Of a DNA stretch of 39,760 bases, positions 1 to 39,760 are shown piece after piece. The notes under the pieces are model-generated. The model was not told the origin of the DNA, ran no database searches, and saw only the letters and a list, made by a program, of their open reading frames with translations. Positions within the stretch are counted from its first letter, which is position 1. Every line of letters starts with the position of its first letter. The stretch comes from a virus (Duplodnaviria > Heunggongvirae > Uroviricota > Caudoviricetes). The position numbers and the translations under genes were made by a program. The stretch lies in IMG/VR virus record IMGVR_UViG_2711768002_000014. The stretch is one strand, 5' to 3'.

Positions 1-573
1 ATGTTTTGCGAAGAAAAAGTAGCTCAAATGGCTGCATACCTACTTCTTAAGCGAGGTGGGCGCATGGCATATCTGAAATTGATGAAGCTGCTCTATCTGT
101 CTAACCGCAAGTCGATTTTGAAGCATGGCAGGATGATCGGCGAAGATAGCCTTTACTCTATGAAATTTGGTCCAGTCATGTCGAATACGCTGAACTTGAT
201 TCGTGGTAAGGCTGAAGGTATTGGTGACTACTGGTACAACCTGATAGAGACGAACGGGCATGATGTGTTGTTGCGTTCAGATCCGAGGGAAATGGATGCA
301 GACGAGGTCTTTGATGAGTTGAGCCGTGCAGATATCCGGATTTTAGATGAAATCTATTCTCTGTATGGGCATATGAACCGATTTGATCTCGCAAACATGA
401 CGCATTTAGAAAGCGTTTGTCCAGAGTGGCACAATCCTGGCAATTCTCGTAAGCCTATAGACCTGAAAGAAATGCTGATCAGTGAGGGTAAAAGCGAGGA
501 TGAGGCTAATCGTATAATTGGCAAAATGGAAGAATCTCAGAAACTTAAGGAATTTTCTTTGCAATTATCATGA
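1..573 (+). CDS. Panacea-domain (DUF4065, GepA/SocA-like) phage-associated protein; putative antitoxin
   Basis: 190-aa ORF starting at window base 1; motifs AAYLLLKRGG, YLKLMKLLYL and FGPV resemble remembered DUF4065 signatures; stop overlaps the next ORF start (ATGA at 570-573). Confidence 0.5.
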   Translation: MFCEEKVAQMAAYLLLKRGGRMAYLKLMKLLYLSNRKSILKHGRMIGEDSLYSMKFGPVMSNTLNLIRGKAEGIGDYWYNLIETNGHDVLLRSDPREMDADEVFDELSRADIRILDEIYSLYGHMNRFDLANMTHLESVCPEWHNPGNSRKPIDLKEMLISEGKSEDEANRIIGKMEESQKLKEFSLQLS

Positions 574-989
574 CGGATTATCAGCCATACAGGAAAGGAA
601 CTGTGCTTGCCCCAACTGGGCCATGCAATCATCTTCATGTGATTTGTAATGATCCTGTTTATTACCCCGTTAACGATTGTTATTGTGTTTTAGTTGTTAA
701 TATTTCTAGTATCAAGGATGGTGTCCCCCACGATCCGTCTTGCGTCTTGAATTCTGGTGATCATCGCTTTATCAAGCATCCAAGTTATGTTGTTTACGCT
801 GAAGCTATAATTTGGCGAGTGGATAACATGGTTAGAAAGCAGCGATCGGGTGAGATTTCCGTTCATGATGATATGCCAGAAGCTACATTCAATAGAATTC
901 TGGACGGTTTTGATATATCTGATGAAGTTACGCCAAAGAACCTTAAATTTAAAAATAAATATTGCGTATCATCTATTGATGATGAGTAA
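570..989 (+). CDS. hypothetical protein translationally coupled to the Panacea protein; candidate toxin/effector partner
   Basis: 139-aa ORF whose ATG overlaps the upstream stop; no recognisable domain; Cys/His-containing soluble protein, no TM segment. Confidence 0.4.
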   Translation: MTDYQPYRKGTVLAPTGPCNHLHVICNDPVYYPVNDCYCVLVVNISSIKDGVPHDPSCVLNSGDHRFIKHPSYVVYAEAIIWRVDNMVRKQRSGEISVHDDMPEATFNRILDGFDISDEVTPKNLKFKNKYCVSSIDDE

Positions 990-1028
990 ACAACAGGAAT
1001 TGTTTCGGTATAGCTTCTGGAGTTTTCT

Positions 1029-1202
1029 ATGGAAGATCAAAAAGCAACCAAGCCACAGGTTAAGTTCGACACAATGAAAGCATTCGCAGGTATGGGTGCT
1101 GCTGTTGAAGTTCTGATGAAGGCTGCTCCTAATGCGTTCACTCACGCTACTGTCTCTGGTAAAGAGCAGCAGGGTAAGCTTCGTCGTCGCAAAGCAGCAT
1201 GA
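1029..1202 (+). CDS. small hypothetical protein (57 aa)
   Basis: Below the ORF-track cutoff; GGAG about 8 nt upstream of ATG 1029; codons of highly-expressed E. coli type (ggt, gct, cgt, aaa); followed directly by a terminator. Confidence 0.3.
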   Translation: MEDQKATKPQVKFDTMKAFAGMGAAVEVLMKAAPNAFTHATVSGKEQQGKLRRRKAA

Positions 1203-1221
1203 TCATAGCTGGTGCTTTTTG

Positions 1222-1247
1222 AAAACCCGCCTTTAGGCGGGTTTTTT
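1222..1247. terminator. bidirectional rho-independent terminator
   Basis: aaaacccgcc-ttta-ggcgggtttttt: GC stem with A-run upstream and T-run downstream, between convergent plus and minus genes. Confidence 0.6.
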
Positions 1248-1249
1248 CT

Positions 1250-1531
1250 TTAGTGATGTTCTTTGCCCTTCTGTTTGCCTGTTCTGACCTGTTCCCACTC
1301 GATACGTCCTTCTTCTCGTCTTTTGTCTATGTATTCCGCAAGATCCTGAATATTGATGCAACGTTTTGCTTTTTGTGATGTACCGATGCGATATGTAGGT
1401 ACAGGCAACTTACAAGCGTTTGCTTTTGCTTCTGCTGTGGCTGGACTCATACCAAAGTATTTTTGACTAACTGCTGAGAGTTCAATGTTTGGGGTATTGA
1501 ATTCAGCCATCAGTAAAAACAAGGTATTCAT
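1250..1531 (-). CDS. PrtN-family / excisionase-like winged-helix DNA-binding protein
   Basis: 93-aa ORF; resembles remembered PrtN/Xis-like small proteins (YFGMSPATAEAKA...LPVPTYRIG); last gene of the leftward operon. Confidence 0.45.
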   Translation of the reverse strand: MNTLFLLMAEFNTPNIELSAVSQKYFGMSPATAEAKANACKLPVPTYRIGTSQKAKRCINIQDLAEYIDKRREEGRIEWEQVRTGKQKGKEHH

Positions 1532-1567
1532 ATCATTTCTCCATCATAACCGGCTGCACCCGGTGAG

Positions 1568-2362
1568 TTACTTATTCATTTCAATAATATTATTTTCTAT
1601 CATTGATTTATTTAAAACCAAAGAAGGAGCAAGATGGTTGTCTATTTTAAACAATGCATAACTTTTAAACTGTTGGTGATATCCGTAACTAATAAGGATG
1701 CTAGAAAAATCTCTTAATTCATCTTCTTTTAAAAAATTAAAATGAAATGGGTTGTCACCATTTATGAACAATGAAACATCTATTATGCAGTATTTCTCTC
1801 CGTTGTCATTTGCATAGAAAAAAATATAAGACATTCTGTTTGTTAAGACAATGCCATTAAATTTTCTTATGTCTGTAGCTATTTTGTTTTCCATGTTTGG
1901 TGCTACATATTTATTTTCAGAAATACATTTAATTTCATCTCCAGATGTCGTGATTATATAAAAATGAAACTTATCAGAAATATCTAACTTAACTACGCCA
2001 TCATTATTGTAAAGGCTGCTAAATTTTGGTGGTTCAACTTTTAAAGAATCATAGTTCTTTAAAAGAAGAGGGGAGTCAAATTTAATAACTTGTAGTATCC
2101 CTTTACCTTCAACCTCCATATTGATTGAAGATATAGCAATTGCATTATCTCTTTTATTATTCAGGATTATGGTTGATATATGCATGTCATATATTCTACT
2201 TGCATTTGCTGAATACGACACTGTCACCTTTTTTGATATTTTTTGCACGCCAAAATATATAGTGAAGGCAGCGGCAAGAATAGATAAGAATTTAATGTCA
2301 AATAAGGACCATAGCCACATTAGTTGCTCAATTGCTTCAGAGTTAATCATTTGCTTTACCAT
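1568..2362 (-). CDS. hypothetical membrane-anchored protein, AT-rich accessory gene
   Basis: Long ORF in a strongly AT-rich stretch (about 1560-2500); N-terminal hydrophobic segment WLWSLFDIKFLSILAAAFTIYFGV; start uncertain (ATGs at 2401, 2362, 2350). Confidence 0.5.
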   Translation of the reverse strand: MVKQMINSEAIEQLMWLWSLFDIKFLSILAAAFTIYFGVQKISKKVTVSYSANASRIYDMHISTIILNNKRDNAIAISSINMEVEGKGILQVIKFDSPLLLKNYDSLKVEPPKFSSLYNNDGVVKLDISDKFHFYIITTSGDEIKCISENKYVAPNMENKIATDIRKFNGIVLTNRMSYIFFYANDNGEKYCIIDVSLFINGDNPFHFNFLKEDELRDFSSILISYGYHQQFKSYALFKIDNHLAPSLVLNKSMIENNIIEMNK

Positions 2363-2538
2363 TATCGCTGTAATACAACACATGTGTGTATATATACGCA
2401 ATGCAATTATTTTGCAAGTGCTTCATTTACTATCAATAGCTACGTCACGTTATTGTTTAATGGTTCTTTATAGGGGCGGCAATAGTTAAAATTATCGCTT
2501 CCGTAAATGCCCCCGCAGGGGCATTTGCAGTAATGAAA

Positions 2539-3363
2539 TCAGGCGGTGAAAGTACCAATAAAGGTTTCTACTTTGCTGTCTTTGAATTTCTCAACAAGCA
2601 GATCACGAAATTCGTTAGCCATTTCTTCCTGTACCGCTTCCAGCTGAATAATGCGCAGAACCAGTACAGGACGATCGCCAGTGATAATGCTGAGGCGTAA
2701 TTTAAACGGACGTTCTTTCAGACCTTCAAACGGAACGCATTTAAATTCAAATGCCACTGGCATAATGTCTTTGGTCTTCGCTTCGACAGACTCCATCAGG
2801 GAGCGTTTGCCGCTGAAGTCATTATCTTCAAAATCAGCGGTCTGGTTCGCTTCAATTGTGATTTTACGGATCGCCGCAGCCGCTTTGGTTGCCTGAATGG
2901 CGTCACCATTAGCATCAAAGCCCACAAGGTAGTCGGCCCAGTCTTCAATCCATTCTGCCAGTGACTTCTGGGAGTTACGCTCGCCATTAACAGACAACAG
3001 AGCAGAGAACGGAGCTGTCTTTTTCAGTTTGAGAGTGGCGGTGTTATCTGCGTGACCTGGTTCATCAATAGTACCCAGGTTAAGAACACTGACGGCACGC
3101 ATATTATCAGCATCGATAAAGCAGCGGGTGCCTTCATCTGCAAGATCTTTAGAATAACGAGTAAAGTCATCGATGCTGGCAGTGGAAAGCGCACCACGGA
3201 AACGGAAACGATTTAAATTTAATTTTTCCAGATCATGAATGCGGAAATTCTCAGGCAATGCCACAGCATCGGCACCAATCTTACTGATAATTTCATTAAC
3301 ACCCTGAGCAGAAATAAGGGCATGGATTTGATTAATTGCGGTTGCGTCTAAGTTCTGAGACAT
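2539..3363 (-). CDS. YfdQ-like (DUF2303) conserved prophage protein
   Basis: 274-aa ORF, same length and gene-order context as remembered CPS-53 YfdQ; typical GC and codon usage. Confidence 0.55.
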
Positions 3364-3428
3364 AATAAGTCCTCACTATATAAAGATATTCAGTGATGAG
3401 ATAAATAATCGGTTAATTAAGAACGATA

Positions 3429-3791
3429 TTAATGACCTGCTGCGCGGAGTTTTCCGTCAGGTTCACCGGCAAGAGTCAGTAATTGTCCCTGGTCTTCCTG
3501 CAGAATAGTCAGGCGACCACCGCGATTGACATACATCGGCGTTTCGGTGGTGTCTTCTTCGGAAATTTTCCCGCGGTTAGTCGGGCGAACATATGAGAGT
3601 TTGTGTTTGATTTTCACACGGTTCTCATCAAATGGTTCGATTTCCAGGTTGAGTGAGACCTTACCTTTGGTTTTCGTGTTCATCACACCGGAAGCGACTT
3701 CACTGAGAACTGCGCCGATTTTGGTTTCAAATACGCCGCCGTCCAGCTCCCCAATAAATGCCTGCACATCAGTACTGCGTTCGCTAGCCAT
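3429..3791 (-). CDS. YfdP-like conserved prophage protein (120 aa)
   Basis: ATG at 3789-3791 (minus) preceded by AGGAG about 8 nt upstream; the N-terminal extension in the track ORF is Cys/Arg-rich and unlikely to be coding. Confidence 0.5.
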   Translation of the reverse strand: MASERSTDVQAFIGELDGGVFETKIGAVLSEVASGVMNTKTKGKVSLNLEIEPFDENRVKIKHKLSYVRPTNRGKISEEDTTETPMYVNRGGRLTILQEDQGQLLTLAGEPDGKLRAAGH

Positions 3792-3811
3792 TTTGCTGCT
3801 CCTAATCATAT

Positions 3812-3975
3812 CGACCCTGCAAGGTCGGTTGGTTTCTCCACAAAACAGAGAAGAACACCTGCGGTGGCAGCCGCCCGGATGGATTTGGTTATGAGCCCGT
3901 CGTCCGGTGATGCTCTTCTCTGTTTTGTAAAAAGAGCGGTACCAGCCGGAAGCAAGTGTACAAACTGGTACCGCC
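3812..3975 (-). promoter_or_regulatory. structured 5' leader of the leftward transcript (multiple stem-loops)
   Basis: 14-bp perfect inverted repeat caaaacagagaaga (3841-3854) / tcttctctgttttg (3914-3927); 10-bp inverted repeat gcggtaccag (3945-3954) / ctggtaccgc (3966-3975); cgacc..ggtcg at 3812-3828. Confidence 0.3.
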
Positions 3976-4415
3976 AAAGCAGTGGCTGTTGTGGTGACCG
4001 GTGCTGATCTCCGGCTTGCGGTTATTTCAGACTCTCACGGGCGTTTAATTGCCCCGCCGAACAGCTCTTTTCCGCATTAGCTGCAATGTCTTTCGCGCAT
4101 CAGCCTGCGCATTCACCACAACGCTGAGAGCACTTAGCCAGTTACGGCACCACACTTTGTCGCGGTTCCATAAATGTCCTCATCGTTGCACCCTGGTCTC
4201 TTCCCAGGCGTCAAACCGAATCGCCACGCTGGTTAGGCGTCTTATCAGCATCATCATTGACTTGCACATTCCGGCTACCTGGTTTGTTTGCCCGAGCAAG
4301 GAGTGGATTGTCCCCTTTAACGTCCCCAGACCGCTAACGACGCATGTGCCATACGCCGTGTTACAACCAAATTTTGTTTAATCTTGCCTGTGCTGTGTTT
4401 CTTTTAGATACATTA

Positions 4416-4432
4416 TGTATCCCAAAGGTACA
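4416..4432. promoter_or_regulatory. putative left operator (OL-like) half-site pair TGTATC-N5-GGTACA
   Basis: Same motif as the palindrome between repressor and cro; lies just beyond the repressor 3' end, where a pL operator is expected. Confidence 0.4.
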
Positions 4433-4443
4433 TTGTCAAGTAT

Positions 4444-4465
4444 AAAAAAACCTGCCGAAGCAGGT
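4444..4465 (-). terminator. rho-independent terminator downstream of the repressor gene
   Basis: cctgc-cgaag-cagg hairpin flanked by an A7 run (a T-run on the minus-strand transcript). Confidence 0.5.
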
Positions 4466-4477
4466 TATAAATATTGA

Positions 4478-5152
4478 TTAGGCCTTTATTATGTATCTTC
4501 TTGGTTTTCCTGAGAAAATCACTGTACCAATTATAGAGCAATTACCGTTAATCTTAATGTAAGGCTCAGGCCAGTTTGGGTTTAATGCTTTGAGATAACG
4601 CTGTGTTCCATCTTCTATCAACCGCTTGAAGGTGGTTTCGCCTGTATCGTGCATCAATGCAATAACGTCGTCACCGTGGCAGGCAGGGACTTCAGGATCA
4701 ACAAAAATCATGTCTCCCGGGCGGTACTCATCAATCATTGAATCACCAATCACCCGCAAGATATAAGTCATTTCGCCACAGGGTACAGGGCAGGGATAAG
4801 TTTCTGCTGTGCTCAAATCAACCTCAGAATAGCCAACTTCTTTCCATGCTCCGGCCTGTACCCATGATATGACAGGGACTAACGTTATTTGTTTGTTAGT
4901 GATTGAAACGTCAGGTTTTTTTGTGATGTTCGTTGTCTGGTGTTCTTGATCAAGCCATCCGACAGGCAGGTCGAAACATTTTTCGATGTGCCGTGCCATG
5001 CTGTCACCGATATTTTTAGTTGCACCATCTCCCATAAACCTGCTGGTCTGGGTTGGCTCGCGATCAATCATGGTGGCAAAGGAAGAATTCCCGCCAACAC
5101 CATCTCTCAGTTTTCTGGCGTTAGACCGCCGGATGTCATGGACTGTTTTCAT
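4478..5152 (-). CDS. CI-like prophage repressor (N-terminal HTH, C-terminal S24 LexA-like peptidase)
   Basis: 224 aa; C-terminal domain with the GDSM serine motif and a downstream Lys (FKRL); divergent from the cro-like gene across an operator-containing spacer. Confidence 0.85.
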   Translation of the reverse strand: MKTVHDIRRSNARKLRDGVGGNSSFATMIDREPTQTSRFMGDGATKNIGDSMARHIEKCFDLPVGWLDQEHQTTNITKKPDVSITNKQITLVPVISWVQAGAWKEVGYSEVDLSTAETYPCPVPCGEMTYILRVIGDSMIDEYRPGDMIFVDPEVPACHGDDVIALMHDTGETTFKRLIEDGTQRYLKALNPNWPEPYIKINGNCSIIGTVIFSGKPRRYIIKA

Positions 5153-5169
5153 AAAGAAATTAAAACCTT

Positions 5170-5186
5170 TGTACCGATAAGGTACA
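5170..5186. promoter_or_regulatory. operator: perfect palindrome TGTACC-gataa-GGTACA
   Basis: 17-bp dyad in the 90-bp repressor/cro intergenic region. Confidence 0.5.
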
Positions 5187-5219
5187 AGTATCTTGAAGGT
5201 TCATCTCAATCATGTAATA

Positions 5220-5236
5220 TGTATACCGGAGGTACA
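5220..5236. promoter_or_regulatory. second, weaker operator-like site TGTATA-ccgga-GGTACA
   Basis: Matches the half-site motif with two mismatches; overlaps the cro RBS (GGAGG). Confidence 0.3.
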
Positions 5237-5242
5237 TATTGT

Positions 5243-5443
5243 ATGAAAGCGTATTGGGACTCTTTAACCAAAGAACAGCAGGGTGAGTTGGCCGGAAAAG
5301 TTGGCTCAACACCAGGCTACTTACGGCTGGTTTTCAATGGTTATAAAAAAGCCAGTTTTGTGCTGGCTAAAAAACTTGAGCAATGCACGTCAGGTGCAAT
5401 TACGAAATCTGACTTAAGACCGGATATCTATCCGAAAGATTAA
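5243..5443 (+). CDS. Cro-like regulator (YdaS-like HTH)
   Basis: 66 aa; GGAGG 10 nt upstream of ATG 5243; C-terminal LRPDIYP resembles remembered YdaS-type proteins; positioned opposite the repressor. Confidence 0.65.
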   Translation: MKAYWDSLTKEQQGELAGKVGSTPGYLRLVFNGYKKASFVLAKKLEQCTSGAITKSDLRPDIYPKD

Positions 5444-5474
5444 CAGAACACCTTCAATTTTTAACCACAGAACG

Positions 5475-6038
5475 ATGAGGCTAACCGTGGGTAAGCATCA
5501 CTGGAAAGTAGAAAAACAGCCTGAGTGGTACGTGAAAGCTGTCAGAAAAACTATCGCGGCGTTGCCGGGGGGTTACGCTGAAGCTGCTGAGTGGCTGGAT
5601 GTAACAGAGAACGCTTTATTCAACCGCCTTCGTGCAGATGGCGATCAGATTTTCCCGCTGGGATGGGCAATGATTTTACAGCGCGCGGCTGGCACTCACT
5701 ACATTGCGGATGCTGTCGCACAGTCTGCTGGTGGGGTGTTTGTATCGCTTCCTGAAATTGAGGAAGTAGAGAACGCCGATATAAACCAGCGCCTGCTGGA
5801 AGTCATCGAACAGATCGGGAGTTACTCAAAGCAGATTCGTTCGGCAATCGAAGATGGGGTAGTGGAGCCACACGAGCAGACAGCAATTAATGATGAGTTG
5901 TATCTGTCAATTTCGAAGCTCCAGGAGCATGCAGCACTGGTCTACAAAATCTTTTGCGCTCCAGAAAAGAGTGACGCCCGCGAGTGTGCAGCTCCGGGCG
6001 TCGTGGCGTTTTGTGTCTGTGGAGAAACTAACGCATGA
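5475..6038 (+). CDS. CII-like / YdaT-family regulatory protein
   Basis: 187-aa ORF immediately after cro; resembles the remembered phage CII (CP76/YdaT) family; start uncertain (weak RBS). Confidence 0.4.
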   Translation: MRLTVGKHHWKVEKQPEWYVKAVRKTIAALPGGYAEAAEWLDVTENALFNRLRADGDQIFPLGWAMILQRAAGTHYIADAVAQSAGGVFVSLPEIEEVENADINQRLLEVIEQIGSYSKQIRSAIEDGVVEPHEQTAINDELYLSISKLQEHAALVYKIFCAPEKSDARECAAPGVVAFCVCGETNA

Positions 6039-6871
6039 ACAGTTTAACGGCAAATAACCGTTTGTCGCAACAGCTGGTGGTCAGCGTCGCTGAACACCTG
6101 TTGTTACGGCATGAATGCAGATTACCAAATCACCTGGCTGTAAGTAACCACAGAGAACTTTACCTGACTGTGGGGGGCGAGTTGTGCAGGAACTTAACCG
6201 CTGGTTTCGTGACGGAAGAGGACTTTATGTTCATGTTATTCGTTGGGAGCCAGAAACACAGCGCGTTATCTATCTTCGCAAAGACTACCCGCATGAGTGC
6301 TTTAGTCCTTTGTGGAAATTCAGGCGTGATTTTGTTGAGTGTGAAGGACCACCAGCACATTGATTCTGCCATTCCGGGACGTTACACTGTTCAGGCACCT
6401 TATAAAGCGGGTGCCGGGATTGGCGTCCTGGAATTGATCAAGGCGATATATGACGCGCCAGCGTCTTTTTTATCGTCCGCATTTGCTCACATCAAAGTTA
6501 TGGTGGGCTGGGCGGGGGCATCGAAAGATGCGCCGGTTTCCTTGATCACCGGTTACGCCAACCCCGTTCAGTTCACCACCAGCGAAATTGGCGTTTCCGG
6601 TGGTGGAAGTATTTCACCGATCAAGGAGGCTGCCATCATGGCTACTGTCCCAGCCCTCACTCGTCTGAATGATGAAGACTTACATAAACTCAGTTATGTA
6701 ACAACTGCACTACGTGCTCTGCGCAAGGTAACTCTTTCGGATCCGCAGGCACATCAGGTTCTGGTAGAAACCCTTCTTAACTTGCAAGCTGAACGTATTC
6801 GTCTGGCGGATAAGGCTAATTTTCATATTCACCGTCTCCTGAATATCAGCGGAGGGCATCGTCATGCTTAA
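6035..6871 (+). CDS. hypothetical protein; gene model uncertain
   Basis: 278-aa ORF with ATGA overlap to the upstream gene; contains an internal AAGGAGG-ATG (6623-6640) and an alternative frame that reads as protein between 6148 and 6363. Confidence 0.3.
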   Translation: MNSLTANNRLSQQLVVSVAEHLLLRHECRLPNHLAVSNHRELYLTVGGELCRNLTAGFVTEEDFMFMLFVGSQKHSALSIFAKTTRMSALVLCGNSGVILLSVKDHQHIDSAIPGRYTVQAPYKAGAGIGVLELIKAIYDAPASFLSSAFAHIKVMVGWAGASKDAPVSLITGYANPVQFTTSEIGVSGGGSISPIKEAAIMATVPALTRLNDEDLHKLSYVTTALRALRKVTLSDPQAHQVLVETLLNLQAERIRLADKANFHIHRLLNISGGHRHA

Positions 6872-7100
6872 TCCGTTGATCCTCAATATTTGCCGTTTGC
6901 TTCAGCGTAAAAAAATATCAATTCCTACAGTTGGGCAGTGGTACACCACGCCTGCAGGGCATGTTCTACGTGTTAGCCTGGTTGACCGTGAATGCCAGAA
7001 GGTGATTTGTGAACCGCTGGGCCGTAATTACCGCGTCAGTATGCCGCTTATAGCCTTTCGCTCCGGAAAAAACATGAAGCATCTCGGAGGTGCAGCATGA
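6864..7100 (+). CDS. small hypothetical protein (78 aa)
   Basis: ORF overlapping both neighbours' ends; no recognised domain. Confidence 0.3.
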   Translation: MLNPLILNICRLLQRKKISIPTVGQWYTTPAGHVLRVSLVDRECQKVICEPLGRNYRVSMPLIAFRSGKNMKHLGGAA

Positions 7101-7915
7101 GTATGGAGCTGATGGTTAAAGCGATGAAAATTCGAGTGGGTAATCCATTGCGAAAACTGGTTCTGATCAAGCTGGCTGATAATGCCAGCGATCAGGGTGA
7201 GTGCTGGCCCAGCTACCAGCATATTGCTGACCAGTGCGAAATTAGCAAACGTTCTGTGATGAATCATATTGCGGCCCTTTGTGAGTCCGGGCTGGTAAAA
7301 AAAGTCACCCGGAAAGGTGAAAAAGGTAACTCAAGTAATATCTATCTCCTTCATCTGGATGGTGCAGGAGATTCACTAGGGGGTAGTGCAAATAATTCAC
7401 TATCTGGTGCAGCAAATTCACCAGGTAGTGCAGGAGTTGCACCAGGGGGTAGTGCAGGAGATTCACCCAGAACCAGTCACTCTTTTGAACCAGTCAAAGA
7501 ACCAGTCAATGAACCAATAGCTGTTGGTGCATCAGTTGATGAGTCCGTGCGAGTTCGTTCAAACCGACCGGAATACTCTCCGGAGTTTGAGCAGGCATGG
7601 CTGGCATATCCCAAACGTGCTGGTGGCAATTCAAAATCTGCAGCCTTCAAAGCCTGGAAAGCCCGTTTGAATGAGGGAGTAAACCCCGAAACCATGCTGG
7701 AAGGTGTGAAACGCTACGCGGGATGGGTATCTGCGATGGGTAACAGCGGCACACAATTTGTGAAACAGGCTGTCACGTTCTTTGGTCCGGATCGTCATTT
7801 CGAAGAATTCTGGGAAGTTCCTGCGGTATCTGCAGCCAGACGCGAGGACCCGTACTTCAAAGCCAGTTACGACAACGTGGACTACAGCCAGATCCCGGCA
7901 GGATTCAGGGGGTGA
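7097..7915 (+). CDS. replication initiator-like protein (N-terminal HTH of phage O / HTH_36 type) with Gly/Ser-rich linker
   Basis: N-terminus LRKLVLIKLADNASDQGECWPSYQHIADQCEISKRSVMNHIAALCESGLV is typical of phage replication-initiator wHTH domains; internal DNA direct repeats. Confidence 0.55.
   Translation: MSMELMVKAMKIRVGNPLRKLVLIKLADNASDQGECWPSYQHIADQCEISKRSVMNHIAALCESGLVKKVTRKGEKGNSSNIYLLHLDGAGDSLGGSANNSLSGAANSPGSAGVAPGGSAGDSPRTSHSFEPVKEPVNEPIAVGASVDESVRVRSNRPEYSPEFEQAWLAYPKRAGGNSKSAAFKAWKARLNEGVNPETMLEGVKRYAGWVSAMGNSGTQFVKQAVTFFGPDRHFEEFWEVPAVSAARREDPYFKASYDNVDYSQIPAGFRG
7361..7520. repeat. iteron-like direct repeats inside the initiator gene (candidate ori)
   Basis: Five degenerate ~20-bp units (GGTAGTGCAGGAGATTCACC-like) followed by four GAACCAGTCA units. 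Confidence 0.4.
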
Positions 7916-8406
7916 TCATGAGTCTTTTGAATGAAGTTCAGAAATTCATTGAAGCCCATCCGGGGTGTACTTCCGGAGACATTGCGGATGCTTTTGCAGG
8001 TTACTCACGGCAGCGCGTTCTGCAGTCAGCAAGCAAGTTACGTCAGAGTGGGCGTGTGGCTCACCGTTATGAAGGAGATACACGCAGACATTTCCCACGC
8101 CTGACTGAGAGAGCGCAGGAGCCGGAACCACAACCAGTTCGTGAAACCAGACCTGTGCGCAATTTCTATGTCGGCACTAACGATCCCCGGGTGATTTTGT
8201 GCCTGACCCGCCAGGCGGAAGAACTGGAGTCCAGGGGCTTATACCGTCGTGCTGCAACGGTGTGGATGGCGGCATTCCGTGAAAGCCACTCCCAGCCAGA
8301 ACGAAACAATTTTCTGGCGCGTCGTGAGCGGTGCTTACGGAAAAGCAGCAAGCGCGCTGCATCGGGTGAAGAGTGGTATCTGTCAGGGAATTACGTGGGG
8401 GCTTAA
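7912..8406 (+). CDS. PerC-like transcriptional activator family protein
   Basis: C-terminal LTRQAEELESRGLYRRAATVWMAAF matches the remembered PerC signature (LE..GLWRRAA..W). Confidence 0.5.
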   Translation: MIMSLLNEVQKFIEAHPGCTSGDIADAFAGYSRQRVLQSASKLRQSGRVAHRYEGDTRRHFPRLTERAQEPEPQPVRETRPVRNFYVGTNDPRVILCLTRQAEELESRGLYRRAATVWMAAFRESHSQPERNNFLARRERCLRKSSKRAASGEEWYLSGNYVGA

Positions 8407-9059
8407 TGAGTAATAAATATTGCCAGGCGCTGGTGGAGCTGCGGAACAAACCAGCCCATGAACTGAAGGAAGTGGGCGATCAGTGGCGCACGCCGGATAA
8501 CATTTTCTGGGGAATTAACACCCTGTTTGGCCCGTTTGTTCTGGATCTGTTCACTGATGGTGATAACGCCAAATGTGCCGCTTATTACACTGCGGAAGAC
8601 AACGCGCTGGCGCATGACTGGTCTGAACGTCTTGCGGAGCTTAAAGGTGCTGCCTTTGGTAATCCCCCGTACAGCCGCGCCAGTCAGCATGAAGGGCAAT
8701 ACATCACCGGCATGCGTTACATCATGAAACATGCCAGTGCCATGCGTGATAAGGGCGGACGCTATGTTTTCCTGATCAAAGCTGCCACCAGCGAAGTGTG
8801 GTGGCCGGAAGATGCAGATCATATTGCTTTTATTCGCGGGCGTATTGGTTTTGAACTGCCTGCCTGGTTTATCCCGAAGGACGAGAAGCAGGTGCCGACA
8901 GGCGCTTTCTTCGCTGGTGCTATTGCTGTTTTCGACAAGACCTGGAAGGGACCGGCAATCAGCTACATCGGGCGCGATGAACTTGAGGCATGTGGTGAGG
9001 CGTTTCTGGCGCAGGTTCGCCAGCAGGCGGAAAAACTGGTCAGGGAGATGGCGGCATGA
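8406..9059 (+). CDS. phage Dam-type N6-adenine DNA methyltransferase
   Basis: NPPY catalytic motif (FGNPPYSR); TAATG overlap with the upstream gene. Confidence 0.8.
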   Translation: MSNKYCQALVELRNKPAHELKEVGDQWRTPDNIFWGINTLFGPFVLDLFTDGDNAKCAAYYTAEDNALAHDWSERLAELKGAAFGNPPYSRASQHEGQYITGMRYIMKHASAMRDKGGRYVFLIKAATSEVWWPEDADHIAFIRGRIGFELPAWFIPKDEKQVPTGAFFAGAIAVFDKTWKGPAISYIGRDELEACGEAFLAQVRQQAEKLVREMAA

Positions 9060-9382
9060 CGACGTTAACTCAATGCCAGCAGCAGGTGCTGGATATGCTG
9101 ATTTCTTACCAGAAAGAACGTGGCTTCCCGCCAACCAATCAGGAGGTGGCAACCATGCTGGGATACCGTTCAGTGAATGCAGCGGTGGAACATCTTCGCG
9201 CACTGGAGAAAAAAGGCGTCATCACGATAAAGCGTGGCATGGCCCGGGGTATCACTCTTCATACCGCGGTGAAGGACGACGACAGCGAGGCGGTCGGGAT
9301 TATCCGCTCACTGCTTGCCGGTGAGGAAAACGCCAGGCTGCGTGCAACCCACTGGTTACATGAGAGAGGCCTGAAAGTATGA
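9056..9382 (+). CDS. LexA DNA-binding-domain-only protein
   Basis: N-terminus QQQVLDMLISYQKERGFPPTNQEVATMLGYRSVNAAVEHLRALEKKGVITI parallels the LexA N-terminal wHTH; only 108 aa, no S24 peptidase domain. Confidence 0.65.
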   Translation: MTTLTQCQQQVLDMLISYQKERGFPPTNQEVATMLGYRSVNAAVEHLRALEKKGVITIKRGMARGITLHTAVKDDDSEAVGIIRSLLAGEENARLRATHWLHERGLKV

Positions 9383-9768
9383 AGCTGATCCTGCCTTTCC
9401 CGCCCAGCGTGAACACGTACTGGCGACACCCCAACAAAGGGGCATTTGCTGGTAAGAGCCTGATAAGCGCGGCGGGGCGAAAATTTCAGAGCGCGGCGTG
9501 CGCAGCAATAGTTGAGCAGTTACGTCGTCTGCCAAAACCAACGTCGGCACCTGCTTCAGTGGAGATCGTGTTGTTTCCTCCGGATAACCGGATCCGCGAT
9601 CTGGACAACTATAACAAGGCGCTGTTTGACGCCCTGACCCACGCGGGGGTGTGGGAAGACGACAGCCAGGTGAAAAGAATGCTGGTGGAGTGGGGACCGG
9701 TTATCCAGAAAGGGAAGGTCGAGATCACTATCAGTAAGTATGAGAAACCGGCGGGTGCAGCCGCCTGA
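9379..9768 (+). CDS. rusA: RusA Holliday-junction resolvase
   Basis: 129 aa; conserved RusA motifs (LPFPPSVNTYWRH..., DLDNYNKALFDALTHAGVWEDDSQV). Confidence 0.85.
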   Translation: MKLILPFPPSVNTYWRHPNKGAFAGKSLISAAGRKFQSAACAAIVEQLRRLPKPTSAPASVEIVLFPPDNRIRDLDNYNKALFDALTHAGVWEDDSQVKRMLVEWGPVIQKGKVEITISKYEKPAGAAA

Positions 9769-9787
9769 TCAAGAGGAGAAACGAAGT

Positions 9788-10597
9788 ATGAATAATCTGA
9801 TGGTCATTGATGGTATTGAAGTTCGTCGTGATGCTTATGGGCGTTACAGCCTGAACGATCTGCACAGGGCAGCCGGGGGAGAACAAAAAAACCGCCCGAA
9901 ATACTGGCTCTCCAATAAGCAAACCTGTGAATTGATTGAACAACTTTTCACCGAGGGTGGAATTCCGCCTCTGGAACAAAATCAACCAGTTAGCGTCATT
10001 AATGGCGGAAATAACCAGGGGACGTATGTCTGCAAAGAACTGGTGTATGCCTATGCAATGTGGATCAGCCCGTCATTCCATCTGAAGGTGATCCGTACTT
10101 TCGACATGGTAACCAGCGCACCGGAAAAATTATCCGGACAGGCTGCTGACAAGATGCAGGCTGGCGTGATCCTGCTGGACTTTATGCGCCGGGAATTAAA
10201 TCTGTCTAACTCATCAGTGCTTGGAGCCTGTCAGAAGCTTCAGGAGGCTGTTGGCTTACCGAATCTGGCACCGCGCTATGCCATTGATGCTCCTGCTGAC
10301 GCGCCTGATGGCTCAAGTCGCCCCACGCTGTCGCTGAGTGCACTGCTGAAGCAGTATGGTATCCGCCTGACGGCTAATCAGGCATATCACCAGATGGTGA
10401 AGCTGGGGATCGTTGAACAACGCGAACGATACAGCCGTACCGCGATTAACAACATCAAAAAATTCTGGTCGCTGACGGCGAAAGGCTGCATGTTCGGCAA
10501 GAACATCACCAGTCCTGCAAATCCGCGCGAGACGCAGCCGCATTTCTTCGAATCCCGATTCCCTGAGCTGTTAAAGCTGCTCGATACCGTTCATTGA
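9788..10597 (+). CDS. KilA-N domain protein
   Basis: AGGAG upstream of ATG 9788; N-terminal MVIDGIEVRRDAYGRYSLNDLHRAAGG is KilA-N-like. Confidence 0.7.
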   Translation: MNNLMVIDGIEVRRDAYGRYSLNDLHRAAGGEQKNRPKYWLSNKQTCELIEQLFTEGGIPPLEQNQPVSVINGGNNQGTYVCKELVYAYAMWISPSFHLKVIRTFDMVTSAPEKLSGQAADKMQAGVILLDFMRRELNLSNSSVLGACQKLQEAVGLPNLAPRYAIDAPADAPDGSSRPTLSLSALLKQYGIRLTANQAYHQMVKLGIVEQRERYSRTAINNIKKFWSLTAKGCMFGKNITSPANPRETQPHFFESRFPELLKLLDTVH

Positions 10598-10598
10598 G

Positions 10599-11594
10599 GT
10601 GACCGTGAGAGCACTACTGACCCCTGAAATTGCCCCGCGTATGGGGATCGTATTGTTCAGGCCAGGTTCAGAGCTGATGCCCCTGTTTATGCAGGGGCGT
10701 GTTCTGCTGGAGCCTGAGCCGGAACGTTATTCATCTTTCGCCAGTGGTGCCGTTCCGGCGGCATCACAACCGCTGGCGGATGATCCTGCCGTTCGGGCCG
10801 TGTTCCGCAATGAGGCAGTGATCCGTCGTGCTGGTGGCGTGGAATGTCTTGAAAGCTGGTTACTTCGTGAAAAAGGCTGCCAGTGGCCTCATTCCGACTG
10901 GCACAGCGAGAACATGACCACAATGCGACACGCTCCGGGCGCAATCCGTCTGTGCTGGCACTGCGATAACCAGCTGCGCGATCAGTTCACGGAACGGCTG
11001 GAATCAATGGCAACGGATAACTGTGCCCGCTGGGTGTTGTCTGTTGTGCGTCGGGATCTCGGTTTTGATGATAGTCACGTTGTGACAATGCCGGAACTGT
11101 GCTGGTGGCTGATTCGTAATGACCTGGCGGATGCCTTACCGGAAAGTGCAGCCCGTAAGGCACTGAGATTACCAAAGCCTGTTGTGCCGTCTGTCACCCG
11201 GGAAAGTGACCTTGTGCCTTCGGTTCCTGCCACCAGCATCATCCAGGATAAGGCAAAAAAGGTGCTGGCGCTGAAAGTGGATCCGGAGTCGCCGGAGTCT
11301 TTTATGTTACGCCCAAAACGCCGCCGCTGGGTTAATGAAAAGTACACGCGCTGGGTTAAGACACAGCCGTGTGCATGTTGTGGAAAGCCTGCTGATGATC
11401 CCCACCACCTGATAGGCCACGGTCAGGGTGGAATGGGTACAAAAGCGCATGACCTCTTTGTGTTGCCTTTGTGCAGAAAGCATCACGACGAGCTGCATGC
11501 GGATACCGTGGCATTTGAAGAGAAGTATGGCTCCCAGCTGGAGCTGATATTTCGTTTTATCGATCGTGCGCTGGCAATTGGCGTATTGGCGTAA
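10599..11594 (+). CDS. DUF968-family protein (YdfU-like) with C-terminal Cys/His cluster
   Basis: CACCGKPADDPHHLIGHGQGG...CRKHHDELH; immediately upstream of Q as in Qin; GTG start as given by the track, uncertain. Confidence 0.6.
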   Translation: MTVRALLTPEIAPRMGIVLFRPGSELMPLFMQGRVLLEPEPERYSSFASGAVPAASQPLADDPAVRAVFRNEAVIRRAGGVECLESWLLREKGCQWPHSDWHSENMTTMRHAPGAIRLCWHCDNQLRDQFTERLESMATDNCARWVLSVVRRDLGFDDSHVVTMPELCWWLIRNDLADALPESAARKALRLPKPVVPSVTRESDLVPSVPATSIIQDKAKKVLALKVDPESPESFMLRPKRRRWVNEKYTRWVKTQPCACCGKPADDPHHLIGHGQGGMGTKAHDLFVLPLCRKHHDELHADTVAFEEKYGSQLELIFRFIDRALAIGVLA

Positions 11595-11607
11595 GTGGAG
11601 AACGAGC

Positions 11608-12360
11608 ATGAACCTTGAAGCCTTACCAAAATATTACTCCCCAAAATCTCCAAAATTGAGCGATGACGCACCGGCGACAGGCTCAGGTGGTTTAACGATT
11701 ACGGATGTGATGGCTGCGCAGGGGATGGTGCAGTCGAAAGCACCGCTTGGGTTTGCCTTATTCCTGGCAAAAGTTGGTGTTCAGGATCCTCAATTTGCGA
11801 TTGAAGGTCTGCTCAATTACGCGATGGCACTGGATAACCCGACATTGAACAAATTGAGTGAAGAAACCCGGTTACAGATCATCCCTTACCTTGTGAATTT
11901 TGCCTTTGCTGATTATTCCAGGTCTGCGGCAAGTAAGGCTCGCTGTGAGCATTGTGCTGGTACTGGATTTCATAATGTATTGCGCGAAGTGGTGAAACAC
12001 TCCAGAAGCGGGGAATCTGTTATCAAGGAAGAGTGGGTGAAGGAACTATGTCAGCATTGCCATGGTAAGGGAGAAGTCAGCACAGCGTGCAGAGGGTGTA
12101 AGGGTAAAGGTATTGTCCTGGATGAAAAAAGAACCCGGCTTCATGGTGTGCCTGTTTATAAGATTTGTGGGCGTTGCAATGGCAACCGGTTTAGCCGTTT
12201 ACCAACCACACTGGCGCGGCATCATGTCCAGAAACTGGTACCGGACCTGACGGATTATCAGTGGTACAAAGGATATGCAGACGTTATTAATAAACTGGTT
12301 ACAAAGTGCTGGCAGGAAGAAGCGTATGCTGAATCGCAATTGAGAAAAGTGACAAGATAG
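11608..12360 (+). CDS. late-gene antiterminator Q (Qin QuuQ-like family)
   Basis: 250 aa; Cys-rich Zn-binding motifs (CEHCAGTG, CQHCHGKG, CRGCKGKG); GGAG upstream of ATG 11608; followed by a promoter and terminator. Confidence 0.75.
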   Translation: MNLEALPKYYSPKSPKLSDDAPATGSGGLTITDVMAAQGMVQSKAPLGFALFLAKVGVQDPQFAIEGLLNYAMALDNPTLNKLSEETRLQIIPYLVNFAFADYSRSAASKARCEHCAGTGFHNVLREVVKHSRSGESVIKEEWVKELCQHCHGKGEVSTACRGCKGKGIVLDEKRTRLHGVPVYKICGRCNGNRFSRLPTTLARHHVQKLVPDLTDYQWYKGYADVINKLVTKCWQEEAYAESQLRKVTR

Positions 12361-12391
12361 ATAATTTTCGCCGAAGATGTCGACGTGATAC

Positions 12392-12420
12392 TTGCATTTT
12401 TCAAAAAATATGGATAAGAT
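12392..12420 (+). promoter_or_regulatory. candidate late promoter pR' (-35 TTGCAT, 17-nt spacer, -10 TAAGAT)
   Basis: Near-consensus sigma-70 hexamers about 30 bp downstream of Q and about 45 bp upstream of the terminator. Confidence 0.45.
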
Positions 12421-12463
12421 TTTCTCAACGATGGGCCTTGTATGTCTACCGTTGGTAAATGTC

Positions 12464-12490
12464 AAAAACCCGCCGCTGAGCGGGTTTTTT
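12464..12490 (+). terminator. tR'-like rho-independent terminator
   Basis: aaaaacccgccgctgagcgggtttttt: GC stem plus T6. Confidence 0.7.
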
Positions 12491-12639
12491 GTGCCTGATG
12501 TCTCATGAAACTATGAAATGGATTGGTGCGTTAAACATTTTTTCTTATTATCTTTTAGATTTTGGAGAGATGGTTAACGTCTGTATTCCAGAAACTCGAT
12601 GGTTATTTAATAAATTAGTTTCAATGATGCTTCTAGGTT

Positions 12640-13065
12640 ATGACTGTAATGAAAAAGGTATTAATAGCAGCGATAGGTTTTTGTTTAGTTGGTTGTGCAG
12701 GTATGAAATTACCTGAGTATTCGCAAGTTAAAGCAAGTCCGTATTATACAGATTGCCGTGCGTTTGCCATGGATGTTTATAAAAATGATGGATACAGCAA
12801 AATTGCGAAAACTACTATCCTTAGCATGGATGATGTGAAAGCTAGATATATTGTGACAGGGTGTGTAGTTGCTATGGGGAAAAACACTGTAGAGGAAATC
12901 AAAGCTGATCTCTCTGCTAAAGGGAGTTCTTTTGGGCTTATCAGTGGAGCTTGTTCTAGTGCGGCATGTCGGGTTGATGTAGAGCAGCAAATGAACGCTT
13001 ATGTACTTGGTAGTTATTATGCTGCAAATAAAAAATTCCCGGATAAAATGAAAGCAGAGTTTTAA
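12640..13065 (+). CDS. moron lipoprotein
   Basis: Signal peptide with lipobox (LVGC AG) after MKKVLIAAIGF; AT-rich island between two near-identical terminators. Confidence 0.6.
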   Translation: MTVMKKVLIAAIGFCLVGCAGMKLPEYSQVKASPYYTDCRAFAMDVYKNDGYSKIAKTTILSMDDVKARYIVTGCVVAMGKNTVEEIKADLSAKGSSFGLISGACSSAACRVDVEQQMNAYVLGSYYAANKKFPDKMKAEF

Positions 13066-13142
13066 GCAAACCTTGTTTTCGATTATATGTCGAAGATAAA
13101 TGTTAGTAACGGCATAATAAGTAAATATATAGCTGTGATAGC

Positions 13143-13166
13143 AACCCGCCACTGAGCGGGTTTTTT
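13143..13166 (+). terminator. rho-independent terminator (near-duplicate of tR')
   Basis: aacccgccactgagcgggtttttt; differs from the 12464 terminator by about one base in the stem. Confidence 0.65.
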
Positions 13167-13264
13167 GTACCCGTAAACTTGGTGCAGTACAGTAAACACG
13201 CTGGTGGTCGTGAATACTGACTTTTTATCTTGCTGGCTTTTTAGACAAGAGTTATTGGTATGTC

Positions 13265-13492
13265 ATGTTAACCAGAAGGGAAAAAGACATGCTAAAACAG
13301 CAAGATATGACAGAAACCGCCGCCGCAGTCCTTCATTTCTTACCTGCTGACAAGTGGGTAACGCCACGCATGATGACGAGAACTACCGGAGTAAGCGAAG
13401 CCCGGTGCCAGTTAATACTGACTCAGTTAGTTCTGGCGGGTCTGGCGAAGGATAACGGCGGGTACGGGAATAAATTCAGACGCTGCCAGTAA
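13265..13492 (+). CDS. small putative winged-helix DNA-binding protein
   Basis: 75-aa ORF (alternative ATG at 13289 with AAGGGA RBS); HTH-like segment TPRMMTRTTGVSEARCQLILTQLVLAGL. Confidence 0.4.
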   Translation: MLTRREKDMLKQQDMTETAAAVLHFLPADKWVTPRMMTRTTGVSEARCQLILTQLVLAGLAKDNGGYGNKFRRCQ

Positions 13493-13642
13493 TGGCGGTT
13501 TCCTGCTGTGAAAATGGGCGGCTGGTGGGTGTTGGTAGCACCTGCCAGCCATTCGCTCATGCTTACTGGTCACAAGCGAACCACGGCCCACTGCTTTAGC
13601 GCAAAAGCAGAGTGAGCCTACCAGAGTTACGCTTACTGATCC

Positions 13643-14695
13643 ATGAAAAATACTGTAAAAATAAACAGTGTTGATTTAATCAACGCTGATTGCCTGCATT
13701 TTATTCAGTCCCTGCCTGATGATTCCATTGACCTGATTGTTACCGATCCGCCTTACTTCAAGGTGAAACCCAACGGTTGGGACAATCAGTGGAAAGGGGA
13801 CGAAGATTACCTTAAGTGGCTGGACCACTGTCTGGCCCAGTTCTGGCGGGTGTTGAAACCTGCCGGAAGCCTTTACCTGTTCTGTGGGCATCGCCTGGCA
13901 TCTGATATTGAGATCATGATGCGTGAACGTTTCAACGTGCTTAACCATATCATCTGGGCGAAGCCGTCCGGACGTTGGAATGGGTGTAATAAAGAAAGTC
14001 TGCGCGCATATTTTCCTGCCACAGAGCGCGTTCTGTTTGCTGAACATTACCAGGGGCCATATCGCGGCAAAAGTGACGGCTATGCGGCAAAAGAAAGGGA
14101 ACTCAAACAGCACATAATGGCACCGCTGATATCGTATTTCAGGGATGCTCGTGCCGAACTGGGTATAACGGCAAAACAAATTGCCGAAGCCACAGGTAAG
14201 AAAAATATGGTTTCCCACTGGTTTGGTGCCAGTCAGTGGCAGTTGCCGAATGAGGCTGACTATCGGAAGTTACAGGCACTGTTTTCCCGTATAGCGGCAG
14301 AGAAGTTTCAGGAACAACAACTGGAACAACCACACCACCAGCTGGTGGCATCTTATGATTCACTGAATCGTAAATATTCTGAATTGCTGGATGAGTTTAA
14401 ATCTCTCCGGCGCTATTTCTCCGTATCAGTCTCCGTGCCTTATACCGATGTCTGGATGCATAAACCCGTTCAGTTCTACCCGGGGAAACATCCGTGTGAG
14501 AAACCGGCGGATATGCTCAGGCAAATAATCAATGCCAGTAGTCGACCAGGTGATCTGGTTGCTGATTTTTTTATGGGATCCGGTTCCACAATAAAAGCAG
14601 CAATGGCGCTGGGGCGTCGGGCCTTAGGTGTTGAGCTTGAGTCAGAGCGGTTTAATCAGACAGTGAAAGAGATAAACGAGCTGGTGGGGAAATAA
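13643..14695 (+). CDS. orphan DNA methyltransferase (N6_N4_Mtase family)
   Basis: DPPY motif (IVTDPPYF) N-terminal and FxGSGS motif ([12 protein letters not shown]) C-terminal; no adjacent endonuclease ORF. Confidence 0.85.
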
Positions 14696-14701
14696 TCTGG
14701 T

Positions 14702-14723
14702 GGCCACGTCAGGTGGCCTTTTT
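14702..14723 (+). terminator. rho-independent terminator after the MTase
   Basis: ggccacgtcaggtggcc followed by ttttt. Confidence 0.5.
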
Positions 14724-14762
14724 ATTTCCATTACACAGCACCCGCATCTGCGAGGTGGGGTT

Positions 14763-14912
14763 ATGAAATCCATGGATAAGTTAACAACGGGTGTCGCCTA
14801 TGGCACCTCAGCAGGTAGTGCCGGGTACTGGTTTTTACAGTTGCTCGATAAAGTCACGCCCTCACAGTGGGCGGCAATAGGTGTGCTGGGTAGTCTGGTA
14901 TTTGGCTTGCTG
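14763..14912 (+). CDS. S: phage-21 S-type pinholin, 5' part only (interrupted by an assembly gap)
   Basis: [50 protein letters not shown] closely matches remembered S21; dual-start MKSMDK; 3' end lost in the N-run. Confidence 0.8.
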
Positions 14913-15135
14913 NNNNNNNNNNNNNNNNNNNNNNNNNNNNNNNNNNNNNNNNNNNNNNNNNNNNNNNNNNNNNNNNNNNNNNNNNNNNNNNNNNNNNNNN
15001 NNNNNNNNNNNNNNNNNNNNNNNNNNNNNNNNNNNNNNNNNNNNNNNNNNNNNNNNNNNNNNNNNNNNNNNNNNNNNNNNNNNNNNNNNNNNNNNNNNNN
15101 NNNNNNNNNNNNNNNNNNNNNNNNNNNNNNNNNNN
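14913..15135. other. assembly gap (223 N)
   Basis: Run of n. Confidence 1.
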
Positions 15136-15202
15136 TTAAGTCACTGACCGGAACAGATAAACCTGTCCGTGGGCAGAAACCGATAAATCCTGATAAATAT
15201 CC

Positions 15203-15736
15203 ATGAACGCAAAAATCAGATACGGCCTGTCGGCTGCCGTTCTGGCACTGATTGCCGTCGGTGCGCCCGCGCCTGATATTCTCGACCAGTTTCTGGATGA
15301 AAAAGAAGGTAACCACACAACGGCATACCGCGATGGGTCCGGCATCTGGACCATCTGTCGGGGTGCCACGATGGTGGATGGAAAACCCGTTTTTCCCGGT
15401 ATGAAACTGTCGAAGGAAAAATGCGACCAGGTCAACGCCATTGAGCGTGATAAGGCGCTGGCATGGGTGGAGCGCAATATTAAAGTACCACTGACCGAGC
15501 CACAAAAAGCGGGTATCGCGTCATTTTGTCCCTATAACATTGGCCCCGGTAAGTGTTTTCCGTCGACGTTTTATAAGCGGCTGAATGCTGGTGATCGTAA
15601 AGGTGCATGCGAGGCGATTCGCTGGTGGATAAAAGATGGTGGGCGCGATTGCCGCATACGTTCAAATAACTGCTATGGACAGGTTATTCGTCGTGACCAG
15701 GAAAGCGCATTAGCCTGTTGGGGGATAGATCAGTGA
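15203..15736 (+). CDS. R: SAR endolysin (T4-lysozyme-like)
   Basis: N-terminal SAR segment [18 protein letters not shown]; catalytic E-8-D-5-T arrangement ([16 protein letters not shown]). Confidence 0.85.
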
Positions 15737-16200
15737 GCAGAGTCGCCGCGATTATTTATGCTCTGGTTATCTGCATCATCGTCTGCCTGTCGTGGGCGGT
15801 CAATCATTACCGTGATAACGCCATCGCCTACAAAGAACAGCGTGATAAAAAAGTCAGTGAGCTGAAGCAGGCGACCGCCACCATTACTGACATGCAGCAA
15901 CGCCAGCGTGCTGCTGATGTACTCGATGCTAAATACACGAAGGAGTTGGCTGATGCGAAAGCTGAAAATGATGCTCTTCGGCGCAAGCTTGATAATGGTG
16001 GTCGGGTGCTCGTCAAAGGAAAATGCTCTGTGCCATCCTCAGCCGAAACCTCCAGCGCCTCCGGCATGGGCAATGATGCCACCGTCGAACTCTCTCCAGT
16101 TGCTGGACGAAACGTTCTCGGTATCCGGGACGGAATCATCAGAGACCAGACAGCACTGAGAACGCTTCAGGAATATATCAGGACGCAATGCCTTCGATGA
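15733..16200 (+). CDS. Rz: i-spanin Rz
   Basis: Close match to remembered lambda Rz ([30 protein letters not shown]...); probable GTG start at 15733 (TTG at 15718 is the alternative). Confidence 0.85.
15953..16159 (+). CDS. Rz1: o-spanin Rz1 (lipoprotein embedded in Rz, +1 frame)
   Basis: AGGAG 7 nt upstream; lipobox (MVVGC) and Pro-rich segment [11 protein letters not shown]. Confidence 0.8.
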
Positions 16201-16340
16201 TAGCGATAATTTTACTCATCATCCTTCACATTTGGCTCTGTAGACAGGGTGGTGATCACTTCTGGAGTGAATCCAGATTAAACATCTCATTGCTGATGCT
16301 TGAAGTTGAGCATCTGGCGCGCGGTAAGGGGCTGCGTTGA
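16197..16340 (+). CDS. small hydrophobic ORF (47 aa) overlapping the Rz stop
   Basis: ATGA overlap with Rz; predicted single TM segment ([13 protein letters not shown]); below the track cutoff. Confidence 0.25.
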
Positions 16341-16374
16341 AATAAGAGCCAGTCATTAAAAATACCTGGATTTA

Positions 16375-16397
16375 GCCTCGCATTCGCGGGGCTTTTT
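16375..16397 (+). terminator. candidate terminator of the lysis transcript
   Basis: gcctcgc-attc-gcggggc followed by ttttt; a second perfect hairpin at 16417-16442 (aagccactc / gagtggctt). Confidence 0.4.
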
Positions 16398-16789
16398 ATT
16401 GCCATTACAAAAGCCACTCCCTACAGAGTGGCTTTGATAATGGCTTATACCCTACACGGGATAACTTAACTGATATCCCTTTTAACGGATAAAGGTATTC
16501 AAGCCTGACACATCATGCGCTGTATCGTCGCCGTATTCCCGTATTAACAGAGACCGTAGCCCGACGGGGAACTCCTTCTGCGAGAGTGTGCGGGAATAAT
16601 CAAAAACGATGCACACCGGGTTTTTACCGCGTTTATGGTTCGCGGGTTTGTCCCTCATGCTCGCCAGTCCTGTGCGGGGGTGGAAGAAACAGGATACTCA
16701 CACAGATTCTTGTGGGCACGATGCTATTCCTTTCTGGATTATCCCGATGCCATTCATGCAAGGCGCTGTATCAGACGTTCGTCATGTCT

Positions 16790-17000
16790 GTCAGGCTGAC
16801 GGGTCCTCCCGGTGGAGTGGCCTGCCACGGGGCGGGAGCGTCGCGGAAAAAGGCTAGTTTTTGAAATTTCATTCGTCATCACCACCACTGTAATAGATTG
16901 ATATTACAGTGGTTTTGTTTTTATGGTGTCGATTTTGATTGTTTTTTGTTCATCACTAACACCGTTTGCCTAAAGTTGTTCGCGAGATGCATGTTTAAAA
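16790..17000. other. cos region (cosQ / cosN / cosB), cosN near 16829-16846
   Basis: gacgggtcctcccggtggagtggcctgccacggggcgggagcgtcgcgg aligns with the remembered lambda genome ends (...ACGGGTCCTTTCCGGTGATCCGACAGGTTACG | GGGCGGCGACCTCGCGGG); AT-rich palindromes follow. Confidence 0.55.
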
Positions 17001-17015
17001 CATTCTGGAGCGGGT

Positions 17016-17510
17016 ATGGATCGAGAGTTAAAAAATCTGACGCTGAATATCAGTCAACTGGCGGCACTGTCAGGTGTACATCGCCAGACTGCTGCGGCAA
17101 GGCTGCAAAATCTACCCGTTGCAGGGGGGCATGAAAGCAACCTCAAGCTTTATCGGGTGGTTGATATTGTGTCGGCATTTCTGGCATTGCCACCGCCGGT
17201 TGCAGAAGGCGAAATGGACGCGCATGAGCGCAAAGCCTGGTATCAGTCTGAACGTGAGCGTCTTAAGTTCGAACAGGAAACGGCACAACTCATTCCGGCC
17301 AGTGATGTCAGACGGGAGTTTGCCATCTGGGCAAAAGCGGTCGTGCAGGTGCTGGAGACATTACCGGATATTCTGGAACGTGACTGCGGTCTGCAGCCTG
17401 CCGCTGTGAGCCGTGTTCAGTCCATTATTGATGATCTGCGCGATCAGATAGCCCTGCGGGTGACTGAAGCAGGTGCGGATGATGAGGAGGAATTACAGCA
17501 GGAGGAGTAA
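17016..17510 (+). CDS. terminase small subunit (Nu1-like, N-terminal wHTH)
   Basis: 164 aa immediately upstream of and overlapping (TAATG) the large terminase; HTH at LTLNISQLAALSGVHRQTAAARL. Confidence 0.8.
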   Translation: MDRELKNLTLNISQLAALSGVHRQTAAARLQNLPVAGGHESNLKLYRVVDIVSAFLALPPPVAEGEMDAHERKAWYQSERERLKFEQETAQLIPASDVRREFAIWAKAVVQVLETLPDILERDCGLQPAAVSRVQSIIDDLRDQIALRVTEAGADDEEELQQEE

Positions 17511-19612
17511 TGCTGAATCAGGAAACCGCAAAGGCAGCACGAACCGATTCAGGTTATATCCTTCGCGCACCGAGACGAATGCGGGTTGCTGATGCCGTTG
17601 CTCAGTATATGCGGGTGCCCATGGGGGCAGGGAACTCAGTCCCGTGGGATCCGCTGGTGGCACCGTATGTTATTGAGCCGATGAACTGCCTGGCCTCGCG
17701 TGAATACGACGCAGTGATATTTGTTGGCCCGGCACGAACCGGCAAGACTATCGGCCTGATTGACGGCTGGGTGATTTACAACGTGATTTGCGATCCTGCT
17801 GATATGCTGATCATTCAGATGACGGAGGAAAAAGCCCGCGAACACTCCAAAAAACGACTCGCCAGAACGTTTCGCGTCAGCCCGGAAGTGGTCAGTCGCC
17901 TGAGTCCGAACAAAAATGACAACAACGTTTATGACAGAACATTCCTTGCTGGTAACTACCTGAAAATCGGCTGGCCGTCAGTCAATATCATGTCCTCATC
18001 AGATTATAAATGCGTCGCGCTGACGGATTATGACCGTTTTCCGGAAGATATTGATGGCGAGGGGGATGCTTTCTCTCTTGCCTCAAAACGTACCACAACA
18101 TTTATGTCCAGTGGTATGACGCTTGTGGAGAGTTCCCCCGGCAGGGATGTGAAGGATGTGAAATGGCGACGGACTTCACCGCATGAGGCTCCACCAACCA
18201 CGGGGATACTGTCGCTCTATAACCGTGGCGATCGCCGTCGCTGGTACTGGCCCTGTCCACACTGTGGTGAGTATTTTCAGCCCTGCGGCGATGTGGTTGC
18301 TGGTTTCCGTGATATTGCCGATCCCGTGCTGGCAAGTGAGGCGGCTTATATTCAGTGTCCTTCCTGTTCAGGACGGATTATGCCTGAACACAAACGTGAG
18401 CTGAACGGACGTGGGGTCTGGTTGCGGGATGGTGAATCCATCAATGCGGATGGCAGTCGTTATGGTGATCCCCGACGCTCACGTATTGCGTCATTCTGGA
18501 TGGAGGGTCCGGCAGCTGCTTACCAGACACTCTCGCAACTCGTTTACAAACTGCTTACTGCAGAACAGGAATACGAGACAACCGGAAGTGAAGAAACACT
18601 CAAGACGGTTATCAATACCGACTGGGGATTACCTTATCTTCCCCGCGCCAGCATGGAGCAACGAAAAAGTGAACTGCTTGAGCAGCGGGCAGAGCCAGTT
18701 CCTTCCCGCAGTGTGCCGGATGGCGTTAATTTCCTTGTGGCGACAGTGGATGTGCAGGCGGGACGTCATCGCCGTTTTGTGGTTCAGGTAACGGGCTATG
18801 GCAGCCGTGGCGAACGCTGGATTATTGATCGTTACAACATCACGCAGTCATTGCGCGGTGACAGCGACGGGGAGAGCCAGCGAATTGATCCGGCCAGCTA
18901 TCCGGAAGACTGGGATGTCCTGCTGACGGATGTTTTTCATAAAAGCTGGCCGCTGGCCTCCGATCCTTCTCAACAAATGCGACTGATGGCAATGGCGGTG
19001 GACTCCGGCGGTGAAGACGGGGTCACTGATAATGCCTATAAATTCTGGCGTCGTTGCCGTCGTGATGGCCTTGGTAAACGTATTTACCTGTTTAAGGGCG
19101 ACAGCATCCGGCGCGCAAAACTGATCACCCGTACATTCCCTGATAACACCGGACGAACGGGCCGACGGGCGCAGGCCGCAGGTGATGTGCCGCTCTGGCT
19201 TCTTCAGACGGATGCACTGAAAGACCGGGTGAATAACGCGTTATGGCGTGACTCGCCAGGTCCCGGCTATGTGCATTTCCCTGACTGGCTGGGGAGCTGG
19301 TTTTACGACGAACTGACGTATGAAGAGCGGAGCAGTGACGGGAAATGGAGTAAGCCGGGTCGCGGTGCCAACGAAGCTTTTGACCTGATGGTGTATGCCG
19401 AGGCTCTGGTCATTCTGCATGGATACGAAAAGATCCGCTGGCCGGATGCACCGGAGTGGGCGAGCCGGGAAACCTGGCTGGAGTGTGTCCCGGACAGTAC
19501 CGAACCGTCACCCTCACCGGAACCGGTATCCACGCCTGTTAAAAAACAAAAACGGAAGAAAACAGTAACTGACGATGTTAACCCCTGGCTGACTTCCGGA
19601 GGATGGTTATGA
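17510..19612 (+). CDS. terminase large subunit (lambda gpA family)
   Basis: 700 aa; Walker A-like GPARTGKT; GpA-like architecture and position. Confidence 0.9.
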   Translation: MLNQETAKAARTDSGYILRAPRRMRVADAVAQYMRVPMGAGNSVPWDPLVAPYVIEPMNCLASREYDAVIFVGPARTGKTIGLIDGWVIYNVICDPADMLIIQMTEEKAREHSKKRLARTFRVSPEVVSRLSPNKNDNNVYDRTFLAGNYLKIGWPSVNIMSSSDYKCVALTDYDRFPEDIDGEGDAFSLASKRTTTFMSSGMTLVESSPGRDVKDVKWRRTSPHEAPPTTGILSLYNRGDRRRWYWPCPHCGEYFQPCGDVVAGFRDIADPVLASEAAYIQCPSCSGRIMPEHKRELNGRGVWLRDGESINADGSRYGDPRRSRIASFWMEGPAAAYQTLSQLVYKLLTAEQEYETTGSEETLKTVINTDWGLPYLPRASMEQRKSELLEQRAEPVPSRSVPDGVNFLVATVDVQAGRHRRFVVQVTGYGSRGERWIIDRYNITQSLRGDSDGESQRIDPASYPEDWDVLLTDVFHKSWPLASDPSQQMRLMAMAVDSGGEDGVTDNAYKFWRRCRRDGLGKRIYLFKGDSIRRAKLITRTFPDNTGRTGRRAQAAGDVPLWLLQTDALKDRVNNALWRDSPGPGYVHFPDWLGSWFYDELTYEERSSDGKWSKPGRGANEAFDLMVYAEALVILHGYEKIRWPDAPEWASRETWLECVPDSTEPSPSPEPVSTPVKKQKRKKTVTDDVNPWLTSGGWL

Positions 19613-19821
19613 ACCAGAATGATATTGAAGCCATGATTCAGCGTTATACGGAAGCTGAAATGGCGGTGCTGGACGGAAAATCCGTCACCTTTAATGGTCA
19701 GCAGATGACCATGGAAAACTTATCTGAGATCCGGCAGGGACGGCAGGAGTGGGAGCGCCGCCTTGCGGCTCTGATTACACGACGACGGGGGCATCCCGGG
19801 TACCGGCTGGCGAGGTTCTGA
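19609..19821 (+). CDS. gpW-like head-tail joining protein
   Basis: 70 aa; GGAGG upstream; C-terminal RRRGHPGY parallels lambda W RRRGPAGF. Confidence 0.7.
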   Translation: MNQNDIEAMIQRYTEAEMAVLDGKSVTFNGQQMTMENLSEIRQGRQEWERRLAALITRRRGHPGYRLARF

Positions 19822-21329
19822 TGGCAATTCTTGATGATGTGATTGGCGTTTTTTCACCAGGATGGAAAGCGGCAAGGCTGCGTTCCCGTGCGGTGATCCA
19901 GGCTTATGAGGCCGTAAAAACGACGCGGACACACAAAGGCCGGCGGGAAAACCGAACTGCCGACCAGTTAAGCCAGTACGGGGCCGTGTCGTTACGTGAG
20001 CAGGCCCGTTACCTTGATAACAACCACGATCTGGTTATTGGTGTATTTGACAAGCTGGAAGAACGGGTGGTGGGGAAAAACGGGATTATTGTCGAGCCAC
20101 ATCCGGTATTACGCAATGGGGCCATTGCCCGTGACCTGGCTGCGGAGATTCGCACCCGATGGAGTGAATGGTCTGTCAGCCCGGAAGTCACCGGGCAGTT
20201 TACCCGTCCGATGCTGGAACGTCTGATGCTGCGTACCTGGCTGCGCGATGGTGAGGTGTTTGCCCAGATGGTTTCCGGGCGCATAAACAGCCTGACGCCT
20301 TCTGCCGGTGTTCATTTCTGGCTGGAGGCGCTCGAGCCGGACTTTATTCCCATGACCAGTGATGAGAGCAACAGGCTGAATCAGGGCGTGTTTGTTGATG
20401 ACTGGGGGCGTCCCGAAAAATATCTGGTGTATAAAAGCCGTCCCGTATCCGGACGGCAGATGGAAACCAAAGAAGTGGATGCAGAGCGAATGCTGCATCT
20501 TAAATTTGTTCGCCGTCTGCACCAGATGCGCGGGACGTCTTTGTTGTCCGGTGTGCTGATCCGCCTCAGTGCCCTGAAAGATTATGAAGATTATGAGCTG
20601 ACTGCAGCAAGGATCGCCGCTGCTCTGGGGATGTACATCCGCAAAGGCGACGGGCAGAGCTATGAACCGGATGGTAATGGCAGCAAGGATAAGGAACGCG
20701 AGCTTACCATTCAGCCAGGCATTATTTACGACGATCTGAAACCCGGCGAAGAAATCGGAATGGTGAAGTCGGATCGCCCCAATCCTAACCTTGAAACTTT
20801 TCGTAATGGTCAGTTGCGTGCCGTGGCGGCGGGCAGTCGTCTGAGTTTTTCCAGTACAGCGCGCAACTATAACGGCACTTACAGCGCCCAGCGTCAGGAG
20901 CTGGTTGAATCTACTGATGGCTACCTGATCCTGCAGGACTGGTTTATTGGTGCCGTCACCCGCCCGATGTATCGTGCATGGCTGAAACAGGCTGTGGCAT
21001 CCGGTGTTATCAGGCTACCCCGCGATCTTGACCGTTCTTCACTGTATACCGCGGTGTATTCCGGACCGGTGATGCCGTGGATTGACCCTGTTAAGGAGGC
21101 TGAGGCCTGGAAAATCCAGATTCGTGGTGGAGCGGCGACAGAATCAGACTGGGTACGTGCAGGTGGTCGTAATCCGGATGATGTCAAACGTCGGCGCAAG
21201 GCCGAAATTGATGAAAACCGCAAGCTGGATCTGGTATTTGATACCGATCCGGCCAGTGATAAAGGAGGCAGCAGTGCCGCAACGAAACGACAGGAGCCGC
21301 AGCACACCGACGACCAGTCCGAAGAATAA
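19821..21329 (+). CDS. portal protein (lambda gpB-like)
   Basis: 502 aa; ATGA overlap with W; position after terminase. Confidence 0.85.
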   Translation: MAILDDVIGVFSPGWKAARLRSRAVIQAYEAVKTTRTHKGRRENRTADQLSQYGAVSLREQARYLDNNHDLVIGVFDKLEERVVGKNGIIVEPHPVLRNGAIARDLAAEIRTRWSEWSVSPEVTGQFTRPMLERLMLRTWLRDGEVFAQMVSGRINSLTPSAGVHFWLEALEPDFIPMTSDESNRLNQGVFVDDWGRPEKYLVYKSRPVSGRQMETKEVDAERMLHLKFVRRLHQMRGTSLLSGVLIRLSALKDYEDYELTAARIAAALGMYIRKGDGQSYEPDGNGSKDKERELTIQPGIIYDDLKPGEEIGMVKSDRPNPNLETFRNGQLRAVAAGSRLSFSSTARNYNGTYSAQRQELVESTDGYLILQDWFIGAVTRPMYRAWLKQAVASGVIRLPRDLDRSSLYTAVYSGPVMPWIDPVKEAEAWKIQIRGGAATESDWVRAGGRNPDDVKRRRKAEIDENRKLDLVFDTDPASDKGGSSAATKRQEPQHTDDQSEE

Positions 21330-21342
21330 TTCCTGGTTCAGG

Positions 21343-23301
21343 ATGCAGGCTGGTCACCAGAGTGACGCGGATATTTATATTTATGACGAGATTGGTTTCT
21401 GGGGTGTTACAGCGAAGCAGTTTATCAGTGATCTGAATGCACTGGGCGATATCACCCACATTAATCTCCATATTAATTCACCGGGTGGCGATGTCTTTGA
21501 AGGCATCGCCATTTTTAATGCGCTGAAAACACATGGTGCGTCCATTACCGTTTATGTCGACGGTGTGGCGGCGTCAATGGCGTCGGTCATTGCGATGGTG
21601 GGAAACCCGGTCATTATGCCGGAAAACACCTTCATGATGATTCATAAACCATTTGGCTTTACGGGCGGTGATGCGGAGGACATGCGCACCTATGCCGACC
21701 TGCTCGATAAGGTTGAGGCGGTTCTGTTACCCGCTTATGCACAGAAAACCGGGAAAACCACCGATGAAATTGCTGCCATGCTGGCGGATGAGACCTGGAT
21801 GTCCGGTGCCGAATGTCTGGCACAGGGATTTGCTGATCAGGTGACGCCAGCCGTTAAGGCAATGGCATGTATTCAGTCAAAACGTACAGAGGAATTTAAA
21901 AAGATGCCGGAATCCATTCGAAACATGATTACTCCGCCACGCAACAGTGCTCCACGCGTACAGGATGATGAACCTGCAGCCTCCCGGACGCCAGTGCAGG
22001 CAGCAGCACCCGTGGTGGATGAAAACAGTATCCGTGCGCAGGTACTGGCAGAGCAAAAAGCGCGTGTAAACGGTATTAATGATCTGTTTGCCATGTTTGG
22101 CGGGCGTTATCAGACGCTGCAGGCTCAGTGTCTTGCCGATCCTGAATGTTCGCTGGAGCAGGCCCGCGAAAAGCTGTTGAACGAGATGGGGCGCGAGTCC
22201 ACGCCATCCAATAAAAATACCCCGGCTCATATTTATGCCGGAAACGGTAATTTTGTGGGGGACGGGATCCGCCAGGCGCTGATGGCGCGTGCCGGATTTG
22301 AAAAAACCGAACGTGATAATGTCTACAACGGGATGACCCTGCGTGAATATGCCCGTATGTCACTGACTGAACGGGGTATTGGGGTTTCCAGTTATAACCC
22401 GATGCAGATGGTCGGTGCGGCGTTCACACACAGTACGTCTGACTTCGGTAATATTCTGCTGGATGTTGCGAACAAAGCCATTCTGCAGGGCTGGGAAGAT
22501 GCCCCTGAAACCTATGAACAGTGGACGCGGAAAGGTCAGTTGTCTGATTTTAAAATTGCCCATCGTGTGGGTATGGGGGGCTTCAGTGCTCTGCGTCAGG
22601 TGCGTGAAGGGGCGGAATATAAATACGTCACCACCGGAGATAAACAGGCCACTATTGCACTGGCGACCTATGGCGAGCTGTTCAGTATCACCCGTCAGGC
22701 CATTATCAATGATGATCTGAATATGCTGACCGATGTCCCGATGAAACTGGGCCGTGCGGCGAAATCCACTATTGCCGATCTGGTTTATGCCATTCTGACG
22801 TCTAACCCGAAAATCTCCACAGATAATGTAAGTCTGTTCGATAAAGCGAAACATGCAAACGTACTGGATAGCGCTGCAATGGACGTGGCATCGCTGGATA
22901 AAGCCCGCCAGTTGATGCGCGTTCAGAAAGAGGGGGAGCGTCATCTGAATATTCGTCCTGCGTTCGTACTGGTACCGACGGCGATGGAGTCTGTTGCTAA
23001 CCAGGTCATTCGCTCCTCAAGTGTCAAGGGGGCCGACATTAACGCCGGTATTATTAACCCGGTGAAAGATTTTGCGACCGTTATTGCAGAGCCTCGTCTT
23101 GATGATAACAGCCAGACCACCTTCTACCTGGCTGCGTCAAAAGGCTCCGATACGATTGAAGTGGCTTATCTCAACGGTGTGGATACGCCATATATTGATC
23201 AGATGGAGGGCTTCAGTGTGGATGGCGTGACAACGAAAGTGCGTATTGACGCCGGTGTCGCGCCAGTTGATCACCGCGGTCTGGTGAAATGTACGGCGTA
23301 A
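21343..23301 (+). CDS. prohead protease (ClpP/S14-like) fused to major capsid protein
   Basis: N-terminal ClpP-like segment (IYIYDEIGFWG...INSPGGDVFEGIAIFNAL...MASVIAM); capsid-sized C-terminal domain in one ORF. Confidence 0.8.
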   Translation: MQAGHQSDADIYIYDEIGFWGVTAKQFISDLNALGDITHINLHINSPGGDVFEGIAIFNALKTHGASITVYVDGVAASMASVIAMVGNPVIMPENTFMMIHKPFGFTGGDAEDMRTYADLLDKVEAVLLPAYAQKTGKTTDEIAAMLADETWMSGAECLAQGFADQVTPAVKAMACIQSKRTEEFKKMPESIRNMITPPRNSAPRVQDDEPAASRTPVQAAAPVVDENSIRAQVLAEQKARVNGINDLFAMFGGRYQTLQAQCLADPECSLEQAREKLLNEMGRESTPSNKNTPAHIYAGNGNFVGDGIRQALMARAGFEKTERDNVYNGMTLREYARMSLTERGIGVSSYNPMQMVGAAFTHSTSDFGNILLDVANKAILQGWEDAPETYEQWTRKGQLSDFKIAHRVGMGGFSALRQVREGAEYKYVTTGDKQATIALATYGELFSITRQAIINDDLNMLTDVPMKLGRAAKSTIADLVYAILTSNPKISTDNVSLFDKAKHANVLDSAAMDVASLDKARQLMRVQKEGERHLNIRPAFVLVPTAMESVANQVIRSSSVKGADINAGIINPVKDFATVIAEPRLDDNSQTTFYLAASKGSDTIEVAYLNGVDTPYIDQMEGFSVDGVTTKVRIDAGVAPVDHRGLVKCTA

Positions 23302-23324
23302 ACGTCGCAGACAACAACTCTGAT

Positions 23325-23344
23325 GGCCCGTAAGGGCTTTTTTT
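23325..23344 (+). terminator. hairpin plus T-run after the capsid gene
   Basis: ggcccgtaagggc followed by ttttttt. Confidence 0.5.
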
Positions 23345-23387
23345 GTACCTGAAATCAGCCCCTGAACGGGGCTGTGCGGAGACAGTT

Positions 23388-23711
23388 ATGGCAAAGAATT
23401 TTGTAGAAGAAGGAAAAACGGTGGCGATTGTTGCCAGTGCAGCCATCAGCAGCGGAGATCTGGTGCAGGTGGGTGATGTTTTTGCGGTGGCACTGACCGA
23501 TATTCCACAGGGTGAAACAGGCGACGGCCTGACCGAAGGTGTGTTTATGCTGCCTAAGCTGAAAACGGATGACATGAAAACGGGTAAGAAGGTTTATCTG
23601 AAGTCCGGAAAAGTTCAGCTGACTAACAGCGGCTCTGATCCGCTGGTCGGGGTTGTCTGGGCAGATGCCGGAACCAGTGCAGAAGAAGTGCCGGTAAAAC
23701 TCAATGTCTGA
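23388..23711 (+). CDS. small head protein (DUF2190-like; FI-position)
   Basis: 107 aa; GGAG upstream of ATG 23388; located between capsid and FII-like genes. Confidence 0.45.
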   Translation: MAKNFVEEGKTVAIVASAAISSGDLVQVGDVFAVALTDIPQGETGDGLTEGVFMLPKLKTDDMKTGKKVYLKSGKVQLTNSGSDPLVGVVWADAGTSAEEVPVKLNV

Positions 23712-23979
23712 TCCCTTTTCCCGGCTGGCAGCGCGTATGGATGCGATCACGGTCAGAAAGATGGGAAAGACAGCCTCGATTAATGATGTCGATATGACTG
23801 TGATCCCGGGAGAAACACTGGCAGAGCTGAATGCTCTGTCCGGACCTGCGGTCTCTCTGGTGGTGTTTTCTTCGGGATACCGCCCACGGCGCGGGGATCG
23901 CGTTGTTTATGACGGACAACAATGGACGGTCACACGGCATGAACGCTTTAACGGTAAGCCAATGATCTTTATTGAGTAA
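23704..23979 (+). CDS. FII-like head-tail connector protein
   Basis: RRGDRVVYDGQQWTVTRH parallels lambda FII RRGDTLTIGEENFWVDRV. Confidence 0.55.
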   Translation: MSDPFSRLAARMDAITVRKMGKTASINDVDMTVIPGETLAELNALSGPAVSLVVFSSGYRPRRGDRVVYDGQQWTVTRHERFNGKPMIFIE

Positions 23980-23990
23980 AGAGGTGTGGG

Positions 23991-24569
23991 ATGAAGGGGC
24001 TTGAGAATGCCATCCGCAATCTGAACAGCCTTGATACCCGTATGGTGCCACAGGCCAGCGCATGGGCGATAAACCGTGTGGCACAGAAAGCGGTCTCGGT
24101 TGCCACCCGGCAGGTTGCCGGGAATACCGTTGCGGGAGATAACCAGGTGAAAGGGATCCCCCTGAAACTGGTACGTCAGCGTGTCCGGGTGTTTAAAGCC
24201 AGTCCGTCAGGAAAAATGACGGCCAGGATCCGCGTTAACCGGGGCAATCTGCCCGCCATTAAGCTGGGGACAGCCCGGGTCAGACTGGCCCGGCGTGGTG
24301 GAAAACTGCAGTACCGTGGCAGTGTGCTGAAGGTGGGTAAATATCTTTTCCGGGATGCGTTTATTCAGCAACTGGCGAATGGTCGCTGGCATGTGATGCG
24401 GCGTATTGATGGCAAAAATCGTTACCCCATTGATGTGGTGAAAATCCCGCTGTCCGGACCGCTGACACAGGCATTTGAAGATGCCCGCGACCGCATCATT
24501 GCTGCGGAAATGCCGAAACAGCTGGGGTATGCACTGAAACAACAACTGAGGTTATGGCTGACCCGATGA
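23991..24569 (+). CDS. Z: tail completion protein Z
   Basis: 192 aa, near-collinear with remembered lambda Z (FIQQLANGRWHVMRRIDGKNRYPIDVVKIP). Confidence 0.9.
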   Translation: MKGLENAIRNLNSLDTRMVPQASAWAINRVAQKAVSVATRQVAGNTVAGDNQVKGIPLKLVRQRVRVFKASPSGKMTARIRVNRGNLPAIKLGTARVRLARRGGKLQYRGSVLKVGKYLFRDAFIQQLANGRWHVMRRIDGKNRYPIDVVKIPLSGPLTQAFEDARDRIIAAEMPKQLGYALKQQLRLWLTR

Positions 24570-24967
24570 ACCGACATACACAAATCCGCCAGGTCGTACT
24601 GGCACGCCTTCGGGAACAGTGTGGAGACAGCGCCACGTTTTTTGACGGGCTTCCGGCATTTGTTGATGCGCAGGAACTGCCTGCCGTGGCGGTGTGGCTG
24701 AGTGATGCTCAGTACACCGGAAAAATGACGGATGAAGATGACTGGCAGGCTGTTCTGCATATTGCTGTCTTCATCCGGGCACAGGCACCGGATTCAGAGC
24801 TGGATATGTGGATGGAGAGCACCATTTTCCCGGCCTTGAATGATGTACCAGCACTTTCCGGACTCATCGACACCCTGATCCCACTCGGTTTTAACTATCA
24901 ACGTGATAATGAGATGGCCACCTGGGCGATGGCGGAAATCACGTACCAGATCACGTACACGAATTAA
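24566..24967 (+). CDS. U: tail terminator protein U
   Basis: ATFFDGLPAF...AVAVWLSDAQYTG...PDSELDMWMES matches remembered lambda U. Confidence 0.9.
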   Translation: MNRHTQIRQVVLARLREQCGDSATFFDGLPAFVDAQELPAVAVWLSDAQYTGKMTDEDDWQAVLHIAVFIRAQAPDSELDMWMESTIFPALNDVPALSGLIDTLIPLGFNYQRDNEMATWAMAEITYQITYTN

Positions 24968-24977
24968 GGAGGTGGTA

Positions 24978-25721
24978 ATGACCACACCAAATCCACTGGC
25001 AAAAACGAAAGGTGCGGGAACGACGTTCTGGATGTATACCGGCAAGGGCGATGCGTTTGCGAACCCTTTATCGGACACTGACTGGCTGCGTCTTGCGATG
25101 GTGAAGGATCTGCAACCTGGCGAAATGACCGCTGATGCAGAAGATGACACTTATCTCGATGATGAAGATGCAGACTGGAAAACGACAACCCAGGGGCAGA
25201 AATCCGTTGGTGATACTTCGGCGACGCTGGCCTGGCGTCCGGGTGACAGCGGGCAGAAAAAACTGGTTCAGTTGTTCGACTCCGGTGAAGTCTGCGCGTT
25301 TCGTATCAAATATCCCAACGGTACTGTTGATGTTTTCCGTGGCTGGCTGAGTTCACTGGGTAAAACCATTGCCTCAAAAGACGTGATGACCCGCACAGTG
25401 AAAATCAGCGGTGTGGGGCGTCCGTATCTGGCAGAGGAAGGCACTGAAACAGTGAGCGTTACCGGGCTGACGGTGGCACCGGCATCTGCCAGTGTAAAAG
25501 TGGGAGCAACCACCACGCTGACCTTTACAGTAAAACCTGACGGAGCCAGTGACAAAGCGATCAGTGTGCATTCGACAGATCCACAGACTGCCACGGTGAC
25601 CCTGAACGGGCTTGTGGCCACGGTGAAAGGCGTGAAGCAGGGCAGTGTCAGCATTGTGGGCATGACCGCTGACGGGAATTTTGTGGCAGTGGCTACGGTG
25701 ACTGTCAGCGCAGCAGGTTAA
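24978..25721 (+). CDS. V: major tail protein V (with C-terminal Ig-like domain)
   Basis: AAGGAGG upstream; KGAGTTFWMY...YLDDEDADW...YPNGTVDVFRGW closely matches remembered lambda V. Confidence 0.9.
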   Translation: MTTPNPLAKTKGAGTTFWMYTGKGDAFANPLSDTDWLRLAMVKDLQPGEMTADAEDDTYLDDEDADWKTTTQGQKSVGDTSATLAWRPGDSGQKKLVQLFDSGEVCAFRIKYPNGTVDVFRGWLSSLGKTIASKDVMTRTVKISGVGRPYLAEEGTETVSVTGLTVAPASASVKVGATTTLTFTVKPDGASDKAISVHSTDPQTATVTLNGLVATVKGVKQGSVSIVGMTADGNFVAVATVTVSAAG

Positions 25722-25741
25722 CAGGACGATACTCATCATTT

Positions 25742-25765
25742 GCCCCGGTTATTCGGGGCTTTTTT
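25742..25765 (+). terminator. hairpin plus T-run after V
   Basis: gccccggttattcggggc followed by tttttt. Confidence 0.55.
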
Positions 25766-25781
25766 ACAGGTGGAGAACATG

Positions 25782-26168
25782 ATGTTTCTGAAACAGGACA
25801 CGTTTAATTATGAAAAACAGTCCGTGGTGCTCAGTGAGCTGTCCGGGCTGCAGAGAATTGAATATCTGACGTTTGTTCAGCAGCGAACGGCAAAGTTTGA
25901 TGCCGGGGAGGGAGAACTGCCGGAGGCTGAACGACAGATTGCTTTTCTGCGGATGGGGATGGATATCAATGCCTGGCTGGTTTCCCGCTCACTGTGGAAT
26001 GCGGAACAGTCTCAGGATGTTGAGACGCTTTACGCATCCGTTATTACAACATGGTCGTATGATGCCCTGGGTGCGGGGGCGGAGATGGTTCTGTCGCTGA
26101 GCGGTATGGGGGCCATTGATAATGCCGGGGATTTGGAGCATGAGGGGCTGACGCCGGAAAAGTCCTGA
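25782..26168 (+). CDS. G: tail assembly chaperone G
   Basis: MFLK...LSELSGLQRIEYL parallels lambda G; start ATG 25782 is 7 nt after GGAG (ATG 25779 also possible). Confidence 0.85.
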   Translation: MFLKQDTFNYEKQSVVLSELSGLQRIEYLTFVQQRTAKFDAGEGELPEAERQIAFLRMGMDINAWLVSRSLWNAEQSQDVETLYASVITTWSYDALGAGAEMVLSLSGMGAIDNAGDLEHEGLTPEKS

Positions 26169-26506
26169 CGCGGGAAATGCAGTTTGTCATGCGGCTTGCC
26201 CGGGAGTTCCGGCGGGCAGACTGGCGGCGGATGCTGTCGGAAATGTCGGCCACTGAGCTTGGTCAGTGGGGCGATTATTTCCGGATGCAGAGCTTCAGTG
26301 ATGTGTGGATGGATGCGCAGTTTGCCTCGCTGAAGGCATTGATCGTGAGAATGGTGTCCGGCAGCAGTGATGCTGCGGTGGCTGATTTCAGCCTTTTACC
26401 GGAAGAGAACGGGATACCGGAGCGAACGGACGAAGAACTGATGCATCTTGGGGAAGGTATTTCCGGAGGTGTGCGTTATGGACCAGATAGCCAACCTGGT
26501 CATTGA
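25782..26506 (+). CDS. T: tail assembly chaperone G-T fusion via -1 programmed frameshift
   Basis: T-like ORF lies in the -1 frame overlapping the G 3' end; candidate slip site GGAAAAG at 26156-26162; open -1 frame from there to 26506. Confidence 0.55.
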
Positions 26507-29500
26507 TTTGGGGATTGATGCGGCAGAGTTTAAAAATGAAATTCCCCGTATCAAAAACCTTCTGAATGGTGCAGCCAGCGATGCAGAACGGTCTTCTGCC
26601 CGTATGCAGCGTTTTATGGAGCGTCAGACTCAGGCCGCCCGGCAGACAACGCAGGCGGCTTCTTCGGCTGCAACAGCCGCATCCGTCCATGCGCAGACGG
26701 TGGAGAAGAACGCACAGGCTCATGAACGCATGTCCCGCGAGGTGGAGAAAACCCGCCAGCGCATGGAGGCACTGAGCCAGAAAATGCGCGAGGAACAGGC
26801 GCAGGCCATGGCTCTGGCGGAGGCTCAGGATAAAGCGGCTGCTGCGTTTTATCGTCAGATTGACAGTGTGAAACAGGCCAGTGCGGGGCTGCAGGAATTA
26901 CAGCGTATTCAGCAGCAGATCCGACAGGCCAGAAACAGTGGCGGGATTGGTCAGCAGGATTATCTGGCGCTGATTTCTGAGGTTACGGCGAAAACCCGTG
27001 TTCTTACACAGGCTGAGGAAGAGGCTACCCGACAGAAAGTGGCGTTTATCCGTCAGCTTAAAGAGCAGGCAACCCGCCAGAATCTTTCATCTTCTGAGTT
27101 GCTTCGTGCTAAGGCTGCCCAGCTGGGGGTAAGCAGTGCTGCAGAAGTGTATATCCGCAAAATGGAGCAGGCAGGAAAAGCCACGCATTCGCTGGGTCTG
27201 AAAAGTGCAGCAGCCCGCCAGGAGATAGGCGTTCTGATAGGTGAACTGGCCCGCGGCAATTTAGGGGCGCTGAGGGGGTCCGGAATAACGCTGGCTAACC
27301 GTGCCGGATGGATAGACACACTGATGTCACCGAAAGGCATGATGCTGGGCGGGGTTATTGGCGGTATTGCCGCGGCTGTCTATGGTCTGGGTAAAGCCTG
27401 GTATGACGGTCAGAAGGAGGGGGAAGAATTTAACCGCCAGTTGTCGCTGACGGGGCATTATGCCGGAGTCACTGCCGGGCAGCTGTGGACGCTCAGTCGT
27501 GCTATTTCCGGGAATGGTATTACGCAACATGCTGCAGCCGGTGCGCTGGCTCAGGTGGTGGGGAGTGGTGCATTTCGTGGAAACGATATCGGTATGGTGG
27601 CGAGAGCTGCCGCACAGATGGAGCGATCGGTTGGCCAGTCGGTCAGCGATACCATAAATCAGTTTAAGCGGCTGAAGGATGATCCTGTAAATGCCGCGAA
27701 GGCTCTGGACAATGAGCTGCATTTTCTTACTGCCACTCAGCTTGAGCAGATACGCGTCCTTGGGGAACAGGGGCGGTCCAGTGATGCGGCACGGATAGCC
27801 ATGTCTGCACTGGCAGAGGAAACCGGTCGGCGTACTGCGGATATTGATAATAACCTCAATGCGCTGGGCAGTACGCTGAAGTATCTGTCTGATTTATGGA
27901 GTCGTTTCTGGGATGCGGCCATGAATATTGGTCGTGAAGACTCGCTGGATGAACAGATTTCCGCTTTACAGGAGAAAGTGTCGCGGGCGAAAAGACTCCC
28001 CTGGACGGCATCATCTTCTCAGGTTGAGTACGATCAGCAGCGTCTTAACGAGCTTCAGGAGAAAAAACGCCAGAAGGATTTGCAGGATGCAAAAGAGCAG
28101 GCAGAGCGGAATTATCAGGAGCAACAGAAACGCCGTAATGCTGAAAATGCTGCACTGAACCGGATGAATGAAACGGAAGCAGCACGACATCAGCGTGAAA
28201 TTGCGCGTATTAATTCCATGCAGTACGCCGATCAGGCTGTCAGGGATGCGGCGATACAACGTGAAAATGAACGTTACGAGAAAGCCCTGGCATCCGGTAA
28301 GAAAAAAACACGCGAACCCCGTAATGATGAGGCCACCCGGTTATTGCTGCAGTACAGTCAGCAACAGGCACAGGTGGAAGGACAGATTGCTGCTGCCAGA
28401 CAGTCAGCAGGCATTGCCACGGAAAGGATGACAGAAGCGCATAAACAGCTTCTGGCTCTGCAGCAGCGCATCAGCGACCTGGACGGGAAAAAACTGACGG
28501 CAGATGAAAAGAGTGTGCTGGCCCGTAAAGATGAACTGATTCAGGCACTGACGCTGCTGGATGTAAAACAGCAGGAGCTTCAGAAACAGACGGCACTCAA
28601 CGAGCTGAAGAAAAAAACAATTCAGCTGACCAGTCAACTGGCTGAAGAAGAGCGCGCTCAGCGTCAGCAACATGACCTGGATATCGCCACGGTGGGTATG
28701 GGTGATCAGCAGCGGCAGCGATATCAGGTACAACTGAGTCTTCGCCAGAAATACCAGCAACAGCTGGAGCAGTTGAGGCGGGATAGTGAGCAGAAAGGAA
28801 CATATAACACGGATGACTACAGAAAGGCCGAGCAGGCGCTGACGGAGAGCCTGAACCGACAACTGAATGAGAATCGCCGTTACTGGCAACAGCTTGAAGT
28901 TGTGCAGGGTAACTGGAAAAACGGAGTCCTGCGTGCATTTCAGGATTTTACCGTGGATGCAGATAATACGGCAGGAACAGCAGAACAGGTGTTCTCGTCA
29001 GCCTTCAGCAACATGGGAAATGGCCTGGCAACTTTTGTCACTACCGGCAAACTCAATTTCAAATCCTTCACCTCTTCTGTGCTGTCAGATATGGCGAAAA
29101 TCCTGGCGCAGGCAACCATGATGAAATCGATAAAAGGGATTGGCAGTGTACTGGGATTTGATCTCAGCAGCCTTTCCCTGAATGCCAATGGGGGGATTTA
29201 TCAGTCTGCTGATTTGAGTCGTTACAGTGGCACGGTGGTTAACCGTCCGACGTTTTTTGCTTTTGCAAAAGGCGCGGGTGTGATGGGGGAAGCGGGACCT
29301 GAAGCCATTCTGCCACTGCGTCGTGGTGCTGACGGTAAGCTGGGGGTTGTGGCGGATATTGGTGGTTCAGGTATGGCGATGTTTGCCCCGCAGTACAACA
29401 TCGAGATCAATAACGATGGCACGAACGGGCAGATAGGTCCGGCTGCCCTGAAGGTGGTTTATGACCTTGGGAAAAAAGCGGCAGCGGACTTTATGCAACA

Positions 29501-29543
29501 GCAGGCCCGTGATGGTGGTCGGTTAAGTGGAGCATATCGGTAA
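26478..29543 (+). CDS. H: tail tape measure protein H
   Basis: 1021 aa, coiled-coil rich; GGAGG upstream of ATG 26478. Confidence 0.9.
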   Translation: MDQIANLVIDLGIDAAEFKNEIPRIKNLLNGAASDAERSSARMQRFMERQTQAARQTTQAASSAATAASVHAQTVEKNAQAHERMSREVEKTRQRMEALSQKMREEQAQAMALAEAQDKAAAAFYRQIDSVKQASAGLQELQRIQQQIRQARNSGGIGQQDYLALISEVTAKTRVLTQAEEEATRQKVAFIRQLKEQATRQNLSSSELLRAKAAQLGVSSAAEVYIRKMEQAGKATHSLGLKSAAARQEIGVLIGELARGNLGALRGSGITLANRAGWIDTLMSPKGMMLGGVIGGIAAAVYGLGKAWYDGQKEGEEFNRQLSLTGHYAGVTAGQLWTLSRAISGNGITQHAAAGALAQVVGSGAFRGNDIGMVARAAAQMERSVGQSVSDTINQFKRLKDDPVNAAKALDNELHFLTATQLEQIRVLGEQGRSSDAARIAMSALAEETGRRTADIDNNLNALGSTLKYLSDLWSRFWDAAMNIGREDSLDEQISALQEKVSRAKRLPWTASSSQVEYDQQRLNELQEKKRQKDLQDAKEQAERNYQEQQKRRNAENAALNRMNETEAARHQREIARINSMQYADQAVRDAAIQRENERYEKALASGKKKTREPRNDEATRLLLQYSQQQAQVEGQIAAARQSAGIATERMTEAHKQLLALQQRISDLDGKKLTADEKSVLARKDELIQALTLLDVKQQELQKQTALNELKKKTIQLTSQLAEEERAQRQQHDLDIATVGMGDQQRQRYQVQLSLRQKYQQQLEQLRRDSEQKGTYNTDDYRKAEQALTESLNRQLNENRRYWQQLEVVQGNWKNGVLRAFQDFTVDADNTAGTAEQVFSSAFSNMGNGLATFVTTGKLNFKSFTSSVLSDMAKILAQATMMKSIKGIGSVLGFDLSSLSLNANGGIYQSADLSRYSGTVVNRPTFFAFAKGAGVMGEAGPEAILPLRRGADGKLGVVADIGGSGMAMFAPQYNIEINNDGTNGQIGPAALKVVYDLGKKAAADFMQQQARDGGRLSGAYR

Positions 29544-29872
29544 TGGAGACGTTTCACTGGAAAGTGCGCCCGGATATGAATGTGGTATCAGAGCCGAAAG
29601 TGGTGACAGTGAAGCTGGGCGATGGTTATGAACAGCGTCGTGCGGCGGGACTGAATAACCAGTTGTCGACTTACAGCGTGACGATACGTGTTCGTAAATG
29701 TGAACACCCATCTTTAAAAGCCTTTCTGGAACGGCACGGTGGCGTCCGCGCATTTCAGTGGACGCCACCTTATGACTGGAAGCCGATCAGGGTGGTTTGT
29801 CGTAAATGGTCGGCAAGCGTGGGGGCGTTGTGGGTAACCATAACGGCAGATTTTGAACAGGTCGTGGCATAG
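29543..29872 (+). CDS. M: minor tail protein M
   Basis: 109 aa; FHWKVRPDMNVVSEP...GDGYEQR...YSVTI...FQWTPPYDWKPIRV matches remembered lambda M. Confidence 0.9.
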   Translation: METFHWKVRPDMNVVSEPKVVTVKLGDGYEQRRAAGLNNQLSTYSVTIRVRKCEHPSLKAFLERHGGVRAFQWTPPYDWKPIRVVCRKWSASVGALWVTITADFEQVVA

Positions 29873-29881
29873 GAGTCTCTG

Positions 29882-30866
29882 ATGCAGGATATTCCACAGG
29901 AAACACATCATGAGACGACACGCCTCACTCAGTCAGCCCAGGTGGTGCTCTGGGAAATCGATCTGACAGAGGTCGGTGGAGAACGTTATTTTTTCTGTAA
30001 TGAGCAGAACGAAAAAGGTGAGCCGGTCACCTGGCAGGGGCGACAGTATCAGGCGTATCCCATTCAGGGGACGGGATTTGAACTGAACGGCAAGGGCAGT
30101 GCTGCCCGTCCGACACTGACGGTTNNNNNNNNNNNNNNNNNNNNNNNNNNNNNNNNNNNNNNNNNNNNNNNNNNNNNNNNNNNNNNNNNNNNNNNNNNNN
30201 NNNNNNNNNNNNNNNNNNNNNNNNNNNNNNNNNNNNNNNNNNNNNNNNNNNNNNNNNNNNNNNNNNNNNNNNNNNNNNNNNNNNNNNNNNNNNNNNNNNN
30301 NNNNNNNNNNNNNNNNNNNNNNNNNNNNNNNNNNNNNNNNNNNNNNNNNNNNNNNNNNNNNNNNNNNNNNNNNNNNNNNNNNNNNNNNNNNNNNNNNNNN
30401 NNNNNNNNNNNNNNNNNNNNNNNNNNNNNNNNNNNNNNNNNNNNNNNNNNNNNNNNNNNNNNNNNNNNNNNNNNNNNNNNNNNNNNNNNNNNNNNNNNNN
30501 NNNNNNNNNNNNNNNNNNNNNNNNNNNNNNNNNNNNNNNNNNNNNNNNNNNNNNNNNNNNNNNNNNNNNNNNNNNNNNNNNNNNNNNNNNNNNNNNNNNN
30601 NNNNNNNNNNNNNNNNNNNNNNNNNNNNNNNNNNNNNNNNNNNNNNNNNNNNNNNNNNNNNNNNNNNNNNNNNNNNNNNNNNNNNNNNNNNNNNNNNTCG
30701 CGGCGATGAGTGCGGTTATCACGGTCCGGCGGTCGCGGATGAATATGATCAGCCGACGTCCGATATCACGAAGGATAAATGCAGCAAATGCCTGAGCGGC
30801 TGTAAGTTTCGCAATAACGTCGGCAACTTTGGCGGCTTCCTTTCCATTAACAAACTTTCGCAGTAA
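29882..30866 (+). CDS. L: minor tail protein L (interrupted by an assembly gap)
   Basis: N-terminal 81 aa and C-terminal ~55 aa (RGDECGYHGPAVADEYDQPTSDITKDKCSKCLSGCKFRNNVGNFGGFLSINKLSQ) match remembered lambda L; middle replaced by N. Confidence 0.85.
30125..30697. other. assembly gap (573 N)
   Basis: Run of n; flanks do not preserve the L reading frame. Confidence 1.
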
Positions 30867-30871
30867 ATCCC

Positions 30872-31615
30872 ATGACAGAGACAGAATCAGCGATTCTGGC
30901 GCACGCCCGGCGATGTGCGCCAGCGGAGTCGTGCGGCTTCGTGGTGAGAACACCGGAGGGGGAAAGATATTTTCCCTGCGTGAATATCTCCGGTGAGCCG
31001 GAGGAGTATTTCCGGATGTCGCCGGAGGACTGGCTGCGGGCAGAGATGCAGGGTGAGATTGTGGCGCTGGTCCACAGCCACCCCGGTGGTCTGCCCTGGC
31101 TGAGTGAGGCCGACCGGCGGCTGCAGGTGCAGAGTGATTTGCCGTGGTGGCTGGTCTGCCGGGGGGCGATTCACAAGTTCCGCTGTGTGCCACATCTTAC
31201 CGGGCGGCGCTTTGAGCACGGGGTGACGGACTGTTACACGCTGTTCCGGGATGCTTACCATCTGGCGGGGATTGAGATGCCGGATTTTCATCGCGGGGAT
31301 GACTGGTGGCGTCACGGTCAGAATCTCTATCTGGATAATCTGGAGGCTACAGGGCTGTATCAGGTGCCGTTGTCAGCGGCGCAGCCGGGCGATGTGCTGC
31401 TGTGCTGTTTTGGTTCATCGGTGCCGAATCATGCCGCCATTTACTGTGGTGACGGCGAGCTGCTGCACCATATTCCTGAACAACTGAGCAAACGAGAGAG
31501 GTATACCGACAAATGGCAGCGACGCACACACTCCCTCTGGCGTCACCGGGCATGGCACGCATCTGCCTTTACGGGGATTTACAACGATTTGGCCGCCGCA
31601 TCGACCTTCGAGTGA
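30872..31615 (+). CDS. K: tail tip assembly protein K (JAB/MPN plus NlpC/P60-like)
   Basis: HSHPGG motif (JAB metalloprotease-like) and lambda K-like position after L; 3' end overlaps I. Confidence 0.85.
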   Translation: MTETESAILAHARRCAPAESCGFVVRTPEGERYFPCVNISGEPEEYFRMSPEDWLRAEMQGEIVALVHSHPGGLPWLSEADRRLQVQSDLPWWLVCRGAIHKFRCVPHLTGRRFEHGVTDCYTLFRDAYHLAGIEMPDFHRGDDWWRHGQNLYLDNLEATGLYQVPLSAAQPGDVLLCCFGSSVPNHAAIYCGDGELLHHIPEQLSKRERYTDKWQRRTHSLWRHRAWHASAFTGIYNDLAAASTFE

Positions 31616-32160
31616 AAACGGGGTCCGAAGCCATCCGGGCGCTGGCCATGCAGATCCCGGCGTTTCGTCAGAAACTGAATGAGGGCTGGTATCAGGTGCG
31701 CATTGCCGGGCGTGATGCAGGCGAAAATGAATTATCTGCCCGTCTTAATGAGCCGCTGGCAAATGGTGCCGTGATCCACATCGTGCCGCGTCTGGCGGGA
31801 GCTAAAAGTGGCGGTGTGTTTCAGGTGGTGCTTGGGGCGGCGCTGATTGCGGTGGCATGGTGGAACCCTGTGGGCTGGCTGGGGGCCGCGGCTGTATCGG
31901 GCATGTATGCGGCAGGGGCCAGTATGATCCTGGGCGGAGTGGCGCAGATGCTGGCACCGAAAGCCAGGACGCCCACGGCAGCCAGTACAGATAACGGCAA
32001 ACAGAACACCTATTTCTCCTCACTGGATAACATGGTTGCCCAGGGCAATGTTCTGCCTGTTCTGTACGGTGAAATGCGCGTGGGGTCACGTGTGGTTTCT
32101 CAGGAGATCAGCACGGCAGACGAAGGGGATGGTGGTCAGGTTGTGGTGATTGGTCGCTGA
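31513..32160 (+). CDS. I: tail tip assembly protein I
   Basis: MAATHTLPLASPGMARICLYGDLQRFG... and C-terminal NVLPVLYGEMRVGSRVVSQEISTADEGDGGQVVVIGR as remembered for lambda I. Confidence 0.85.
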   Translation: MAATHTLPLASPGMARICLYGDLQRFGRRIDLRVKTGSEAIRALAMQIPAFRQKLNEGWYQVRIAGRDAGENELSARLNEPLANGAVIHIVPRLAGAKSGGVFQVVLGAALIAVAWWNPVGWLGAAAVSGMYAAGASMILGGVAQMLAPKARTPTAASTDNGKQNTYFSSLDNMVAQGNVLPVLYGEMRVGSRVVSQEISTADEGDGGQVVVIGR

Positions 32161-32217
32161 TGCAAAATGTTTTATGTGAAACCGCCTCCGGGCGGTTTTG
32201 TCGTTTATGGAGCGTGA

Positions 32218-35241
<3,024 letters not shown>

Positions 35242-35263
35242 AATATTTATAACCCCAATAAAG

Positions 35264-35287
35264 GGCGTCAGGAATGACGCCTTTTTT
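35264..35287 (+). terminator. hairpin plus T-run between J and lom
   Basis: ggcgtcaggaatgacgcc followed by tttttt. Confidence 0.5.
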
Positions 35288-35311
35288 ATTGCAGAAAAGC
35301 GAGAGGTAATT

Positions 35312-35911
35312 ATGCGTAAAGTTTGTGCAGCAATTTTGTCCGCAGCCATTTGTCTGGCCGTATCCGGTGCGCCTGCATGGGCGTCTGAACATCAGTCCAC
35401 GCTGAGCGCGGGGTATCTTCATGCCTCGACGAACGTCCCCGGCAGTGATGATCTGAACGGGATTAACGTGAAATACCGTTATGAGTTTACGGACACACTG
35501 GGGCTGGTGACGTCATTCAGCTATGCAGGAGACAAGAATCGCCAGCTGACCCGTTACAGCGATACCCGCTGGCATGAAGATTCCGTTCGTAACCGCTGGT
35601 TCAGCGTAATGGCGGGGCCGTCTGTGCGCGTGAATGAATGGTTCAGCGCGTATGCGATGGCGGGTGTGGCTTACAGCCGTGTGTCGACTTTCTCCGGGGA
35701 TTATCTTCGCGTAACTGACAACAAGGGGAAAACGCACGATGTGCTGACCGGAAGTGATGACGGTCGCCACAGCAACACGTCTCTGGCGTGGGGAGCTGGC
35801 GTGCAGTTTAACCCGACCGAATCCGTGGCCATTGATATTGCTTATGAAGGCTCCGGCAGTGGCGACTGGCGCACTGACGGTTTCATCGTGGGTGTCGGTT
35901 ATAAATTCTGA
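35312..35911 (+). CDS. lom: Lom outer-membrane protein (Ail/Lom family)
   Basis: Signal peptide; C-terminus IDIAYEGSGSGDWRTDGFIVGVGYKF matches remembered lambda Lom. Confidence 0.9.
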   Translation: MRKVCAAILSAAICLAVSGAPAWASEHQSTLSAGYLHASTNVPGSDDLNGINVKYRYEFTDTLGLVTSFSYAGDKNRQLTRYSDTRWHEDSVRNRWFSVMAGPSVRVNEWFSAYAMAGVAYSRVSTFSGDYLRVTDNKGKTHDVLTGSDDGRHSNTSLAWGAGVQFNPTESVAIDIAYEGSGSGDWRTDGFIVGVGYKF

Positions 35912-35936
35912 TTAGCCAGGTAACACAGTGTTATGA

Positions 35937-35964
35937 CAGCCCGCCGGTTCAGGCGGGCTTTTTT
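35937..35964 (+). terminator. rho-independent terminator after lom
   Basis: cagcccgccggttcaggcgggc followed by tttttt. Confidence 0.6.
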
Positions 35965-35975
35965 GTGGGGTGAAT

Positions 35976-38900
35976 ATGGCAGTAAAGATTTCAGGTGTAC
36001 TGAAAGACGGCACAGGAAAACCGGTACAGAACTGCACAATCCAGCTGAAAGCAAAACGTAACAGCACCACGGTGGTGGTGAACACGCTGGCCTCAGAAAA
36101 TCCGGATGAAGCCGGGCGTTACAGCATGGACGTTGAGTACGGTCAGTACAGCGTTATTCTGTTGGTGGAAGGATTCCCGCCGTCACATGCCGGGACCATC
36201 ACCGTGTATGAAGATTCCCGACCCGGTACGCTGAATGATTTTCTCGGTGCCATGACGGAGGATGATGCCCGTCCTGAGGCACTGCGCCGCTTTGAACTGA
36301 TGGTGGAAGAGGTGGCGCGTAACGCGTCCGCGGTGGCACAGAACACGGCAGCCGCGAAGAAATCAGCCAGCGATGCCAGCACATCAGCCCGTGAGGCGGC
36401 AACCCGTGCGACTGATGCTGCAGGCTCAGCACGAGCAGCCAGCACGTCAGCCGGACAGGCCGCTTCGTCGGCTCAGTCTGCGTCTTCCAGCGCAGGAACG
36501 GCATCAGCAAAGGCCACTGAAGCATCAAAAAGTGCTGCCGCTGCAGAGTCCTCAAAAAGCGCGGCGGCCACCAGTGCCGGTGCGGCGAAAACGTCAGAAA
36601 CGAATGCGGCAGCGTCACAACAATCAGCTGCCACTTCTGCATCCACCGCGACCACGAAAGCGTCAGAAGCAGCCACCTCAGCCAGAGATGCGTCGGCTTC
36701 AAAAGAGGCGGCAAAATTATCAGAAACGAGCGCAGCTTCGAGCGCCAGTAATGCCGCTTCCTCGGCAACGGCGGCAGGAAATTCCGCGAAGGCGGCAAAG
36801 ACGTCTGAGACAAACGCTAAGTCCTCTGAAACGGCAGCAGCACAGAGTGCCTCCGCAGCAGCAGGCTCAAAAACAGCGGCTGCGTCGTCTGCCAGTGCAG
36901 CGTCAACAAGTGCCGGGCAGGCCTCAGCCAGTGCTAGCGCCGCCGGAAAATCGGCAGAAAGCGCCGCATCGTCCGCTTCAACAGCCACAACGAAGGCTGG
37001 CGAAGCCACTGAACAGGCCAGTGCAGCAGCGAGGTCTGCTTCCGCAGCGAAGACATCGGAGACGAACGCGAAAGCGTCGGAGACCAGCGCAGAATCCTCA
37101 AAAACGGCTGCCGCATCGTCCGCCAGTTCGGCGGCGTCATCGGCATCATCGGCGTCTGCTTCAAAAGATGAGGCGACCAGACAAGCGTCCGCAGCGAAGG
37201 GCAGCGCCACGACAGCATCCACGAAGGCGACAGAGGCTGCTGGCAGTGCGACGGCGGCAGCACAGAGCAAAAGTACGGCGGAATCCGCGGCAACGCGCGC
37301 CGAGACAGCAGCAAAACGGGCAGAGGATATTGCATCCGCCGTGGCGCTTGAGGATGCGAGCACGACGAAAAAGGGGATAGTACAGCTCAGTAGTGCGACT
37401 AATAGCACGTCTGAAACGCTGGCGGCAACGCCAAAGGCAGTAAAAGCAGCCAATGACAATGCTGAGAAACGTCTGCAGAAAGACCAGAACGGCGNNNNNN
37501 NNNNNNNNNNNNNNNNNNNNNNNNNNNNNNNNNNNNNNNNNNNNNNNNNNNNNNNNNNNNNNNNNNNNNNNNNNNNNNNNNNNNNNNNNNNNNNNNNNNN
37601 NNNNNNNNNNNNNNNNNNNNNNNNNNNNNNNNNNNNNNNNNNNNNNNNNNNNNNNNNNNNNNNNNNNNNNNNNNNNNNNNNNNNNNNNNNNNNNNNNNNN
37701 NNNNNNNNNNNNNNNNNNNNNNNNNNNNNNNNNNNNNNNNNNNNNNNNNNNNNNNNNNNNNNNNNNNNNNNNNNNNNNNNNNNNNNNNNNNNNNNNNNNN
37801 NNNNNNNNNNNNNNNNNNNNNNNNNNNNNNNNNNNNNNNNNNNNNNNNNNNNNNNNNNNNNNNNNNNNNNNNNNNNNNNNNNNNNNNNNNNNNNNNNNNN
37901 NNNNNNNNGAACAACATTAACGCGGTCAGTAAAACAGACTTTGCTGATAAGCGTGGTATGCGTTATGTGCGGGTTAACGCTCCTGCAGGTGCAACATCTG
38001 GAAAATATTACCCTGTTGTTGTTATGCGTTCTGCTGGCTCAGTAAGCGAACTGGCATCAAGGGTCATTATCACCACGGCAACGCGAATCGCAGGCGATCC
38101 GATGAATAACTGCGAGTTTAACGGATTTGTTATGCCTGGTGGCTGGACTGACAGGGGGCGTTATGCTTATGGAATGTTCTGGCAATATCAAAACAATGAA
38201 CGAGCCATCCACTCAATAATGATGAGTAATAAGGGCGATGATTTGCGCTCTGTGTTCTATGTTGATGGCGCTGCTTTCCCTGTTTTTGCGTTTCTCGAAG
38301 ATGGCCTGTCAATATCCGCACCTGGTGCTGATCTCGTTGTTAATGATACGACCTATAAGTTTGGGGCAACAAATCCGGCGACTGAATGTATCGCGGCGGA
38401 CGTTATCCTTGATTTTAAGAGTGGGCGTGGTTTTTATGAGTCTCATTCGTTAATCGTTAACGATAACTTGTCGTGCAAAAAACTTTTTGCCACAGACGAA
38501 ATTGTAGCGCGTGGTGGTAATCAGATTCGAATGATAGGTGGGGAGTATGGTGCATTATGGCGTAATGATGGCGCTAAAACTTACCTGCTGCTTACCAATC
38601 AAGGTGATGTTTATGGTGGCTGGAATACATTAAGACCGTTTGTTATTGATAACGCAACCGGCGAACTGGTTATTGGAACCAAACTGTCTGCAAGTCTGAA
38701 CGGTAACGCATTGACAGCAACAAAGCTGCAAACGCCAAGACTGGTTTCTGGTGTTGAGTTTGATGGTTCCAAAGATATTACTTTAACCGCCGCGCATGTG
38801 GCTGCTTTTGCCAGAAGGGCAACGGATACATATGCCGATGCGGATGGTGGCGTTCCATGGAATGCCGAATCAGGCGCTTACAATGTCACCCGCTCTGGCA

Positions 38901-39760
38901 ACAGCTATATTCTGGTTAACTTCTATACCGGAGTCGGAAGTTGCCGGACCTTGCAGATGAAGGCGCATTACAGAAATGGTGGTCTGTTCTACCGTTCTTC
39001 AAGAGACGGTTATGGTTTTGAGGAAGACTGGGCAGAAGTTTATACCTCGAAAAATCTTCCACCAGAAAGCTACCCAGTCGGTGCACCAATCCCGTGGCCA
39101 TCAGATACCGTTCCGTCTGGTTATGCCCTGATGCAGGGACAGACTTTTGACAAATCTGCTTACCCGAAACTTGCAGCCGTTTATCCGTCAGGTGTGATCC
39201 CTGATATGCGTGGCTGGACGATTAAGGGCAAACCTGCCAGTGGTCGGGCCGTATTGTCTCAGGAACAGGACGGCATTAAATCGCATACCCACAGCGCCAG
39301 CGCATCCAGTACGGATTTGGGGACGAAAACCACATCGTCGTTTGATTACGGCACTAAATCCACGAATAACACTGGTGCGCATACCCATAGTTTAAGTGGC
39401 AGCACGAATGCAGCTGGTAATCACAGCCATAGAGATGGCCGTCGATTTAACCCCAGTGTTTTTAAAGATACTTATCAATATGGTTATACAAGCTCAGGTC
39501 AAAATACCTGGGGTGTACAAGGCTCAGTAGGTATGTCTACGGGGTGGTTAGCGAATACCAGTACAGATGGTAATCATAGCCACTCACTGTCCGGCACAGC
39601 AGCATCTGCAGGTGCACACGCGCATACTGTCGGTATTGGTGCTCATACGCACTCCGTTGCGATTGGTTCACATGGACATACCATCACCGTTAACGCTGCG
39701 GGTAACGCGGAAAACACCGTCAAAAACATCGCATTTAACTATATTGTGAGGCTTGCATAA
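35976..39760 (+). CDS. stf: side tail fiber Stf, mosaic and interrupted by an assembly gap
   Basis: N-terminus [26 protein letters not shown] and Ala/Ser-rich repeats as remembered for lambda Stf; C-terminus (GAPIPWPSD...[18 protein letters not shown]) also lambda-like; frame continuity across the gap not guaranteed. Confidence 0.8.
37495..37908. other. assembly gap (414 N)
   Basis: Run of n inside stf. Confidence 1.

What the first reader, a model, noticed from the sequence alone, without database searches (positions are those of the whole stretch)
1..1247. Panacea (DUF4065) protein coupled to an unrecognised 139-aa protein: candidate PanA-PanT-like toxin-antitoxin or defence module
ORF 1-573 carries what looks like a Panacea/DUF4065 antitoxin domain. 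Its stop overlaps the ATG of a 139-aa protein (570-989) that I cannot assign to any family. The pair is transcribed rightward, opposite to the neighbouring early-left operon, and ends at a shared bidirectional terminator: an autonomous cargo module at the int-proximal end of the prophage. Panacea antitoxins are known to pair with highly diverse, often novel toxins, so the 139-aa partner may be an undescribed toxin or effector.
Basis: partly seen in the sequence, partly recalled or inferred. Interest (0 to 1): 0.8.

Follow-up and report, generated by a model that had tools for sequence, protein, structure and literature searches.

The report
Prophage PanA–PanT toxin–antitoxin pair
The two overlapping genes at the left end of this E. 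coli prophage are a Panacea-type toxin–antitoxin pair whose "unknown" 139-aa partner belongs to a toxin family with a MazF-like fold, one member of which has already been shown experimentally to block translation, so this is a real but known kind of module.

Summary
ORF1 (1-573) is a Panacea/DUF4065 protein (Pfam PF13274, E 1.8e-18). Its stop overlaps (ATGA) the start of a 139-aa ORF (570-989). A hairpin terminator at 1221-1246 closes the rightward unit, facing the excisionase gene.

The partner is not an undescribed toxin. It has no Pfam, NCBIfam, PADLOC or PDB sequence match. However, it is 43% identical (E 6e-34) to the Pseudomonas moraviensis BS3668 protein that I take to be Kurata et al. 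(PNAS 2022) PanT of cluster "T6". Two of my homologous loci, Pantoea septica LMG 5345 and strain 2016-Iso4, are listed in that cluster. That Pseudomonas PanT is toxic in E. coli, neutralised and bound by its PanA, and inhibits translation. ORF1 is 42% identical to the PanA of a closely related Pseudomonas pair.

A PanA homolog lies directly upstream in all 37 assessable loci (the window included), in unrelated phages and chromosomes; three copies are degraded.

Verdict: a new member of a known kind. Toxicity of this copy and any anti-phage role remain untested. Interest is low to moderate.

The parts
1..573 (+). panA: 190-aa antitoxin. It consists of a stand-alone Panacea (DUF4065) domain (residues 27-137) plus a C-terminal extension of about 50 residues, with no N-terminal DNA-binding domain.
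   Evidence: Pfam PF13274 E 1.8e-18. It is 42% identical (E 5e-47) to the PanA encoded next to a PanT more than 90% identical to that of P. moraviensis. RBS GAGG lies 8 nt upstream of the ATG, seen in the identical E. coli AR_0085 locus.
570..989 (+). panT: 139-aa toxin of Kurata cluster T6. It has a MazF/Kid-like beta-barrel (residues about 10-100) followed by two extra C-terminal helices (104-131).
570..573 (+). ATGA start/stop overlap, which allows translational coupling of panT to panA.
   Evidence: Read directly from the sequence. The overlap or near-abutment (-4 to +2 nt) is conserved in most homologous loci. The same value, -4, is listed for T6 pairs in Kurata Dataset S1.
1029..1202 (+). 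57-aa ORF3 (PHROG 2741, unknown function). It lies in the same rightward transcription unit but belongs to the phage backbone, not to the PanAT module.
   Evidence: PHROG E 8.4e-36. It is present together with the excisionase gene in phage mEp460, which lacks PanAT.
1221..1246 (.). Intrinsic terminator hairpin flanked by an A-run and a T-run. It is shared by the rightward panAT-ORF3 unit and the leftward xis gene.
   Evidence: The terminator scan found an 11-bp stem with 6 GC pairs and a T-tail.

Best explanation
This is a type II toxin-antitoxin pair of the PanAT class, carried as exchangeable cargo in the slot between the dusA attachment site and the xis gene of a lambdoid E. coli prophage.

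panA (1-573) and panT (570-989) are translated from one rightward mRNA, with panT translationally coupled through the ATGA overlap. PanT is a small protein with a MazF-like fold that arrests growth by shutting down protein synthesis. It most probably does so by cleaving RNA, using an active site built from residues invariant in this family (His21, Ser/Thr46-47, Asp55, Cys58, His65, Ser72, Tyr76) rather than the Arg/Thr pair of canonical MazF. PanA is a stand-alone Panacea domain with a C-terminal extension. It holds PanT inactive by direct binding.

In a lysogen the pair most likely serves the prophage either as a superinfection (abortive-infection) defence released when PanA is titrated, degraded or triggered, or as a stabilising addiction element.

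What is shown here: domain identity, gene architecture and its conservation, fold, and homology to a validated pair. What is shown by others for a homolog 43% identical: toxicity in E. coli, neutralisation, complex formation and specific inhibition of translation. What is inferred: that this copy behaves the same way, the RNase chemistry, the catalytic residues, and the biological role.
For: ORF1 contains a Panacea domain.

In all 37 loci with enough upstream sequence to judge (the window included), a PanA homolog sits directly upstream of the ORF2 homolog on the same strand, with a gap of -4 to about +27 nt in intact copies. PanA is full-length (176-191 aa) in 34 of them; in three the pair is degraded. 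These loci include lambdoid, P2-like, Yersinia, Helicobacter and non-tailed Vibrio phage elements, and chromosomes of alpha-, beta- and gammaproteobacteria.

Kurata et al. 2022 Dataset S1 lists Pantoea septica LMG 5345 and Yersiniaceae 2016Iso4 PanA/PanT pairs in cluster T6, with intergenic distances of -4 and -1. These match my loci L012 and L011. The same cluster holds the validated P. moraviensis BS3668 pair.

ORF2 is 43% identical to the P. moraviensis BS3668 132-aa protein over 120 aa, E 6e-34.

The PanA next to a near-identical Pseudomonas PanT carries the N-terminal IFSEQKVAQ that Kurata describe, and is 42% identical to ORF1.

Kurata report that the P. moraviensis PanT is toxic, is rescued by PanA, co-purifies with PanA, specifically inhibits 35S-Met incorporation, and is MazF-like by HHpred.

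Both genes are under strong purifying selection.

The family is large: 2,706 representatives at 50% identity with E<=1e-3.
Against: No experiment exists on this E. coli copy. In Kurata's screen 8 of 25 predicted PanTs were not toxic in E. coli, including an E. coli prophage pair of a different cluster, T1.

No sequence-level link to MazF could be reproduced. Pfam PemK gave no hit, a profile search against PDB sequences found nothing, and hhalign probability was below 1%.

The MazF catalytic Arg has no invariant counterpart, so the RNase chemistry is an inference. The invariant His/Asp/Cys/His set could instead be a structural or catalytic metal site.

No promoter stands out. The single plus-strand sigma-70-like site upstream scores 9/12, and such sites are no more frequent than in shuffled sequence.

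The identification of P0188 as WP_083201923.1 rests on organism, strain BioSample tag, length and gene neighbourhood, not on an accession match.

A PanA:PanT complex model could not be computed.
Confidence: 0.72

Rival explanations
1. The molecular pair is the same, but its role is purely selfish. In this reading PanAT is an addiction or stabilisation element that penalises loss of the prophage or of the cargo slot, with no effect on incoming phages.
For: This is classic type II TA behaviour. The module sits at the very edge of the prophage next to the attachment site. It has no PADLOC hit. The T6 PanAT pairs in the Pseudomonas sp. B10/P. atacamensis-type loci I read (close relatives of P. moraviensis) are chromosomal, between housekeeping genes rather than in a phage, and Kurata mark the P. 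moraviensis pair 'NotPhage'. Degraded copies exist (L020, L031, L034).
Against: The pair recurs as cargo in at least five unrelated phage backbones. The same slot in phage mEp460 holds a different gene. That pattern is typical of swappable superinfection-defence morons. It does not exclude addiction.
Confidence: 0.3
2. ORF2 is not a toxin in E. coli, and the pair has a non-TA function, for example a phage regulatory or counter-defence factor chaperoned by a Panacea protein.
For: 8 of 25 PanT candidates were non-toxic in E. coli, including another E. coli prophage PanA pair and a Salmonella phage pair, both of cluster T1. Ernits et al. propose that Panacea may be a sensor rather than only a neutraliser.
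Against: The tested member of this very family, 43% identical, is toxic in E. coli itself and is neutralised by its PanA. All family-invariant residues are intact in ORF2. Selection is purifying.
Confidence: 0.1
3. ORF2 is a CcdB-like poison of DNA gyrase or another non-RNA target, rather than a MazF-like RNase. Alternatively it is an enzyme with new chemistry on the same barrel, using the invariant His/Asp/Cys/His set.
Against: MazF/Kid chains outrank CcdB in both fold searches. The validated homolog inhibits translation specifically, not DNA synthesis (Kurata Fig. 3). A hydroxyl residue is conserved at S/T46-47, at the end of strand 3, where I recall MazF carrying its catalytic Thr (strand-order inference).
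Confidence: 0.2

Closest known systems
PanA-PanT of Pseudomonas moraviensis LMG 24280/BS3668 (toxin cluster T6; Kurata et al., PNAS 2022, PMC8832971)
   Same: Same gene order (antitoxin first) with overlapping or abutting genes. PanA is a stand-alone Panacea protein of about 185-190 aa with the same N-terminus (MFCEEKVAQMAAY here, IFSEQKVAQMAAY there) and is 42% identical. PanT is about 132-139 aa and 43% identical. The same residues are invariant.
   Different: This copy is prophage cargo at the dusA attachment site of E. coli, whereas the Pseudomonas pair is chromosomal and marked 'NotPhage'. ORF2 has a slightly longer N- and C-terminus. Neither toxicity nor neutralisation has been tested for the E. 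coli pair.
MazF/Kid/PemK endoribonucleases (CcdB/MazF superfamily)
   Different: About 8-17% identity in the structural alignments, no profile-level similarity and no PemK Pfam hit. The short beta1-beta2 loop differs. There are two extra C-terminal helices. There is no invariant Arg, and a His/Asp/Cys/His set is invariant instead. The antitoxin is Panacea, not MazE/Kis.
SocAB of Caulobacter crescentus (type VI TA; SocA is the founding Panacea protein)
   Same: The antitoxin carries the same Pfam domain (SocA_Panacea).
   Different: The NCBIfam SocA equivalog scores 13.5 bits against a cut-off of 190. The toxin is unrelated: SocB is cluster T10 and ORF2 is T6. SocA acts as a ClpXP adaptor, whereas the PanAs tested by Kurata neutralise without ClpXP or Lon.
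E. coli STEC O31 PanAT (T3, membrane toxin) and E. coli MOD1 / Salmonella phage Emek PanA pairs (T1)
   Same: These are Panacea antitoxin pairs found in Enterobacteriaceae, and the T1 pairs are also phage-borne.
   Different: They belong to different toxin clusters. T3 is a small membrane-depolarising peptide. The T1 candidates were not toxic in E. coli.

Membership tests
PanAT (Panacea-antitoxin type II TA systems, Kurata 2022) | The antitoxin contains a Panacea/DUF4065 domain (PF13274). | tested here: met
   67.9 bits against a gathering score of 25.7, E 1.8e-18, residues 27-137.
PanAT (Panacea-antitoxin type II TA systems, Kurata 2022) | A conserved, co-oriented, tightly spaced two-gene architecture across unrelated genomes. 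| tested here: met
   A PanA homolog lies directly upstream in all 37 assessable loci (three of them degraded). Spacing is -4 to about +27 nt in intact copies. Flanking genes differ between loci.
PanAT (Panacea-antitoxin type II TA systems, Kurata 2022) | The partner belongs to a catalogued PanT toxin cluster (here T6) with an experimentally validated member. | tested here: met
   Loci L012 (P. septica LMG 5345) and L011 (strain 2016-Iso4) are the genomes listed under T6, with matching spacings of -4 and -1. ORF2 is 43% identical, E 6e-34, to the P. moraviensis BS3668 protein. Caveat: the accession WP_083201923.1 itself was not shown by the look-up.
PanAT (Panacea-antitoxin type II TA systems, Kurata 2022) | The toxin inhibits growth when expressed alone, and the cognate PanA rescues and binds it. 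| not testable with these tools
   This needs expression assays.
MazF/PemK/Kid endoribonuclease family (Pfam PemK_toxin) | MazF/CcdB-type SH3-like barrel fold. | tested here: met
MazF/PemK/Kid endoribonuclease family (Pfam PemK_toxin) | A sequence-profile match to the family. | tested here: not met
   No PemK hit in Pfam at E<=1. The family profile against PDB sequences returned no MazF. hhalign probability was 0.1-0.2% against E. coli MazF and a small MazF alignment. Kurata report an HHpred match, which I could not reproduce with the thin template available.
MazF/PemK/Kid endoribonuclease family (Pfam PemK_toxin) | A conserved catalytic Arg (E. coli R29) and Thr (T52), as I recall them from the MazF literature. 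| tested here: inconclusive
   No invariant Arg or Lys in 138 representatives. His21 is invariant (134/138) near the start of strand 2. Ser/Thr47 is conserved (136/138) at the end of strand 3. The equivalence to R29 and T52 rests only on strand order and a low-confidence alignment.
SocAB type VI TA | A SocA equivalog antitoxin with a SocB toxin partner. | tested here: not met
   NF047745 scores 13.5 bits against a cut-off of 190. The partner is in cluster T6, not T10/SocB.
Catalogued anti-phage defence systems (PADLOC-DB v2.0.0) | A match of any component to a defence-system model. | tested here: not met
   No PADLOC family at E<=1 for ORF1, ORF2 or ORF3.

The most novel reading that the evidence does not exclude
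The T6 PanT family may not be a MazF-type RNase at all. It would then be a new kind of translation-blocking enzyme built on the MazF barrel, whose invariant His21/Asp55/Cys58/His65 constellation forms a metal or Cys-His catalytic centre. In prophages such as this one, the stand-alone Panacea protein would act as the phage sensor of an abortive-infection system that current defence catalogues miss.
Probability: 0.2. Interest if true: 0.6.

Novelty: new member of a known kind. Interest (0 to 1): 0.3.

Why it matters
The result assigns a probable function to a gene pair found in about 4% of complete E. coli genomes (205 of 5,426). RefSeq labels one gene only by its domain and calls the other 'hypothetical', with a start codon that is probably wrong.

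It also shows that a validated but unnamed toxin family (Kurata's T6) is large. It has about 2,700 representatives at 50% identity, has no Pfam model, and spreads as phage cargo across Proteobacteria and into Helicobacter.

The open questions are modest but concrete. The first is what the invariant His/Asp/Cys/His residues do on a MazF scaffold. The second is whether this prophage-borne PanAT protects lysogens against other phages.

Tried and rejected
1. Sequence searches of ORF2 against Pfam, NCBIfam, PADLOC and PDB gave only chance-level hits (ICMT, DapC, IgG, MS2 coat) and were rejected.

2. A family profile against PDB sequences found nothing relevant.

3. hhalign of the family against E. 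coli MazF alone, and against a three-sequence MazF alignment, gave probability below 1%. The MazF link therefore rests on fold only.

4. A search for the RefSeq accessions of this pair in Kurata's supplement found nothing. The stored file is truncated.

6. A single-sequence AlphaFold model of PanA had pLDDT 42 and is unusable.

I used the cluster representative, more than 90% identical, instead.

8. The AFDB50 fold library was unavailable.

9. The promoter scan gave no signal above chance.

10. A plasmid search found no match.

11. I considered that ORF3 belongs to the module and rejected this, because it travels with xis in a phage that lacks PanAT.

12. I considered RefSeq's GTG-603 start and rejected it on conservation.

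Full report
WHAT IS THERE

The window opens on an ATG that starts a 190-aa ORF (1-573, + strand). Its TGA overlaps the ATG of a 139-aa ORF (570-989) as ATGA. A 57-aa ORF follows (1029-1202). Then comes a G+C-rich hairpin with an A-run before it and a T-run after it (1221-1246). Beyond that is a leftward PrtN-type excisionase gene (1250-1531, Pfam PF11112 E 3e-23, PHROG 'excisionase').

ORF1 matches Pfam SocA_Panacea (PF13274) at 67.9 bits against a gathering score of 25.7. ORF2 has no significant match in Pfam, NCBIfam, PADLOC or PDB sequences. It does match PHROG 19071, a family of unknown function.

CONTEXT

The first 1,300 bases are 100% identical to many E. coli chromosomes. They are present in full in 205 of 5,426 complete genomes and are 98% identical in phages SKA5 and Lys8385Vzw.

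In strain AR_0085 the pair is the first gene set inside a prophage integrated into dusA. The 5' remnant of dusA ends about 250 bp upstream of the panA start codon, and host genes (zur, yjbM-like) lie beyond it. In the free phage SKA5 the order is int, dusA-like attP fragment, panA, ORF2, ORF3, xis. The module is therefore next to int only on the circular phage map. In the lysogen int is at the opposite end, and it is not in this window, which runs on into tail-fibre genes.

Phage mEp460 has the same int, the same ORF3 and the same xis but a different, unrelated gene in place of the pair. So ORF1 and ORF2 are the exchangeable cargo, ORF3 belongs to the backbone, and the slot is a hot spot for swapping.

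THE GENES ARE REAL AND THE 139-AA MODEL IS RIGHT

Against the Kosakonia and Pluralibacter homologs, synonymous sites are saturated (about 0.8 differences per synonymous site) while dN is about 0.09 for both genes.

RefSeq starts ORF2 at GTG 603, giving 128 aa. The N-terminal MTxYxPYRKGT is conserved across homologs. The ATGA overlap is conserved. The codon at the GTG position is GTT, GTA or ATA in other homologs.

THE PAIR IS A CONSERVED MODULE

Protein searches found 62 clusters with a single sequence and 308 with a profile. An exhaustive profile search found 2,706 representatives at 50% identity with E<=1e-3, and 941 with E<=1e-10.

I collected loci from phage records, species-representative genomes and assemblies. 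In all 37 loci with enough upstream sequence (the window included), a PanA homolog lies directly upstream on the same strand. It is full-length in 34 of them. Spacing is -4 to about +27 nt in intact copies. Three copies are visibly degraded (L020, L031, L034).

The hosts and backbones are unrelated:
- lambdoid E. coli phages;
- Yersinia phage YeP1;
- the P2-like Pseudomonas phage Sirocco;
- a Helicobacter prophage;
- a non-tailed Vinavirales element of Vibrio;
- chromosomes of Enterobacterales, Methylococcales, Sutterella, Sphingomonadales, Rhizobiales and Rhodobacterales.

THE PARTNER IS NOT UNDESCRIBED

Kurata et al. (PNAS 2022, PMC8832971) catalogued 88 clusters of putative toxins next to Panacea proteins and validated ten pairs. 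Their Dataset S1 lists the following under cluster T6:
- Pantoea septica LMG 5345, order A|T, spacing -4;
- Yersiniaceae bacterium 2016Iso4, spacing -1;
- Proteus vulgaris, Pluralibacter gergoviae, Photorhabdus, Halomonas and others;
- the validated pair of Pseudomonas moraviensis BS3668.

My locus L012 is P. septica LMG 5345. Its ORF2 homolog, identical to P0035, is 56% identical to ORF2 and overlaps panA by 4 nt. L011 is strain 2016-Iso4, with a 1-nt overlap and a 131-aa product.

A search seeded with the Pseudomonas phage homolog led to a 90%-identity cluster. That cluster contains a 132-aa protein of P. moraviensis with locus tag SAMN04490196_4922, on a 6.09-Mb contig. ORF2 aligns to it at 43% identity over 120 residues, E 6e-34.

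Next to the cluster representative in Pseudomonas sp. B10 lies a Panacea gene. Its product contains IFSEQKVAQMAAY, which is the N-terminus Kurata et al. restored for the P. moraviensis PanA (MIFSEQKVAQ). It is 42% identical to ORF1, which begins MFCEEKVAQMAAY.

For that Pseudomonas pair the paper reports toxicity in E. coli, rescue by PanA, co-purification of the two proteins, selective inhibition of 35S-methionine incorporation, and an HHpred similarity to EndoA/PemK/MazF RNases.

One caveat applies. The look-up did not display the RefSeq accession WP_083201923.1. The identification rests on organism, BioSample-derived locus tag, size and neighbourhood.

FOLD

An AlphaFold2 model of ORF2 built on 30 homologs has mean pLDDT 93 and pTM 0.86. 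It shows a beta-barrel (strands 11-16, 19-25, 37-47, 72-83), a helix at 84-93, and two further helices at 104-116 and 122-131.

- Foldseek against the PDB returns only MazF/Kid chains in the top 48 (probability 1.0, TM 0.50 by query and 0.64 by target, 9-18% identity).
- In BFVD the best matches are phage 'PemK-like' proteins.

At sequence level I could not reproduce a link. hhalign probability was below 1% against E. coli MazF and against a small MazF alignment whose sequences I verified against PDB entries.

ACTIVE SITE

Across 138 diverse representatives the invariant or near-invariant positions are His21, Leu22, Asp55, Cys58, Gly63, His65, Phe67, Ser72, Tyr76, Gly113 and Ser117. Ser/Thr is conserved at 46-47. 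All are intact in ORF2.

No Arg or Lys is invariant, whereas MazF enzymes depend on a conserved Arg (my recollection of the MazF literature). By strand order, His21 (start of strand 2) and Ser47 (end of strand 3) fall where I recall MazF carrying its catalytic Arg29 and Thr52. This is an inference, supported only by a low-confidence alignment.

Asp55, Cys58 and His65 lie in the long loop after strand 3. They could complete a catalytic centre or bind a metal. The tools gave me no coordinates to test their proximity in the model.

HOW IT MOST LIKELY WORKS

One rightward transcript carries panA, panT and ORF3 and ends at the 1221-1246 hairpin. It starts from a promoter in the 250 bp between the dusA remnant and panA. 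A 9/12 sigma-70-like site lies there, but such sites are not enriched over shuffled sequence.

panT is translated by coupling to panA, so the antitoxin is made first and probably in excess. PanA here is a stand-alone Panacea protein with no DNA-binding N-terminal domain, classed 'noNTD' in Kurata's table for T6 pairs. Ernits et al. 2023 show that stand-alone Panacea domains can neutralise directly, and they propose a sensor role for the domain.

Free PanT would stop translation, probably by RNA cleavage.

The biological role is not established. The module's behaviour as swappable phage cargo favours superinfection defence. The chromosomal Pseudomonas copies and the absence of any PADLOC model or published phage test leave addiction equally open.

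COMPARISON AND NOVELTY

The pair meets every PanAT criterion that can be tested in silico. It is an ortholog-level relative of a validated pair, so it is a new member of a known kind.

It is not SocAB: the NCBIfam SocA equivalog scores 13.5 against a cut-off of 190. It is not a sequence-level member of the PemK family.

Some things remain new:
- the family has no Pfam model despite its size;
- the RefSeq start codon of the E. coli gene appears wrong;
- the conserved His/Asp/Cys/His set has, as far as I could find, not been discussed;
- no phage-defence test has been reported for this family.

SCORES

Interest is 0.3. The most novel reading still open is new chemistry on a MazF barrel combined with Panacea-sensed abortive infection. 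I give it about 0.2 probability, and it would deserve about 0.6 interest if true.

Noticed in passing
window 570-605: RefSeq annotates ORF2 from GTG 603 (128 aa, WP_014640052.1). Conservation of the ATGA overlap and of the N-terminal MTxYxPYRKGT, together with loss of the GTG in other homologs (GTT, GTA, ATA), indicates that the true start is ATG 570 (139 aa).
   Followed up: yes
window 1568-2401 (- strand): A 277-aa ORF lies in a markedly AT-rich stretch (GC 28-31% against about 45% around it). It matches only PHROG 14996 (unknown function), with no Pfam or PADLOC hit. The otherwise identical AR_0085 prophage has exonuclease and DUF551 genes at this position. This looks like a second variable cargo slot, possibly another accessory or defence gene.
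   Followed up: partly
window 1029-1202: A 57-aa ORF (PHROG 2741, unknown function) sits between panT and the terminator. It is conserved together with xis in phage mEp460, which lacks PanAT, so it is a backbone gene that probably shares the rightward transcript.
   Followed up: partly
L039 (phage mEp460) 2284-2817: The slot between int/attP and ORF3-xis holds an unrelated 177-aa hypothetical gene (gp23) instead of PanAT. This marks the position as a moron exchange hot spot in dusA-integrating lambdoid phages.
   Followed up: no
window 570-989 (ORF2 residues 21, 55, 58, 65, 72, 76): His21, Asp55, Cys58, His65, Ser72 and Tyr76 are invariant in 130-136 of 138 family representatives, while no Arg is invariant. 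This composition is unlike canonical MazF and suggests a different catalytic or metal-binding centre.
   Followed up: partly
L005 (Vibrio phage 10N.239.311.H11_PE001) 139-958; L003 (Pseudomonas phage Sirocco) 929-1881: The same PanA-PanT(T6) pair occurs in a non-tailed Vinavirales element and, unannotated on the + strand, in a P2-like Pseudomonas phage. In the latter the record annotates a small opposite-strand ORF instead of the PanT gene.
   Followed up: partly
L020 3747-4327; L031 3570-4315; L034 3420-4273: These are degraded copies of the module: a truncated PanA (85 or 116 aa) or a PanT fragment (43 aa). The pair can decay in chromosomes.
   Followed up: no
Kurata 2022 Dataset S1, cluster T6 rows: Several Pasteurellaceae T6 partners are annotated 'terminase' in RefSeq. 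This is probably a mis-annotation carried over from neighbouring phage packaging genes. In the Helicobacter prophage the pair does sit just upstream of the terminase genes.
   Followed up: no

What the first reader, a model, noticed from the sequence alone, without database searches (positions are those of the whole stretch)
1568..2401. AT-rich membrane-anchored unknown gene embedded in the early-left operon
The gene sits in a sharply AT-rich island relative to its neighbours and encodes a protein with one N-terminal TM helix and a soluble domain of unrecognised family. The pL operon of lambdoid phages is a classic site for superinfection-exclusion or abortive-infection genes, so this is a candidate novel exclusion/defence gene.
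Basis: partly seen in the sequence, partly recalled or inferred. Interest (0 to 1): 0.6.

Follow-up and report, generated by a model that had tools for sequence, protein, structure and literature searches.

The report
Mobile AT-rich membrane-anchored prophage cargo gene
A 925-bp AT-rich cassette in an E. coli lambda-like prophage encodes a membrane-anchored protein of an uncharacterised family whose relatives sit next to known anti-phage genes, so it is a credible but untested new phage-defence or exclusion gene.

Summary
The gene is real and intact, but it probably starts at 2350 (260 aa), not at 2401. It is the most AT-rich stretch of the whole window: 29% GC against 52%, z = -4.8. It has one N-terminal hydrophobic helix. 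It matches no Pfam, NCBIfam, PADLOC or PDB family, only PHROG 14996, whose function is unknown.

New findings:
- The gene lies in a discrete 925-bp cassette (1564-2488). Two conserved hairpins bound it, in a slot between the xis-like gene and yfdQ that holds other cargo in sister prophages.
- 99 of 5,426 complete E. coli genomes carry it.
- The family is small (221 cluster representatives among 1.84 billion) and always has the same architecture.
- Relatives lie in other mobile-element cargo sites. These include the P2 gpQ-gpA defence hotspot, positions directly after type I and type II restriction-modification genes, positions beside PDC-S31 candidates and a retron-type reverse transcriptase, and prophage ends.
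- Flanking charges suggest that the two soluble domains face the cytoplasm. These are an Ig-like sandwich and an alpha/beta domain with no solved structural relative.

Verdict: a plausible stand-alone defence or exclusion gene of a new family. The support is genomic context only. No phenotype, topology or expression has been shown. Moderate interest.

The parts
1564..2488 (.). AT-rich cargo cassette (925 bp, about 30% GC)
   Evidence: Similarity to other phages and E. coli prophages stops at 1563 and resumes at 2489/2490. GC is 29.8%. 99 of 5,426 complete E. coli genomes carry it, always between the same flanks.
1568..2350 (-). Coding sequence, 260 aa plus stop (the longest ORF extends to a TTG at 2401)
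   Evidence: RefSeq CDS WP_047654657.1. PHROG 14996 at E 2.9e-178, covering residues 18-277 of the long ORF. Homologues start at the same methionine. pN/pS is 0.16-0.57.
2246..2323 (-). N-terminal hydrophobic helix (residues about 10-35), the probable membrane anchor
   Evidence: Kyte-Doolittle peak of 1.68, and the only such segment. AlphaFold helix 4-39. Marginal, because D18 and K20 lie within it.
1928..2227 (-). Ig-like beta-sandwich domain (residues 42-141), holding the conserved NKRDN motif, P94 and the nearly invariant S111; the nearly invariant C142 lies one residue beyond its end
1574..1885 (-). C-terminal alpha/beta domain (residues 156-259)
2351..2488 (-). Cassette-borne upstream region with promoter-like hexamers (TTGATA-16-CAAAAT at 2436-2409; TACACA-18-GATAAT at 2390-2361)
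   Evidence: Consensus scan only, and the number of such sites is no higher than in shuffled sequence. The region is 98.6-99.3% conserved among E. coli alleles.
2505..2526 (.). Conserved backbone hairpin just after the yfdQ stop codon; right border of the slot
   Evidence: 9-bp stem AAATGCCCC/GGGGCATTT. Present in all three slot variants. Phage PhiR47_1 carries a paired C>A / G>T change that keeps the stem.
1549..1564 (.). Conserved backbone hairpin (CCGG-ctgcac-CCGG) just upstream of the xis-like gene's ribosome-binding site; left border of the slot
   Evidence: Three slot variants are alike up to this hairpin and diverge immediately after it.
1250..1531 (-). Left flank: PrtN-family / excisionase-like gene (context, not cargo)
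   Evidence: Pfam PF11112 at E 3e-23 and phrog_1300 excisionase at E 1e-39.
2539..3363 (-). Right flank: yfdQ (DUF2303) (context, not cargo)
   Evidence: Pfam PF10065 at E 8e-93.

Best explanation
Window 1564-2488 is a horizontally mobile single-gene cargo cassette (a moron-like insertion). It sits in a variable slot of a lambda-like E. coli prophage, between the xis-like gene and yfdQ.

It encodes a 260-aa protein that a single N-terminal helix tethers to the inner membrane. Two non-enzymatic soluble domains probably face the cytoplasm: an Ig-like sandwich and an alpha/beta domain with no solved structural relative.

The most likely role is stand-alone protection of the lysogen against other phages. 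My preferred mechanism has the cytoplasmic domains binding a phage component at or just after genome entry. The membrane-anchored protein then either blocks the infection at the membrane or perturbs the membrane and aborts it.

Shown: the cassette and its borders, the rarity of the family, its constant architecture, its mobility among unrelated elements, and its neighbourhoods.

Inferred: membrane insertion and orientation, expression in the lysogen, the defence function and the mechanism.
For: Cassette:
- Sharp homology breaks at 1563 and 2489, bounded by two conserved hairpins.
- It is the GC minimum of the whole window.
- The same slot holds ExoVIII/Ea22/EaE/HD-hydrolase genes in phage PhiR47_1.
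- In sister prophage TB4328 the slot holds a different AT-rich gene plus yfdR. Its 288-aa product has sub-threshold hits to two membrane-protein families, SieB and Csx27.

Real gene: intact in all alleles with pN/pS of 0.16-0.57.

Stand-alone gene: there is no conserved partner across contexts.

Mobility: relatives occur beside xis-int in Citrobacter and in another lambdoid prophage. They also occur in a Klebsiella podovirus-like prophage, at two prophage ends, in a P2-like prophage and on a plasmid-like contig.

Defence association of relatives:
- In the P2 gpQ-gpA hotspot (hotspot defined in PMC9122126).
- 17 bp after an Eco57I-like methylase plus XamI-like endonuclease.
- 5 bp after a type I HsdS gene.
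- Directly followed by PADLOC candidate PDC-S31 in two unrelated contigs, at E 5e-31 and 5e-40.
- Beside a retron-type reverse transcriptase.
- Beside an HNH restriction-like gene.
- In an island with Barstar and HEPN_AbiV genes.

Orientation: in 111 of 128 full-length family members, the 15 residues after the helix hold more K/R than the 15 before it.

Non-enzymatic: no acidic or histidine residue is conserved across the family.
Against: - There is no experimental evidence of any kind.
- No PADLOC model matches the protein.
- The context sample is small (about 13 informative loci), was not drawn at random and has no background control.
- The hydrophobic helix is marginal in this allele because of D18 and K20, and no dedicated topology predictor was available.
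- The promoter-like sites are no more numerous than in shuffled sequence. Expression in the repressed prophage is therefore unproven.
- An AT-rich gene of this kind could be silenced by H-NS.
- Ig-like sandwiches are more typical of periplasmic proteins.
- pN/pS of up to 0.57 indicates fairly relaxed constraint.
Confidence: 0.45

Rival explanations
1. Classical superinfection exclusion from the periplasmic side. The helix would act as a signal anchor with the opposite orientation, so the Ig-like domain lies in the periplasm. There it blocks DNA injection or a receptor or entry component, as small prophage Sie proteins do.
Against: The flanking charges point the other way in 111 of 128 members, and the N-terminal tail is acidic. 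Only one cysteine is conserved across the family, so there is no conserved disulfide pair. Relatives occur in elements with quite different entry routes, and next to intracellular defence genes.
Confidence: 0.17
2. An accessory early lytic-cycle function of the phage itself, expressed from pL after induction or infection. Examples would be membrane-directed host takeover or a Kil-like effect. It would not be a lysogen-protecting gene.
For: The gene is co-oriented with yfdP, yfdQ and the xis-like gene downstream of a pL-like promoter, and no canonical terminator lies between them. In related phages the slot holds ordinary early-left genes such as Ea22 and EaE.
Against: Relatives lie outside phage early operons, after restriction-modification genes on plasmid-like and chromosomal contigs and at prophage ends. 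Only 99 of the 2,761 E. coli genomes that match the 2-kb stretch including both flanks carry the gene.
Confidence: 0.12
3. A lysogenic-conversion or host-fitness factor unrelated to phages, for example envelope stress or colonisation. Alternatively a counter-defence protein.
For: Morons at prophage ends often encode such factors. The isolates that carry the gene come from many hosts.
Against: There is no signal peptide, lipobox or adhesin-like feature. The neighbourhood is dominated by defence genes rather than virulence genes. Counter-defence proteins are usually small and soluble (general knowledge).
Confidence: 0.13
4. Functionally inert or decaying foreign DNA: a silenced AT-rich hitch-hiker with no current role.
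For: Constraint is relaxed, with pN/pS up to 0.57. One genome has an IS1 element inserted in the cassette region. No family annotation exists anywhere.
Against: The frame is intact in the alleles examined. Length and architecture are conserved down to about 20% identity, across 221 cluster representatives. The AlphaFold models are confident.
Confidence: 0.08

Closest known systems
PHROG 14996 (phage protein family of unknown function)
   Same: The same family: full-length match at E 2.9e-178 over 260 of 260 profile positions.
   Different: It carries no functional information. Nothing similar was found by translated search in 50,697 deposited phage genomes.
PdpSau of Staphylococcus aureus prophages and lactococcal AbiP (membrane-anchored single-protein abortive infection)
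   Same: A single prophage accessory gene of about 260-280 aa, with one N-terminal membrane helix and a cytoplasmic soluble domain. It replaces other cargo at a fixed prophage position (PMC10127798).
   Different: No sequence or fold relationship. PdpSau and AbiP have an OB-like nucleic-acid-binding domain. This protein has an Ig-like sandwich plus an alpha/beta domain with no solved structural relative, and it is not basic (pI 6.2). PdpSau lies in the lysis module of Gram-positive phages.
Prophage superinfection-exclusion proteins (P22 SieA/SieB, HK97 gp15, lactococcal Sie2009)
   Same: Prophage-borne inner-membrane proteins encoded near the lysogeny or early region that exclude other phages (PMC10883804, listed; the rest is general knowledge).
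   Different: No Pfam SieB match for this protein. Those proteins are smaller or span the membrane several times and lack a 220-residue soluble part. The orientation predicted here is cytoplasmic.
Cargo of the P2 gpQ-gpA hotspot (old, tin and others)
   Same: A relative of about 24% identity occupies exactly this hotspot in a P2-like prophage. The hotspot is a reservoir of anti-phage systems (PMC9122126).
   Different: The window's copy lies in a lambdoid prophage, not in P2. The hotspot also holds genes with no shown defence role.
SNIPE (membrane-bound nuclease that cuts phage DNA during injection)
   Same: A constitutively membrane-located single protein of E. coli that acts at genome entry (PMC13190303).
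   Different: SNIPE is a nuclease. No nuclease motif, conserved acidic or histidine residue, or nuclease fold was found here.

Membership tests
PHROG 14996 | Full-length match to the family profile | tested here: met
   E 2.9e-178, residues 18-277 of the long ORF against profile positions 1-260 of 260.
Known or candidate anti-phage defence families (PADLOC-DB 2.0.0) | Significant match to any defence-protein model | tested here: not met
   No family at E <= 1 for the window protein, and none at E <= 0.1 for relatives P0005, P0008 and P0028.
Defence gene by guilt by association | Family members recurrently adjacent to known defence genes or inside recognised defence hotspots | tested here: met
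   Relatives lie in the P2 gpQ-gpA hotspot, after type II and type I restriction-modification genes, before PDC-S31 (twice), beside a retron-type RT and an HNH endonuclease, and in an AbiV/Barstar island. The sample is small and was not drawn at random, and there is no background control.
Defence gene by function | Reduces plating or spread of at least one phage when expressed | not testable with these tools
   Needs plaque and liquid-infection assays.
Moron (independent cargo unit in a phage genome) | Present or absent between otherwise similar phage genomes, with deviant base composition | tested here: met
   Homology breaks at 1563 and 2489, other cargo in the same slot, 29% GC against 52%.
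Moron (independent cargo unit in a phage genome) | Own promoter and terminator, expressed from the repressed prophage | tested here: inconclusive
   Promoter-like hexamers at 2436-2409 and 2390-2361, but no more sites than in shuffles. There is no canonical terminator after the stop codon; the downstream hairpin belongs to the backbone.
SieB (Pfam PF14163) and other Sie families | Profile match | tested here: not met
   No hit for the window protein. Only the unrelated slot gene of the sister prophage has a sub-threshold SieB hit, E 1.3e-3.
Single-pass inner-membrane protein, N-out / C-in | One transmembrane helix with more positive charge on the C-terminal flank | tested here: inconclusive
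   111 of 128 members have more K/R after the helix than before it. The helix of this allele is marginal. No dedicated predictor or experiment was available.

The most novel reading that the evidence does not exclude
The protein founds a new family of single-protein, membrane-tethered anti-phage immunity. A cytoplasm-facing Ig-like domain and a previously unseen alpha/beta fold would recognise a phage component at the inner membrane. The gene would travel as a minimal cassette among lambdoid, P2-like and podovirus-like prophages, plasmids and restriction-modification loci. In some lineages it may work together with PDC-S31 (DUF2971).
Probability: 0.4. Interest if true: 0.6.

Novelty: new variant of a known kind. 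Interest (0 to 1): 0.45.

Why it matters
If the gene protects lysogens, it adds a compact defence family that no current detector sees: Pfam, NCBIfam and PADLOC all give nothing. Its soluble part has no solved structural relative, so a new way of recognising or blocking phages at the membrane is possible.

It would also define a hairpin-bounded cargo slot next to xis in a widespread group of E. coli prophages. About half of the complete E. coli genomes match the flanking stretch. Such a slot could be mined for further cargo, as the P2 and P4 hotspots were.

The wider impact is limited. Many single-gene prophage defences are already known, and this one is carried by only about 2% of E. coli genomes.

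Tried and rejected
Searches that found nothing useful:
- Pfam, NCBIfam and PADLOC scans of the protein, and a Pfam scan of 34 family members, gave nothing consistent. Hits were sub-threshold only: Ig_TMEM131L_3, DUF2393 and DUF3124.
- A profile search of PDB sequences gave 0 hits at E <= 10.
- Foldseek against viral structure models gave nothing at E <= 1e-3.
- The AlphaFold-database library was unavailable.
- Nucleotide and translated searches of 50,697 phage genomes found no copy of the cassette.
- A scan of 185,579 species-representative genomes found one locus.
- Wider scans failed because the motifs are too variable, or returned only three short contigs. A formal defence-association statistic could therefore not be computed.
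- The second word-indexed protein search added only three distant relatives and one short fragment.
- Rfam found nothing relevant in 1-6000, and no tRNA was found.
- No direct repeats flank the cassette.
- Searches of the paper library's full text for the RefSeq accessions, the PHROG id and PDC-S31 found nothing. A search of the DefensePredictor supplements for four RefSeq accessions also found nothing.

Ideas considered and rejected:
- The antisense ORF 2121-2489 (+), as a by-product of AT-rich sequence.
- An O-antigen-modifying gtr-type gene, because there is only one helix.
- A conserved two-gene system. Neighbours differ between contexts, except for PDC-S31 in two loci.

Full report
**What is at the coordinates.** The longest reading frame on the minus strand runs 1568..2401 (TTG start, 277 aa). 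Three lines place the true start at the ATG at 2350, giving 260 aa:
- RefSeq annotates a 783-bp CDS there (WP_047654657.1).
- The PHROG 14996 profile aligns to residues 18-277 over its full 260 positions (E 2.9e-178).
- Every homologue starts with the equivalent M-I/L-N.

The CDS is 29.0% GC. Over all N-free 783-bp windows of the 39.8-kb sequence, the minimum falls exactly at 1568. The remainder averages 52.2% (sd 4.9), so z = -4.8. Four E. coli alleles keep the frame with pN/pS of 0.16-0.57. This points to a real gene under moderate constraint.

**A discrete cassette in a variable slot.** Similarity to deposited phages and to other E. coli prophages stops at 1563 and resumes at 2489/2490. Alignment of three slot variants shows that they agree up to a small hairpin just upstream of the xis-like gene's ribosome-binding site (1549-1564). 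They agree again from a 9-bp-stem hairpin just after the yfdQ stop codon (2505-2526). The latter carries a stem-preserving double change in phage PhiR47_1.

Between these borders the cargo differs:
- PhiR47_1 holds ExoVIII, Ea22, EaE and HD-hydrolase genes.
- mEp460 holds a longer run of early genes.
- Sister prophage TB4328 holds yfdR plus a different AT-rich (28-31% GC) 288-aa gene. That gene has weak SieB and Csx27 hits.

The window's cassette consists of 138 bp of upstream DNA, the CDS and 4 bp. It is present once in each of 99 of 5,426 complete E. coli genomes, always in this context. By contrast, 2,761 genomes match some part of the 2-kb stretch 1000-3000, which includes both flanks. No copy exists in 50,697 deposited phage genomes, by nucleotide or translated search.

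The prophage is lambda-like. It has a LexA-like repressor at 4478-5152 and a cro-like gene, with a pL-like promoter at 4439-4412, and lambda-type structural genes to the right. The cassette lies about 1.5 kb from the left prophage end, next to a Panacea-domain antitoxin and toxin pair.

**The protein.** One hydrophobic segment (about residues 10-35) is the only candidate membrane helix. It is marginal in this allele because D18 and K20 interrupt it, leaving a 15-residue core. It is more hydrophobic in many relatives.

AlphaFold (pLDDT 80.4) gives a long N-terminal helix, a beta-sandwich (42-141), a short disordered linker, and an alpha/beta domain (156-259).
- Foldseek against viral models finds nothing at E <= 1e-3.
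- Pfam, NCBIfam, PADLOC and PDB sequence profiles are all negative.

Across a 34-member alignment that reaches down to about 20% identity, only K37 and P94 are invariant. Y32, N65, S111, C142 and Y179 are nearly invariant. No conserved acidic or histidine residue suggests catalysis.

In 111 of 128 full-length members, the 15 residues after the helix carry more K/R than the 15 before it, and the N-terminal tail is acidic. By the positive-inside rule, the soluble domains should therefore be cytoplasmic. This is an inference; no dedicated predictor was available.

**The family and where it lives.** A word-indexed search of 5.8 billion proteins found only 11 clusters, from E. coli, Citrobacter and Klebsiella. 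An exhaustive profile search of 1.84 billion cluster representatives found 221 at E <= 1e-3. Nearly all full-length ones are 235-275 aa with the same architecture. Only one of 185,579 species-representative genomes carries a close relative.

The contexts I could read were:
- Citrobacter, and a further lambdoid prophage: immediately upstream of a xis-like gene and an integrase.
- Klebsiella: in a podovirus-like prophage, between a phage methylase and DUF1367.
- Buttiauxella: in an AT-rich island at a prophage end, beside an HNH restriction-like gene.
- A P2-like prophage: between the portal gene and gpA. This is the cos-proximal hotspot that holds old and tin and many anti-phage systems (PMC9122126).
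- A plasmid-like contig: 17 bp after an Eco57I-like methylase and a XamI-like endonuclease.
- A short contig: 5 bp after a type I specificity gene.
- Two unrelated contigs: directly followed by PADLOC candidate PDC-S31 (DUF2971), at E 5e-31 and 5e-40.
- One contig: beside a retron-type reverse transcriptase.
- One contig: two genes from a type II methylase.
- An island with Barstar, HEPN_AbiV and DMP19 genes.
- An integrase island with DUF2726.

In enterobacterial hosts the gene is always far more AT-rich than its surroundings. No partner is conserved across contexts.

**Interpretation.** The gene behaves as a stand-alone, horizontally mobile cargo gene. It lands in the accessory slots of unrelated mobile elements, and often beside defence genes. 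That is the signature by which many anti-phage genes were first found, so defence or exclusion is the best-supported role.

The predicted architecture is a membrane tether, cytoplasmic non-enzymatic domains and no partner. This resembles single-protein membrane-anchored abortive-infection proteins such as PdpSau and AbiP (PMC10127798) in design, but not in sequence or fold. I therefore favour recognition of a phage component at the cytoplasmic face of the membrane. This would be followed either by a block at genome entry or by membrane perturbation.

The main rival keeps the defence role but reverses the orientation, giving a periplasm-facing injection blocker. Other rivals are an early lytic-cycle accessory function driven by pL, a host-fitness or counter-defence role, and inert foreign DNA.

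Nothing here shows expression in the lysogen. The promoter-like hexamers in the cassette's upstream DNA are no more frequent than in shuffled sequence. No phenotype is known. The paper library's full text mentions neither the RefSeq accessions nor the PHROG id, and the DefensePredictor supplements do not list the four RefSeq accessions searched there.

**Verdict.** The interpretation as a candidate exclusion or defence gene is partly supported, more by the contexts of relatives than by the pL-operon argument. It is a new protein family within a known kind of system, namely a prophage-borne single-gene membrane-anchored protection factor. Interest is moderate, since many such genes are known. 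The lack of any detectable relative for the C-terminal domain and the clean hairpin-bounded slot nevertheless make it a tidy experimental target.

Noticed in passing
window 1-989 (+): A Panacea-domain (SocA-like) protein (1-573) overlaps by 4 bp a 139-aa protein of phrog_19071 (570-989). The equivalent pair in phage PhiR47_1 is annotated as PanA antitoxin and PanT toxin. This is a second conflict-type cargo at the same prophage end.
   Followed up: partly
L021 3072-3938 (E. coli TB4328, same slot as the finding): The sister prophage carries a different AT-rich (28-31% GC) 288-aa hydrophobic protein in the same slot. It has sub-threshold hits to SieB (Pfam E 1.3e-3) and Csx27 (PADLOC E 1.8e-5). 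The slot next to xis seems to collect AT-rich membrane-protein genes.
   Followed up: partly
window 2505-2526 and 1549-1564: Two conserved hairpins bound the cargo slot. The one after yfdQ has no U-tract on either strand. In PhiR47_1 it shows a paired C>A / G>T change that keeps the stem, which suggests a selected RNA or DNA structure, perhaps a recombination joint or a transcript-end element.
   Followed up: partly
window 14913-15135, 30125-30697, 35234, 37495-37908: Runs of N (1,211 bases in all) mask parts of the structural-gene region. They create false low-GC minima in naive composition scans.
   Followed up: yes
window 3978-4477: A GC-rich (about 53%) stretch between yfdP and the repressor gene has no annotated gene. 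It holds a 110-aa plus-strand ORF with no Pfam match. Positions 4116-4359 match (84%) a region annotated as tRNA-Arg in another E. coli genome, yet ARAGORN finds no tRNA. A strong pL-like promoter (4439-4412) and a terminator-like hairpin after the repressor gene (4466-4449) lie at its right edge.
   Followed up: partly
E. coli E89, NZ_CP121157.1 4392545-4394251 (hits H21/H93): In one genome an IS1X2 element interrupts the match to the cassette region (1560-2490). The exact insertion point was not determined.
   Followed up: no
L016 4003-4818 and L026 7838-8776: In two distant, unrelated contigs the family member is followed directly by a PDC-S31 / DUF2971 protein. The two neighbours are homologous to each other (E 1e-9). 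This may be a two-gene variant of the system.
   Followed up: partly
L014 14355-15278 (P2-like prophage): A 307-aa gene between the C repressor and the integrase matches a PADLOC TIR effector model (E 2.6e-9). This is a second likely defence cargo in the same P2-like prophage that carries the family member.
   Followed up: no
L005-L008 6015-7448 (Citrobacter): A 477-aa protein with no family match always lies about 550 bp upstream of the Citrobacter homologue, in at least three different left-hand backbones. It could be co-transferred cargo.
   Followed up: partly
window 1029-1246 (+): A 57-aa ORF, annotated as hypothetical in RefSeq, is followed by the strongest intrinsic-terminator-like hairpin of the region (1221-1246, 11 pairs plus a T-run). 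It converges on the end of the xis-like gene.
   Followed up: no

What the first reader, a model, noticed from the sequence alone, without database searches (positions are those of the whole stretch)
3792..4415. Roughly 600-bp untranslated leader downstream of the putative pL, rich in long stem-loops and lacking an N-like gene
Between the OL-like operator (about 4416) and the first leftward gene (start 3791) there is no convincing ORF, but there are several long perfect inverted repeats (14-bp arms at 3841-3854 / 3914-3927; 10-bp arms at 3945-3954 / 3966-3975). No N-type antiterminator is evident. This suggests RNA-based regulation, for example a put-like cis-acting antiterminator RNA as in HK022, nut-like sites, an attenuator, or a small RNA.
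Basis: partly seen in the sequence, partly recalled or inferred. Interest (0 to 1): 0.55.

Follow-up and report, generated by a model that had tools for sequence, protein, structure and literature searches.

The report
Conserved RNA modules behind phage pL
The apparently empty 600 bases after this prophage's early-left promoter are a chain of conserved folded RNAs (a double-pseudoknot RNA, a tRNA-shaped RNA, a terminator and a long hairpin) that recur in many unrelated enterobacterial phages but match no catalogued RNA family. The region is therefore real and probably a new kind of phage RNA unit, but whether it lets transcription through the terminator or makes decoy RNAs is untested.

Summary
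Window 3792-4415 has no conserved ORF and no N-like gene, and the reported inverted repeats exist, one at shifted coordinates. It is not a plain leader, though.

On the pL-sense (minus) strand it holds, in order:
1. A 172-nt RNA ('AB', 4360-4189) with five helices and two pseudoknots. Covariation in 26 diverged copies supports it (64 compensatory cells against 19±3 in shuffles). It occurs in at least 128 distinct phage or prophage loci, is unannotated, and has no Rfam hit.
2. A spacer hairpin.
3. A tRNA-like cloverleaf (4122-3988) with near-invariant ends, complementary D-like and T-like loops and a hypervariable centre (127 variants, 56-398 nt). It sits where relatives carry a real tRNA-Arg.
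4. A strong intrinsic terminator (3975-3927).
5. A conserved long hairpin just before yfdP.

There is no put-family RNA (covariance-model test), no conserved boxA, and no tRNA.

Best reading: a pL-proximal non-coding RNA operon whose terminator gates the early-left genes. AB may act in cis on elongation, like put or EAR in function but not by homology (about 35%). Equally likely, both RNAs are processed and act in trans. These look like new RNA families; their function is untested.

The parts
4412..4439 (-). pL promoter: TTGACA at 4439-4434, 16-nt spacer, CATAAT at 4417-4412. Transcription start inferred at about 4405.
   Evidence: 11 of 12 matches. A promoter is annotated at the same place in phage Ayreon.
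4396..4432 (.). Operator-like inverted repeat overlapping the -10 box of pL (arms 4396-4413 and 4415-4432).
   Evidence: repeat I2 (18 nt, 78% complementary).
4449..4466 (-). Intrinsic terminator of the cI-like repressor gene (4478-5152). Given for context; it marks the upstream border.
   Evidence: the repressor matches Peptidase_S24.
4188..4360 (-). 'AB' RNA, a 172-nt conserved structured RNA.
- P1: 4358-4353 / 4343-4338
- PK1: 4349-4344 / 4269-4264
- P2: 4330-4326 / 4282-4278
- variable P3
- P4: 4240-4237 / 4229-4226
- PK2: 4234-4231 / 4217-4214
- P5: 4208-4204 / 4196-4192, with loop GAAGAGA
   Evidence: Alignment A1 of 26 diverged copies. Pair counts: 95.1% of cells paired against 27-45% for slid controls; 11 pairs and 64 cells with changes on both sides, against 19±3.3 cells in shuffles (0 of 500 reach the observed value). 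Covariance model R1 gives 142.5 bits and a single copy in the window. No Rfam hit.
4119..4188 (-). Spacer hairpin joining AB to the next module. 5' strand CAACGAUGAGGACAUU (4188-4173), variable tip, 3' strand AAGUGCUCUCAGCGUUG (4135-4119).
   Evidence: Both strands are conserved and the tip is variable in many phages. Compensatory UGAG/CUCA against UAAG/CUUU between the window and SopranoGao was read. The same 3' strand precedes genuine tRNA-Arg genes.
3988..4122 (-). tRNA-like cloverleaf RNA.
- Acceptor-like stem GUGGUGA (4119-4113) / UCACCAC (3997-3991), extended by GUU/AAC
- D-like arm 4110-4095
- Variable centre 4093-4016
- T-like arm GCCGG-AGAUCAGCA-CCGGU (4015-3997)
   Evidence: repeat I5. 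Cloverleaf folds. Family searches: 127 distinct units of 56-398 nt. The T-like and D-like stems keep pairing through compensatory variants, and the D-like loop GCUGA is complementary to the T-like loop UCAGC. Not a tRNA by ARAGORN or Rfam.
3927..3975 (-). Intrinsic terminator T1: stem GGCGGUACCAG (3975-3965) / CUGGUACCGC (3945-3936), then UCUUUUUAC (3935-3927).
   Evidence: repeat I4. Hairpin of -21.2 kcal/mol followed by a U-run. The same GGCGGU...ACCGCC-CUUUUUACA design, with different stem sequences, occurs in phiV10, SPN1S and BUCT711, and SfV has a near-identical copy. ST64B has a different stem with the same U-tract.
3840..3928 (-). Long branched hairpin of about 25 bp whose 5' arm begins in the U-tract of T1. 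Candidate RNase III site or mRNA 5' stabiliser.
   Evidence: repeat I1. (z = -5.7 for 3985-3780). Conserved in SfV and ST64B with compensatory changes (pair 80/148 GC to AU, pair 95/119 AU to GC).
3810..3829 (-). Small hairpin CGACCUUGCAGGGUCG, followed by the Shine-Dalgarno AGGAG (about 3802-3798) and the yfdP start codon at 3791-3789.
3429..3791 (-). First early-left gene (YfdP homologue, 120 aa), followed by a DUF2303/YfdQ gene at 2539-3363.

Best explanation
The interval is a non-coding RNA operon inserted between pL and the first early-left gene. It is built from RNA modules that move between unrelated enterobacterial phages.

Shown:
- On the pL-sense strand there is a 172-nt double-pseudoknot RNA (AB), a spacer hairpin, a tRNA-shaped cloverleaf, a canonical intrinsic terminator (T1) and a long conserved hairpin. 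The yfdP ribosome-binding site follows directly.
- The scan found no promoter between T1 and yfdP.

Inferred:
- RNA polymerase starting at about 4405 first makes AB, then the cloverleaf, and a large share of complexes stop at T1. The most abundant early-left product would therefore be a non-coding RNA of about 470 nt.
- That RNA is probably cut at the 5' end of the cloverleaf (4120/4119) by RNase P, because relatives carry a genuine tRNA-Arg behind the same leader sequence in this slot. It may also be cut in the spacer hairpin and in the long hairpin (RNase III-type duplexes).
- Only read-through transcripts carry yfdP, yfdQ and the rest of the operon, so T1 works as an attenuator.

Mechanism I commit to for read-through: AB is the 5'-most and most invariant module, and this phage has no N. 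I propose that AB acts in cis on the transcribing polymerase and makes it resistant to T1 (and to Rho on this long untranslated RNA). That would be the function of HK022 put or Bacillus EAR, achieved with an unrelated fold.

My probabilities: anatomy and RNA nature about 0.9; T1 as a gate about 0.6; AB as a cis antiterminator about 0.35.
For: Structure of AB. 26 copies below 93% identity keep P1, P2, P4, P5 and PK2 through compensatory changes. 95.1% of cells are paired against 27-45% in slid controls, with 64 compensatory cells against 19±3.3 in shuffles (0 of 500).

Distribution of AB.
- 24 stretches in the one-genome-per-species scan, from about a dozen Enterobacterales genera.
- Found in SfV-like and mEp390-like lambdoid phages, Uetakevirus, P1/P7/D6 and the virulent phage SopranoGao.
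- AB always lies on the strand of the downstream genes.

Position of AB. It sits at or near the 5' end of its RNA. It begins 5-50 nt after a -10-like box in L048, L128, L027 and SopranoGao, and about 45 nt after the inferred start in the window. In P1 it begins 2 nt after trnI, which would make it the 5' end of the processed ban mRNA.

Terminators between AB and the next gene.
- In 105 of 128 distinct AB loci, at least one strong hairpin-plus-U-run lies between AB and the first same-strand ORF. The families of those ORFs differ.
- In phiV10 two canonical terminators follow the tRNA. The U-tract of the second abuts the Shine-Dalgarno sequence, and no promoter was found between them.
- In the window no promoter was found between T1 and yfdP.

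No N.

tRNA slot. The same leader, AGUGCUCUCAGCGUU, precedes a real tRNA-Arg(UCU) in Uetakevirus and the cloverleaf in the window.
Against: - No expression data of any kind. The transcription start, termination efficiency and processing are all inferred.
- SfV and ST64B have the same T1, long hairpin and yfdP arrangement with a tRNA-like unit but without AB. AB is therefore not indispensable for passing T1, unless their different pL-proximal module substitutes for it.
- In P1 no terminator lies between AB and ban.
- The window has only one AB copy and none behind pR, whereas HK022 has putL and putR.
- AB is embedded in tRNA arrays with processing-type spacer hairpins. That fits a stable, processed, trans-acting RNA at least as well as a cis-acting element.
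- Most cloverleaf units, each with its own terminator, occur without AB; only a few of the 90 variants have AB upstream.
- T1 may simply be leaky.
Confidence: 0.45

Rival explanations
1. AB and the cloverleaf are stable, processed, trans-acting RNAs. They might be decoys or mimics that bind a conserved host factor: a tRNA-handling enzyme, a ribosomal protein, a nuclease or a defence protein. pL is simply a strong early promoter for them. T1 is their own, partly leaky, terminator, and AB has no effect on read-through.
For: - Many cloverleaf units are stand-alone genes. They start 6-7 nt after a TATAAT box (L188, L212) and end at an intrinsic terminator within 20-40 nt (L154, L158, L206, L211).
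- Tandem arrays with conserved spacer hairpins exist (L185, L234), like tRNA arrays.
- AB directly follows or precedes real tRNAs.
- The unpaired segments are nearly invariant across distant phage families, which suggests a conserved binding partner.
- Some cloverleaf centres carry about 40 nt that are 85-87% identical to 16S rRNA.
- Both modules also occur in virulent phages (Magnus, SopranoGao, 6991).
- SfV and ST64B pass the same T1 without AB.
Against: - No partner is known.
- It does not explain why AB is so regularly followed by terminators and then a same-strand ORF with no visible promoter.
- In P1, and in several cloverleaf loci, the module sits in a 5' UTR directly before a Shine-Dalgarno sequence and ATG.
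Confidence: 0.35
2. The modules are only RNA-processing and stability devices. AB would be a 5'-terminal fold that hides the 5' end from RNase E or RppH. The spacer and long hairpins would be RNase III sites. The cloverleaf would be an RNase P handle that defines ends, as mascRNA does for MALAT1.
For: - AB is always at a primary or processed 5' end.
- The duplexes are long and imperfect.
- The cloverleaf occupies a tRNA slot behind the same leader.
Against: A simple hairpin would be enough for 5' protection. Two pseudoknots and more than 60 invariant positions, together with the extreme conservation of the cloverleaf ends, point to a specific partner.
Confidence: 0.1
3. The conservation reflects a DNA-level function: recombination boundary sequences between phage modules, a single-strand initiation signal, or an integration target.
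For: - The leader is a mosaic of blocks shared with different phages.
- GUUG...CAAC junctions flank the modules.
- In P1, AB lies next to the helicase gene ban.
Against: - Helices are kept by G-U wobble and compensatory changes on one strand only, and always on the transcribed strand.
- The geometry is tRNA-like and the slot is shared with a real tRNA.
- Promoters and terminators bracket the units.
Confidence: 0.05
4. The leader hides a small N-like protein, a put-family RNA, or nut sites.
For: - A 36-aa ORF at 4155-4045 ends in an arginine-rich stretch, RKRAVRRGN.
- CGCUCUUUUUACAA at 3938-3925 resembles boxA.
- The start of AB (ACGGCG...CAUGCGUCG) resembles the start of putL.
Against: - That ORF spans the hypervariable centre of the cloverleaf and is not conserved.
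- The put covariance model finds nothing in the window.
- The AB model finds nothing in HK022.
- A canonical boxA follows AB in only 1 of 128 loci.
Confidence: 0.03

Closest known systems
HK022 put RNAs (putL, putR; put-like RNA of HK639)
   Same: - A cis-transcribed structured RNA just downstream of pL in a lambdoid phage that lacks N.
- It lies upstream of terminators that must be passed to express early genes.
   Different: - put is about 70 nt with two stem-loops; AB is 172 nt with five helices and two pseudoknots.
- No sequence or covariance-model similarity in either direction.
- The window has one copy and none behind pR.
- Antitermination by AB is not demonstrated.
EAR RNA of Bacillus eps operons (processive antitermination RNA)
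   Same: A conserved pseudoknotted RNA of about 120-170 nt inside an operon, upstream of intrinsic terminators. This comparison rests on my own knowledge of the family.
   Different: A different phylum and no Rfam match to EAR or any other family. Its context is a polysaccharide operon, not a phage.
tRNA mimics: the tmRNA tRNA-like domain, bacterial YrlA Y RNAs, mascRNA
   Same: - Acceptor-like stem stacked on a T-like arm.
- A D-like arm whose loop can pair with the T-like loop.
- The anticodon arm is replaced by something else.
- It occupies an RNase P-type processing slot.
   Different: - The T-like loop is 9 nt (AGAUCAGCA), not the canonical UUCGAAU.
- No encoded CCA, no G3-U70 pair, and no tag reading frame.
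- ARAGORN finds no tRNA or tmRNA.
- The 5' and 3' ends are in the acceptor stem, not permuted as in YrlA, and no Ro gene was noticed beside the loci whose annotation I viewed.
- The centre is hypervariable (56-398 nt in total).
Processed small RNAs in phage early operons: DicF in the Qin dicB operon, and the C4 RNA of P1/P7 (cut by RNase P)
   Same: Non-coding RNAs transcribed as part of a repressor-controlled early operon and released by host RNases. The P1 ban operon carries a dicF-like region, three tRNAs and AB on one transcript.
   Different: AB and the cloverleaf are not known base-pairing sRNAs. They have no similarity to DicF or C4. The window's own C4 and isrK copies lie elsewhere, at 6395-6583.
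The lambda pL leader (nutL, RNase III site, N)
   Same: An untranslated leader with a long RNase III-type hairpin shortly before the first gene, and a terminator that must be overcome.
   Different: No N, no boxB, and no conserved boxA. The leader is three times longer and filled with autonomous RNA modules.

Membership tests
HK022 put antiterminator RNA | Sequence and structure similarity to putL/putR (about 70 nt, two stem-loops). | tested here: not met
   Covariance model R2, built from 7 put RNAs, scores putL 93.4, HK639 91.7 and putR 44.2 bits. The best hit anywhere in the window is 7.9 bits and lies outside the leader.
HK022 put antiterminator RNA | Copies downstream of both pL and pR. 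| tested here: not met
   AB model R1 finds a single copy in the 39.7-kb window (4188-4360, minus strand). The next best hit is 9.4 bits.
HK022 put antiterminator RNA | The RNA alone makes RNA polymerase terminator-resistant through the beta' zinc-binding domain. | not testable with these tools
   Needs in vitro transcription or rpoC mutants. Feature taken from PMC9378689.
Lambda-type N/nut antitermination | A small arginine-rich N protein encoded as the first pL gene. | tested here: not met
   No conserved ORF and no Pfam hit. The published SfIV comparison says the SfV group lacks N.
Lambda-type N/nut antitermination | boxA (CGCUCUUA / UGCUCUUUAACAA) plus a boxB hairpin in the leader. | tested here: not met
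   There is only a boxA-like terminator U-tract at 3938-3925, which is not conserved in SfV, ST64B or phiV10. A canonical boxA follows AB in 1 of 128 loci.
tRNA / tmRNA | Cloverleaf with anticodon arm and canonical T-loop, detected by ARAGORN or the Rfam tRNA model. | tested here: not met
   No tRNA or tmRNA in the window. No Rfam tRNA hit at E up to 5 in 3300-5300. The T-like loop has 9 nt and there is no anticodon arm.
tRNA-like RNA (structural mimic) | A 7-bp acceptor-like stem contiguous with a 5-bp T-like stem, a D-like arm, and potential loop-loop contact. | tested here: met
   Folds. Compensatory variants of the T-like stem (GCAGG/CCUGC, GUUGG/CCAAC, GCUGG/CCAGC, GCCGA/UCGGC, GUCGG/CCGAC) and of the D-like stem (GCGUA/UACGU, GCGAA/UUCGC). 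The D-like loop GCUGA is complementary to the T-like loop UCAGC.
tRNA-like RNA (structural mimic) | Recognition by tRNA enzymes (RNase P, CCA-adding enzyme). | not testable with these tools
   Indirect only: the same 5' leader precedes a real tRNA-Arg in Uetakevirus.
Any Rfam 15 family | Reaches the gathering score, or at least E up to 5. | tested here: not met
   Whole window at gathering score gives only C4 and isrK at 6395-6583. In 3300-5300 at E up to 5, the only leader hits are sub-threshold matches to the cI terminator region and one 14.6-bit chance hit. Related loci give only tRNAs, C4, isrK and an IS1222 element.
Intrinsic (Rho-independent) terminator | A G+C-rich hairpin immediately followed by a U-run on the transcribed strand. 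| tested here: met
   Stem 3975-3965 / 3945-3936 (10-11 bp), then UCUUUUUAC. Hairpin of -21.2 kcal/mol. Relatives keep the design with different stem sequences. Efficiency in vivo was not tested.
Metabolite riboswitch | An aptamer linked to an overlapping expression platform and to functionally coherent downstream genes. | tested here: not met
   The genes downstream of AB belong to unrelated families: YfdP, coiled-coil proteins, Sf6 gp66-like, DnaB-like Ban and others. A tRNA or cloverleaf separates AB from the terminator.

The most novel reading that the evidence does not exclude
AB is a new class of RNA-only processive antiterminator (or anti-Rho element) used by N-less enterobacterial phages. 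The cloverleaf is a natural tRNA-shaped scaffold that phages use to display interchangeable RNA cargoes, for example a 16S rRNA helix mimic, as decoys for host factors. Together they would form a mobile 'RNA moron' cassette that has gone unannotated although parts of this leader match in about a third of complete E. coli genomes.
Probability: 0.2. Interest if true: 0.9.

Novelty: new variant of a known kind. Interest (0 to 1): 0.7.

Why it matters
How SfV-type lambdoid phages, which lack N, cII and cIII, get past early terminators is not explained in the papers I could read. This leader offers a concrete, mutable candidate element and a terminator against which to test it.

Independently of that question, the analysis defines two structured RNA families that are absent from Rfam 15 and left unannotated by PGAP.
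- AB has covariation support.
- Parts of the leader occur in 1851 of 5426 complete E. coli genomes.
- Both modules are also found in P1-like phage-plasmids, epsilon15-like phages, Stx2-converting phages and virulent Klebsiella phages.

A tRNA-shaped scaffold with near-invariant ends and a hypervariable centre suggests a general phage strategy of presenting RNA mimics. It is also a ready-made natural scaffold for RNA expression.

At the least, annotators should stop calling the small spurious ORFs now deposited over this region.

Tried and rejected
- Rfam. Gathering score on the whole window, and E up to 5 on 3300-5300: nothing real in the leader. Gathering score on 21 related loci: only tRNAs, C4, isrK and an IS element.
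- ARAGORN on the window: no tRNA or tmRNA.
- Small proteins. Pfam on all leader ORFs and neighbouring genes gave no N-like hit. The ORF test from the invariant AUG gave 6-96 aa in three frames.
- put homology. A 14-nt exact match to HK022 lies inside nun and is chance. The AB model finds nothing in HK022, and the put model finds nothing in the window, SfV, ST64B, mEp390, phiV10 or P1.
- The alternative pL-proximal module of SfV and ST64B shares CAGGAUGA with put but is not a put member by the covariance model. Its folds were uninformative.
- boxA/nut: rejected.
- Riboswitch: rejected because the downstream genes are unrelated.
- Whole-leader folding energy is not significant, so thermodynamics alone would have missed AB.
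- A cobalamin-aptamer-like stretch (L178) and an embedded tRNA-like stretch (L225) in cloverleaf centres did not reach Rfam thresholds.
- The window's own cloverleaf centre matches only prophage and plasmid copies and no host RNA.
- Literature. Searches for the sequences themselves, for tRNA-like phage RNAs and for phiV10 tRNA found no description of either module. The Pas sRNA preprint concerns other loci. Subscription-only papers could not be searched, so prior description cannot be excluded.
Full report
**Setting**

The window is an SfV/mEp460/cdtI/Ayreon-type lambdoid phage.
- A cI-like S24 repressor gene lies at 4478-5152 (minus strand). Its terminator is at 4466-4449.
- A near-consensus leftward promoter follows (TTGACA 4439-4434, CATAAT 4417-4412), and a cro-like gene starts at 5243.
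- The first leftward gene, at 3791, is a YfdP homologue. A DUF2303/YfdQ gene follows.
- The closest records are mEp460 (99.1% identity over window 3700-4378), PhiR63_1 (98.8%), and cdtI and Ayreon (about 98%).

**The observation**

- The inverted repeats are real.
- On the transcribed strand the second repeat is followed by UCUUUUUAC, which makes it an intrinsic terminator.
- The promoter-distal 206 nt are far more structured than shuffles (z = -5.7).
- The promoter-proximal 481 nt are not (z = -0.47).
- No ORF is credible. Depositors disagree on small ORFs on both strands. PGAP annotates nothing under almost every listed match in complete E. coli genomes. Pfam finds nothing. The one invariant AUG opens frames of 6-96 aa that read the conserved bases in all three frames.
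- The published SfIV comparison says that SfII, SfV and SfIV lack N, cII and cIII (PMC3851460).

**The leader is a mosaic of blocks shared with unrelated phages**

A sensitive BLAST search split the interval into separate blocks.
- 3792-3976 is shared with SfV, SfIV and ST64B.
- About 3987-4135 is shared at 95% identity with some P1-like elements.
- 4116-4372 is shared at about 80% identity with epsilon15-like phages (phiV10, TL-2011b, SPN1S, Tyrion) and with the P1, P7 and D6 ban operon.
- A 40-nt core (4095-4134) recurs at over 90% identity in Ackermannviridae, Lastavirus and other Klebsiella, Salmonella, Erwinia and Edwardsiella phages of about 40-60 kb.

In every annotated case the matching strand is the window's minus strand, and it is the sense strand of the local transcription unit.

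**Module 1: the AB RNA (4360-4189)**

In the one-genome-per-species scan it hits 24 stretches from about a dozen Enterobacterales genera.
- The IMG/VR and reference loci gave 110 distinct variants. I aligned 26 copies (25 representatives below 93% identity plus the window copy).
- A hand-built structure has six elements: P1, P2, P4, P5, a pseudoknot between the P1 loop and the invariant AUGUGC, and a pseudoknot between the P4 loop and a downstream GGUG. It is kept in 95.1% of cells, against 27-45% when partners are slid.
- 11 pairs and 64 cells change on both sides, against 19±3.3 cells in shuffles (0 of 500).
- Examples: P1 pair 7/19 switches between GC and AU 11 times. P4 appears as ACGC/GCGU, GGGA/UCCU, UUGA/UCAA and GCGA/UCGC. 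PK2 switches between CACC/GGUG and AACC/GGUU. P5 switches between CCUCG/CGAGG, CCUGG/CCAGG and GCCGG/CCGGC.
- PK1 is invariant, so it is neither supported nor contradicted.
- A covariance model finds one copy in the window (142.5 bits) and none in HK022, SfV or ST64B.
- Rfam 15 has no match.

**Module 2: spacer hairpin and tRNA slot**

- AB ends in ...GCAAC. This opens an imperfect hairpin of about 17 bp (4188-4173 with 4135-4119) with a variable tip.
- Its 3' strand, AGUGCUCUCAGCGUU, runs straight into G4119.
- In phiV10, EC.W1-9, SPN1S, BUCT711 and ST512-phi13.3 the same strand runs straight into a genuine tRNA-Arg(UCU).
- Among 128 distinct AB loci, 26 are followed by that tRNA and 35 by the tRNA-like unit. 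Fifteen P1-like loci are preceded by a tRNA(CAU).

**Module 3: the cloverleaf (4122-3988)**

- The 10-bp long-range repeat 4113-4122 / 3988-3997 is its acceptor-like stem.
- RNAfold gives a cloverleaf for the smaller variants: an acceptor stem, a 5-bp D-like arm with loop GGCUGA, one or more central arms, and a 5-bp T-like arm with the 9-nt loop AGAUCAGCA directly abutting the acceptor 3' strand. For the window copy, only the centroid structure shows the T-like hairpin.
- Searches with the 5' half and with the 3' half each hit at least 120 viral contigs.
- I extracted 127 distinct units of 56-398 nt, median 124.
- The two ends are almost invariant. The T-like stem shows compensatory variants (GCAGG/CCUGC, GUUGG/CCAAC, GCUGG/CCAGC, GCCGA/UCGGC, GUCGG/CCGAC). 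So does the D-like stem (GCGUA/UACGU, GCGAA/UUCGC).
- The D-like loop GCUGA is complementary to the T-like loop UCAGC, which suggests a kissing 'elbow'.
- The centre is hypervariable. In three loci it contains about 40 nt that are 85-87% identical to 16S rRNA.
- Context varies. Some units start 6-7 nt after a TATAAT box and end at a terminator, so they are stand-alone small RNA genes. Some sit in a 5' UTR just before a Shine-Dalgarno sequence and ATG. Some form tandem arrays.
- It is not a tRNA or tmRNA by ARAGORN or Rfam.
- The window's exact variant occurs in 845 E. coli genomes, with 237 of its 952 matches on plasmids, those listed being about 90-100 kb.

**Modules 4 and 5: terminator and long hairpin**

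- T1 (3975-3927) has a hairpin of -21 kcal/mol followed by a U-run.
- The Uetakevirus phages keep the design GGCGGU...ACCGCC-CUUUUUACA with different stem sequences, and SfV has a near-identical copy.
- ST64B has a different stem with the same U-tract.
- The following long hairpin starts inside the U-tract. It is conserved with compensatory changes in SfV and ST64B.
- The scan found no promoter between T1 and yfdP.

**How it may work**

- Across 128 AB loci, 105 have at least one strong hairpin-plus-U-run between AB and the first same-strand ORF. Those ORFs belong to unrelated families.
- In phiV10 the order is promoter, AB, tRNA-Arg, terminator 1, terminator 2 (its U-tract touching the Shine-Dalgarno sequence), then the gene. 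The scan found no promoter in this stretch, so even the upstream promoter was read by eye.
- AB tends to sit at the 5' end of its RNA, either primary or processed.
- This is the architecture expected if the 5' module renders the polymerase termination-resistant, as put does in HK022 (PMC9378689). It would also explain how an N-less phage expresses its early-left genes.
- The same data also fit an RNA operon whose products are the point and whose terminator is simply leaky. SfV and ST64B have T1 without AB. P1 has AB without a terminator. There is no AB behind pR. The modules behave like members of tRNA arrays.
- I therefore rate the anatomy as solid, the gate function of T1 as likely, and cis-antitermination by AB at about 0.35, level with the trans-acting-RNA rival.

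**Comparison with known systems**

- A covariance model of seven put RNAs (HK022 putL and putR, HK639, phiEt88, CobraSix, S9-5, UPF_BP1) finds no member in the window or in the SfV, ST64B, mEp390, phiV10 or P1 loci. Membership of the put family is therefore rejected, while a put-like function stays open.
- No conserved boxA or boxB was found.
- The cloverleaf meets the structural definition of a tRNA mimic but differs from tmRNA, YrlA and mascRNA in loop sequence, topology and its variable centre.
- I found no paper describing either module. Subscription-only literature was not searchable.

**Verdict**

The feature is real, non-coding and far from ordinary. It comprises two widespread structured RNA families that I could not find described, plus a terminator, placed where lambda has nutL and N. 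The mechanism is unproven, and the report gives direct tests.

Noticed in passing
window 6395-6471 (+) and 6496-6583 (+): Rfam gathering-score hits to isrK (64.2 bits) and the C4 antisense RNA (82.3 bits) lie inside the pR-operon 'immunity region' ORF. This is a P1/P7 immI-like antirepressor control module in a lambdoid phage (the same in Ayreon).
   Followed up: no
L111, L115, L195 (centres of tRNA-like units): The variable centre contains AGCUAGAUGGUG(A/G)GGUAAUGGCUCACCAUGGCGACGA. About 40 nt of it are 85-87% identical to E. coli 16S rRNA, and every weaker BLAST hit listed is annotated 16S rRNA. This suggests the scaffold can display host-RNA mimics.
   Followed up: partly
L019 about 3500-3400 (-) in SfV; L020 about 2675-2575 (-) in ST64B: A different conserved pL-proximal module of about 70 nt (ACAGGCAGGACGCCCACGAAGUAGCCGCC...CCAGGAUGAUUCG) occupies the place where the window has AB. 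It recurs in SfII, SfIV, phiNP, YeP1, mEp237, SPN3UB, ZF40 and others. It shares CAGGAUGA with put but is not a put member by the covariance model.
   Followed up: partly
L100, +129 after the AB core: A hairpin followed by a perfect rrn-type boxA (UGCUCUUUAACAA) comes directly after AB. This is the only such case among 128 AB loci.
   Followed up: no
L025, L049, L050 (after AB); L007 (after the tRNA-like unit): A further recurrent module, GCCCAGACGAUAUCUGAGUGGCUUAAAAAACAGAUGGGAGCCGGUGGAAUCCCGGCACACAAC, also ends in a hairpin plus ACAAC.
   Followed up: no
window 4203-4197 (AB P5 loop GAAGAGA); L009 1741-1817: The invariant P5 loop is complementary (GAAG/CUUC, AGA/UCU) to the anticodon loop of the tRNA-Arg(UCU) that follows AB in Uetakevirus. 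This may be chance, because AB also occurs without that tRNA.
   Followed up: no
L005 (P1, AF234172 about 69850-70230): A block matching the 5' part of the tRNA-like unit lies on the ban-operon sense strand, at the junction of the oppositely annotated genes upl and plp. Some P1-like elements carry the window's whole unit at 95-99% identity. The upl and plp annotations may deserve a second look.
   Followed up: no
window 1250-1531 (-): A PrtN-like pyocin-activator family protein (PF11112, E = 3e-23) lies near the left end of the early-left operon.
   Followed up: no
L090 (IMG/VR): A tRNA-like unit is interrupted in its centre by a coding insert that begins like SfV orf33. A second 5' half lies about 630 nt downstream, so genes can be inserted inside the scaffold.
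   Followed up: no
L251, L263 (genome contigs): The exact AB 19-mer also hits two metagenome-assembled genomes labelled Oscillospiraceae and Bacillota. These are probably binning contamination by enterobacterial phage DNA.
   Followed up: no

Follow-up and report, generated by a model that had tools for sequence, protein, structure and literature searches.

We found that the 837-nt open reading frame annotated as one "Ash family protein" in this phage is a composite and not one conventional gene. In the window (the whole 39,760-nt stretch of viral DNA that was analysed, IMG/VR record IMGVR_UViG_2711768002_000014), the region probably represents a composite locus that belongs to the early rightward operon of a lambdoid prophage of the SfV/e14 type, consisting of a leader, a DUF4222 gene in another frame, a C4/isrK RNA cassette and a small cargo gene (Table 1). 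It contains a known kind of phage switch, which has been hidden by annotation under the name "Ash family protein".

Table 1. Features of the locus and its surroundings, in window coordinates
Feature	Position	Strand	Remarks
Frame 0 (SfV orf37)	6035-6871	+	ATG 6035 to TAA 6869-6871; stop-free, 278 codons, 837 nt
Leader segment	6035-6183	+	No stop in frame 0
G6 run	6172-6177	+	Shine-Dalgarno-like, 6 nt upstream of GTG 6184
DUF4222 gene	6184-6363	+	59 aa, -1 frame relative to frame 0, start GTG 6184
GTG in frame 0	6341-6343	+	Other cassettes have Shine-Dalgarno and ATG here, where the 176-aa "Ash" ORF model begins
Portable RNA cassette	6360-6637	+	About 300 nt, between DUF4222 gene and cargo gene
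Promoter-like TTGATT-17 nt-TACACT	6360-6388	+	5' edge of cassette; positional homologue of the Gifsy-1 isrK promoter region
isrK-like small RNA	6395-6471	+	Rfam RF01394, 64.2 bits (gathering score 50)
C4 target sites a1, b1	6420-6426, 6435-6443	+	Inside the isrK-like RNA
Intrinsic terminator	6452-6465 (hairpin), 6466-6471 (T6)	+	Terminator scan
C4 antisense RNA	6496-6583	+	Rfam RF01695, 82.3 bits (gathering score 45), full-length model 1-87
ATG at C4 5' end	6500-6502	+	Frame 0; corresponds in position to the first AUG in Gifsy-1 orf45
C4 segments b', a'	6539-6547, 6555-6561	+	b' in the loop of hairpin 2
Downstream C4 targets a2, b2	6588-6594, 6619-6627	+	b2 overlaps Shine-Dalgarno AAGGAGG 6623-6629
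Cargo gene	6638-6871	+	77 aa, predicted helical hairpin, ATG 6638 in frame 0
orf38 (context)	6864-7100	+	78 aa, weak DUF4222 paralogue, just upstream of the replication gene
Replication gene	7097-7915		Downstream of orf38

Layout of the locus and its leader

The start codon of frame 0 and the stop codon (TGA) of the preceding CII-like gene ymfL share bases in ATGA (6035-6038). The product of frame 0 is named "ash family protein" in databases, where it has more than 2,000 matches, mostly of 278 aa in the top list. No stop interrupts the full-length frame in any of the 23 close relatives, and it is open in Citrobacter as well; when genome contigs were scanned with the 278-aa translation, one locus only was found, in Citrobacter braakii. 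Phage_ASH (PF10554) matched the translation at 67.8 bits (cut-off 26) over residues 117-210, which correspond to nt 6383-6664.

The leader gave no match to Pfam, NCBIfam or PHROG. Its 54 distinct variants were spread as 15/20/19 over the three codon positions, without coding periodicity, and its pairwise pN/pS was ambiguous across the three frames (0.41 in frame 0, 1.29 and 0.50). Beyond about 12 codons it is unrelated in sequence to the leader of e14.

The DUF4222 gene and the G run

The alternative frame has no stop between 6148 and its TGA at 6361-6363 and, from GTG 6184 onward, encodes MQELNRWFRDGRGLYVHVIRWEPETQRVIYLRKDYPHECFSPLWKFRRDFVECEGPPAH. This ORF matched Pfam DUF4222 (PF13973) at 51.1 bits (cut-off 27) and phrog_1343 at 59/59 positions, and in identical copies from E. 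coli NCBI's PGAP pipeline gives it a CDS of its own; a PDB sequence search with it returned no match. Over the segment, pN/pS among close relatives was 0.17 in the DUF4222 frame versus 1.55 in frame 0. The corresponding ranges for 15 pairs from six lineages were 0.06-0.40 and 1.06-8.5, frame 0 performing no better than the third frame, which never codes. The third codon position of the DUF4222 frame held 21 of the 37 variants, and the DUF4222 homology blocks start exactly at 6182-6185 in otherwise unrelated contexts. DUF4222 is therefore a genuine gene and its frame is the selected one. Frame 0 was nevertheless open across it in 8/8 lineages.

The first-pass annotation had described 6148-6363 as a protein-like sequence in a +1-shifted frame and had proposed that a one-base change in a G6 run at 6171-6176 would join the two frames. 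The protein-like sequence proved to be the DUF4222 gene, although its frame is -1 and not +1. The G6 run likewise exists, but at 6172-6177, and inserting one more G does join the N-terminal frame and the alternative frame into a single product of 109 aa. The run was G6 in 79 of 80 viral contigs found by the DUF4222 search, which were near-identical copies only (97-98%) and carry no information on divergence; the exception was a substitution (GGGTGG), and G5 or G7 occurred in none. There was no indel at the run among the 23 aligned relatives. In other lineages it reads GGGGGA (L125, L079, L007), with AAGGAGA or AGGT instead in e14 and L004; the G-run motif is absent from e14, L091, L004, L026 and L116, where DUF4222 starts with TTG or ATG and has a purine-rich Shine-Dalgarno of its own. 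The DUF4222 start (GTG, TTG or ATG) fell at the same codon in all lineages compared. Because the run length is invariant and the start codon stays in place across lineages, the run is best read as the Shine-Dalgarno of GTG 6184. As its length never varies, it is not a frameshift site; a sequencing error and a phase-variable homopolymer were likewise rejected.

The isrK/C4 RNA cassette

The isrK-like RNA and C4 both fall inside the Phage_ASH region. The family of the former, RF01394, is that of the Hfq-binding sRNA isrK. The family of C4, RF01695, takes in c4 of P1/P7, with P4 CI in clan CL00128. The three-helix fold of C4 was supported by compensatory changes in 15 of 26 pairs among 36 sequences, and hairpin 1 covaried in all five of its pairs. 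Sites complementary to a' and b' lie on the same strand on both sides of C4, with 7 nt at the a sites and 9 nt at the b sites. The Rfam family c4-a1b1 (RF03163) stayed below its gathering score at 6382-6434 (21.4 bits versus 46.7); a1 and b1 are nevertheless present by complementarity. Comparison of 52 distinct b' loops showed the b1 and b2 sites changing in step with b' at fixed positions, and a', a1 and a2 behaved likewise. The C4 core formed a predicted duplex with 6584-6645 of -39.4 kcal/mol (z = -6.6 against shuffles), the second C4-target duplex having an energy of -30.5 kcal/mol (z = -3.9).

The promoter-like hexamers at the 5' edge of the cassette agree with the consensus at 8/12 positions. 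They align with TTGACA...TATATT of Gifsy-1 and are kept among cassettes as the "IDSAI.GRYTV" motif of the translation. A generic promoter scan was below threshold at 6360-6388; an isrK-type promoter is therefore proposed by positional homology only. Homology between loci breaks in a mosaic manner at about 6351-6359 and about 6652-6662, that is, at both sides of the cassette. The indels that BLAST placed within the cassette arose artificially where b1/b2 segments had been swapped, and they were disregarded; indels from MAFFT were used instead.

The conserved Ash "residues" in the cassette map to the promoter-like hexamers, RNA stems and the intrinsic terminator, and the "Ash" Pfam domain appears to be the conceptual translation of the RNA cassette. 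The first-pass annotation had missed that the stretch it called poorly reading, together with the whole Ash domain, is a structured-RNA cassette with isrK and C4.

The cargo gene

AAGGAGG 6623-6629 lies 8 nt from ATG 6638-6640. Variants in the cargo gene fell mainly outside the second codon position (12/2/14 over positions 1/2/3), and the AlphaFold2 model of the 77-aa product had a pLDDT of 83.7. Searches with this product against Pfam, NCBIfam and PADLOC gave no match, searches of PHROGs and of PDB sequences were likewise uninformative, and BLASTP gave no alignment with P4 epsilon. Foldseek against PDB and BFVD returned generic helical hairpins only (E > 0.1). P1 Icd, Ant, Rha and P4 epsilon were considered as identities for the cargo and set aside, with no similarity detected in sequence or fold.

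Other loci carry different cargos after about 6662, among them regulators of the Rha type, a derepression protein resembling P4 epsilon, and small uncharacterized proteins. The cargo ATG and the first ~8 codons belong to the cassette, so the phase of this ATG with frame 0 is inherited; the in-phase ATG was accordingly dropped as independent evidence of selection.

Openness of frame 0 and selection on it

In the cassette, close relatives showed the same pN/pS in the three frames (0.86, 0.87 and 0.87), and 211 distinct variants were distributed as 71/71/69 over the codon positions, compared with 130/36/28 in the ymfL control. Codon periodicity of frame 0 was absent in 6038-6183 and in 6364-6637. 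Phage_ASH thus scores above its cut-off as a protein domain, yet without codon periodicity or a pN/pS lower than that of the other frames.

Among 49 unique cassettes, frame 0 nevertheless lacked stops in 44 and either other frame in none, and clustering at 80% identity left the contrast in place (14/16 versus 0/16). Each of the other two frames had 36 distinct stop positions, situated in variable parts of the cassette. Frame 0 was open over non-homologous leaders too (e14 and the window). Since it is stop-free without amino-acid constraint, ribosome read-through is suggested, as shown for Gifsy-1 orf45. We infer that frame 0 is kept open by ribosomes reading through from ATG 6500, and possibly from GTG 6341 or ATG 6035; the act of translating the cassette would then matter and the peptide would not. 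The ORF from ATG 6500 has 123 codons, and phrog_4908 (123 aa) begins at that residue, as phrog_3960 does at the residue of GTG 6341. In L026, L051 and L116, the equivalent of GTG 6341 is an ATG at -191 from the anchor, with GGGAGGTG just before it.

Several observations fit a long protein that is genuinely made. Other cassettes have a good Shine-Dalgarno and ATG at the position of GTG 6341, and in L004 the long-frame ATG is preceded by a Shine-Dalgarno better than that of DUF4222. The MAFFT alignment of the 23 relatives has four indel events in 6035-6662, all of them multiples of three. The ambiguous pN/pS of the leader is a further reservation about the composite reading.

Comparison with known systems

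The isrK-orf45-anrP locus of the Salmonella prophage Gifsy-1 has its parts on one strand in the order seen in the window: a promoter (a promoter-like site in the window), an isrK small RNA (containing a1/b1) with a terminator, a C4-type RNA (STnc1160), a Shine-Dalgarno overlapped by b2, and a cargo. Three Rfam families match both loci: Gifsy-1 has isrK, c4-a1b1 (48.1 bits) and C4 (69 bits), c4-a1b1 being below the gathering score in the window. The AUG at the C4 5' end, where orf45 starts, opens the same frame in both. In Gifsy-1, orf45 is translated and is required for anrP translation, with its nucleotide sequence conserved and its amino-acid sequence not (Hershko-Shalev et al. 2016, PMC4825925). 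The two loci differ in position, Gifsy-1 adjoining the Q antiterminator gene and the window locus lying between the CII-like and replication genes. They also differ in cargo: Gifsy-1 carries the antirepressor AnrP, whose gene overlaps the end of orf45 by AUGA, whereas the window frame continues in phase into the unrelated 77-aa cargo. Unlike in Gifsy-1, the window frame reaches upstream over the DUF4222 gene to the ymfL stop, and the promoter hexamers are weaker.

The same arrangement is found in two other immunity systems. In the satellite phage P4 (CI RNA, seqA/seqB/seqC), the same three Rfam families occur in the same order, and a stop-free frame likewise runs over the RNA and is followed by a small derepression-type gene. 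Phage_ASH matches the obsolete "cI protein" ORF over CI RNA; the Pfam "Ash" domain originates from this stop-free frame. The P4 immunity factor is CI RNA and not a protein, and it acts mainly by premature transcription termination. The P4 frame differs from that of the window in starting downstream of seqA, and its cargo, epsilon (PF25738), is unrelated to the 77-aa protein. The immI operon of P1/P7 reportedly comprises the c4 antisense RNA, icd and ant1/ant2. As in the window, C4 is co-transcribed with its own target, with a1/b1 upstream, a2/b2 downstream and b2 over the ribosome-binding site. The window differs from P1 in its cargo, which resembles neither Icd nor Ant in sequence or fold, in the isrK-type terminator that separates b1 from C4, and in its host element, a lambdoid prophage and not a plasmid-prophage.

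The ymfL-ymfM-ymfN region of e14 in E. coli K-12 shares with the window a ymfL of 88.6% nucleotide identity, an ATGA-coupled frame-0 ORF starting "MNSLT" and a homologous DUF4222 ORF in its -1 frame. In contrast to the window, it has no isrK/C4 cassette, cargo or orf38, and its frame-0 ORF, ymfM, has 112 codons and stops just before the replication-type gene ymfN. An SOS-inducible cell-division inhibitor has been assigned to YmfM. E. coli holds roughly 2,000 copies of the e14 type, next to roughly 1,500 of the window type.

Alternative explanations

A single 278-aa protein that functions through its amino-acid sequence, namely a transcriptional regulator of the "Ash family" like SfV orf37, with the DUF4222 ORF and the RNA matches being incidental, would account for the open frame in all close relatives and Citrobacter, the wealth of database proteins of mostly the same length, the Phage_ASH score and the indels in multiples of three. 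We consider it very unlikely. Over the DUF4222 segment, frame 0 has the high pN/pS and the DUF4222 frame the low one; in the cassette, pN/pS is the same in three frames and codon periodicity is lacking; the conserved "residues" lie at the promoter-like hexamers, the RNA stems and the terminator; and the cassette boundaries cut the ORF at ~6355 and ~6660. P4 carries the same Pfam domain on an ORF over CI RNA, and the immunity factor there is the RNA. Homologues keeping the full 278-codon frame, which the first-pass annotation regarded as speaking for one protein, do exist; they do not rescue that model because the frame is open without amino-acid-level selection. The proposal of several units in place of one 278-aa protein was confirmed, with the DUF4222 gene, the RNA cassette and the cargo gene as those units, and the internal AAGGAGG-ATG at 6623-6640 held up as a real start, that of the cargo gene. 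The other suggestion of the same annotation, a frameshifted gene, did not hold. Here a sequencing or mutational error in the G6 run, or a programmed -1 slippery site, would join the N-terminal 46 codons to the DUF4222 frame as a product of ~109 aa. One added G does create the fusion ORF, the G GGG GGC heptamer is in phase with frame 0 and formally X XXY YYZ, and the alternative frame is already open from 6148, upstream of the run. However, the invariant run length and the fixed DUF4222 start codon contradict it, the motif is altered or absent in the other loci named above, DUF4222 homology begins exactly at its own start in unrelated contexts, and the leader lacks coding periodicity. A programmed -1 frameshift was rejected as the heptamer is not conserved, no stable structure follows the run (z = +0.61), and the DUF4222 start and Shine-Dalgarno are conserved. 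We regard a frameshifted gene as the most improbable of the explanations considered.

It is also conceivable that frame 0 is never translated and is a passive by-product of RNA conservation, the codon usage of the overlapped genes and shared descent. Long shadow ORFs are common in the window (a 266-aa ORF at 8403-9203 on the minus strand over the gene at 8373-9059 on the plus strand, and a 167-aa ORF at 4940-5443), the in-frame cargo ATG was inherited with the cassette, and the leader lacks periodicity. Against this, frame 0 stays stop-free in nearly all cassettes and clusters, the other frames never do so and have their stops at many positions, and the frame is open over non-homologous leaders and over DUF4222 in all eight lineages. 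Gifsy-1 orf45, in the same frame, is experimentally translated. A passive by-product is therefore unlikely in our judgement, and a composite locus with a translated frame over the RNA cassette is the reading that we develop below.

Proposed mechanism and implications

We propose that the composite locus follows the cassette design of P1 immI, P4 CI and Gifsy-1 isrK. The promoter-like site would produce an isrK-like small RNA that carries a1 and b1 and ends at the intrinsic terminator. Read-through transcripts would carry C4, and its a' and b' segments may pair with the a2 and b2 sites that follow it on that strand. Because b2 overlaps the AAGGAGG of ATG 6638, free C4 RNA would be expected to block cargo translation. 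The isrK-like RNA, having the same a1/b1 sequences, may titrate or compete with C4. By homology with the experiments on P1, P4 and Gifsy-1, C4 probably represses the cargo and the isrK-like RNA counteracts it; the transcription starts and the C4 processing in the window phage are presumed by the same analogy. Ribosome transit over the cassette, from the ymfL stop codon, GTG 6341 or the AUG inside C4, could prevent C4 folding and pairing in cis and would thereby couple translation of the early operon to cargo expression. We tentatively suggest, as a possibility that is less likely than not, that the translated but sequence-unconstrained "Ash" frame is a regulatory input and that, where ymfM is annotated, the product that is conserved is the DUF4222 peptide of 59 aa.

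These results correct the gene model of many Stx, SfV and lambdoid phages and of about 1,500 complete E. coli genomes: the "transcriptional regulator"/Ash label gives way to a gene for DUF4222, an antisense-RNA switch of isrK and C4, and a small cargo gene. PF10554 served as a protein marker of P4 epsilon in one study (PMC8628076) and as an "Ash domain" of unknown function in Stx phages in another (PMC8951638). If the "Ash" frame is such a regulatory input, thousands of "Ash family proteins" and PF10554 itself describe an RNA switch and not a protein domain. A frame that stays open over structured RNAs without amino-acid constraint is an oddity that is directly testable. If the DUF4222 peptide is indeed what is conserved at the ymfM position, the e14 cell-division inhibitor assigned to YmfM may be encoded in the other frame, by DUF4222. 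Finally, given the Rha-type or derepression cargos of sister loci, the C4-type switch in the immunity/replication region of SfV-like prophages points to an unstudied control step in these phages.

A conserved gene in the second frame

The 278-codon ORF (6035-6871) of the first-pass annotation was present in the sequence, as was a second frame, open over 6148-6363, which gives the Trp-rich peptide quoted there from GTG 6184. This second frame is real; however, it had been described as +1-shifted and is actually -1 relative to the long ORF. Its 59-aa ORF matched Pfam DUF4222 at 51.1 bits (cut-off 27) and covered phrog_1343 end to end. Among 23 close relatives, pN/pS was 0.17 in the DUF4222 frame versus 1.55 for the long frame across that stretch (positive control ymfL, 0.43), and the third codon position of DUF4222 took 21 of 37 distinct point variants. 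Six lineages (the window, e14 of E. coli K-12, and comparison loci L004, L116, L007 and L125) were also compared pairwise, down to 60% nucleotide identity. Each of the 15 pairs gave pN/pS of 0.06-0.40 and amino-acid identity of 64-96% in the DUF4222 frame, whereas the long frame over the same gene gave 1.06-8.5 and 28-78%, no better than the never-coding third frame. On this evidence, the second frame is a genuine gene.

The window represents a lambdoid prophage of the SfV/e14 type. Shigella phage SfV was 99.0% identical to window 5475-7915, and its copy of the 837-nt ORF, orf37, is annotated as "immunity region" or "transcriptional regulator"; identical copies turned up in numerous complete E. 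coli genomes (1,583 matching records in total). The PGAP (NCBI) model consists of two calls instead of one gene: a DUF4222 CDS (window 6184-6363) and, overlapping it, an "ash family protein" in the long frame (GTG 6326-6871), with 6039-6183 left without annotation. The long ORF is preceded by the CII-like ymfL (Pfam Phage_CP76; NCBIfam YmfL, 169 bits) and followed by an ORF of 78 aa and a replication gene whose product has HTH_36 and DnaD_N domains. The 78-aa ORF, orf38 (window 6864-7100; phrog_1153), was a weak DUF4222 paralogue (pairwise E = 0.014 at 24% identity), and phrog_1343 and phrog_1153 gave cross-hits; therefore, two DUF4222-like genes flank the RNA cassette and its cargo gene. In e14, which lacks the cassette, one DUF4222 gene abuts the replication gene.

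Shadow ORFs at 8403-9203(-) (266 aa) and 4940-5443(+) (167 aa) lie over evidently genuine genes that are read from the opposite strand or in a different frame; therefore, ORF length alone is a poor guide in this prophage. In Stx1a phage Stx1_14040 (L004), the 340-aa "phage antirepressor Ant" CDS annotated at 1004-2026 is made up of the shadow frame over DUF4222, plus the Ash cassette, plus a Rha-type cargo; the Shine-Dalgarno of its ATG 1004 is better than that of the DUF4222 ATG 1021.

Role of the G run

The first-pass annotation had proposed either several small genes or one gene frameshifted at a G6 homopolymer. The run exists, at 6172-6177 and not 6171-6176; one extra G indeed joins the frames into a 109-aa fusion product, and G GGG GGC is, formally, a heptamer in the right phase for -1 slippage. 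However, the run was G6 in 79 of 80 viral contigs and GGGTGG in one, with G5 or G7 in none, and the alignment of 23 relatives contained no indel there. The heptamer was not conserved across lineages, and no stable fold was found downstream of the run (z = +0.61). Three loci (L125, L079 and L007) carry GGGGGA in place of G6; the site reads AAGGAGA ahead of a TTG start in e14 and L091, and AGGT ahead of an ATG start in L004, L026 and L116. In these lineages the DUF4222 start codon always lies four codons ahead of the conserved NRWF motif, and DUF4222 homology starts exactly at 6182-6185 in unrelated contexts. Constant length, the unconserved heptamer, the lack of downstream structure and the kept DUF4222 start rule out a frameshift site. 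The simplest reading is that the G run serves GTG 6184, 6 nt downstream, as its Shine-Dalgarno. The proposal of several units was right; that of a frameshift or homopolymer fault was wrong.

The Ash domain coincides with an RNA cassette

Two Rfam families, isrK and C4, reached their gathering scores, both within the long ORF.

Features of the RNA cassette and comparison loci (window coordinates unless a locus is named)
Feature	Position	Remarks
isrK	6395-6471	Rfam 64.2 bits, cut-off 50
C4 antisense RNA	6496-6583	Rfam 82.3 bits, cut-off 45
c4-a1b1	6382-6434	Rfam match below threshold
Terminator closing the isrK match	6452-6465	Hairpin, then T6
b'	6539-6547	Hairpin-2 loop of C4; complementary to b1 (6435-6443) and b2 (6619-6627)
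a'	6555-6561	In C4; complementary to a1 (6420-6426) and a2 (6588-6594)
P4 loci, PF10554/epsilon comparison	L130 8168-8584 and 7888-8175	(-)
e14 region homologous to window 6035-6363	L128 2323-2681	
e14 DUF4222	L128 2502 (start), 2679-2681 (stop)	AAGGAGA-N7-TTG start

Residues 117-210 matching Pfam Phage_ASH correspond to nt 6383-6664, that is, to the isrK/C4 RNAs and their downstream targets. The internal AAGGAGG lies at 6623-6629, 8 nt before the in-frame ATG 6638, and is overlapped by b2. The C4-target duplexes had energies of -39.4 and -30.5 kcal/mol (z = -6.6 and -3.9 versus shuffles). A pattern scan of viral contigs yielded about 100 unique C4 loci. In 36 sequences, 15 of 26 C4 pairs showed compensatory changes, and b1 and b2 changed in step with b' at fixed positions across 52 different b' loops, as did the a sites. 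Over 6364-6637, pN/pS was 0.86, 0.87 and 0.87 in the three frames, and 211 distinct variants split 71/71/69 over codon positions versus 130/36/28 in the ymfL control. The constraints on the cassette act at the RNA level. Pfam PF10554 probably describes a translation of the RNA cassette, in a frame kept open without amino-acid constraint. This structured-RNA switch, which accounts for the "Ash" domain, is the decisive feature of the locus and is not visible from sequence without tools.

The P4 immunity factor is an RNA, and the layout of the locus is also that of P1 immI (c4-icd-ant). P4 matched the same three Rfam families, and there Phage_ASH (PF10554) falls on the obsolete "cI gene product (AA 1-137)" ORF, directly over the CI/C4 RNA; P4 epsilon belongs to a different family, PF25738. 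Therefore, a survey of P4 satellites that used PF10554 as an epsilon marker (PMC8628076) in effect detected the RNA immunity cassette. Gifsy-1 carries the three families in matching order, isrK at 79 bits, c4-a1b1 at 48 bits and C4 at 69 bits; downstream of them is the antirepressor-like gene STM2616, which is anrP.

The long frame is kept open

The long frame (frame 0) was stop-free over about 300 nt in 44 of 49 unique cassettes (those at least 60% identical to the window's); neither other frame was stop-free in any of them, and in each the stops fell at 36 different alignment positions. When the cassettes were clustered at 80% identity, frame 0 was open in 14 of 16 clusters, versus 0 of 16 for each other frame. 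The close relatives showed four indel events over 6035-6662, all multiples of three, and other cassettes have a good Shine-Dalgarno and ATG at the place of the window's GTG 6341. Frame 0 was open over DUF4222 in 8/8 lineages and also over the leaders of e14 and the window, which are not homologous. The leader (6035-6183) had no family match and no codon periodicity (variants 15/20/19); pairwise pN/pS there (0.41) was ambiguous. Although the long frame does not evolve as protein sequence, it has clearly been held stop-free.

Ribosomes may read through the long frame, in which case the act of translation, not the peptide, would be under selection. This would fit Gifsy-1 orf45 (Hershko-Shalev et al.), whose sequence places its AUG at the C4 5' end (nt 107 of the isrK transcript) and, 45 codons on, an AUGA overlap with anrP; ATG 6500 is the window's equivalent of this start. 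orf45 is translated, and anrP translation requires orf45 translation (PMC4825925).

Separately, a 1-nt change shifts the Shine-Dalgarno-driven cargo (64-81 aa) to another frame in L014, L071, L115 and L117; in L039, L061, L110 and L120; and in L044, L096 and L123. The cassette frame there is still stop-free through the cargo into the next gene (412-1216 nt).

Cargo and portability of the cassette

The cargo (ATG 6638 to 6871, 77 residues) had variants split 12/2/14 over codon positions 1/2/3, and its AlphaFold2 model was a confident helical hairpin (pLDDT 83.7). No informative match was found among families, solved structures or viral models, and there was no similarity to P4 epsilon. Past ~6662 the cargo varies by locus, comprising Rha-type regulators (120-194 aa), a P4-epsilon-like derepression protein (75 aa) and unknown 62-81-aa proteins; sister prophages with the same flanks carry a Rha gene in place of the window's cargo. 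By position, the cargo would be the regulated output of the switch, and the cargos of sister loci hint that it might act on the lysis-lysogeny or replication decision. The locus is an isrK/C4 cassette of an already known kind with a previously undescribed 77-aa cargo, adjoining a DUF4222 gene.

The cassette is portable: homology between loci breaks at ~6351-6359 and ~6652-6662, and in Stx phages it occupies the nin region, ahead of ant. Upstream of the isrK match, TTGATT-17 nt-TACACT (6360-6388) aligns with the TTGACA...TATATT region before Gifsy-1 isrK; a generic scan called no promoter there. The conserved Ash-protein residues "IDSAI.GRYTV" are these promoter-like hexamers. Four contigs carry 2-3 tandem isrK/C4 cassettes, L051 (~9640-11245), L026 (4358-5499), L116 (4666-5625) and L100 (7696-8416), each cassette with its own b' specificity loop and Rha-type cargo, which suggests arrays of independently addressed RNA switches.

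The ymfM position of e14

K-12 ymfM, a curated "cell division inhibitor" of 112 aa, contains the DUF4222 ORF in the -1 frame. In e14 comparisons, purifying selection was seen only in the DUF4222 frame (pN/pS 0.29-0.40 versus 1.5-1.7), and in ~2,000 E. coli genomes the locus carries the PGAP label DUF4222. In the ymfM preprint the whole ORF was cloned, and no mutants of the start codon, the stop codon or the frame came up in a term search of its text. The filamentation activity may thus come from the DUF4222 peptide. Two results go further than re-annotation: PF10554 probably represents an RNA cassette in translation, and at the ymfM position the other frame encodes a conserved DUF4222 peptide.

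Follow-up and report, generated by a model that had tools for sequence, protein, structure and literature searches.

The window, i.e. the whole stretch of tailed-phage DNA analysed (39,760 bp), carried a replication initiator gene in its early right operon, after cI, cII-like, and Ash/Rha genes (Table 1). The early region further encoded a PerC-like protein, Dam, a LexA-like protein, RusA, a KilA-N protein, DUF968, and Q, and no helicase, loader, or primase was found in positions 1-14,700 of the window. The statement in a preliminary description of this DNA that a DnaC/P-like loader is missing downstream was thus upheld. The next gene in homologues was usually DnaC-like or lambda-P-like: of 56 homologues, 22 had an IstB/DnaC-like gene at this place, 15 a lambda-P-like gene, and 1 a DnaB gene. 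In Min27, F451, S135, and SF6 it was a primase-helicase gene. With a loader-type gene next door in homologues, the HTH_36 initiator therefore occupied the 'O' position.

Table 1. Features of the initiator gene and of the DNA elements inside it (positions in the window)
Feature	Position	Strand	Basis or remark
Replication initiator gene, 272 aa	7097..7915	+	ORF; winged-helix N-domain, disordered linker, then C-terminal domain
Winged-helix DNA-binding domain coding region, aa 1-87	7097..7357	+	AF2 pLDDT 76-90
Recognition helix (predicted), aa 51-63	7247-7285	+	AF2 model
Iteron 1, GTGCAGGAGATTCAC	7362..7376		15-bp dyad site
Iteron 2, GTGCAAATAATTCAC	7386..7400		15-bp dyad site
Iteron 3, GTGCAGCAAATTCAC	7407..7421		15-bp dyad site
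Iteron 4, GTGCAGGAGTTGCAC	7428..7442		15-bp dyad site
Iteron 5, GTGCAGGAGATTCAC	7452..7466		15-bp dyad site; distance to core fixed in all homologues
Conserved 38-bp core, CCCAGAACCAGTCACTCTTTTGAACCAGTCAAAGAACC	7466..7503		Encodes P-R-T-S-H-S-F-E-P-V-K-E-P
Three 12-bp tandem units, GAACCAGTCAAA / GAACCAGTCAAT / GAACCAATAGCT	7487..7522		Overlap 3' part of core
C-terminal domain, aa 156-272, motif FEQAWLAYPKRAGGNSK	7562..7912	+	PHROG 26426, 3729, 1701; alignment
C-terminal nonapeptide SQIPAGFRG	7886..7912	+	BLASTP 8/9 vs E. coli DnaT end SQIPPGFRG

The initiator carried an HTH_36 domain (PF13730; Pfam E=1.8e-11, 44.1 bits versus a cut-off of 25, residues 17-67), which was present in all its close database homologues, and it matched PHROG 270 'replication initiation protein' (E=2.4e-88). 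In the AlphaFold2 (AF2) model, the N-domain had four helices (residues 3-11, 17-28, 40-47, and 51-63) followed by a beta wing (67-85), and its Foldseek matches were winged-helix regulators that act as dimers, together with the N-domain of DnaD; residues 91-157 were predicted to be disordered (pLDDT <50), and the AF2 model had a mean pLDDT of 58.7 and gave only generic winged-helix matches (E ~0.01) in the fold search. Sequence searches for relatives of solved structure found no match to the C-domain, while those to the N-domain were weak and confined to winged-helix/DnaD N-domain proteins. The linker between the HTH_36 and C-terminal domains was rich in Gly/Ser/Ala/Pro, and the C-terminal part bore the PHROG label 'DnaD-like helicase loader' (the three families in Table 1). 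The initiator gene shared 98.7-99.1% DNA identity with those of Stx2c phages (99.1%), mEp460, and SfV; its counterparts included SfV orf39, ST64B sb42, and the mEp460 'replication protein', and it was present at a coverage of at least 80% in 897 of 5426 complete E. coli genomes. Matches in a plasmid collection were phage-like 'plasmids' of about 40 kb, which are uninformative on origin function.

The five iterons followed the consensus GTGMA-N5-TKCAC, i.e. GTG[C/A]A-N5-T[G/T]CAC, which was symmetric at all 5+5 positions, and their start-to-start spacing was 24, 21, 21, and 24 bp, all five lying within 105 bp. The preliminary description had reported five repeats of ~20 bp in the Gly/Ser-rich linker-coding part of an HTH initiator gene, and five dyad units were indeed present at 7362-7466; together with the GAACCAGTCA copies (see below) they occupied codons 88-140 between the HTH_36 and C-terminal domains, the iterons themselves occupying codons 89-124. 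The consensus had five matches on both strands of the window, all in the array, while dinucleotide-preserving shuffles of the window gave a mean of 0.31 matches and 0 of 100 shuffles reached five. Tandem Repeats Finder independently delimited two kinds of array: one with periods of 21/24 at 7382-7467, and one with a period of 12 at 7487-7516 (2.5 copies, 94% matches).

As for the four GAACCAGTCA repeats also described, three were exact (7470, 7487, and 7499, with no other exact copy in the window), and the fourth, GAACCAATAG at 7511, was degenerate. They did not make up a second ordinary iteron set; they belonged to the 38-bp core, which was common to all specificity classes of the family (see below) and invariant among them. 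Within the core, the copy at 7470 began at codon position 2 and that at 7487 at codon position 1, so that the same DNA was read in two frames. Among 85 distinct loci, 9 of 11 third codon positions of the core were conserved at 91-100%, only AAn and the final CCn varying, and each of the conserved residues was written with a single codon (AGA, ACC, AGT, CAC, TCT, TTT, GAA, CCA, GTC, and GAA), the rare codon AGA included; the top-codon fraction was 0.99 in the core versus 0.55 in conserved winged-helix columns (75-85 loci). When IMG/VR contexts were picked by the core DNA pattern alone, 97 of 98 distinct contexts had the core in frame behind an HTH_36 N-domain; the core was found outside the initiator gene in none of them, the one exception looking frameshifted. 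The 12-bp tandem units, a candidate unwinding region, varied in copy number among close relatives (one more in PhiR63_1 and P0018, one fewer in P0020). AT content in 60-bp windows peaked at ~57-62% at 7290-7380 and 7470-7530, with no strongly AT-rich stretch like that of lambda; in GC-rich hosts, the core was a local AT maximum (0.59 versus about 0.40).

The sequence comparison was extended to ~80 distinct homologous loci from Gammaproteobacteria, in which units were found by the pattern GTG-N9-CAC: 3-7 units were present in 59 of 80 loci. Flanking positions that played no part in finding the units were constrained, namely position 4 (C/A in 268 of 269 units), position 5 (A in 258 of 269), position 11 (T in 255 of 269), and position 12 (T/G in 268 of 269), while the central five positions varied; unit spacing was nearly always 21, 22, 23, or 24 bp. 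One unit lay in another codon phase in 32 loci, with a spacing of 23+22 and the encoded peptide VVQEIHQG instead of SAGDSP. Both unit orientations occurred (GTGCAGGAGATTCAC, n=26; its reverse complement, n=20), and four loci combined both within one array.

These comparisons bear on whether the repeats are only a slippage-prone low-complexity coding linker devoid of DNA function, the option that the preliminary description had named as refuting an origin. The predicted disorder of the linker and the spread in unit number, from 1 to about 9 in E. coli proteins that are almost the same, as slippage predicts, would suit such a linker, but the option was contradicted by the persistence of the motif through the frame change and through inversion, by wholly different encoded peptides (SAGDSP, VVQEIHQG, and ESPAP), by a held spacing of 21-24 bp, by half-sites that stayed conserved around a variable centre and despite varying amino acids, and by the frozen synonymous sites of the adjoining core; it is thus extremely improbable. 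Judged from sequence conservation, selection acts at the DNA level on both the repeats and the core, and the repeats are not merely a repetitive peptide; the repeat-encoded peptide, being disordered by prediction, would therefore tolerate whatever the DNA demands. Natural E. coli variants with one or two units were common (e.g. P0042, and P0028 on 64 contigs): either few sites are enough, or these prophages are replication-defective.

Other lineages displayed GGGCA-N5-TGCCC, TGCC-N7-GGCA, or TGTAGGCCCAGAAAGCAC in place of GTGMA-N5-TKCAC and in the same register, and the initiators had one recognition-helix type per unit class: S[KR]RSV[MIV]xH, xRSTVKxH, CSKSAV[RK]xH, and DRSTVR[KR]H. The unit class followed the recognition-helix sequence of the initiator N-domain, a correlation that could partly stem from common ancestry because helix and units are physically linked. 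Mosaic matches covered either aa 1-138 or aa 142-272 of the initiator, and in P0066 a class-B N-domain with class-B units gave way, precisely at the core, to a C-domain of the window type; module swaps fall just downstream of the sites, which keeps them linked to their N-domain. The array was always in cis with the HTH_36 N-domain, and repeats and core were inherited together with it. The C-terminal domain in homologues is a swappable module matched to the helicase-loading partner. Several other DNA-binding proteins were encoded less than 2 kb away, and a nearby phage regulator (Ash/Rha-like, PerC-like, cII-like, or LexA-like) might in principle bind the sites instead of the initiator; this is very unlikely, as the neighbouring genes differed or were missing in homologous loci that kept the array, and it was the initiator's own recognition helix, in cis with the array, that the unit class tracked. 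The HTH_36 initiator family also offers a clean natural experiment in protein-DNA co-evolution, with one disordered linker accommodating the same DNA sites read in different frames and orientations.

The region 7362-7522 is probably a prophage replication origin embedded in its own initiator gene. Iterons within the initiator gene are known for lambda O, P22 gene 18, and phage L gene 18 (PMC8022706). The lambdoid in-gene origins (lambda O, phi80 15, P22 18, and L 18) resembled the locus in several respects: (i) several ~20-bp dyad direct repeats, spaced by about two turns, in the central part of the gene that encodes the linker, (ii) repeat sequences varying between phages with N-domain specificity (PMC8022706), (iii) a less variable segment adjoining the repeats, and (iv) an exchangeable C-domain matched to the helicase loader. 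They differed in that the units here were 15-bp GTGMA-N5-TKCAC sites, that the ~80% AT block of ori-lambda was absent and a 38-bp core identical from Haemophilus to Pseudomonas hosts was present instead, and that the dedicated P/DnaC-type partner gene of the ori-lambda class was lacking in the window phage. The likeness to the lambda ori in O, drawn in the preliminary description, held for the in-gene dyad repeats and the O position, but not for the protein: the initiator was of the HTH_36 family and not a lambda O homologue, with no Pfam match to Phage_rep_O (PF04492) at E<=0.01. Most likely, then, the origin is built like that of phage lambda with a different initiator family. In phi80, gp15-binding sites are annotated in the gp15 linker at 21-bp spacing; phi80 gp15 was considered as a member of the same family whose origin is already published, and was rejected, since it was of lambda-O type with no sequence resemblance, hence an analogue and not a homologue.

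No DnaA box (TTWTNCACA) was found within 14 kb of the site and no IHF consensus near it. The lack of both a DnaA box and a strong AT-rich unwinding element would suit the view that the units are initiator sites for autoregulation or copy control (roadblock, handcuffing) and that replication starts elsewhere; in iteron plasmids, too, control is exerted by the initiator through the sites that it binds in replication. This is nevertheless unlikely: the motif cluster occurred nowhere else in the window, the conserved core as a local AT maximum always followed the array at a fixed distance, and the layout agreed with established in-gene origins.

A further alternative, quite unlikely in our view, is that the core is kept for a non-origin reason, being either a recombination 'linker' at the module boundary or an RNA/translational signal, such as a +1 frameshift at CCC-AGA that would lead to a truncated DNA-binding-domain-only protein of ~14 kDa with the ending …PEPVTLLNQSKNQSMNQ. 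Module exchange did fall exactly at the core, but synonymous flanks were saturated among phages of Pseudomonas, Vibrio, Haemophilus, and enterobacteria, so recombination alone cannot hold 38 bp identical. Ribosomes are prone to shift frame where CCC precedes the rare codon AGA, the confinement of the core to the gene fits a coding-linked RNA/translational function, and one homologue (L054) was a 133-aa version ending in the +1 frame; against this, L054 was a single case and maybe a pseudogene, the ~38 conserved nucleotides went far beyond the need of a slippery site, and there was neither an Rfam match nor an unusual fold. An RNA element at the repeats was rejected: the Rfam scan of 7000-8000 gave no match above threshold, only a sub-threshold miRNA match. 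The single-stranded fold of 7350-7530 was unremarkable (z = -1.34). Promoter and terminator scans found nothing in the repeat region; a weak minus-strand terminator-like hairpin at 7320-7305 was within chance expectation.

For the origin within the initiator gene, we infer initiator binding, core unwinding, helicase recruitment, and origin activity as follows. Dimers of the N-terminal winged-helix domain would bind the five dyad-symmetric 15-bp iterons; these are ~two helical turns apart, so all sites would lie on one face of the helix and a nucleoprotein complex resembling the lambda O-some would form. This complex would destabilise the adjoining 38-bp core and 12-bp repeats (7466-7522), where the GC content of the locus is lowest in GC-rich hosts, and the C-terminal domain would then bring in the replicative helicase. 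In most relatives the helicase would arrive via the neighbouring phage DnaC-like, lambda-P-like, DnaB, or primase-helicase protein, while the window phage, having no loader gene, would therefore have to use host DnaB-DnaC, possibly assisted by the nine-residue tail that copies DnaT.

That tail was the extreme C-terminus in both the initiator (SQIPAGFRG) and E. coli DnaT (SQIPPGFRG). The same ~25-aa tail closed two unrelated initiators, likewise without a loader gene, and the ending IPAGFRG also closed a third, L025. BLASTP detected no similarity to DnaT beyond the last nine residues and the Pfam scan no DnaT domains, and a search with the 40-aa tail against 1.84 billion representatives gave 20 matches, mostly fragments, DnaT not among them. 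Some database records call initiator homologues 'primosomal protein I'; the initiator as a DnaT homologue was rejected, the alignment being limited to the terminal nine residues. Tentatively, and with the balance rather against it, the HTH_36 initiators of gammaproteobacterial phages, a very large family, might share the 38-bp two-frame core universally, and a loader-less E. coli/Salmonella subgroup might recruit the host helicase by mimicry of the DnaT peptide; as part of this same doubtful joint reading, the core might be recognised by an invariant part of the initiator, or be a single-stranded DNA or unwinding site, and the iterons might diversify with the recognition helix. If true, the mimicry would also give DnaT's own terminal peptide, for whose role no description was found in the DnaT literature searched, a function in host helicase recruitment. 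The loader-less variant with its DnaT-like tail provides a handle on helicase recruitment without a loader.

Iteron theta plasmids (pSC101, F, R6K, and RK2; Rep_3/TrfA) have phased sites for winged-helix proteins beside 12-13 bp repeats to be unwound, and they use host DnaB-DnaC without a dedicated plasmid loader. Plasmid iterons are intergenic and have DnaA boxes, and in many cases IHF sites, beside them, whereas the sites here were intragenic with neither nearby, and no Rep_3 domain was found in the initiator by Pfam. In-gene origins are also known among the DnaD-type initiator/adaptor proteins of Firmicutes and their phages, a group that includes SPP1 G38P and lactococcal phage Rep. The N-terminal winged helix of the initiator here was similar to the DnaD N-domain, with PDB 2vn2 and 2v79 among the matches; DnaD_N scored 24.3 bits against the initiator, under the Pfam cut-off of 27, and no DnaB_2/DnaD C-domain was matched in Pfam or PDB. 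DnaD-type systems belong to Firmicutes hosts, while the HTH_36 initiators here were from Gammaproteobacteria.

In Stx phages that are not of lambda type, HTH_36 proteins have been noted beside Rha/Ash proteins or primases (PMC8951638), and the Eru modules of Shiga-toxin phages (Eru5, 6, 8, 11, and 13) contained the same HTH_36 protein family at the same gene position. The DNA elements at 7362-7522 form no part of the Eru classification, the Eru-module papers mentioned neither 'iteron' nor 'origin of replication', the papers found on non-lambda replication modules of Stx phages did not mention an origin, and the literature search retrieved no paper on origin, binding, or unwinding for the HTH_36 phage initiator family. 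This initiator gene drives the replication of Stx2c-converting, cdt-converting, and Shigella serotype-converting phages, and Stx phages rely on phage replication for their toxin output; as a defined cis element, the five 15-bp sites plus the 38-bp core would offer a concrete target for cloning the origin, for testing incompatibility, and for inhibitors of replication. A similar layout, with 23-bp (5.4 copies) and 12-bp (3.2 copies) repeats, was observed at L174, which encoded an unrelated initiator.

The window was a lambdoid prophage, and its 272-aa initiator had matches in Pfam (HTH_36, E=1.8e-11) and in PHROG (270, 'replication initiation protein', E=2.4e-88). Aa 1-87 were confidently predicted to form a winged-helix domain (pLDDT 76-90), while residues 91-157 were predicted to be disordered, with a helical region C-terminal of the repeat-encoded part. 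The gene displayed 98.7-99.1% DNA identity to 'replication protein' genes of Stx2c-converting phages, mEp460, Ayreon, and SfV, had close relatives in cdtI and ST64B, and was present at ≥80% coverage in 897 of 5426 complete E. coli genomes.

Features of the window and copy-number variants of the initiator gene
Feature	Position	Strand	Remark
SocA/Panacea antitoxin-domain protein	1-573		at window edge
DUF2303 protein	2539-3363		left operon
cI-like repressor	4478-5152	minus	
cII-like activator	5475-6038		
Ash/Rha-type protein	6035-6871		
Small ORF	6864-7100		
Initiator gene	7097-7915	plus	
Terminator-like hairpin plus T-run	7305-7320	minus	inside winged-helix coding region, just upstream of iterons; within chance expectation for the scan
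PerC-like protein (yfdN type)	7912-8406		
Dam	8409-9059		after PerC-like gene
LexA-like protein			after PerC-like gene
RusA			after PerC-like gene
KilA-N protein, DUF968 protein, Q			further early genes
N6_N4_Mtase	13643-14695		second DNA methylase besides Dam
Copy-number variants of the initiator gene	P0001, P0003, P0020, P0024, P0028, P0041, P0042; L001:2501-3385; L002:1501-2331		P, E. coli variants; L, compared loci

The five iteron-like repeats that the preliminary description had placed in the linker-coding DNA were recovered as 15-bp dyad units GTG[C/A]A-N5-T[G/T]CAC starting at 7362, 7386, 7407, 7428, and 7452, and no further match was found on either strand of the 39.8-kb window. Of the four short repeats also claimed there, three were exact copies of GAACCAGTCA (at 7470, 7487, and 7499; absent from the rest of the window), but the fourth, at 7511, was degenerate. 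The repeats encoded residues 88-140, between the winged-helix domain and the C-terminal helical region, and did lie in the linker. Shuffled windows gave a mean of 0.31 unit matches, with at least five in 0 of 100 shuffles, and TRF found the same arrays: the repeats are genuine and far exceed chance expectation. The repeat region had no associated DnaA box, IHF site, promoter-like site, or Rfam family, and its DNA fold was not unusual.

Homologous loci were drawn from annotated phages, 80 bacterial genomes (including Pseudomonas, Rahnella, Xenorhabdus, Photorhabdus, Shewanella, Marinomonas, Vibrio, Aeromonas, and Haemophilus), and IMG/VR. GTG-N9-CAC units, three to seven per locus, occupied the same linker in 59 of 80 distinct loci (269 units), a count beyond chance or a peptide repeat because only ~0.03 matches are expected per linker. 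Outside the search pattern the half-sites were constrained symmetrically (position 4 C/A in 268, position 5 A in 258, position 11 T in 255, and position 12 T/G in 268 of the 269), the five central positions varied freely, and spacing was nearly always 21-24 bp, i.e., about two helical turns. Neither frame nor orientation was fixed: (i) 32 loci had one unit out of the usual codon phase, spaced 23+22 rather than 24+21, its DNA encoding VVQEIHQG in place of SAGDSP; (ii) an Erwinia locus (L045) carried four copies of GTGACACAGAGTCAC in codon phases 1, 0, 1, and 1; and (iii) 26 units read GTGCAGGAGATTCAC and 20 read its reverse complement GTGAATCTCCTGCAC, both orientations being found within a single array at four loci. 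Half-sites, spacing, frame, and orientation thus place the conservation on the DNA and not on the peptide, contradicting the alternative that these are merely coding repeats. The repeats and the adjoining core are under direct selection at the DNA level.

Other lineages carried different dyad units in the same register relative to the downstream core: GGGCA-N5-TGCCC in Min27/F451-type Stx phages and some Pseudomonas loci, TGCC-N7-GGCA in Salmonella S135 and Klebsiella RAH1, and TGTAGGCCCAGAAAGCAC in other Pseudomonas loci. Each unit class had its own predicted recognition-helix sequence (S[KR]RSV[MIV]xH, xRSTVKxH, CSKSAV[RK]xH, and DRSTVR[KR]H), a correlation that is supportive but not independent proof, because sites and helix are linked in cis. 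The change between GTGCA/TGCAC and GGGCA/TGCCC affected both half-sites symmetrically, as would be expected if a dimeric reader and its site co-evolved.

The 38-bp core CCCAGAACCAGTCACTCTTTTGAACCAGTCAAnGAACC (7466-7503) directly followed the last unit and was kept in every unit class. Nine of its 11 third codon positions showed 91-100% identity across 85 distinct loci (the two others being those of the AAn and of the final CCn codon), and each conserved residue used one codon, including rare AGA for Arg; the top-codon fraction was 0.99, versus 0.55 in 38 equally conserved winged-helix amino-acid columns, in which every synonymous codon was in use. Conservation ended abruptly at +34, the first and second GAACCAGTCA copies were read from codon positions 2 (R-T-S-H) and 1 (E-P-V-K), respectively, and in loci of GC-rich hosts the core was a local AT maximum (0.59 vs ~0.40). 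When IMG/VR was searched by DNA pattern alone, an HTH_36 N-domain lay in frame upstream of the core in 97 of 98 distinct contexts. Core conservation, codon use, and these contexts argue for a cis element tied to the N-domain and to no particular host or helicase loader. One Pseudomonas bharatica locus (L054, ORF from 3001) encoded a 133-aa initiator version that passed into the +1 frame inside the repeat array, ending ...LHPEPVTLLNQ. This version is a pseudogene or, alternatively, hints at a frameshift in the CCC-AGA context of the core.

The lambda parallel drawn in the preliminary description held as a matter of layout, namely in-gene sites, an O-like position, and an N/C module split. The next gene in 56 homologues was IstB/DnaC-like in 22, lambda-P-like in 15, and DnaB in one, and it was a primase-helicase in Min27, F451, S135, and SF6; such loader and helicase types put this initiator family in the place of lambda O. 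The tblastn matches covered either the N-half (aa 1-138) or the C-half (aa 142-272), and the natural recombinant P0066 joined a class-B (GGGCA..TGCCC) N-domain and class-B units to a window-type C-domain exactly at the core. Lambda, P22, and phage L are described as having the same arrangement (PMC8022706). Phage phi80 likewise has annotated gp15-binding sites in the linker at 21-bp spacing, but gp15 is a member of the lambda O family with no relationship to the window initiator, so the likeness is in mode of working, not family membership. A similar linker layout was seen in the unrelated initiator of mEp460_4F5 (L174:2436-2612), with a 23-bp repeat (5.4 copies) and then a 12-bp repeat (3.2 copies).

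Taken as sequence evidence, the repeats at 7362-7522 together with the core quite probably constitute the origin of the window prophage; most of the remaining, clearly smaller probability goes to the sites being predicted initiator-binding control sites or to another function of the core. The best-supported reading is an origin of the lambda style, lying within the gene of another initiator family that is very widespread. The in-gene principle will not surprise a specialist; the concrete and testable additions are sites that are independent of frame and orientation, a 38-bp core that is universal, and a DnaT-like tail. Among nearly identical E. coli proteins of 242, 250, 272, 294, 296, and 302 aa, unit number ranged from one to about nine, and the 12-bp tandem units after the iterons varied by plus or minus one; the conserved core had been lost from P0041, which may mark a prophage that can no longer replicate.

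No helicase, loader, or primase was encoded in the window, in agreement with the reported absence of a DnaC/P-like loader, yet near-identical initiator genes are carried by phages whose records were deposited as complete genomes, SfV, mEp460, and Ayreon among them. The initiator ended in SQIPAGFRG (7886-7912), identical at eight of nine positions to SQIPPGFRG, with which E. coli DnaT ends, at the extreme C-terminus in both. The same ~25-aa tail was present on two unrelated initiators with lambda-O-like C-domains, those of mEp460_4F5 and vB_EcoS-569R4 (L174:3076-3102 and L175:3076-3102), and a third initiator (L025 ORF) had the same IPAGFRG ending; none of the three was followed by an obvious loader gene, and directly after the first two came the yfdN-dam-lexA-like-rusA set also present in the window. 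The final 76 nt of the initiator gene (7840-7915, adjoining the yfdN/PerC-like gene) were found in 2718 of 5426 complete E. coli genomes versus 897 for the whole gene, so the tail may simply travel with this downstream module. The DnaT literature examined described no function for the terminal peptide, and helicase recruitment through DnaT mimicry is offered as a hypothesis only. Relatives with the same C-domain and a DnaC-like neighbour had other endings, e.g., ...DYGESDCNW. Homologues with a DnaC-like loader (L004, L012, L015, L017, L032, L057, L077, and L081-L091) had acidic tails that finish in an aromatic residue (…DYGESDCNW, …DGRANF, and …NGPAF), which look like a different short docking motif.

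Follow-up and report, generated by a model that had tools for sequence, protein, structure and literature searches.

LexA mutants of the 'Ind-' class (for example, G85D and S119A) bind SOS boxes but cannot be inactivated by activated RecA (RecA*), and leave SOS-box promoters uninducible. The closest characterised analogue of the phage protein described here, and the only truncated phage LexA that has been characterised, is gp6 of GIL01, a tectivirus of Bacillus thuringiensis: this homologue, a truncated form of LexA, switches on a late promoter and reads a palindrome other than the host LexA box, in a manner that depends on its residue K38 (Fornelos et al. 2018, PMC6182141).

The protein considered here, termed 'sLexA' (for 'short LexA'), is encoded in a stretch of 39,760 nucleotides of caudoviral DNA that was analysed as a whole and is referred to below as 'the window'. 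An earlier note, made from the letters of the window, had described an open reading frame of 108 amino acids at positions 9056-9382, and it is present exactly so, on the + strand and running from ATG to TGA. The gene, its parts and its immediate neighbours are as follows.

9056..9382, + strand: sLexA gene, 108 amino acids plus stop, ATG to TGA (list of open reading frames, sequence)
9056..9259, + strand: LexA-type winged helix-turn-helix (wHTH), residues 1-68 of sLexA (Pfam PF01726, PDB 1lea, Foldseek 3jso)
9260..9280, + strand: acidic linker HTAVKDD, residues 69-75 of sLexA (pLDDT <50 for 71-75)
9281..9379, + strand: predicted amphipathic two-helix hairpin, residues 76-108 of sLexA (AlphaFold model; conserved columns)
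9044..9047, + strand: Shine-Dalgarno sequence GGAG, 8 nt 5' of the sLexA ATG and within the 3' end of dam (sequence)
8406..9059, + strand: phage Dam N6-adenine methyltransferase, the 5' neighbour in the same operon (Pfam PF05869, E 1e-45; PGAP annotation in the related locus L001)
9379..9768, + strand: RusA Holliday-junction resolvase, the 3' neighbour (Pfam PF05866)

The N-terminal part had been read in the earlier note as a LexA-type wHTH, with alignment to the N-terminal domain of LexA proposed as a check, and both the reading and the check are borne out over the full domain. Residues 1-65 match the entire Pfam model LexA_DNA_bind (PF01726, model positions 1-65 of 65) with a score of 69.5 bits (E 2.1e-19, against a cutoff of 23.7); phmmer searches of the PDB match the DNA-binding domain of E. 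coli LexA (1lea, E 9e-16); and the AlphaFold model of sLexA (pLDDT 80) superimposes on the LexA chain of the LexA-DNA complex 3jso with an rmsd of 1.5 Å over 67 residues, at 51% identity (Foldseek). The domain match is thus far above chance. Within the predicted model, the elements of the wHTH comprise three helices (residues 6-22, 28-35 and 40-52) and two wing strands (56-59 and 65-68).

The residues of this domain that would face DNA are largely those of LexA itself. According to the list given in PMC3091678, five LexA residues contact DNA; four of these are kept in sLexA (S39, N41, A42 and E45), together with the wing residues R64-G65-I66, and the recognition helix of the window copy carries S39, N41, A42, V44 and E45. 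Across family members at 40-100% identity, S39 and N41 are among the invariant or near-invariant columns, A42 and E45 are largely kept, and every invariant or near-invariant N-terminal column holds the E. coli LexA residue. Members share 5-8 of 10 residues with LexA in the recognition-helix segment, versus 43-55% elsewhere. At the position of LexA E44, all twelve of the family members examined are non-acidic (V, A or F), and the specificity or affinity of sLexA may therefore differ from that of LexA. The rigid spacing of the LexA box has been credited to the wing of the wHTH rather than to the C-terminal domain (PMC8565304, citing Zhang 2010), so that a protein consisting of a DNA-binding domain only could read the same 16-bp box.

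The absence of the S24 peptidase/dimerisation domain, also claimed in the earlier note, is likewise upheld: a Pfam search finds no match to the S24 peptidase (PF00717) in sLexA, which stops at residue 108, and the NCBIfam lexA equivalog model TIGR00498 reaches 71 bits against a cutoff of 111 bits, aligned over positions 1-91 of 203, which is the N-terminal part only. Canonical LexA possesses an S24 domain with a Ser119/Lys156 dyad, whereas sLexA has neither, and therefore should show no autocleavage and no response to RecA*.

The description of what follows the wHTH as a 'short unrelated tail' is too simple: residues ~69-90 align weakly with the hinge and cleavage-site region of LexA (LLAGEE versus VAAGEP), and beyond the linker the tail forms a conserved, predicted two-helix hairpin. 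Residues A88-G89 of the window copy align with the scissile pair A84-G85 of LexA; that column is unconserved in the sLexA family (AG, AN, VG, ER, TR, DD and others), and the length of the linker differs among relatives, with insertions and deletions at that point in family alignments. The two helices of the hairpin are modelled at residues 75-87 and 93-102 with a pLDDT of ~90, and tail columns 82, 83, 86, 87, 97, 100 and 101 are hydrophobic in 100% of 12 members, the most distant of them at 40% identity. Used by itself as a query against Pfam and PDB sequences, the tail gave nothing meaningful (a NIL domain at E 0.02 and a LIM protein at E 2.1). The tail is a putative dimerisation element that probably stands in for the lost S24 domain, and the conservation of its hydrophobic columns argues for a stable oligomer of sLexA.

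The ATG of sLexA shares the tetranucleotide ATGA with the stop codon of dam (9056-9059), and its own stop shares ATGA with the ATG of rusA (9379-9382); these overlaps indicate that sLexA is arranged as a translationally coupled operon gene, together with dam and rusA. Its placement is that of a lambdoid nin region, 5' of rusA-(DUF968)-Q, in the window, in L001, in phage mEp460 and in distant relatives, and the order sLexA-rusA(-DUF968-Q) is retained in relatives down to 40% identity (loci P0130, P0139, P0125, P0126, P0163 and P0244). The P0175 locus (L573) is without rusA, and there sLexA is followed by a 67-amino-acid open reading frame and then by DUF968 and Q; dam is missing from several of the sLexA contexts of distant relatives. 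The reading frame is under purifying selection, with a pN/pS of 0.11 overall among 134 alleles, and of 0.03 in the wHTH and 0.24 in the tail.

As an object, sLexA is not new, since it is an already annotated and very common prophage gene. It belongs to PHROG 362 (residues 1-108 against positions 1-106 of 106 of the phrog_362 model, E 4.3e-59, tail included), its family is Pham 237 in PMC8136144, and it is present in 2233 of 5426 complete E. coli genomes (~41%). The window copy is 97-100% identical to copies in phages SfV (orf42), mEp460 (mEp460_046) and cdtI, in Stx2a and Stx2c phages and in E. coli genomes; identical E. coli copies bear the label 'LexA repressor / LexA family protein', and the PGAP name of the family is 'LexA family transcriptional regulator'. 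Some database labels of the family are wrong ('protease LexA', 'RecA-mediated autopeptidase'). Clusters of intact members of 106-108 amino acids hold hundreds to thousands of sequences, and the databases also contain many singletons that are truncated or frameshifted. The literature searched yielded listings of the family only, and no functional or experimental study of it.

The carriers of sLexA are lambdoid siphophage and myophage mosaics of Enterobacteria, and tblastn searches of 50,697 phage records (E<=1e-5) matched enterobacterial phages only, with no tectiviruses. A first search of viral contigs returned near-identical copies only, which served for the census of SOS boxes described below; the contexts of distant relatives came from a separate search. 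A profile search of genome contigs with the family alignment was set aside, as the matches listed were almost all full-length host lexA genes (of Halomonas and others), and one candidate member of the family (L132) was rejected as a genuine LexA. Membership of sLexA in a known defence system was also rejected, PADLOC having given only a weak CARF-like HTH match (E 3e-4).

SOS boxes were scored with a position weight matrix (PWM) built on E. coli boxes, by which 21 E. coli boxes score 13-27 bits and shuffles of the window reach a median maximum of 10.6 and a 95th percentile of 15. The sole strong host-type SOS box within the window is the following.

13651..13670, no strand assigned: candidate host-type SOS box TACTGTAAAAATAAACAGTG, PWM score 22.4 bits

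This box begins 8 nt inside an open reading frame for a DNA methyltransferase (13643..14695), between Q and the lysis genes. Phage mEp460 shares it, and so does every one of the 68 loci anchored on the methyltransferase, with sLexA lying upstream in 64 of them. It is a candidate target for both host LexA and sLexA. A promoter scan across positions 13651-13670 found no consensus-like promoter over the box, which lies inside a coding region, and simple promoter occlusion fails to explain this particular site. A perfect CTGT-N8-ACAG at 6138-6153 was rejected as an SOS box (PWM score <8 bits, coding region in related phages), and the bare pattern was abandoned as a box finder because it is too unspecific (21 found versus 13.7 expected).

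For the wider census, distinct boxes scoring 17 bits or more were counted. Loci of the close clade (anchored on sLexA or on a window-type rusA) contain 8 of them in 508 kb of unique sequence and seven loci of distant relatives contain 6 further boxes in 73 kb, versus 1 box in 591 kb of two control sets of lambdoid nin regions without sLexA (anchored on DLP12 rusA or on lambda ninG). The resulting enrichment (14 boxes in 581 kb versus 1 in 591 kb, binomial p = 4e-4; or, if independent positions only are counted as the conservative choice, 8 versus 1, p = 0.02) is confounded by common ancestry and physical linkage, and the sets of loci are redundant. No strong box lies within 6-10 kb in 37 of 80 close-clade loci, nor in the P0130 and P0125 loci. 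Where a box-bearing cI was used as the anchor, sLexA was present in 49 of 55 loci. Further boxes lie inside the repressor gene of mEp460 and, in loci of the L043 type, between rusA and kilA-N. The distance from sLexA to the box differs between loci, pointing to mosaic DNA in between.

Within one sub-clade of distant relatives (P0139, P0175 and P0244), canonical SOS-box promoters lie upstream of sLexA itself, in operons of which one is led by dinI (L573) and another by a RecA_C-like open reading frame; the promoter -10 element falls within the SOS box in both L573 and L574. A scan for CTGT-Nx-ACAG with x from 0 to 16 placed N8 at the top for the cases, with 20 distinct contexts versus 8, on a high background in which N13-N15 were also raised. 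An exploratory case-versus-control scan for palindromes found ACTGT-N8-ACAGT enriched (12 versus 0) and no clear non-SOS operator; most of what the scan brought up was allelic variation in terminators and immunity operators.

The preferred reading, to which we assign a probability of roughly one half, is that sLexA is a RecA-insensitive LexA surrogate of the phage that acts at SOS boxes. The suggestion in the earlier note that the protein could bind SOS boxes non-inducibly, or act on its own operators, is plausible on this evidence. The gene would be transcribed as part of the delayed-early, rightward operon (replication genes, dam, sLexA, rusA and Q), so that the protein would appear after prophage induction or infection. 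Equipped with a LexA DNA-binding domain that keeps its contacts and wing, and with an amphipathic hairpin that most likely allows it to dimerise, sLexA would bind SOS boxes of the form CTGT-N8-ACAG, from which activated RecA would be unable to remove a protein that lacks a cleavage module. After the destruction of host LexA, sLexA could then re-impose or maintain repression at such sites. Its first targets would be the high-affinity boxes of the phage itself (in cI, upstream of KilA-N/moron genes and at the head of the methyltransferase gene by the lysis cassette), and host SOS promoters and LexA-controlled competitors are further probable targets. The isolated N-terminal domain of LexA is reportedly (from work of Kim and Little in 1992) a weak binder of operators, and the surrogate model therefore depends on the putative dimerising tail.

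Because gp6 of GIL01 is an activator with altered specificity, repression of SOS boxes by sLexA cannot simply be assumed. In an alternative that we regard as unlikely, sLexA would be a phage-specific regulator of the gp6 type, whose LexA domain has drifted (E44 to V, A or F) and which, instead of repressing SOS genes, activates or times, for example, a late or moron promoter from a non-SOS operator. There is a precedent, in that gp6 activates the P3 promoter through a distinct palindrome beside LexA boxes, and GIL01, like the box-rich sLexA phages, also uses host LexA boxes; position 44 is never acidic in the sLexA family, and proteins made up of LexA_DNA_bind only are common across phages. 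However, sLexA retains the four LexA contacts whereas gp6 relies on a different residue; the case-versus-control scan brought up the extended SOS palindrome and no conserved non-SOS one; the tblastn matches tie sLexA to enterobacterial phages and not to tectiviruses; and the late genes of sLexA phages are already served by the Q antiterminator.

It is improbable, in our estimation, that a weak or monomeric sLexA acts as a competitor at SOS boxes, displacing LexA or keeping it from binding again, with the result that SOS expression is prolonged or triggered to the benefit of induction or repair. Conserved contact residues in a protein without LexA's dimerisation domain would be compatible with such a role, as would co-transcription with the recombination/repair genes rusA and dam, but operator-bound sLexA would itself occlude any promoter with a -10 inside the box, of which L573 and L574 provide examples, and the conserved hydrophobic hairpin favours a stable oligomer. 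In L573 the operon of sLexA also encodes DinI, whose effect is to dampen SOS, not to extend it.

Little probability, too, attaches to a role as a DNA-targeting accessory, in which sLexA recruits or regulates Dam, RusA or the DUF968/HNH nuclease at DNA sites and has no part in transcription. The conserved position directly 5' of rusA and the apparent coupling to both neighbours in the window speak for such a role; in lambdoid nin regions, however, even genes without a common function keep their order, several sLexA contexts have no dam and L573 has no rusA, and the association with SOS boxes and SOS-box promoters would be left unexplained. That sLexA is merely a decaying, now functionless remnant of a captured lexA, as its likeness to an N-terminal piece of lexA that retains traces of the hinge and cleavage stretch, and the many broken singletons in databases, might suggest, is effectively refuted by the purifying selection (above all in the DNA-binding domain), by the large clusters of intact members, by the retention of tail and synteny down to 40% identity, and by its carriage in functional, isolated phages (SfV, mEp460, cdtI and Stx2 phages).

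The surrogate reading can be extended, more tentatively and with less than even confidence, to the proposal that these lambdoid phages run an SOS-timing circuit of their own, in which very high-affinity boxes at key points are taken over by an uncleavable LexA surrogate. The boxes would be those inside cI, those upstream of morons and of KilA-N/antirepressor-like genes, those leading into the lysis region and those before dinI-sLexA operons. After the loss of host LexA, control of the phage boxes, and of the host SOS regulon as well, would pass to the surrogate; the shut-off would extend to SOS functions and to competitors under LexA control (colicins, antirepressor-type prophages and SOS toxins), and the decisions of the phage would become independent of the SOS state of its host.

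If sLexA is indeed an uncleavable binder of SOS boxes, then a gene carried by some two in five complete E. coli genomes, and found also in Stx2 phages and Shigella serotype-converting phages, would allow induced prophages to rewrite the host response to DNA damage. Such a function would bear on mutagenesis, on antibiotic-induced SOS and on the timing of Shiga-toxin phage induction, as well as on competition among co-resident prophages and colicin plasmids. The protein would represent a natural, compact, RecA-proof LexA module and, beside gp6 of GIL01, a second and mechanistically different re-use of LexA's DNA-binding domain by a phage. If sLexA is a phage-specific regulator instead, its interest is more local, and an explanation would still be wanted for the SOS boxes that lie, unusually, within cI genes.

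Set against known systems, sLexA is a member of PHROG 362 and of PGAP's 'LexA family transcriptional regulator' without structural difference. Compared with E. coli LexA (PDB 1lea, 1jhh and 3jso; TIGR00498), it has the same residues at positions 39, 41, 42 and 45 and in the wing, and a weak likeness that extends across the hinge as far as the 'AAGE' region of the cleavage site; it differs in being non-acidic where LexA has E44, in its C-terminal two-helix hairpin, which LexA does not have, and in being encoded by a phage in an early lytic operon. The SOS-box promoters before sLexA in the distant sub-clade reproduce the autoregulated layout of lexA, here within an SOS-modulating cluster. The structures 1jhf and 1jhh are among the matches of sLexA to LexA structures, and the phenotype expected of sLexA is that of the LexA Ind- mutants (PDB 1jhf, 1jhh); those, however, are full-length point mutants that dimerise through S24, whereas sLexA is without the whole domain, and any dimer would need a different element. 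With gp6, sLexA shares a place among early genes and a phage genome that contains host LexA boxes (at promoters, in GIL01), and its structural matches in BFVD to LexA-domain proteins of Tectiviridae are at the level of the fold. The two part company in that sLexA keeps LexA's own contact residues where gp6 has K38, and in that sLexA bears, beyond a truncated LexA of the gp6 type, an additional helical tail of ~35 amino acids.

The short LexA protein (‘sLexA’) is encoded at the position and with the length that the earlier note had described, as both the ORF list and the sequence confirm:

9056..9382, + strand: sLexA ORF, 108 aa, sequence MTTLTQCQQQVLDMLISYQKERGFPPTNQEVATMLGYRSVNAAVEHLRALEKKGVITIKRGMARGITLHTAVKDDDSEAVGIIRSLLAGEENARLRATHWLHERGLKV

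Its ATG overlaps the stop codon of dam (ATGA), its own stop codon overlaps the ATG of rusA, and a GGAG motif lies 8 nt 5' of its start. The earlier reading of this protein as a LexA-type winged helix-turn-helix (wHTH) lacking the S24 domain was borne out: it covers the whole Pfam LexA_DNA_bind model (1-65/65, 69.5 bits, E 2e-19), with no match to the S24 peptidase in the Pfam search; it scores 71 bits against the NCBIfam lexA equivalog TIGR00498 (cutoff 111), over model positions 1-91 of 203 only; and it matches E. coli LexA structures at E about 1e-15 (phmmer against PDB). In its AlphaFold2 model (mean pLDDT 80), helices 6-22, 28-35 and 40-52 make up the fold together with a two-stranded wing; C-terminal to these are an acidic, disordered linker (71-75) and helices 75-87 and 93-102 (pLDDT about 90). 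The top Foldseek match of that model is the LexA-DNA complex 3jso (rmsd 1.5 Å over 67 residues, 51% identity). Because two defining features (the S24 domain and the conserved scissile bond) are absent, sLexA is not a LexA.

The DNA contacts of E. coli LexA are S39, N41, A42, E44 and E45 (PMC3091678); at these positions sLexA has S39, N41, A42, V44 and E45. Across its family S39 is invariant, N41 nearly so, and A42 and E45 are mostly retained; position 44 is V, A, T, F, L or Y, and acidic in no member. Every invariant or near-invariant N-terminal column is the E. coli LexA residue, the wing (R64-G65-I66) included. Since the fixed spacing of the LexA operator (the ‘SOS box’, CTGT-N8-ACAG) is ascribed to the wing of the wHTH domain, in a statement of PMC8565304 that cites Zhang et al. 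2010, a protein consisting of a DNA-binding domain only could measure a LexA-spaced box.

The tail had been called ‘short’ and ‘unrelated’; taken alone it indeed has no sequence match in Pfam or PDB, but it is conserved in relatives, and residues about 69-90 align weakly with the hinge/cleavage-site region of LexA (LLAGEE versus VAAGEP). The Ala-Gly pair of the cleavage site is not conserved across the family. When 1.8 billion cluster representatives were scanned in full with HMMER, 4662 proteins had E<=1e-3; most of these are LexA itself or carry a LexA domain, and eight short ones (40-52% identity) align with sLexA through the tail too. Tail columns 82, 83, 86, 87, 97, 100 and 101 are hydrophobic in 12/12 family members (A97 and L101 being invariant) and have the spacing of an amphipathic helical hairpin (i, i+1, i+4, i+5 in one helix; i, i+4, i+7, i+8 in the other). 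Some proteins of 140-350 aa carry two tandem LexA_DNA_bind stretches (P0132, P0134, P0146, P0148, P0153).

The window is a lambdoid, e14/SfV-like prophage. A Panacea-domain protein lies at its left end (1-573), a PerC-family regulator (yfdN-like, 7912-8406) immediately 5' of dam; the lysis and tail regions contain stretches of N, that is, bases masked or unknown (14913-15135, 30125-30697, 35234, 37495-37908). In E. coli A14, where an identical copy of sLexA occurs, the genes run as follows:

S24-type repressor (ymfK-like), cro-like gene, ymfL
replication protein, PerC-like regulator
Dam, sLexA, RusA, KilA-N protein, DUF968/HNH, Q antiterminator
small ORFs, DNA methyltransferase, then holin, endolysin, terminase

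That prophage (L001, 1-2700) is integrated at dusA, beside zur-yjbJ-dinF and within a few kb of the host lexA-dinF operon, a closeness that is probably fortuitous, dusA being a hot-spot of integration. Of 5426 complete E. coli genomes, 2233 carry sLexA at 90-100% identity, at 2855 places in all; it is also found in 50-61 phage records, among them SfV (orf42), SfII, SfIV, cdtI, mEp460, Ayreon and Stx2a/Stx2c/Stx2k phages. All distant relatives with fetched context (7/7) occupy the same lambdoid early-operon place, with rusA-DUF968-Q directly 3' or after one small ORF, and often Dam or another methylase 5'. PHROG 362 (‘transcriptional repressor’) matches sLexA over its full length, and its public names are ‘LexA family transcriptional regulator’ and ‘LexA DNA binding domain protein’. 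Wrong names are also in use for this 108-aa protein: ‘SOS-response repressor and protease LexA’, ‘RecA-mediated autopeptidase’ and ‘LexA repressor’. The adjoining Dam often carries the wrong label ‘phosphoadenosine phosphosulfate reductase’. A survey of Stx phages listed sLexA as a pfam01726 ‘pham’ in 15 phages and did not study it further (PMC8136144).

SOS boxes were scored with a symmetrised 20-bp matrix built from 21 E. coli boxes (training boxes score 13-27 bits). One strong box was found in the window:

13651-13670: sole strong SOS box, TACTGTAAAAATAAACAGTG, 22.4 bits
13643-14695: Type II-like DNA methyltransferase gene, between Q and holin, bearing this box

The box begins 8 nt into the methyltransferase ORF, and a promoter scan found no consensus-like promoter over it. 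The second-best score in the window is 10.1 bits; in shuffled windows the maximum is 10.6 at the median and 15 at the 95th percentile. A perfect CTGT-N8-ACAG core at 6138-6153 (CTGTAAGTAACCACAG) scores <8 bits, lies inside an ORF in related phages and is probably a chance match.

Among 80 sLexA-bearing IMG/VR loci (±6 kb), 55 boxes of at least 17 bits were found in 43 loci, at a few recurrent positions, the last of those below being seen in ±10 kb loci anchored on the window-type rusA:

(a) 5' end of the methyltransferase
(b) linker-coding part inside the cI-like repressor gene
(c) rusA/kilA-N intergenic region
(d) 12 nt 5' of a reverse-oriented two-gene moron

Both the methyltransferase and the cI box are present in mEp460, an isolated phage. 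The moron (box at L531:14026-14045, also L538:5497), in the interval between the Q region and holin, encodes a 173-aa membrane protein and a 294-aa protein and resembles an accessory or defence module under LexA control. Near-perfect boxes (25-27 bits) lie in the linker-coding region of the cI-like S24 repressor at L004:1546-1565, L570:4836-4855 and about 31970 of mEp460 (JQ182728). In L570, whose sLexA is 48% identical, the 27-bit box occupies the L004 codon position. The cI proteins of the two loci share 71% identity; between them the codons of the half-sites (T-V, N-S) are retained and those of the spacer are not, a pattern suggestive of selection on the DNA motif. Within cI, such a LexA site may act as a roadblock or an antisense promoter.

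Two sets of lambdoid nin regions, none containing sLexA, served as controls: 80 loci anchored on the DLP12-type rusA held 0 SOS boxes in 797 kb, and 80 anchored on lambda ninG held 1 in 1255 kb.

Distinct SOS boxes of at least 17 bits, counted over dereplicated sequence (close clade: sLexA-anchored plus window-type-rusA-anchored loci)
Close clade with sLexA: 8 boxes, 508 kb unique sequence
Distant relatives with sLexA: 6 boxes, 73 kb unique sequence
Controls without sLexA: 1 box, 591 kb unique sequence

The comparison of 14 boxes with 1 gives p = 4e-4, or p = 0.02 for the 8 clearly independent positions only, an association inflated by linkage and shared ancestry. Conversely, sLexA is present in 64/68 loci anchored on the box-bearing methyltransferase and in 49/55 anchored on the box-bearing cI, at distances from the anchor that differ from locus to locus. 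No SOS box lies within 6-10 kb in about half of the loci of the close clade and in two distant clades.

In one distant sub-clade (P0139, P0175 and P0244), sLexA lies 3' of canonical SOS-box promoters:

L573 (P0175 locus): box 513-532; TTGAAC, 17 nt, TACTGT as -10 within the 27-bit box; then dinI, orf75, sLexA
L574: 4907-4942, two tandem SOS boxes; then RecA_C-like small ORF, orf77, sLexA
L086: box 5560-5579, 20.6 bits, directly after a TAATAA -10; then orf82, sLexA

This layout is that of lexA: SOS-box-controlled and potentially autoregulated. DinI is another SOS modulator, and its homologue precedes sLexA in L573. All three loci have a conserved 75-82 aa ORF 5' of sLexA; 3' of the gene there is a conserved 66-67 aa ORF. 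In L086 the nin region contains an insertion (3863-5232) of a reverse-oriented RNase_A_bac toxin and a CdiI_2-like immunity gene, which diverges from the SOS-box promoter driving the sLexA operon.

The reading preferred here, with a probability of about one half, is that sLexA is a RecA-insensitive surrogate for the LexA repressor. Produced from the early operon and dimerising via its helical hairpin, it would, with its predicted specificity, occupy phage SOS boxes (and probably host ones) after LexA cleavage, and the resulting repression would presumably benefit the phage. The analysis shows the architecture, conservation, operon position, selection and box association of the gene; binding specificity, dimerisation, repression and phage benefit are inferred. 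Counted against this are the replacement of E44 across the whole family, the loci and clades lacking a nearby box, the window box with no promoter over it, the inflation of the association and the behavior of a phage counterpart. To our knowledge, gp6 of GIL01 is the only truncated phage LexA homologue to have been studied. It is an activator with changed specificity (PMC6182141), and a gp6-like, phage-specific role for sLexA is a possible, if clearly less probable, alternative. That sLexA is instead a competitor that derepresses the SOS response appears doubtful, and that it is a DNA-targeting partner of its neighbouring genes slightly more so. A non-functional remnant is very improbable: pN/pS over 134 alleles is 0.11 (0.03 in the wHTH, 0.24 in the tail); the gene is functional and not debris.

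As a database annotation, sLexA is already known and ordinary, and LexA-domain-only proteins are common among viral structure predictions; no functional study of its family was found in the literature, and the SOS-box association provides a concrete, testable hypothesis on its function. It falls within PHROG 362 and the PGAP ‘LexA family’ prophage proteins, and belongs to the general kind of ‘truncated phage LexA homologues’. In contrast to GIL01 gp6, it comes from another sequence lineage and host range, has an added tail, retains the LexA contact residues, and probably differs in its mode of action.

Follow-up and report, generated by a model that had tools for sequence, protein, structure and literature searches.

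A lipoprotein gene closed by a near-copy of the putative late terminator: a probable moron cassette downstream of Q in lambdoid prophages of E. coli

In the 39,760-nucleotide stretch of viral DNA analyzed here (IMGVR_UViG_2711768002_000014, referred to below as the window), a 647-bp AT-rich cassette encoding a small lipoprotein lies directly past the putative tR' terminator of an SfV/mEp460-type Q–pR' module and is closed by a second copy of that terminator. We consider the cassette to be most probably a classical moron in the sense defined by Juhala et al. 2000 (reviewed in PMC3594210). The first-pass annotation had described an AT-rich 141-aa lipoprotein ORF between two near-identical terminators of about 30 bp, and repeat search, folding, and ORF calling all bear this description out. 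The region runs in the order Q, promoter-like block, hairpin and T-run, AT-rich 141-aa ORF, second hairpin and T-run, small ORF, DNA methylase, and lysis genes, with the following features (window coordinates):

11608 to 12360, + strand: late antiterminator Q gene (PF03589 Antiterm, Pfam 6.9e-54, with a DnaJ-type zinc finger; longest ORF from 11566)
12392 to 12420, + strand: putative late promoter pR', TTGCAT-17-TAAGAT, read from the sequence
12464 to 12495, + strand: left repeat copy, putative tR' terminator (hairpin AAAAACCCGC/GCGGGTTTTT with U-run; equivalent site annotated as a terminator in SfV and Ayreon)
12496 to 13142, + strand: cassette sequence between the repeats, 647 bp (676 bp when one repeat copy is counted), missing from SfV and 720R4 in the alignment
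12523 to 12551, + strand: candidate cassette promoter, TTGGTG-17-TATTAT, weak and read from the sequence
12640 to 13065, + strand: lipoprotein gene, 141 aa (signal peptide, lipobox LVGC with Cys19 and Ala at +2, conserved Cys 39, 75, 105, and 110)
13143 to 13171, + strand: right repeat copy, terminator closing the cassette (repeat search, terminator scan, and folding)
13289 to 13492, + strand: small conserved late-region ORF (phrog_331; weak winged-helix/MarR-like match; longest ORF from 13265)
13643 to 14695, + strand: N6/N4 DNA methyltransferase (Pfam PF01555 2.2e-42, PADLOC MTase_II, annotation), with the late-operon holin and endolysin genes next

The late-gene switch and the two terminator copies

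The Q gene corresponds to a RefSeq CDS named 'antitermination protein' in the 100%-identical record of E. coli A14. The pR' block that follows it hardly varies among Ayreon, SfV, 720R4, and the Stx1 phage Lys8385Vzw, and falls below the threshold of a consensus promoter scan. The hairpin at 12464-12490 begins 104 nt past the Q stop (12360) and about 45–70 nt past the promoter-like site, and is thus placed as tR' should be, being a predicted intrinsic terminator shortly downstream of a promoter that follows Q; we refer to the left copy as the putative tR' of the Q module. In lambda, tR' terminates the 6S RNA, and StxS of Stx2 phages is likewise a short RNA ended at the late terminator. Lying past a promoter-like site just after Q, the left copy should similarly yield a short terminated leader RNA. 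An Rfam search at a permissive E-value matched no family to the left-copy leader; sub-threshold hits to Trp leader, Leu leader, and RNAI were rejected as terminator look-alikes.

A repeat search across the 39.76-kb window aligns the two copies as a 29-nt direct repeat (12467-12495, AACCCGCCGCTGAGCGGGTTTTTTGTGCC; 13143-13171, AACCCGCCACTGAGCGGGTTTTTTGTACC) that is identical at 27 of 29 positions, with a start-to-start spacing of 676 bp. Over the 24 nt of hairpin and T-run, 23 positions agree and the single difference is a loop base, which matches the earlier description of copies differing by about one base. When the repeat was written as a degenerate 29-mer and up to 3 mismatches were allowed, the only matches in the window were the two copies, and none of 100 dinucleotide shuffles contained a match. 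Folding gives each copy a G+C-rich hairpin followed by U6: a 10-bp stem of -13.9 kcal/mol on the left, and on the right a 46-nt stretch with an MFE of -13.3 kcal/mol that comprises a 7-bp terminator stem and a small upstream 4-bp helix. The three extra A's at the left start (12464) lengthen the left stem only, and with this A-run 5' of the hairpin the left copy is potentially bidirectional. A consensus terminator scan reported the right copy and not the left; the former, a predicted hairpin and T6 at 13143-13168, would supply the cassette with a factor-independent terminator of its own. Both terminators are annotated in the GenBank record of Ayreon.

Filled and empty sites among related prophages

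Over the 1-kb region, the window matches a dusA-integrated prophage of E. coli A14 at 100% identity, and mEp460, Ayreon, PhiR47_1, one Stx2k phage, and fifteen Stx2c phages at 97%. SfV and vB_EcoM-720R4 share the DUF968–Q–pR' module with the window, and further on they likewise have the 75-aa ORF, the methylase, and the lysis genes; between the two blocks lies one terminator with no insert. The first gene past tR' in these empty-site phages is the ORF found here at 13289-13492. In the alignment, filled and empty genomes differ by exactly the cassette plus one repeat copy (676 bp), with identical flanks. The single terminator of SfV and 720R4 marks the cassette as a presence/absence element that was inserted or deleted at the putative tR', and the proposal that it was acquired by recombination at, or duplication of, tR' finds support in these two phages, the insert-free relatives with which comparison had been suggested. 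Along with this absence from otherwise collinear relatives goes a deviant composition: GC along the cassette is 0.32–0.43, versus about 0.5 on either side, and the lipoprotein ORF has a GC content of 38.3% (28% at GC3) versus 51.4% for the whole window. Judged on these features and on its predicted terminator, the cassette works like a lambdoid moron and shares these three hallmarks with it. As in HK97 gene 15 and lambda bor and lom, a gene with deviant GC and its own terminator is missing from collinear relatives and encodes an envelope protein within an otherwise conserved operon; unlike those genes, the cassette ends in a near-copy of tR' from the operon in which it lies, has a weakly predicted promoter, and encodes a protein of a family unrelated to Bor, Lom, and gp15.

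The whole Q–terminator–gene–terminator unit is present in 214 of 5426 complete E. coli genomes. An empty-site query was covered over at least 80% in 425 of the 5426, a number that takes in cassette carriers, in which the search tool joined two pieces; subtracting the filled sites leaves roughly 210 true empty sites, as an estimate and not a count. Matches of other genomes to our query break off at window position 12490, where the left T-run ends (query position 191), or set in at 13143, the first base of the right hairpin (query position 844), which identifies both terminator copies as mosaic boundaries. The right copy is the 5' boundary of a widely shared downstream module (75-aa gene and methylase), with BLAST matches from hundreds of E. 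coli genomes beginning exactly there. Other neighbors occur at the same junctions: a tRNA-Met module is joined directly to the right T-run in an O111:H8 prophage, four tRNAs follow the terminator in PhiR47_1, and the terminator stands behind a different, short Q and a different leader in cdtI, PhiR40_1, and mEp460_4F5.

A pR'-proximal moron site has been described in EHEC prophages (PMC4104026), and the interval between Q and the lysis genes had been proposed for our window as the hotspot at which stx sits in Stx phages. This placement holds: in an Stx1 phage with the same Q and pR', the same stem with another loop is followed by stx1AB, and in Stx2c and Stx2k phages the cassette lies upstream of stx2. 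The cassette thus resembles the stx operons and the EHEC inserts of PMC4104026 in being inserted directly past a Q-controlled pR'/tR', where a same-Q phage has stx1, and differs from stx operons in its small lipoprotein cargo and in coexisting, in Stx2c and Stx2k phages, with stx2 further downstream. Convergent sRNAs were reported at this kind of position by Tree et al. (PMC4104026). In our Rfam search no AsxR/AgvB-like sRNA was detected, and a match to the Salmonella sRNA STnc130 at window 13134-13270 (minus strand), covering the right terminator and the spacer ahead of the 75-aa ORF, was rejected at 26 bits against a gathering score of 55 and with no U-tail on that strand; given the precedent of PMC4104026, a diverged sRNA may conceivably lie there. 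In three stretches with a different, short Q (L009, L010, and L011), reverse-strand genes lie between Q and a pR'-like promoter: another lipoprotein gene of 149 aa with lipobox IISGC (L009 1930-2376, minus strand), two reverse ORFs (L010), and one of 309 aa (L011). These genes mark a second moron slot, on the Q-facing side of pR'.

History of the repeat

The two-terminator layout recurs in a Salmonella prophage (L004). There, a lambda-type Q and a different leader precede the same hairpin; the leader and lipoprotein gene that come next are orthologous to those of the window (76% aa identity, dS about 1.8), and another terminator closes the unit. The layout is thus old and not tied to one kind of Q. 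The right terminator of L004 has the same stem with loop ATTGC, and the flank beyond it is related to the right flank of the window and runs into a truncated methylase. At L004 4479-4808, a deletion of the 75-aa ORF and the bulk of the methylase has left the last 110 methylase codons directly past the right terminator.

Similarity between copies continues beyond the T-run, as GTRCCYG in the window and GTAYCYGAAAC in L004, which argues for a real duplication over two unrelated terminators. Among IMG/VR contigs, the copies shuffle their diagnostic bases, with G, A, or C in the left loop and GTG or GTA in the tail. In L111 the right copy has a left-type tail, and L036 combines an empty site and the window-specific left flank with a hybrid tail, GTG followed by CCCGTAAAC, as would result from a crossover at the last shared repeat bases. 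These variants suggest repeated loss and conversion through homologous recombination of one copy with the other; the data give no direction, and L036 is equally well read as the ancestral target.

The hairpin itself is far from peculiar to this site. The exact 24-mer is found in at least 120 IMG/VR stretches, and sporadically in Pseudomonas, Nitrosomonas, and others; 46 of the 120 stretches listed lack homologues of all four module genes (Q, lipoprotein, 75-aa ORF, and methylase). The matches listed (loci L018-L137) represent about 40 unrelated contexts; sorted by flank, they fall into about 38 types upstream and about 43 downstream, and identity ends at the hairpin base and just past the T-run. 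When any 6-nt loop is allowed, the stem AACCCGC/GCGGGTT shows 75 loops in an unbiased sample of 119 sites, of which CACTGA is the commonest (9/119). Such counts indicate that the stem is a generic, very popular terminator design, whose widespread identity would partly reflect family abundance or convergence. Because the stem is very common in phages, identity between the copies is a weaker proof of local duplication than it first looks, and because it also occurs with many other loops, shared descent and convergence are inseparable here. It might then be argued that nothing was duplicated, and that the moron brought its own terminator from the same abundant family as tR', the near-identity being due to shared generic ancestry or later gene conversion. 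Speaking for this account are the many flank types and module-free occurrences of the 24-mer, the leading frequency of the CACTGA loop, and the different loop of the right terminator next to the Salmonella orthologue. We regard it as improbable, since the similarity between the copies reaches past the T-run and since the empty site has exactly one copy joined to the same flanks.

Terminators that border gene cassettes have a precedent in T4-type phages, where PeSLs, composite repeats of a strong promoter and a stem-loop, flank ORFans (PMC2839356, PMC4122927). The present arrangement is similar to the extent that short conserved terminator stem-loops flank ORFan genes and mark boundaries of insertion, deletion, or replacement; unlike in a PeSL, the repeat consists of stem-loop, T-run, and about 6 nt, and the phage is temperate. 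Because its repeat holds no promoter, the cassette is not a PeSL. By extension of that precedent (PMC2839356), the terminator copies could be recombination sites of a mobile cassette, with a 676-bp mini-circle reintegrating in phages that carry the same hairpin. The direct repeat–cassette–direct repeat structure, the single-copy empty sites, the hybrid and converted repeats of L036 and L111, and the presence of the same hairpin at many module junctions, including those that bracket small secreted-protein genes in Mu/P2-like baseplate regions, are all compatible with such an element. We nevertheless give it a low probability: the checked repeat pairs about 677 bp apart in our sample all enclose this one cassette, the repeat is promoterless, the lipoprotein family is also found without repeats, and ordinary homologous recombination explains the data. 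A transposon or integron was rejected on reading the sequence, in which we saw no transposase, integrase, or terminal inverted repeats, and a repeat of 29–36 nt is too long for a target-site duplication.

In the Mu/P2-like baseplate regions (L099, L044, L125, L059, and L128), the 24-mer and a sister hairpin lie 1.4–2.0 kb apart. The loop of the sister hairpin is CAATGT or CAATGC, and L099 has an identical copy (minus strand 2008-3436). These hairpin pairs bracket a 338-aa structural gene together with variable small signal-peptide or lipoprotein ORFs (108–233 aa), and so form further accessory slots.

The lipoprotein and its family

The signal peptide of the 141-aa product ends in a lipobox, MKKVLIAAIGFCLVG-C19, that conforms to the pattern [LVI][ASTVI][GAS]C. 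In an alignment of seven family sequences, G18, C19, C39, C75, C105, and C110 are invariant, as are the motifs SPYY..CR.FA..VYKNDGYSK and IV.GCVV.MGK, and the distant members P0015 and P0014 also have a lipobox-type G-C. A lipobox predicts processing by Lgt and LspA, and four conserved cysteines predict two periplasmic disulfides. In E. coli, a residue other than Asp at +2 directs a lipoprotein to the outer membrane; the +2 residue here is Ala, replaced by Ser or Val in relatives and never by Asp. We therefore predict an exported product, lipidated at Cys19, that is small, helical, disulfide-bonded, and periplasm-facing, and that is probably sorted to the outer membrane given the absence of Asp at +2. 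The mature domain is predicted to form a helical bundle, with a best AlphaFold model at pLDDT 90 and pTM 0.86; the other four of the five models are poor, as was a first model at pLDDT 61.

Might the ORF be a chance reading frame in an AT-rich spacer? A mirror ORF of 147 aa on the minus strand and the lack of any database family with a function could be taken that way. Pairwise dN/dS values of 0.08–0.18, at dS above 1 (saturated or near-saturated), and the invariance of the lipobox and cysteine pattern across homologues of 54%–76% identity from four genera are incompatible with it, and we consider a spurious ORF already refuted by the selection analysis: the low dN/dS together with the invariant G18/C19 and four cysteines argues that the gene is real. 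A different ORF of 75 aa at 12489-12716 (+ strand; phrog_37626), which overlaps the leader and gene start in another frame, was set aside as probably spurious; the annotations of Ayreon and PhiR47_1 list a portion of it as a hypothetical protein of 37 aa.

The protein family had been called unrecognized, and so it proved. Pfam, NCBIfam, and PADLOC searches with the window protein, and Pfam and PHROGs searches with 11 family members, returned nothing informative; in Pfam there was no family at E<=0.1 for the window protein or at E<=1 for the 11 members, so that the Bor profile, too, is unmatched. PHROGs matches are confined to families of unknown function, that of the window protein being phrog_4748. 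A PDB profile search gave chance matches only and a fold search no informative relative. Neither sequence, profile, nor fold similarity to Cor, Llp, Bor, or any exclusion or defense protein was detected with Pfam, NCBIfam, PHROGs, PADLOC, and the fold search, and since homology was looked for and not found, we do not count the protein as a Cor, Llp, or Bor family member. GenBank records annotate the ORF as hypothetical, and literature searches with the protein accessions and phrog_4748 found no discussion of it.

Deep searches returned 9 homologue clusters (word-indexed search) and 8 (exhaustive profile search of 1.84 billion representatives), which makes this a genuinely tiny family. Its members are confined to enterobacterial prophages and phage-plasmids and occupy three settings: past Q in lambdoid prophages of E. 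coli and Salmonella; in Salmonella Rac-like prophages, where they stand next to vapBC in the early-left region; and near replication genes in Klebsiella phage-plasmids of about 84–120 kb and a 111.5-kb Buttiauxella plasmid with the same gene neighborhood. The first-pass annotation would have given way to related phages carrying the gene without duplicated flanks and with a known housekeeping function; homologues without duplicated flanks do exist, in the Rac-like prophages and phage-plasmids, and none of them has such a function. In two of the Rac-like prophages (L007 3850-3900 and L006), a degraded remnant of a late-region terminator and leader, cacacaACCCCG...TTTTTTGCGCCTGAAC, lies upstream of the homologue, which suggests that the cassette moved to the early-left region from a Q-proximal site. 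In the Buttiauxella plasmid (L005 4446-4745) and a Klebsiella phage-plasmid (L016 3431-3730), a second small lipoprotein gene (99 aa, VLSGC) begins 10 bp past the homologue, and the two may form a two-gene unit.

Expression and possible roles

Under the moron reading, the left copy would stop the short constitutive pR' transcript in the lysogen, giving the short leader RNA, while the cassette's own weak promoter may drive the lipoprotein gene, with the right copy stopping that transcript ahead of the methylase and lysis genes. Upon induction, read-through of both copies by Q-modified RNA polymerase would make this a late-expressed gene as well. The direct repeat of about 30 nt would ease loss, gain, or conversion of the cassette by short-homology recombination, in line with the hybrid repeat variants and with a cassette present in roughly half of otherwise collinear prophages. 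The candidate promoter at 12523-12551 has 8 of the 12 consensus bases, and the sequence aligned with it in the Salmonella cassette of L004, which is roughly 75%-diverged, reads TTGGTA-18-TATCAT; a consensus promoter scan reported none upstream of the lipoprotein gene, so expression could be purely Q-dependent.

For the protein itself we offer a ranked guess: masking of a receptor or entry factor first, Bor-like host fitness second, and progeny protection or a lysis accessory role in the lytic phase third. Cor (phi80, N15, and mEp167) and Llp (T5) are small, non-essential phage lipoproteins that mask the receptor FhuA. As a small phage-encoded lipoprotein, the window protein finds in them its most plausible functional analogy; it differs in being about twice as long, helical, and equipped with two probable disulfides, with no detectable sequence or profile similarity. 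By this analogy, our tentative best guess is that the product masks an envelope receptor or entry factor, and so may confer superinfection exclusion, protect progeny from adsorbing to debris, or both.

Somewhat less probable, to our judgment, is that the product serves the lysogen in the manner of Bor/Iss, contributing to host fitness or virulence (through serum resistance, envelope robustness, or adhesion), and does not act in phage exclusion. The protein resembles lambda Bor in general class and size range, and the gene is widespread in human and animal E. coli, STEC prophages included; the prophage already has an Ail/Lom-family gene by gpJ, and no gene is annotated as cor in the stretches of the A14 prophage examined (by annotation only). 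The complete lack of Pfam and NCBIfam matches, and hence of one to Bor or Iss, weighs against such kinship. We think it rather unlikely that this is essentially a late-phase gene, transcribed mainly by Q-antiterminated polymerase, whose product has a lytic role, blocking the receptor on debris as does T5 Llp or modulating lysis or spanin function. Its position in the late operon between pR' and the lysis genes and the weakness of its own promoter would suit that role, and stx genes at the pR'-proximal site are indeed mainly pR'-driven; the homologues outside late operons (Rac-like early-left regions of Salmonella; beside replication genes in phage-plasmids) do not, nor does the presence of its own terminator, which an independently transcribed unit would require.

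A bolder proposal, to which we assign little probability, combines two claims: that the tR'-type hairpin AACCCGCC-RCTGA-GCGGGTTTTTT is a portable short-homology recombination site through which small envelope-protein cassettes are exchanged among enterobacterial phages, and that the lipoprotein is a receptor-masking exclusion factor of a new fold class. If true, the portable hairpin, which recurs in the late regions of lambdoid phages as well as in baseplate regions of the Mu/P2-like kind, would give temperate phages their counterpart of the T4 PeSLs. Given that the stem is generic, we keep the portable recombination site as a minority reading.

Prophage context and significance

The prophage begins with a Panacea-domain gene (window 1-573), has an Ail/Lom gene past gpJ, and, just beyond the window end (A14 record 376870-378769), carries a reverse-transcriptase and SLATT gene pair by the integrase at dusA; with these it holds several other accessory or defense-type loci. 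Runs of N totaling 1211 bases (14913-15135, 30125-30697, 35234, and 37495-37908) cover parts of the holin region, the tail genes, and the side tail fiber gene, and ORFs called across them, such as 14700-15206, are masking artifacts.

The layout described here is of a known kind and carries an orphan protein family; current understanding is not overturned, and the arrangement will not surprise a phage biologist. The cassette is common: about 4% of complete E. coli genomes have it, as do, in the phage collection, all 15 Stx2c phage records matched and the one matched Stx2k record (phiSTEC1575-Stx2k). Because it is placed downstream of the late promoter and ahead of the toxin and lysis genes, the added terminator and the lipoprotein would be part of the regulatory path that controls expression of Shiga toxin and lysis. 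With its clean filled and empty pairs and hybrid repeats, the site offers a well-documented natural example of how a terminator may serve as both insulator and recombination handle for morons, and the strongly conserved orphan family would be a cheap target for an exclusion or virulence screen.
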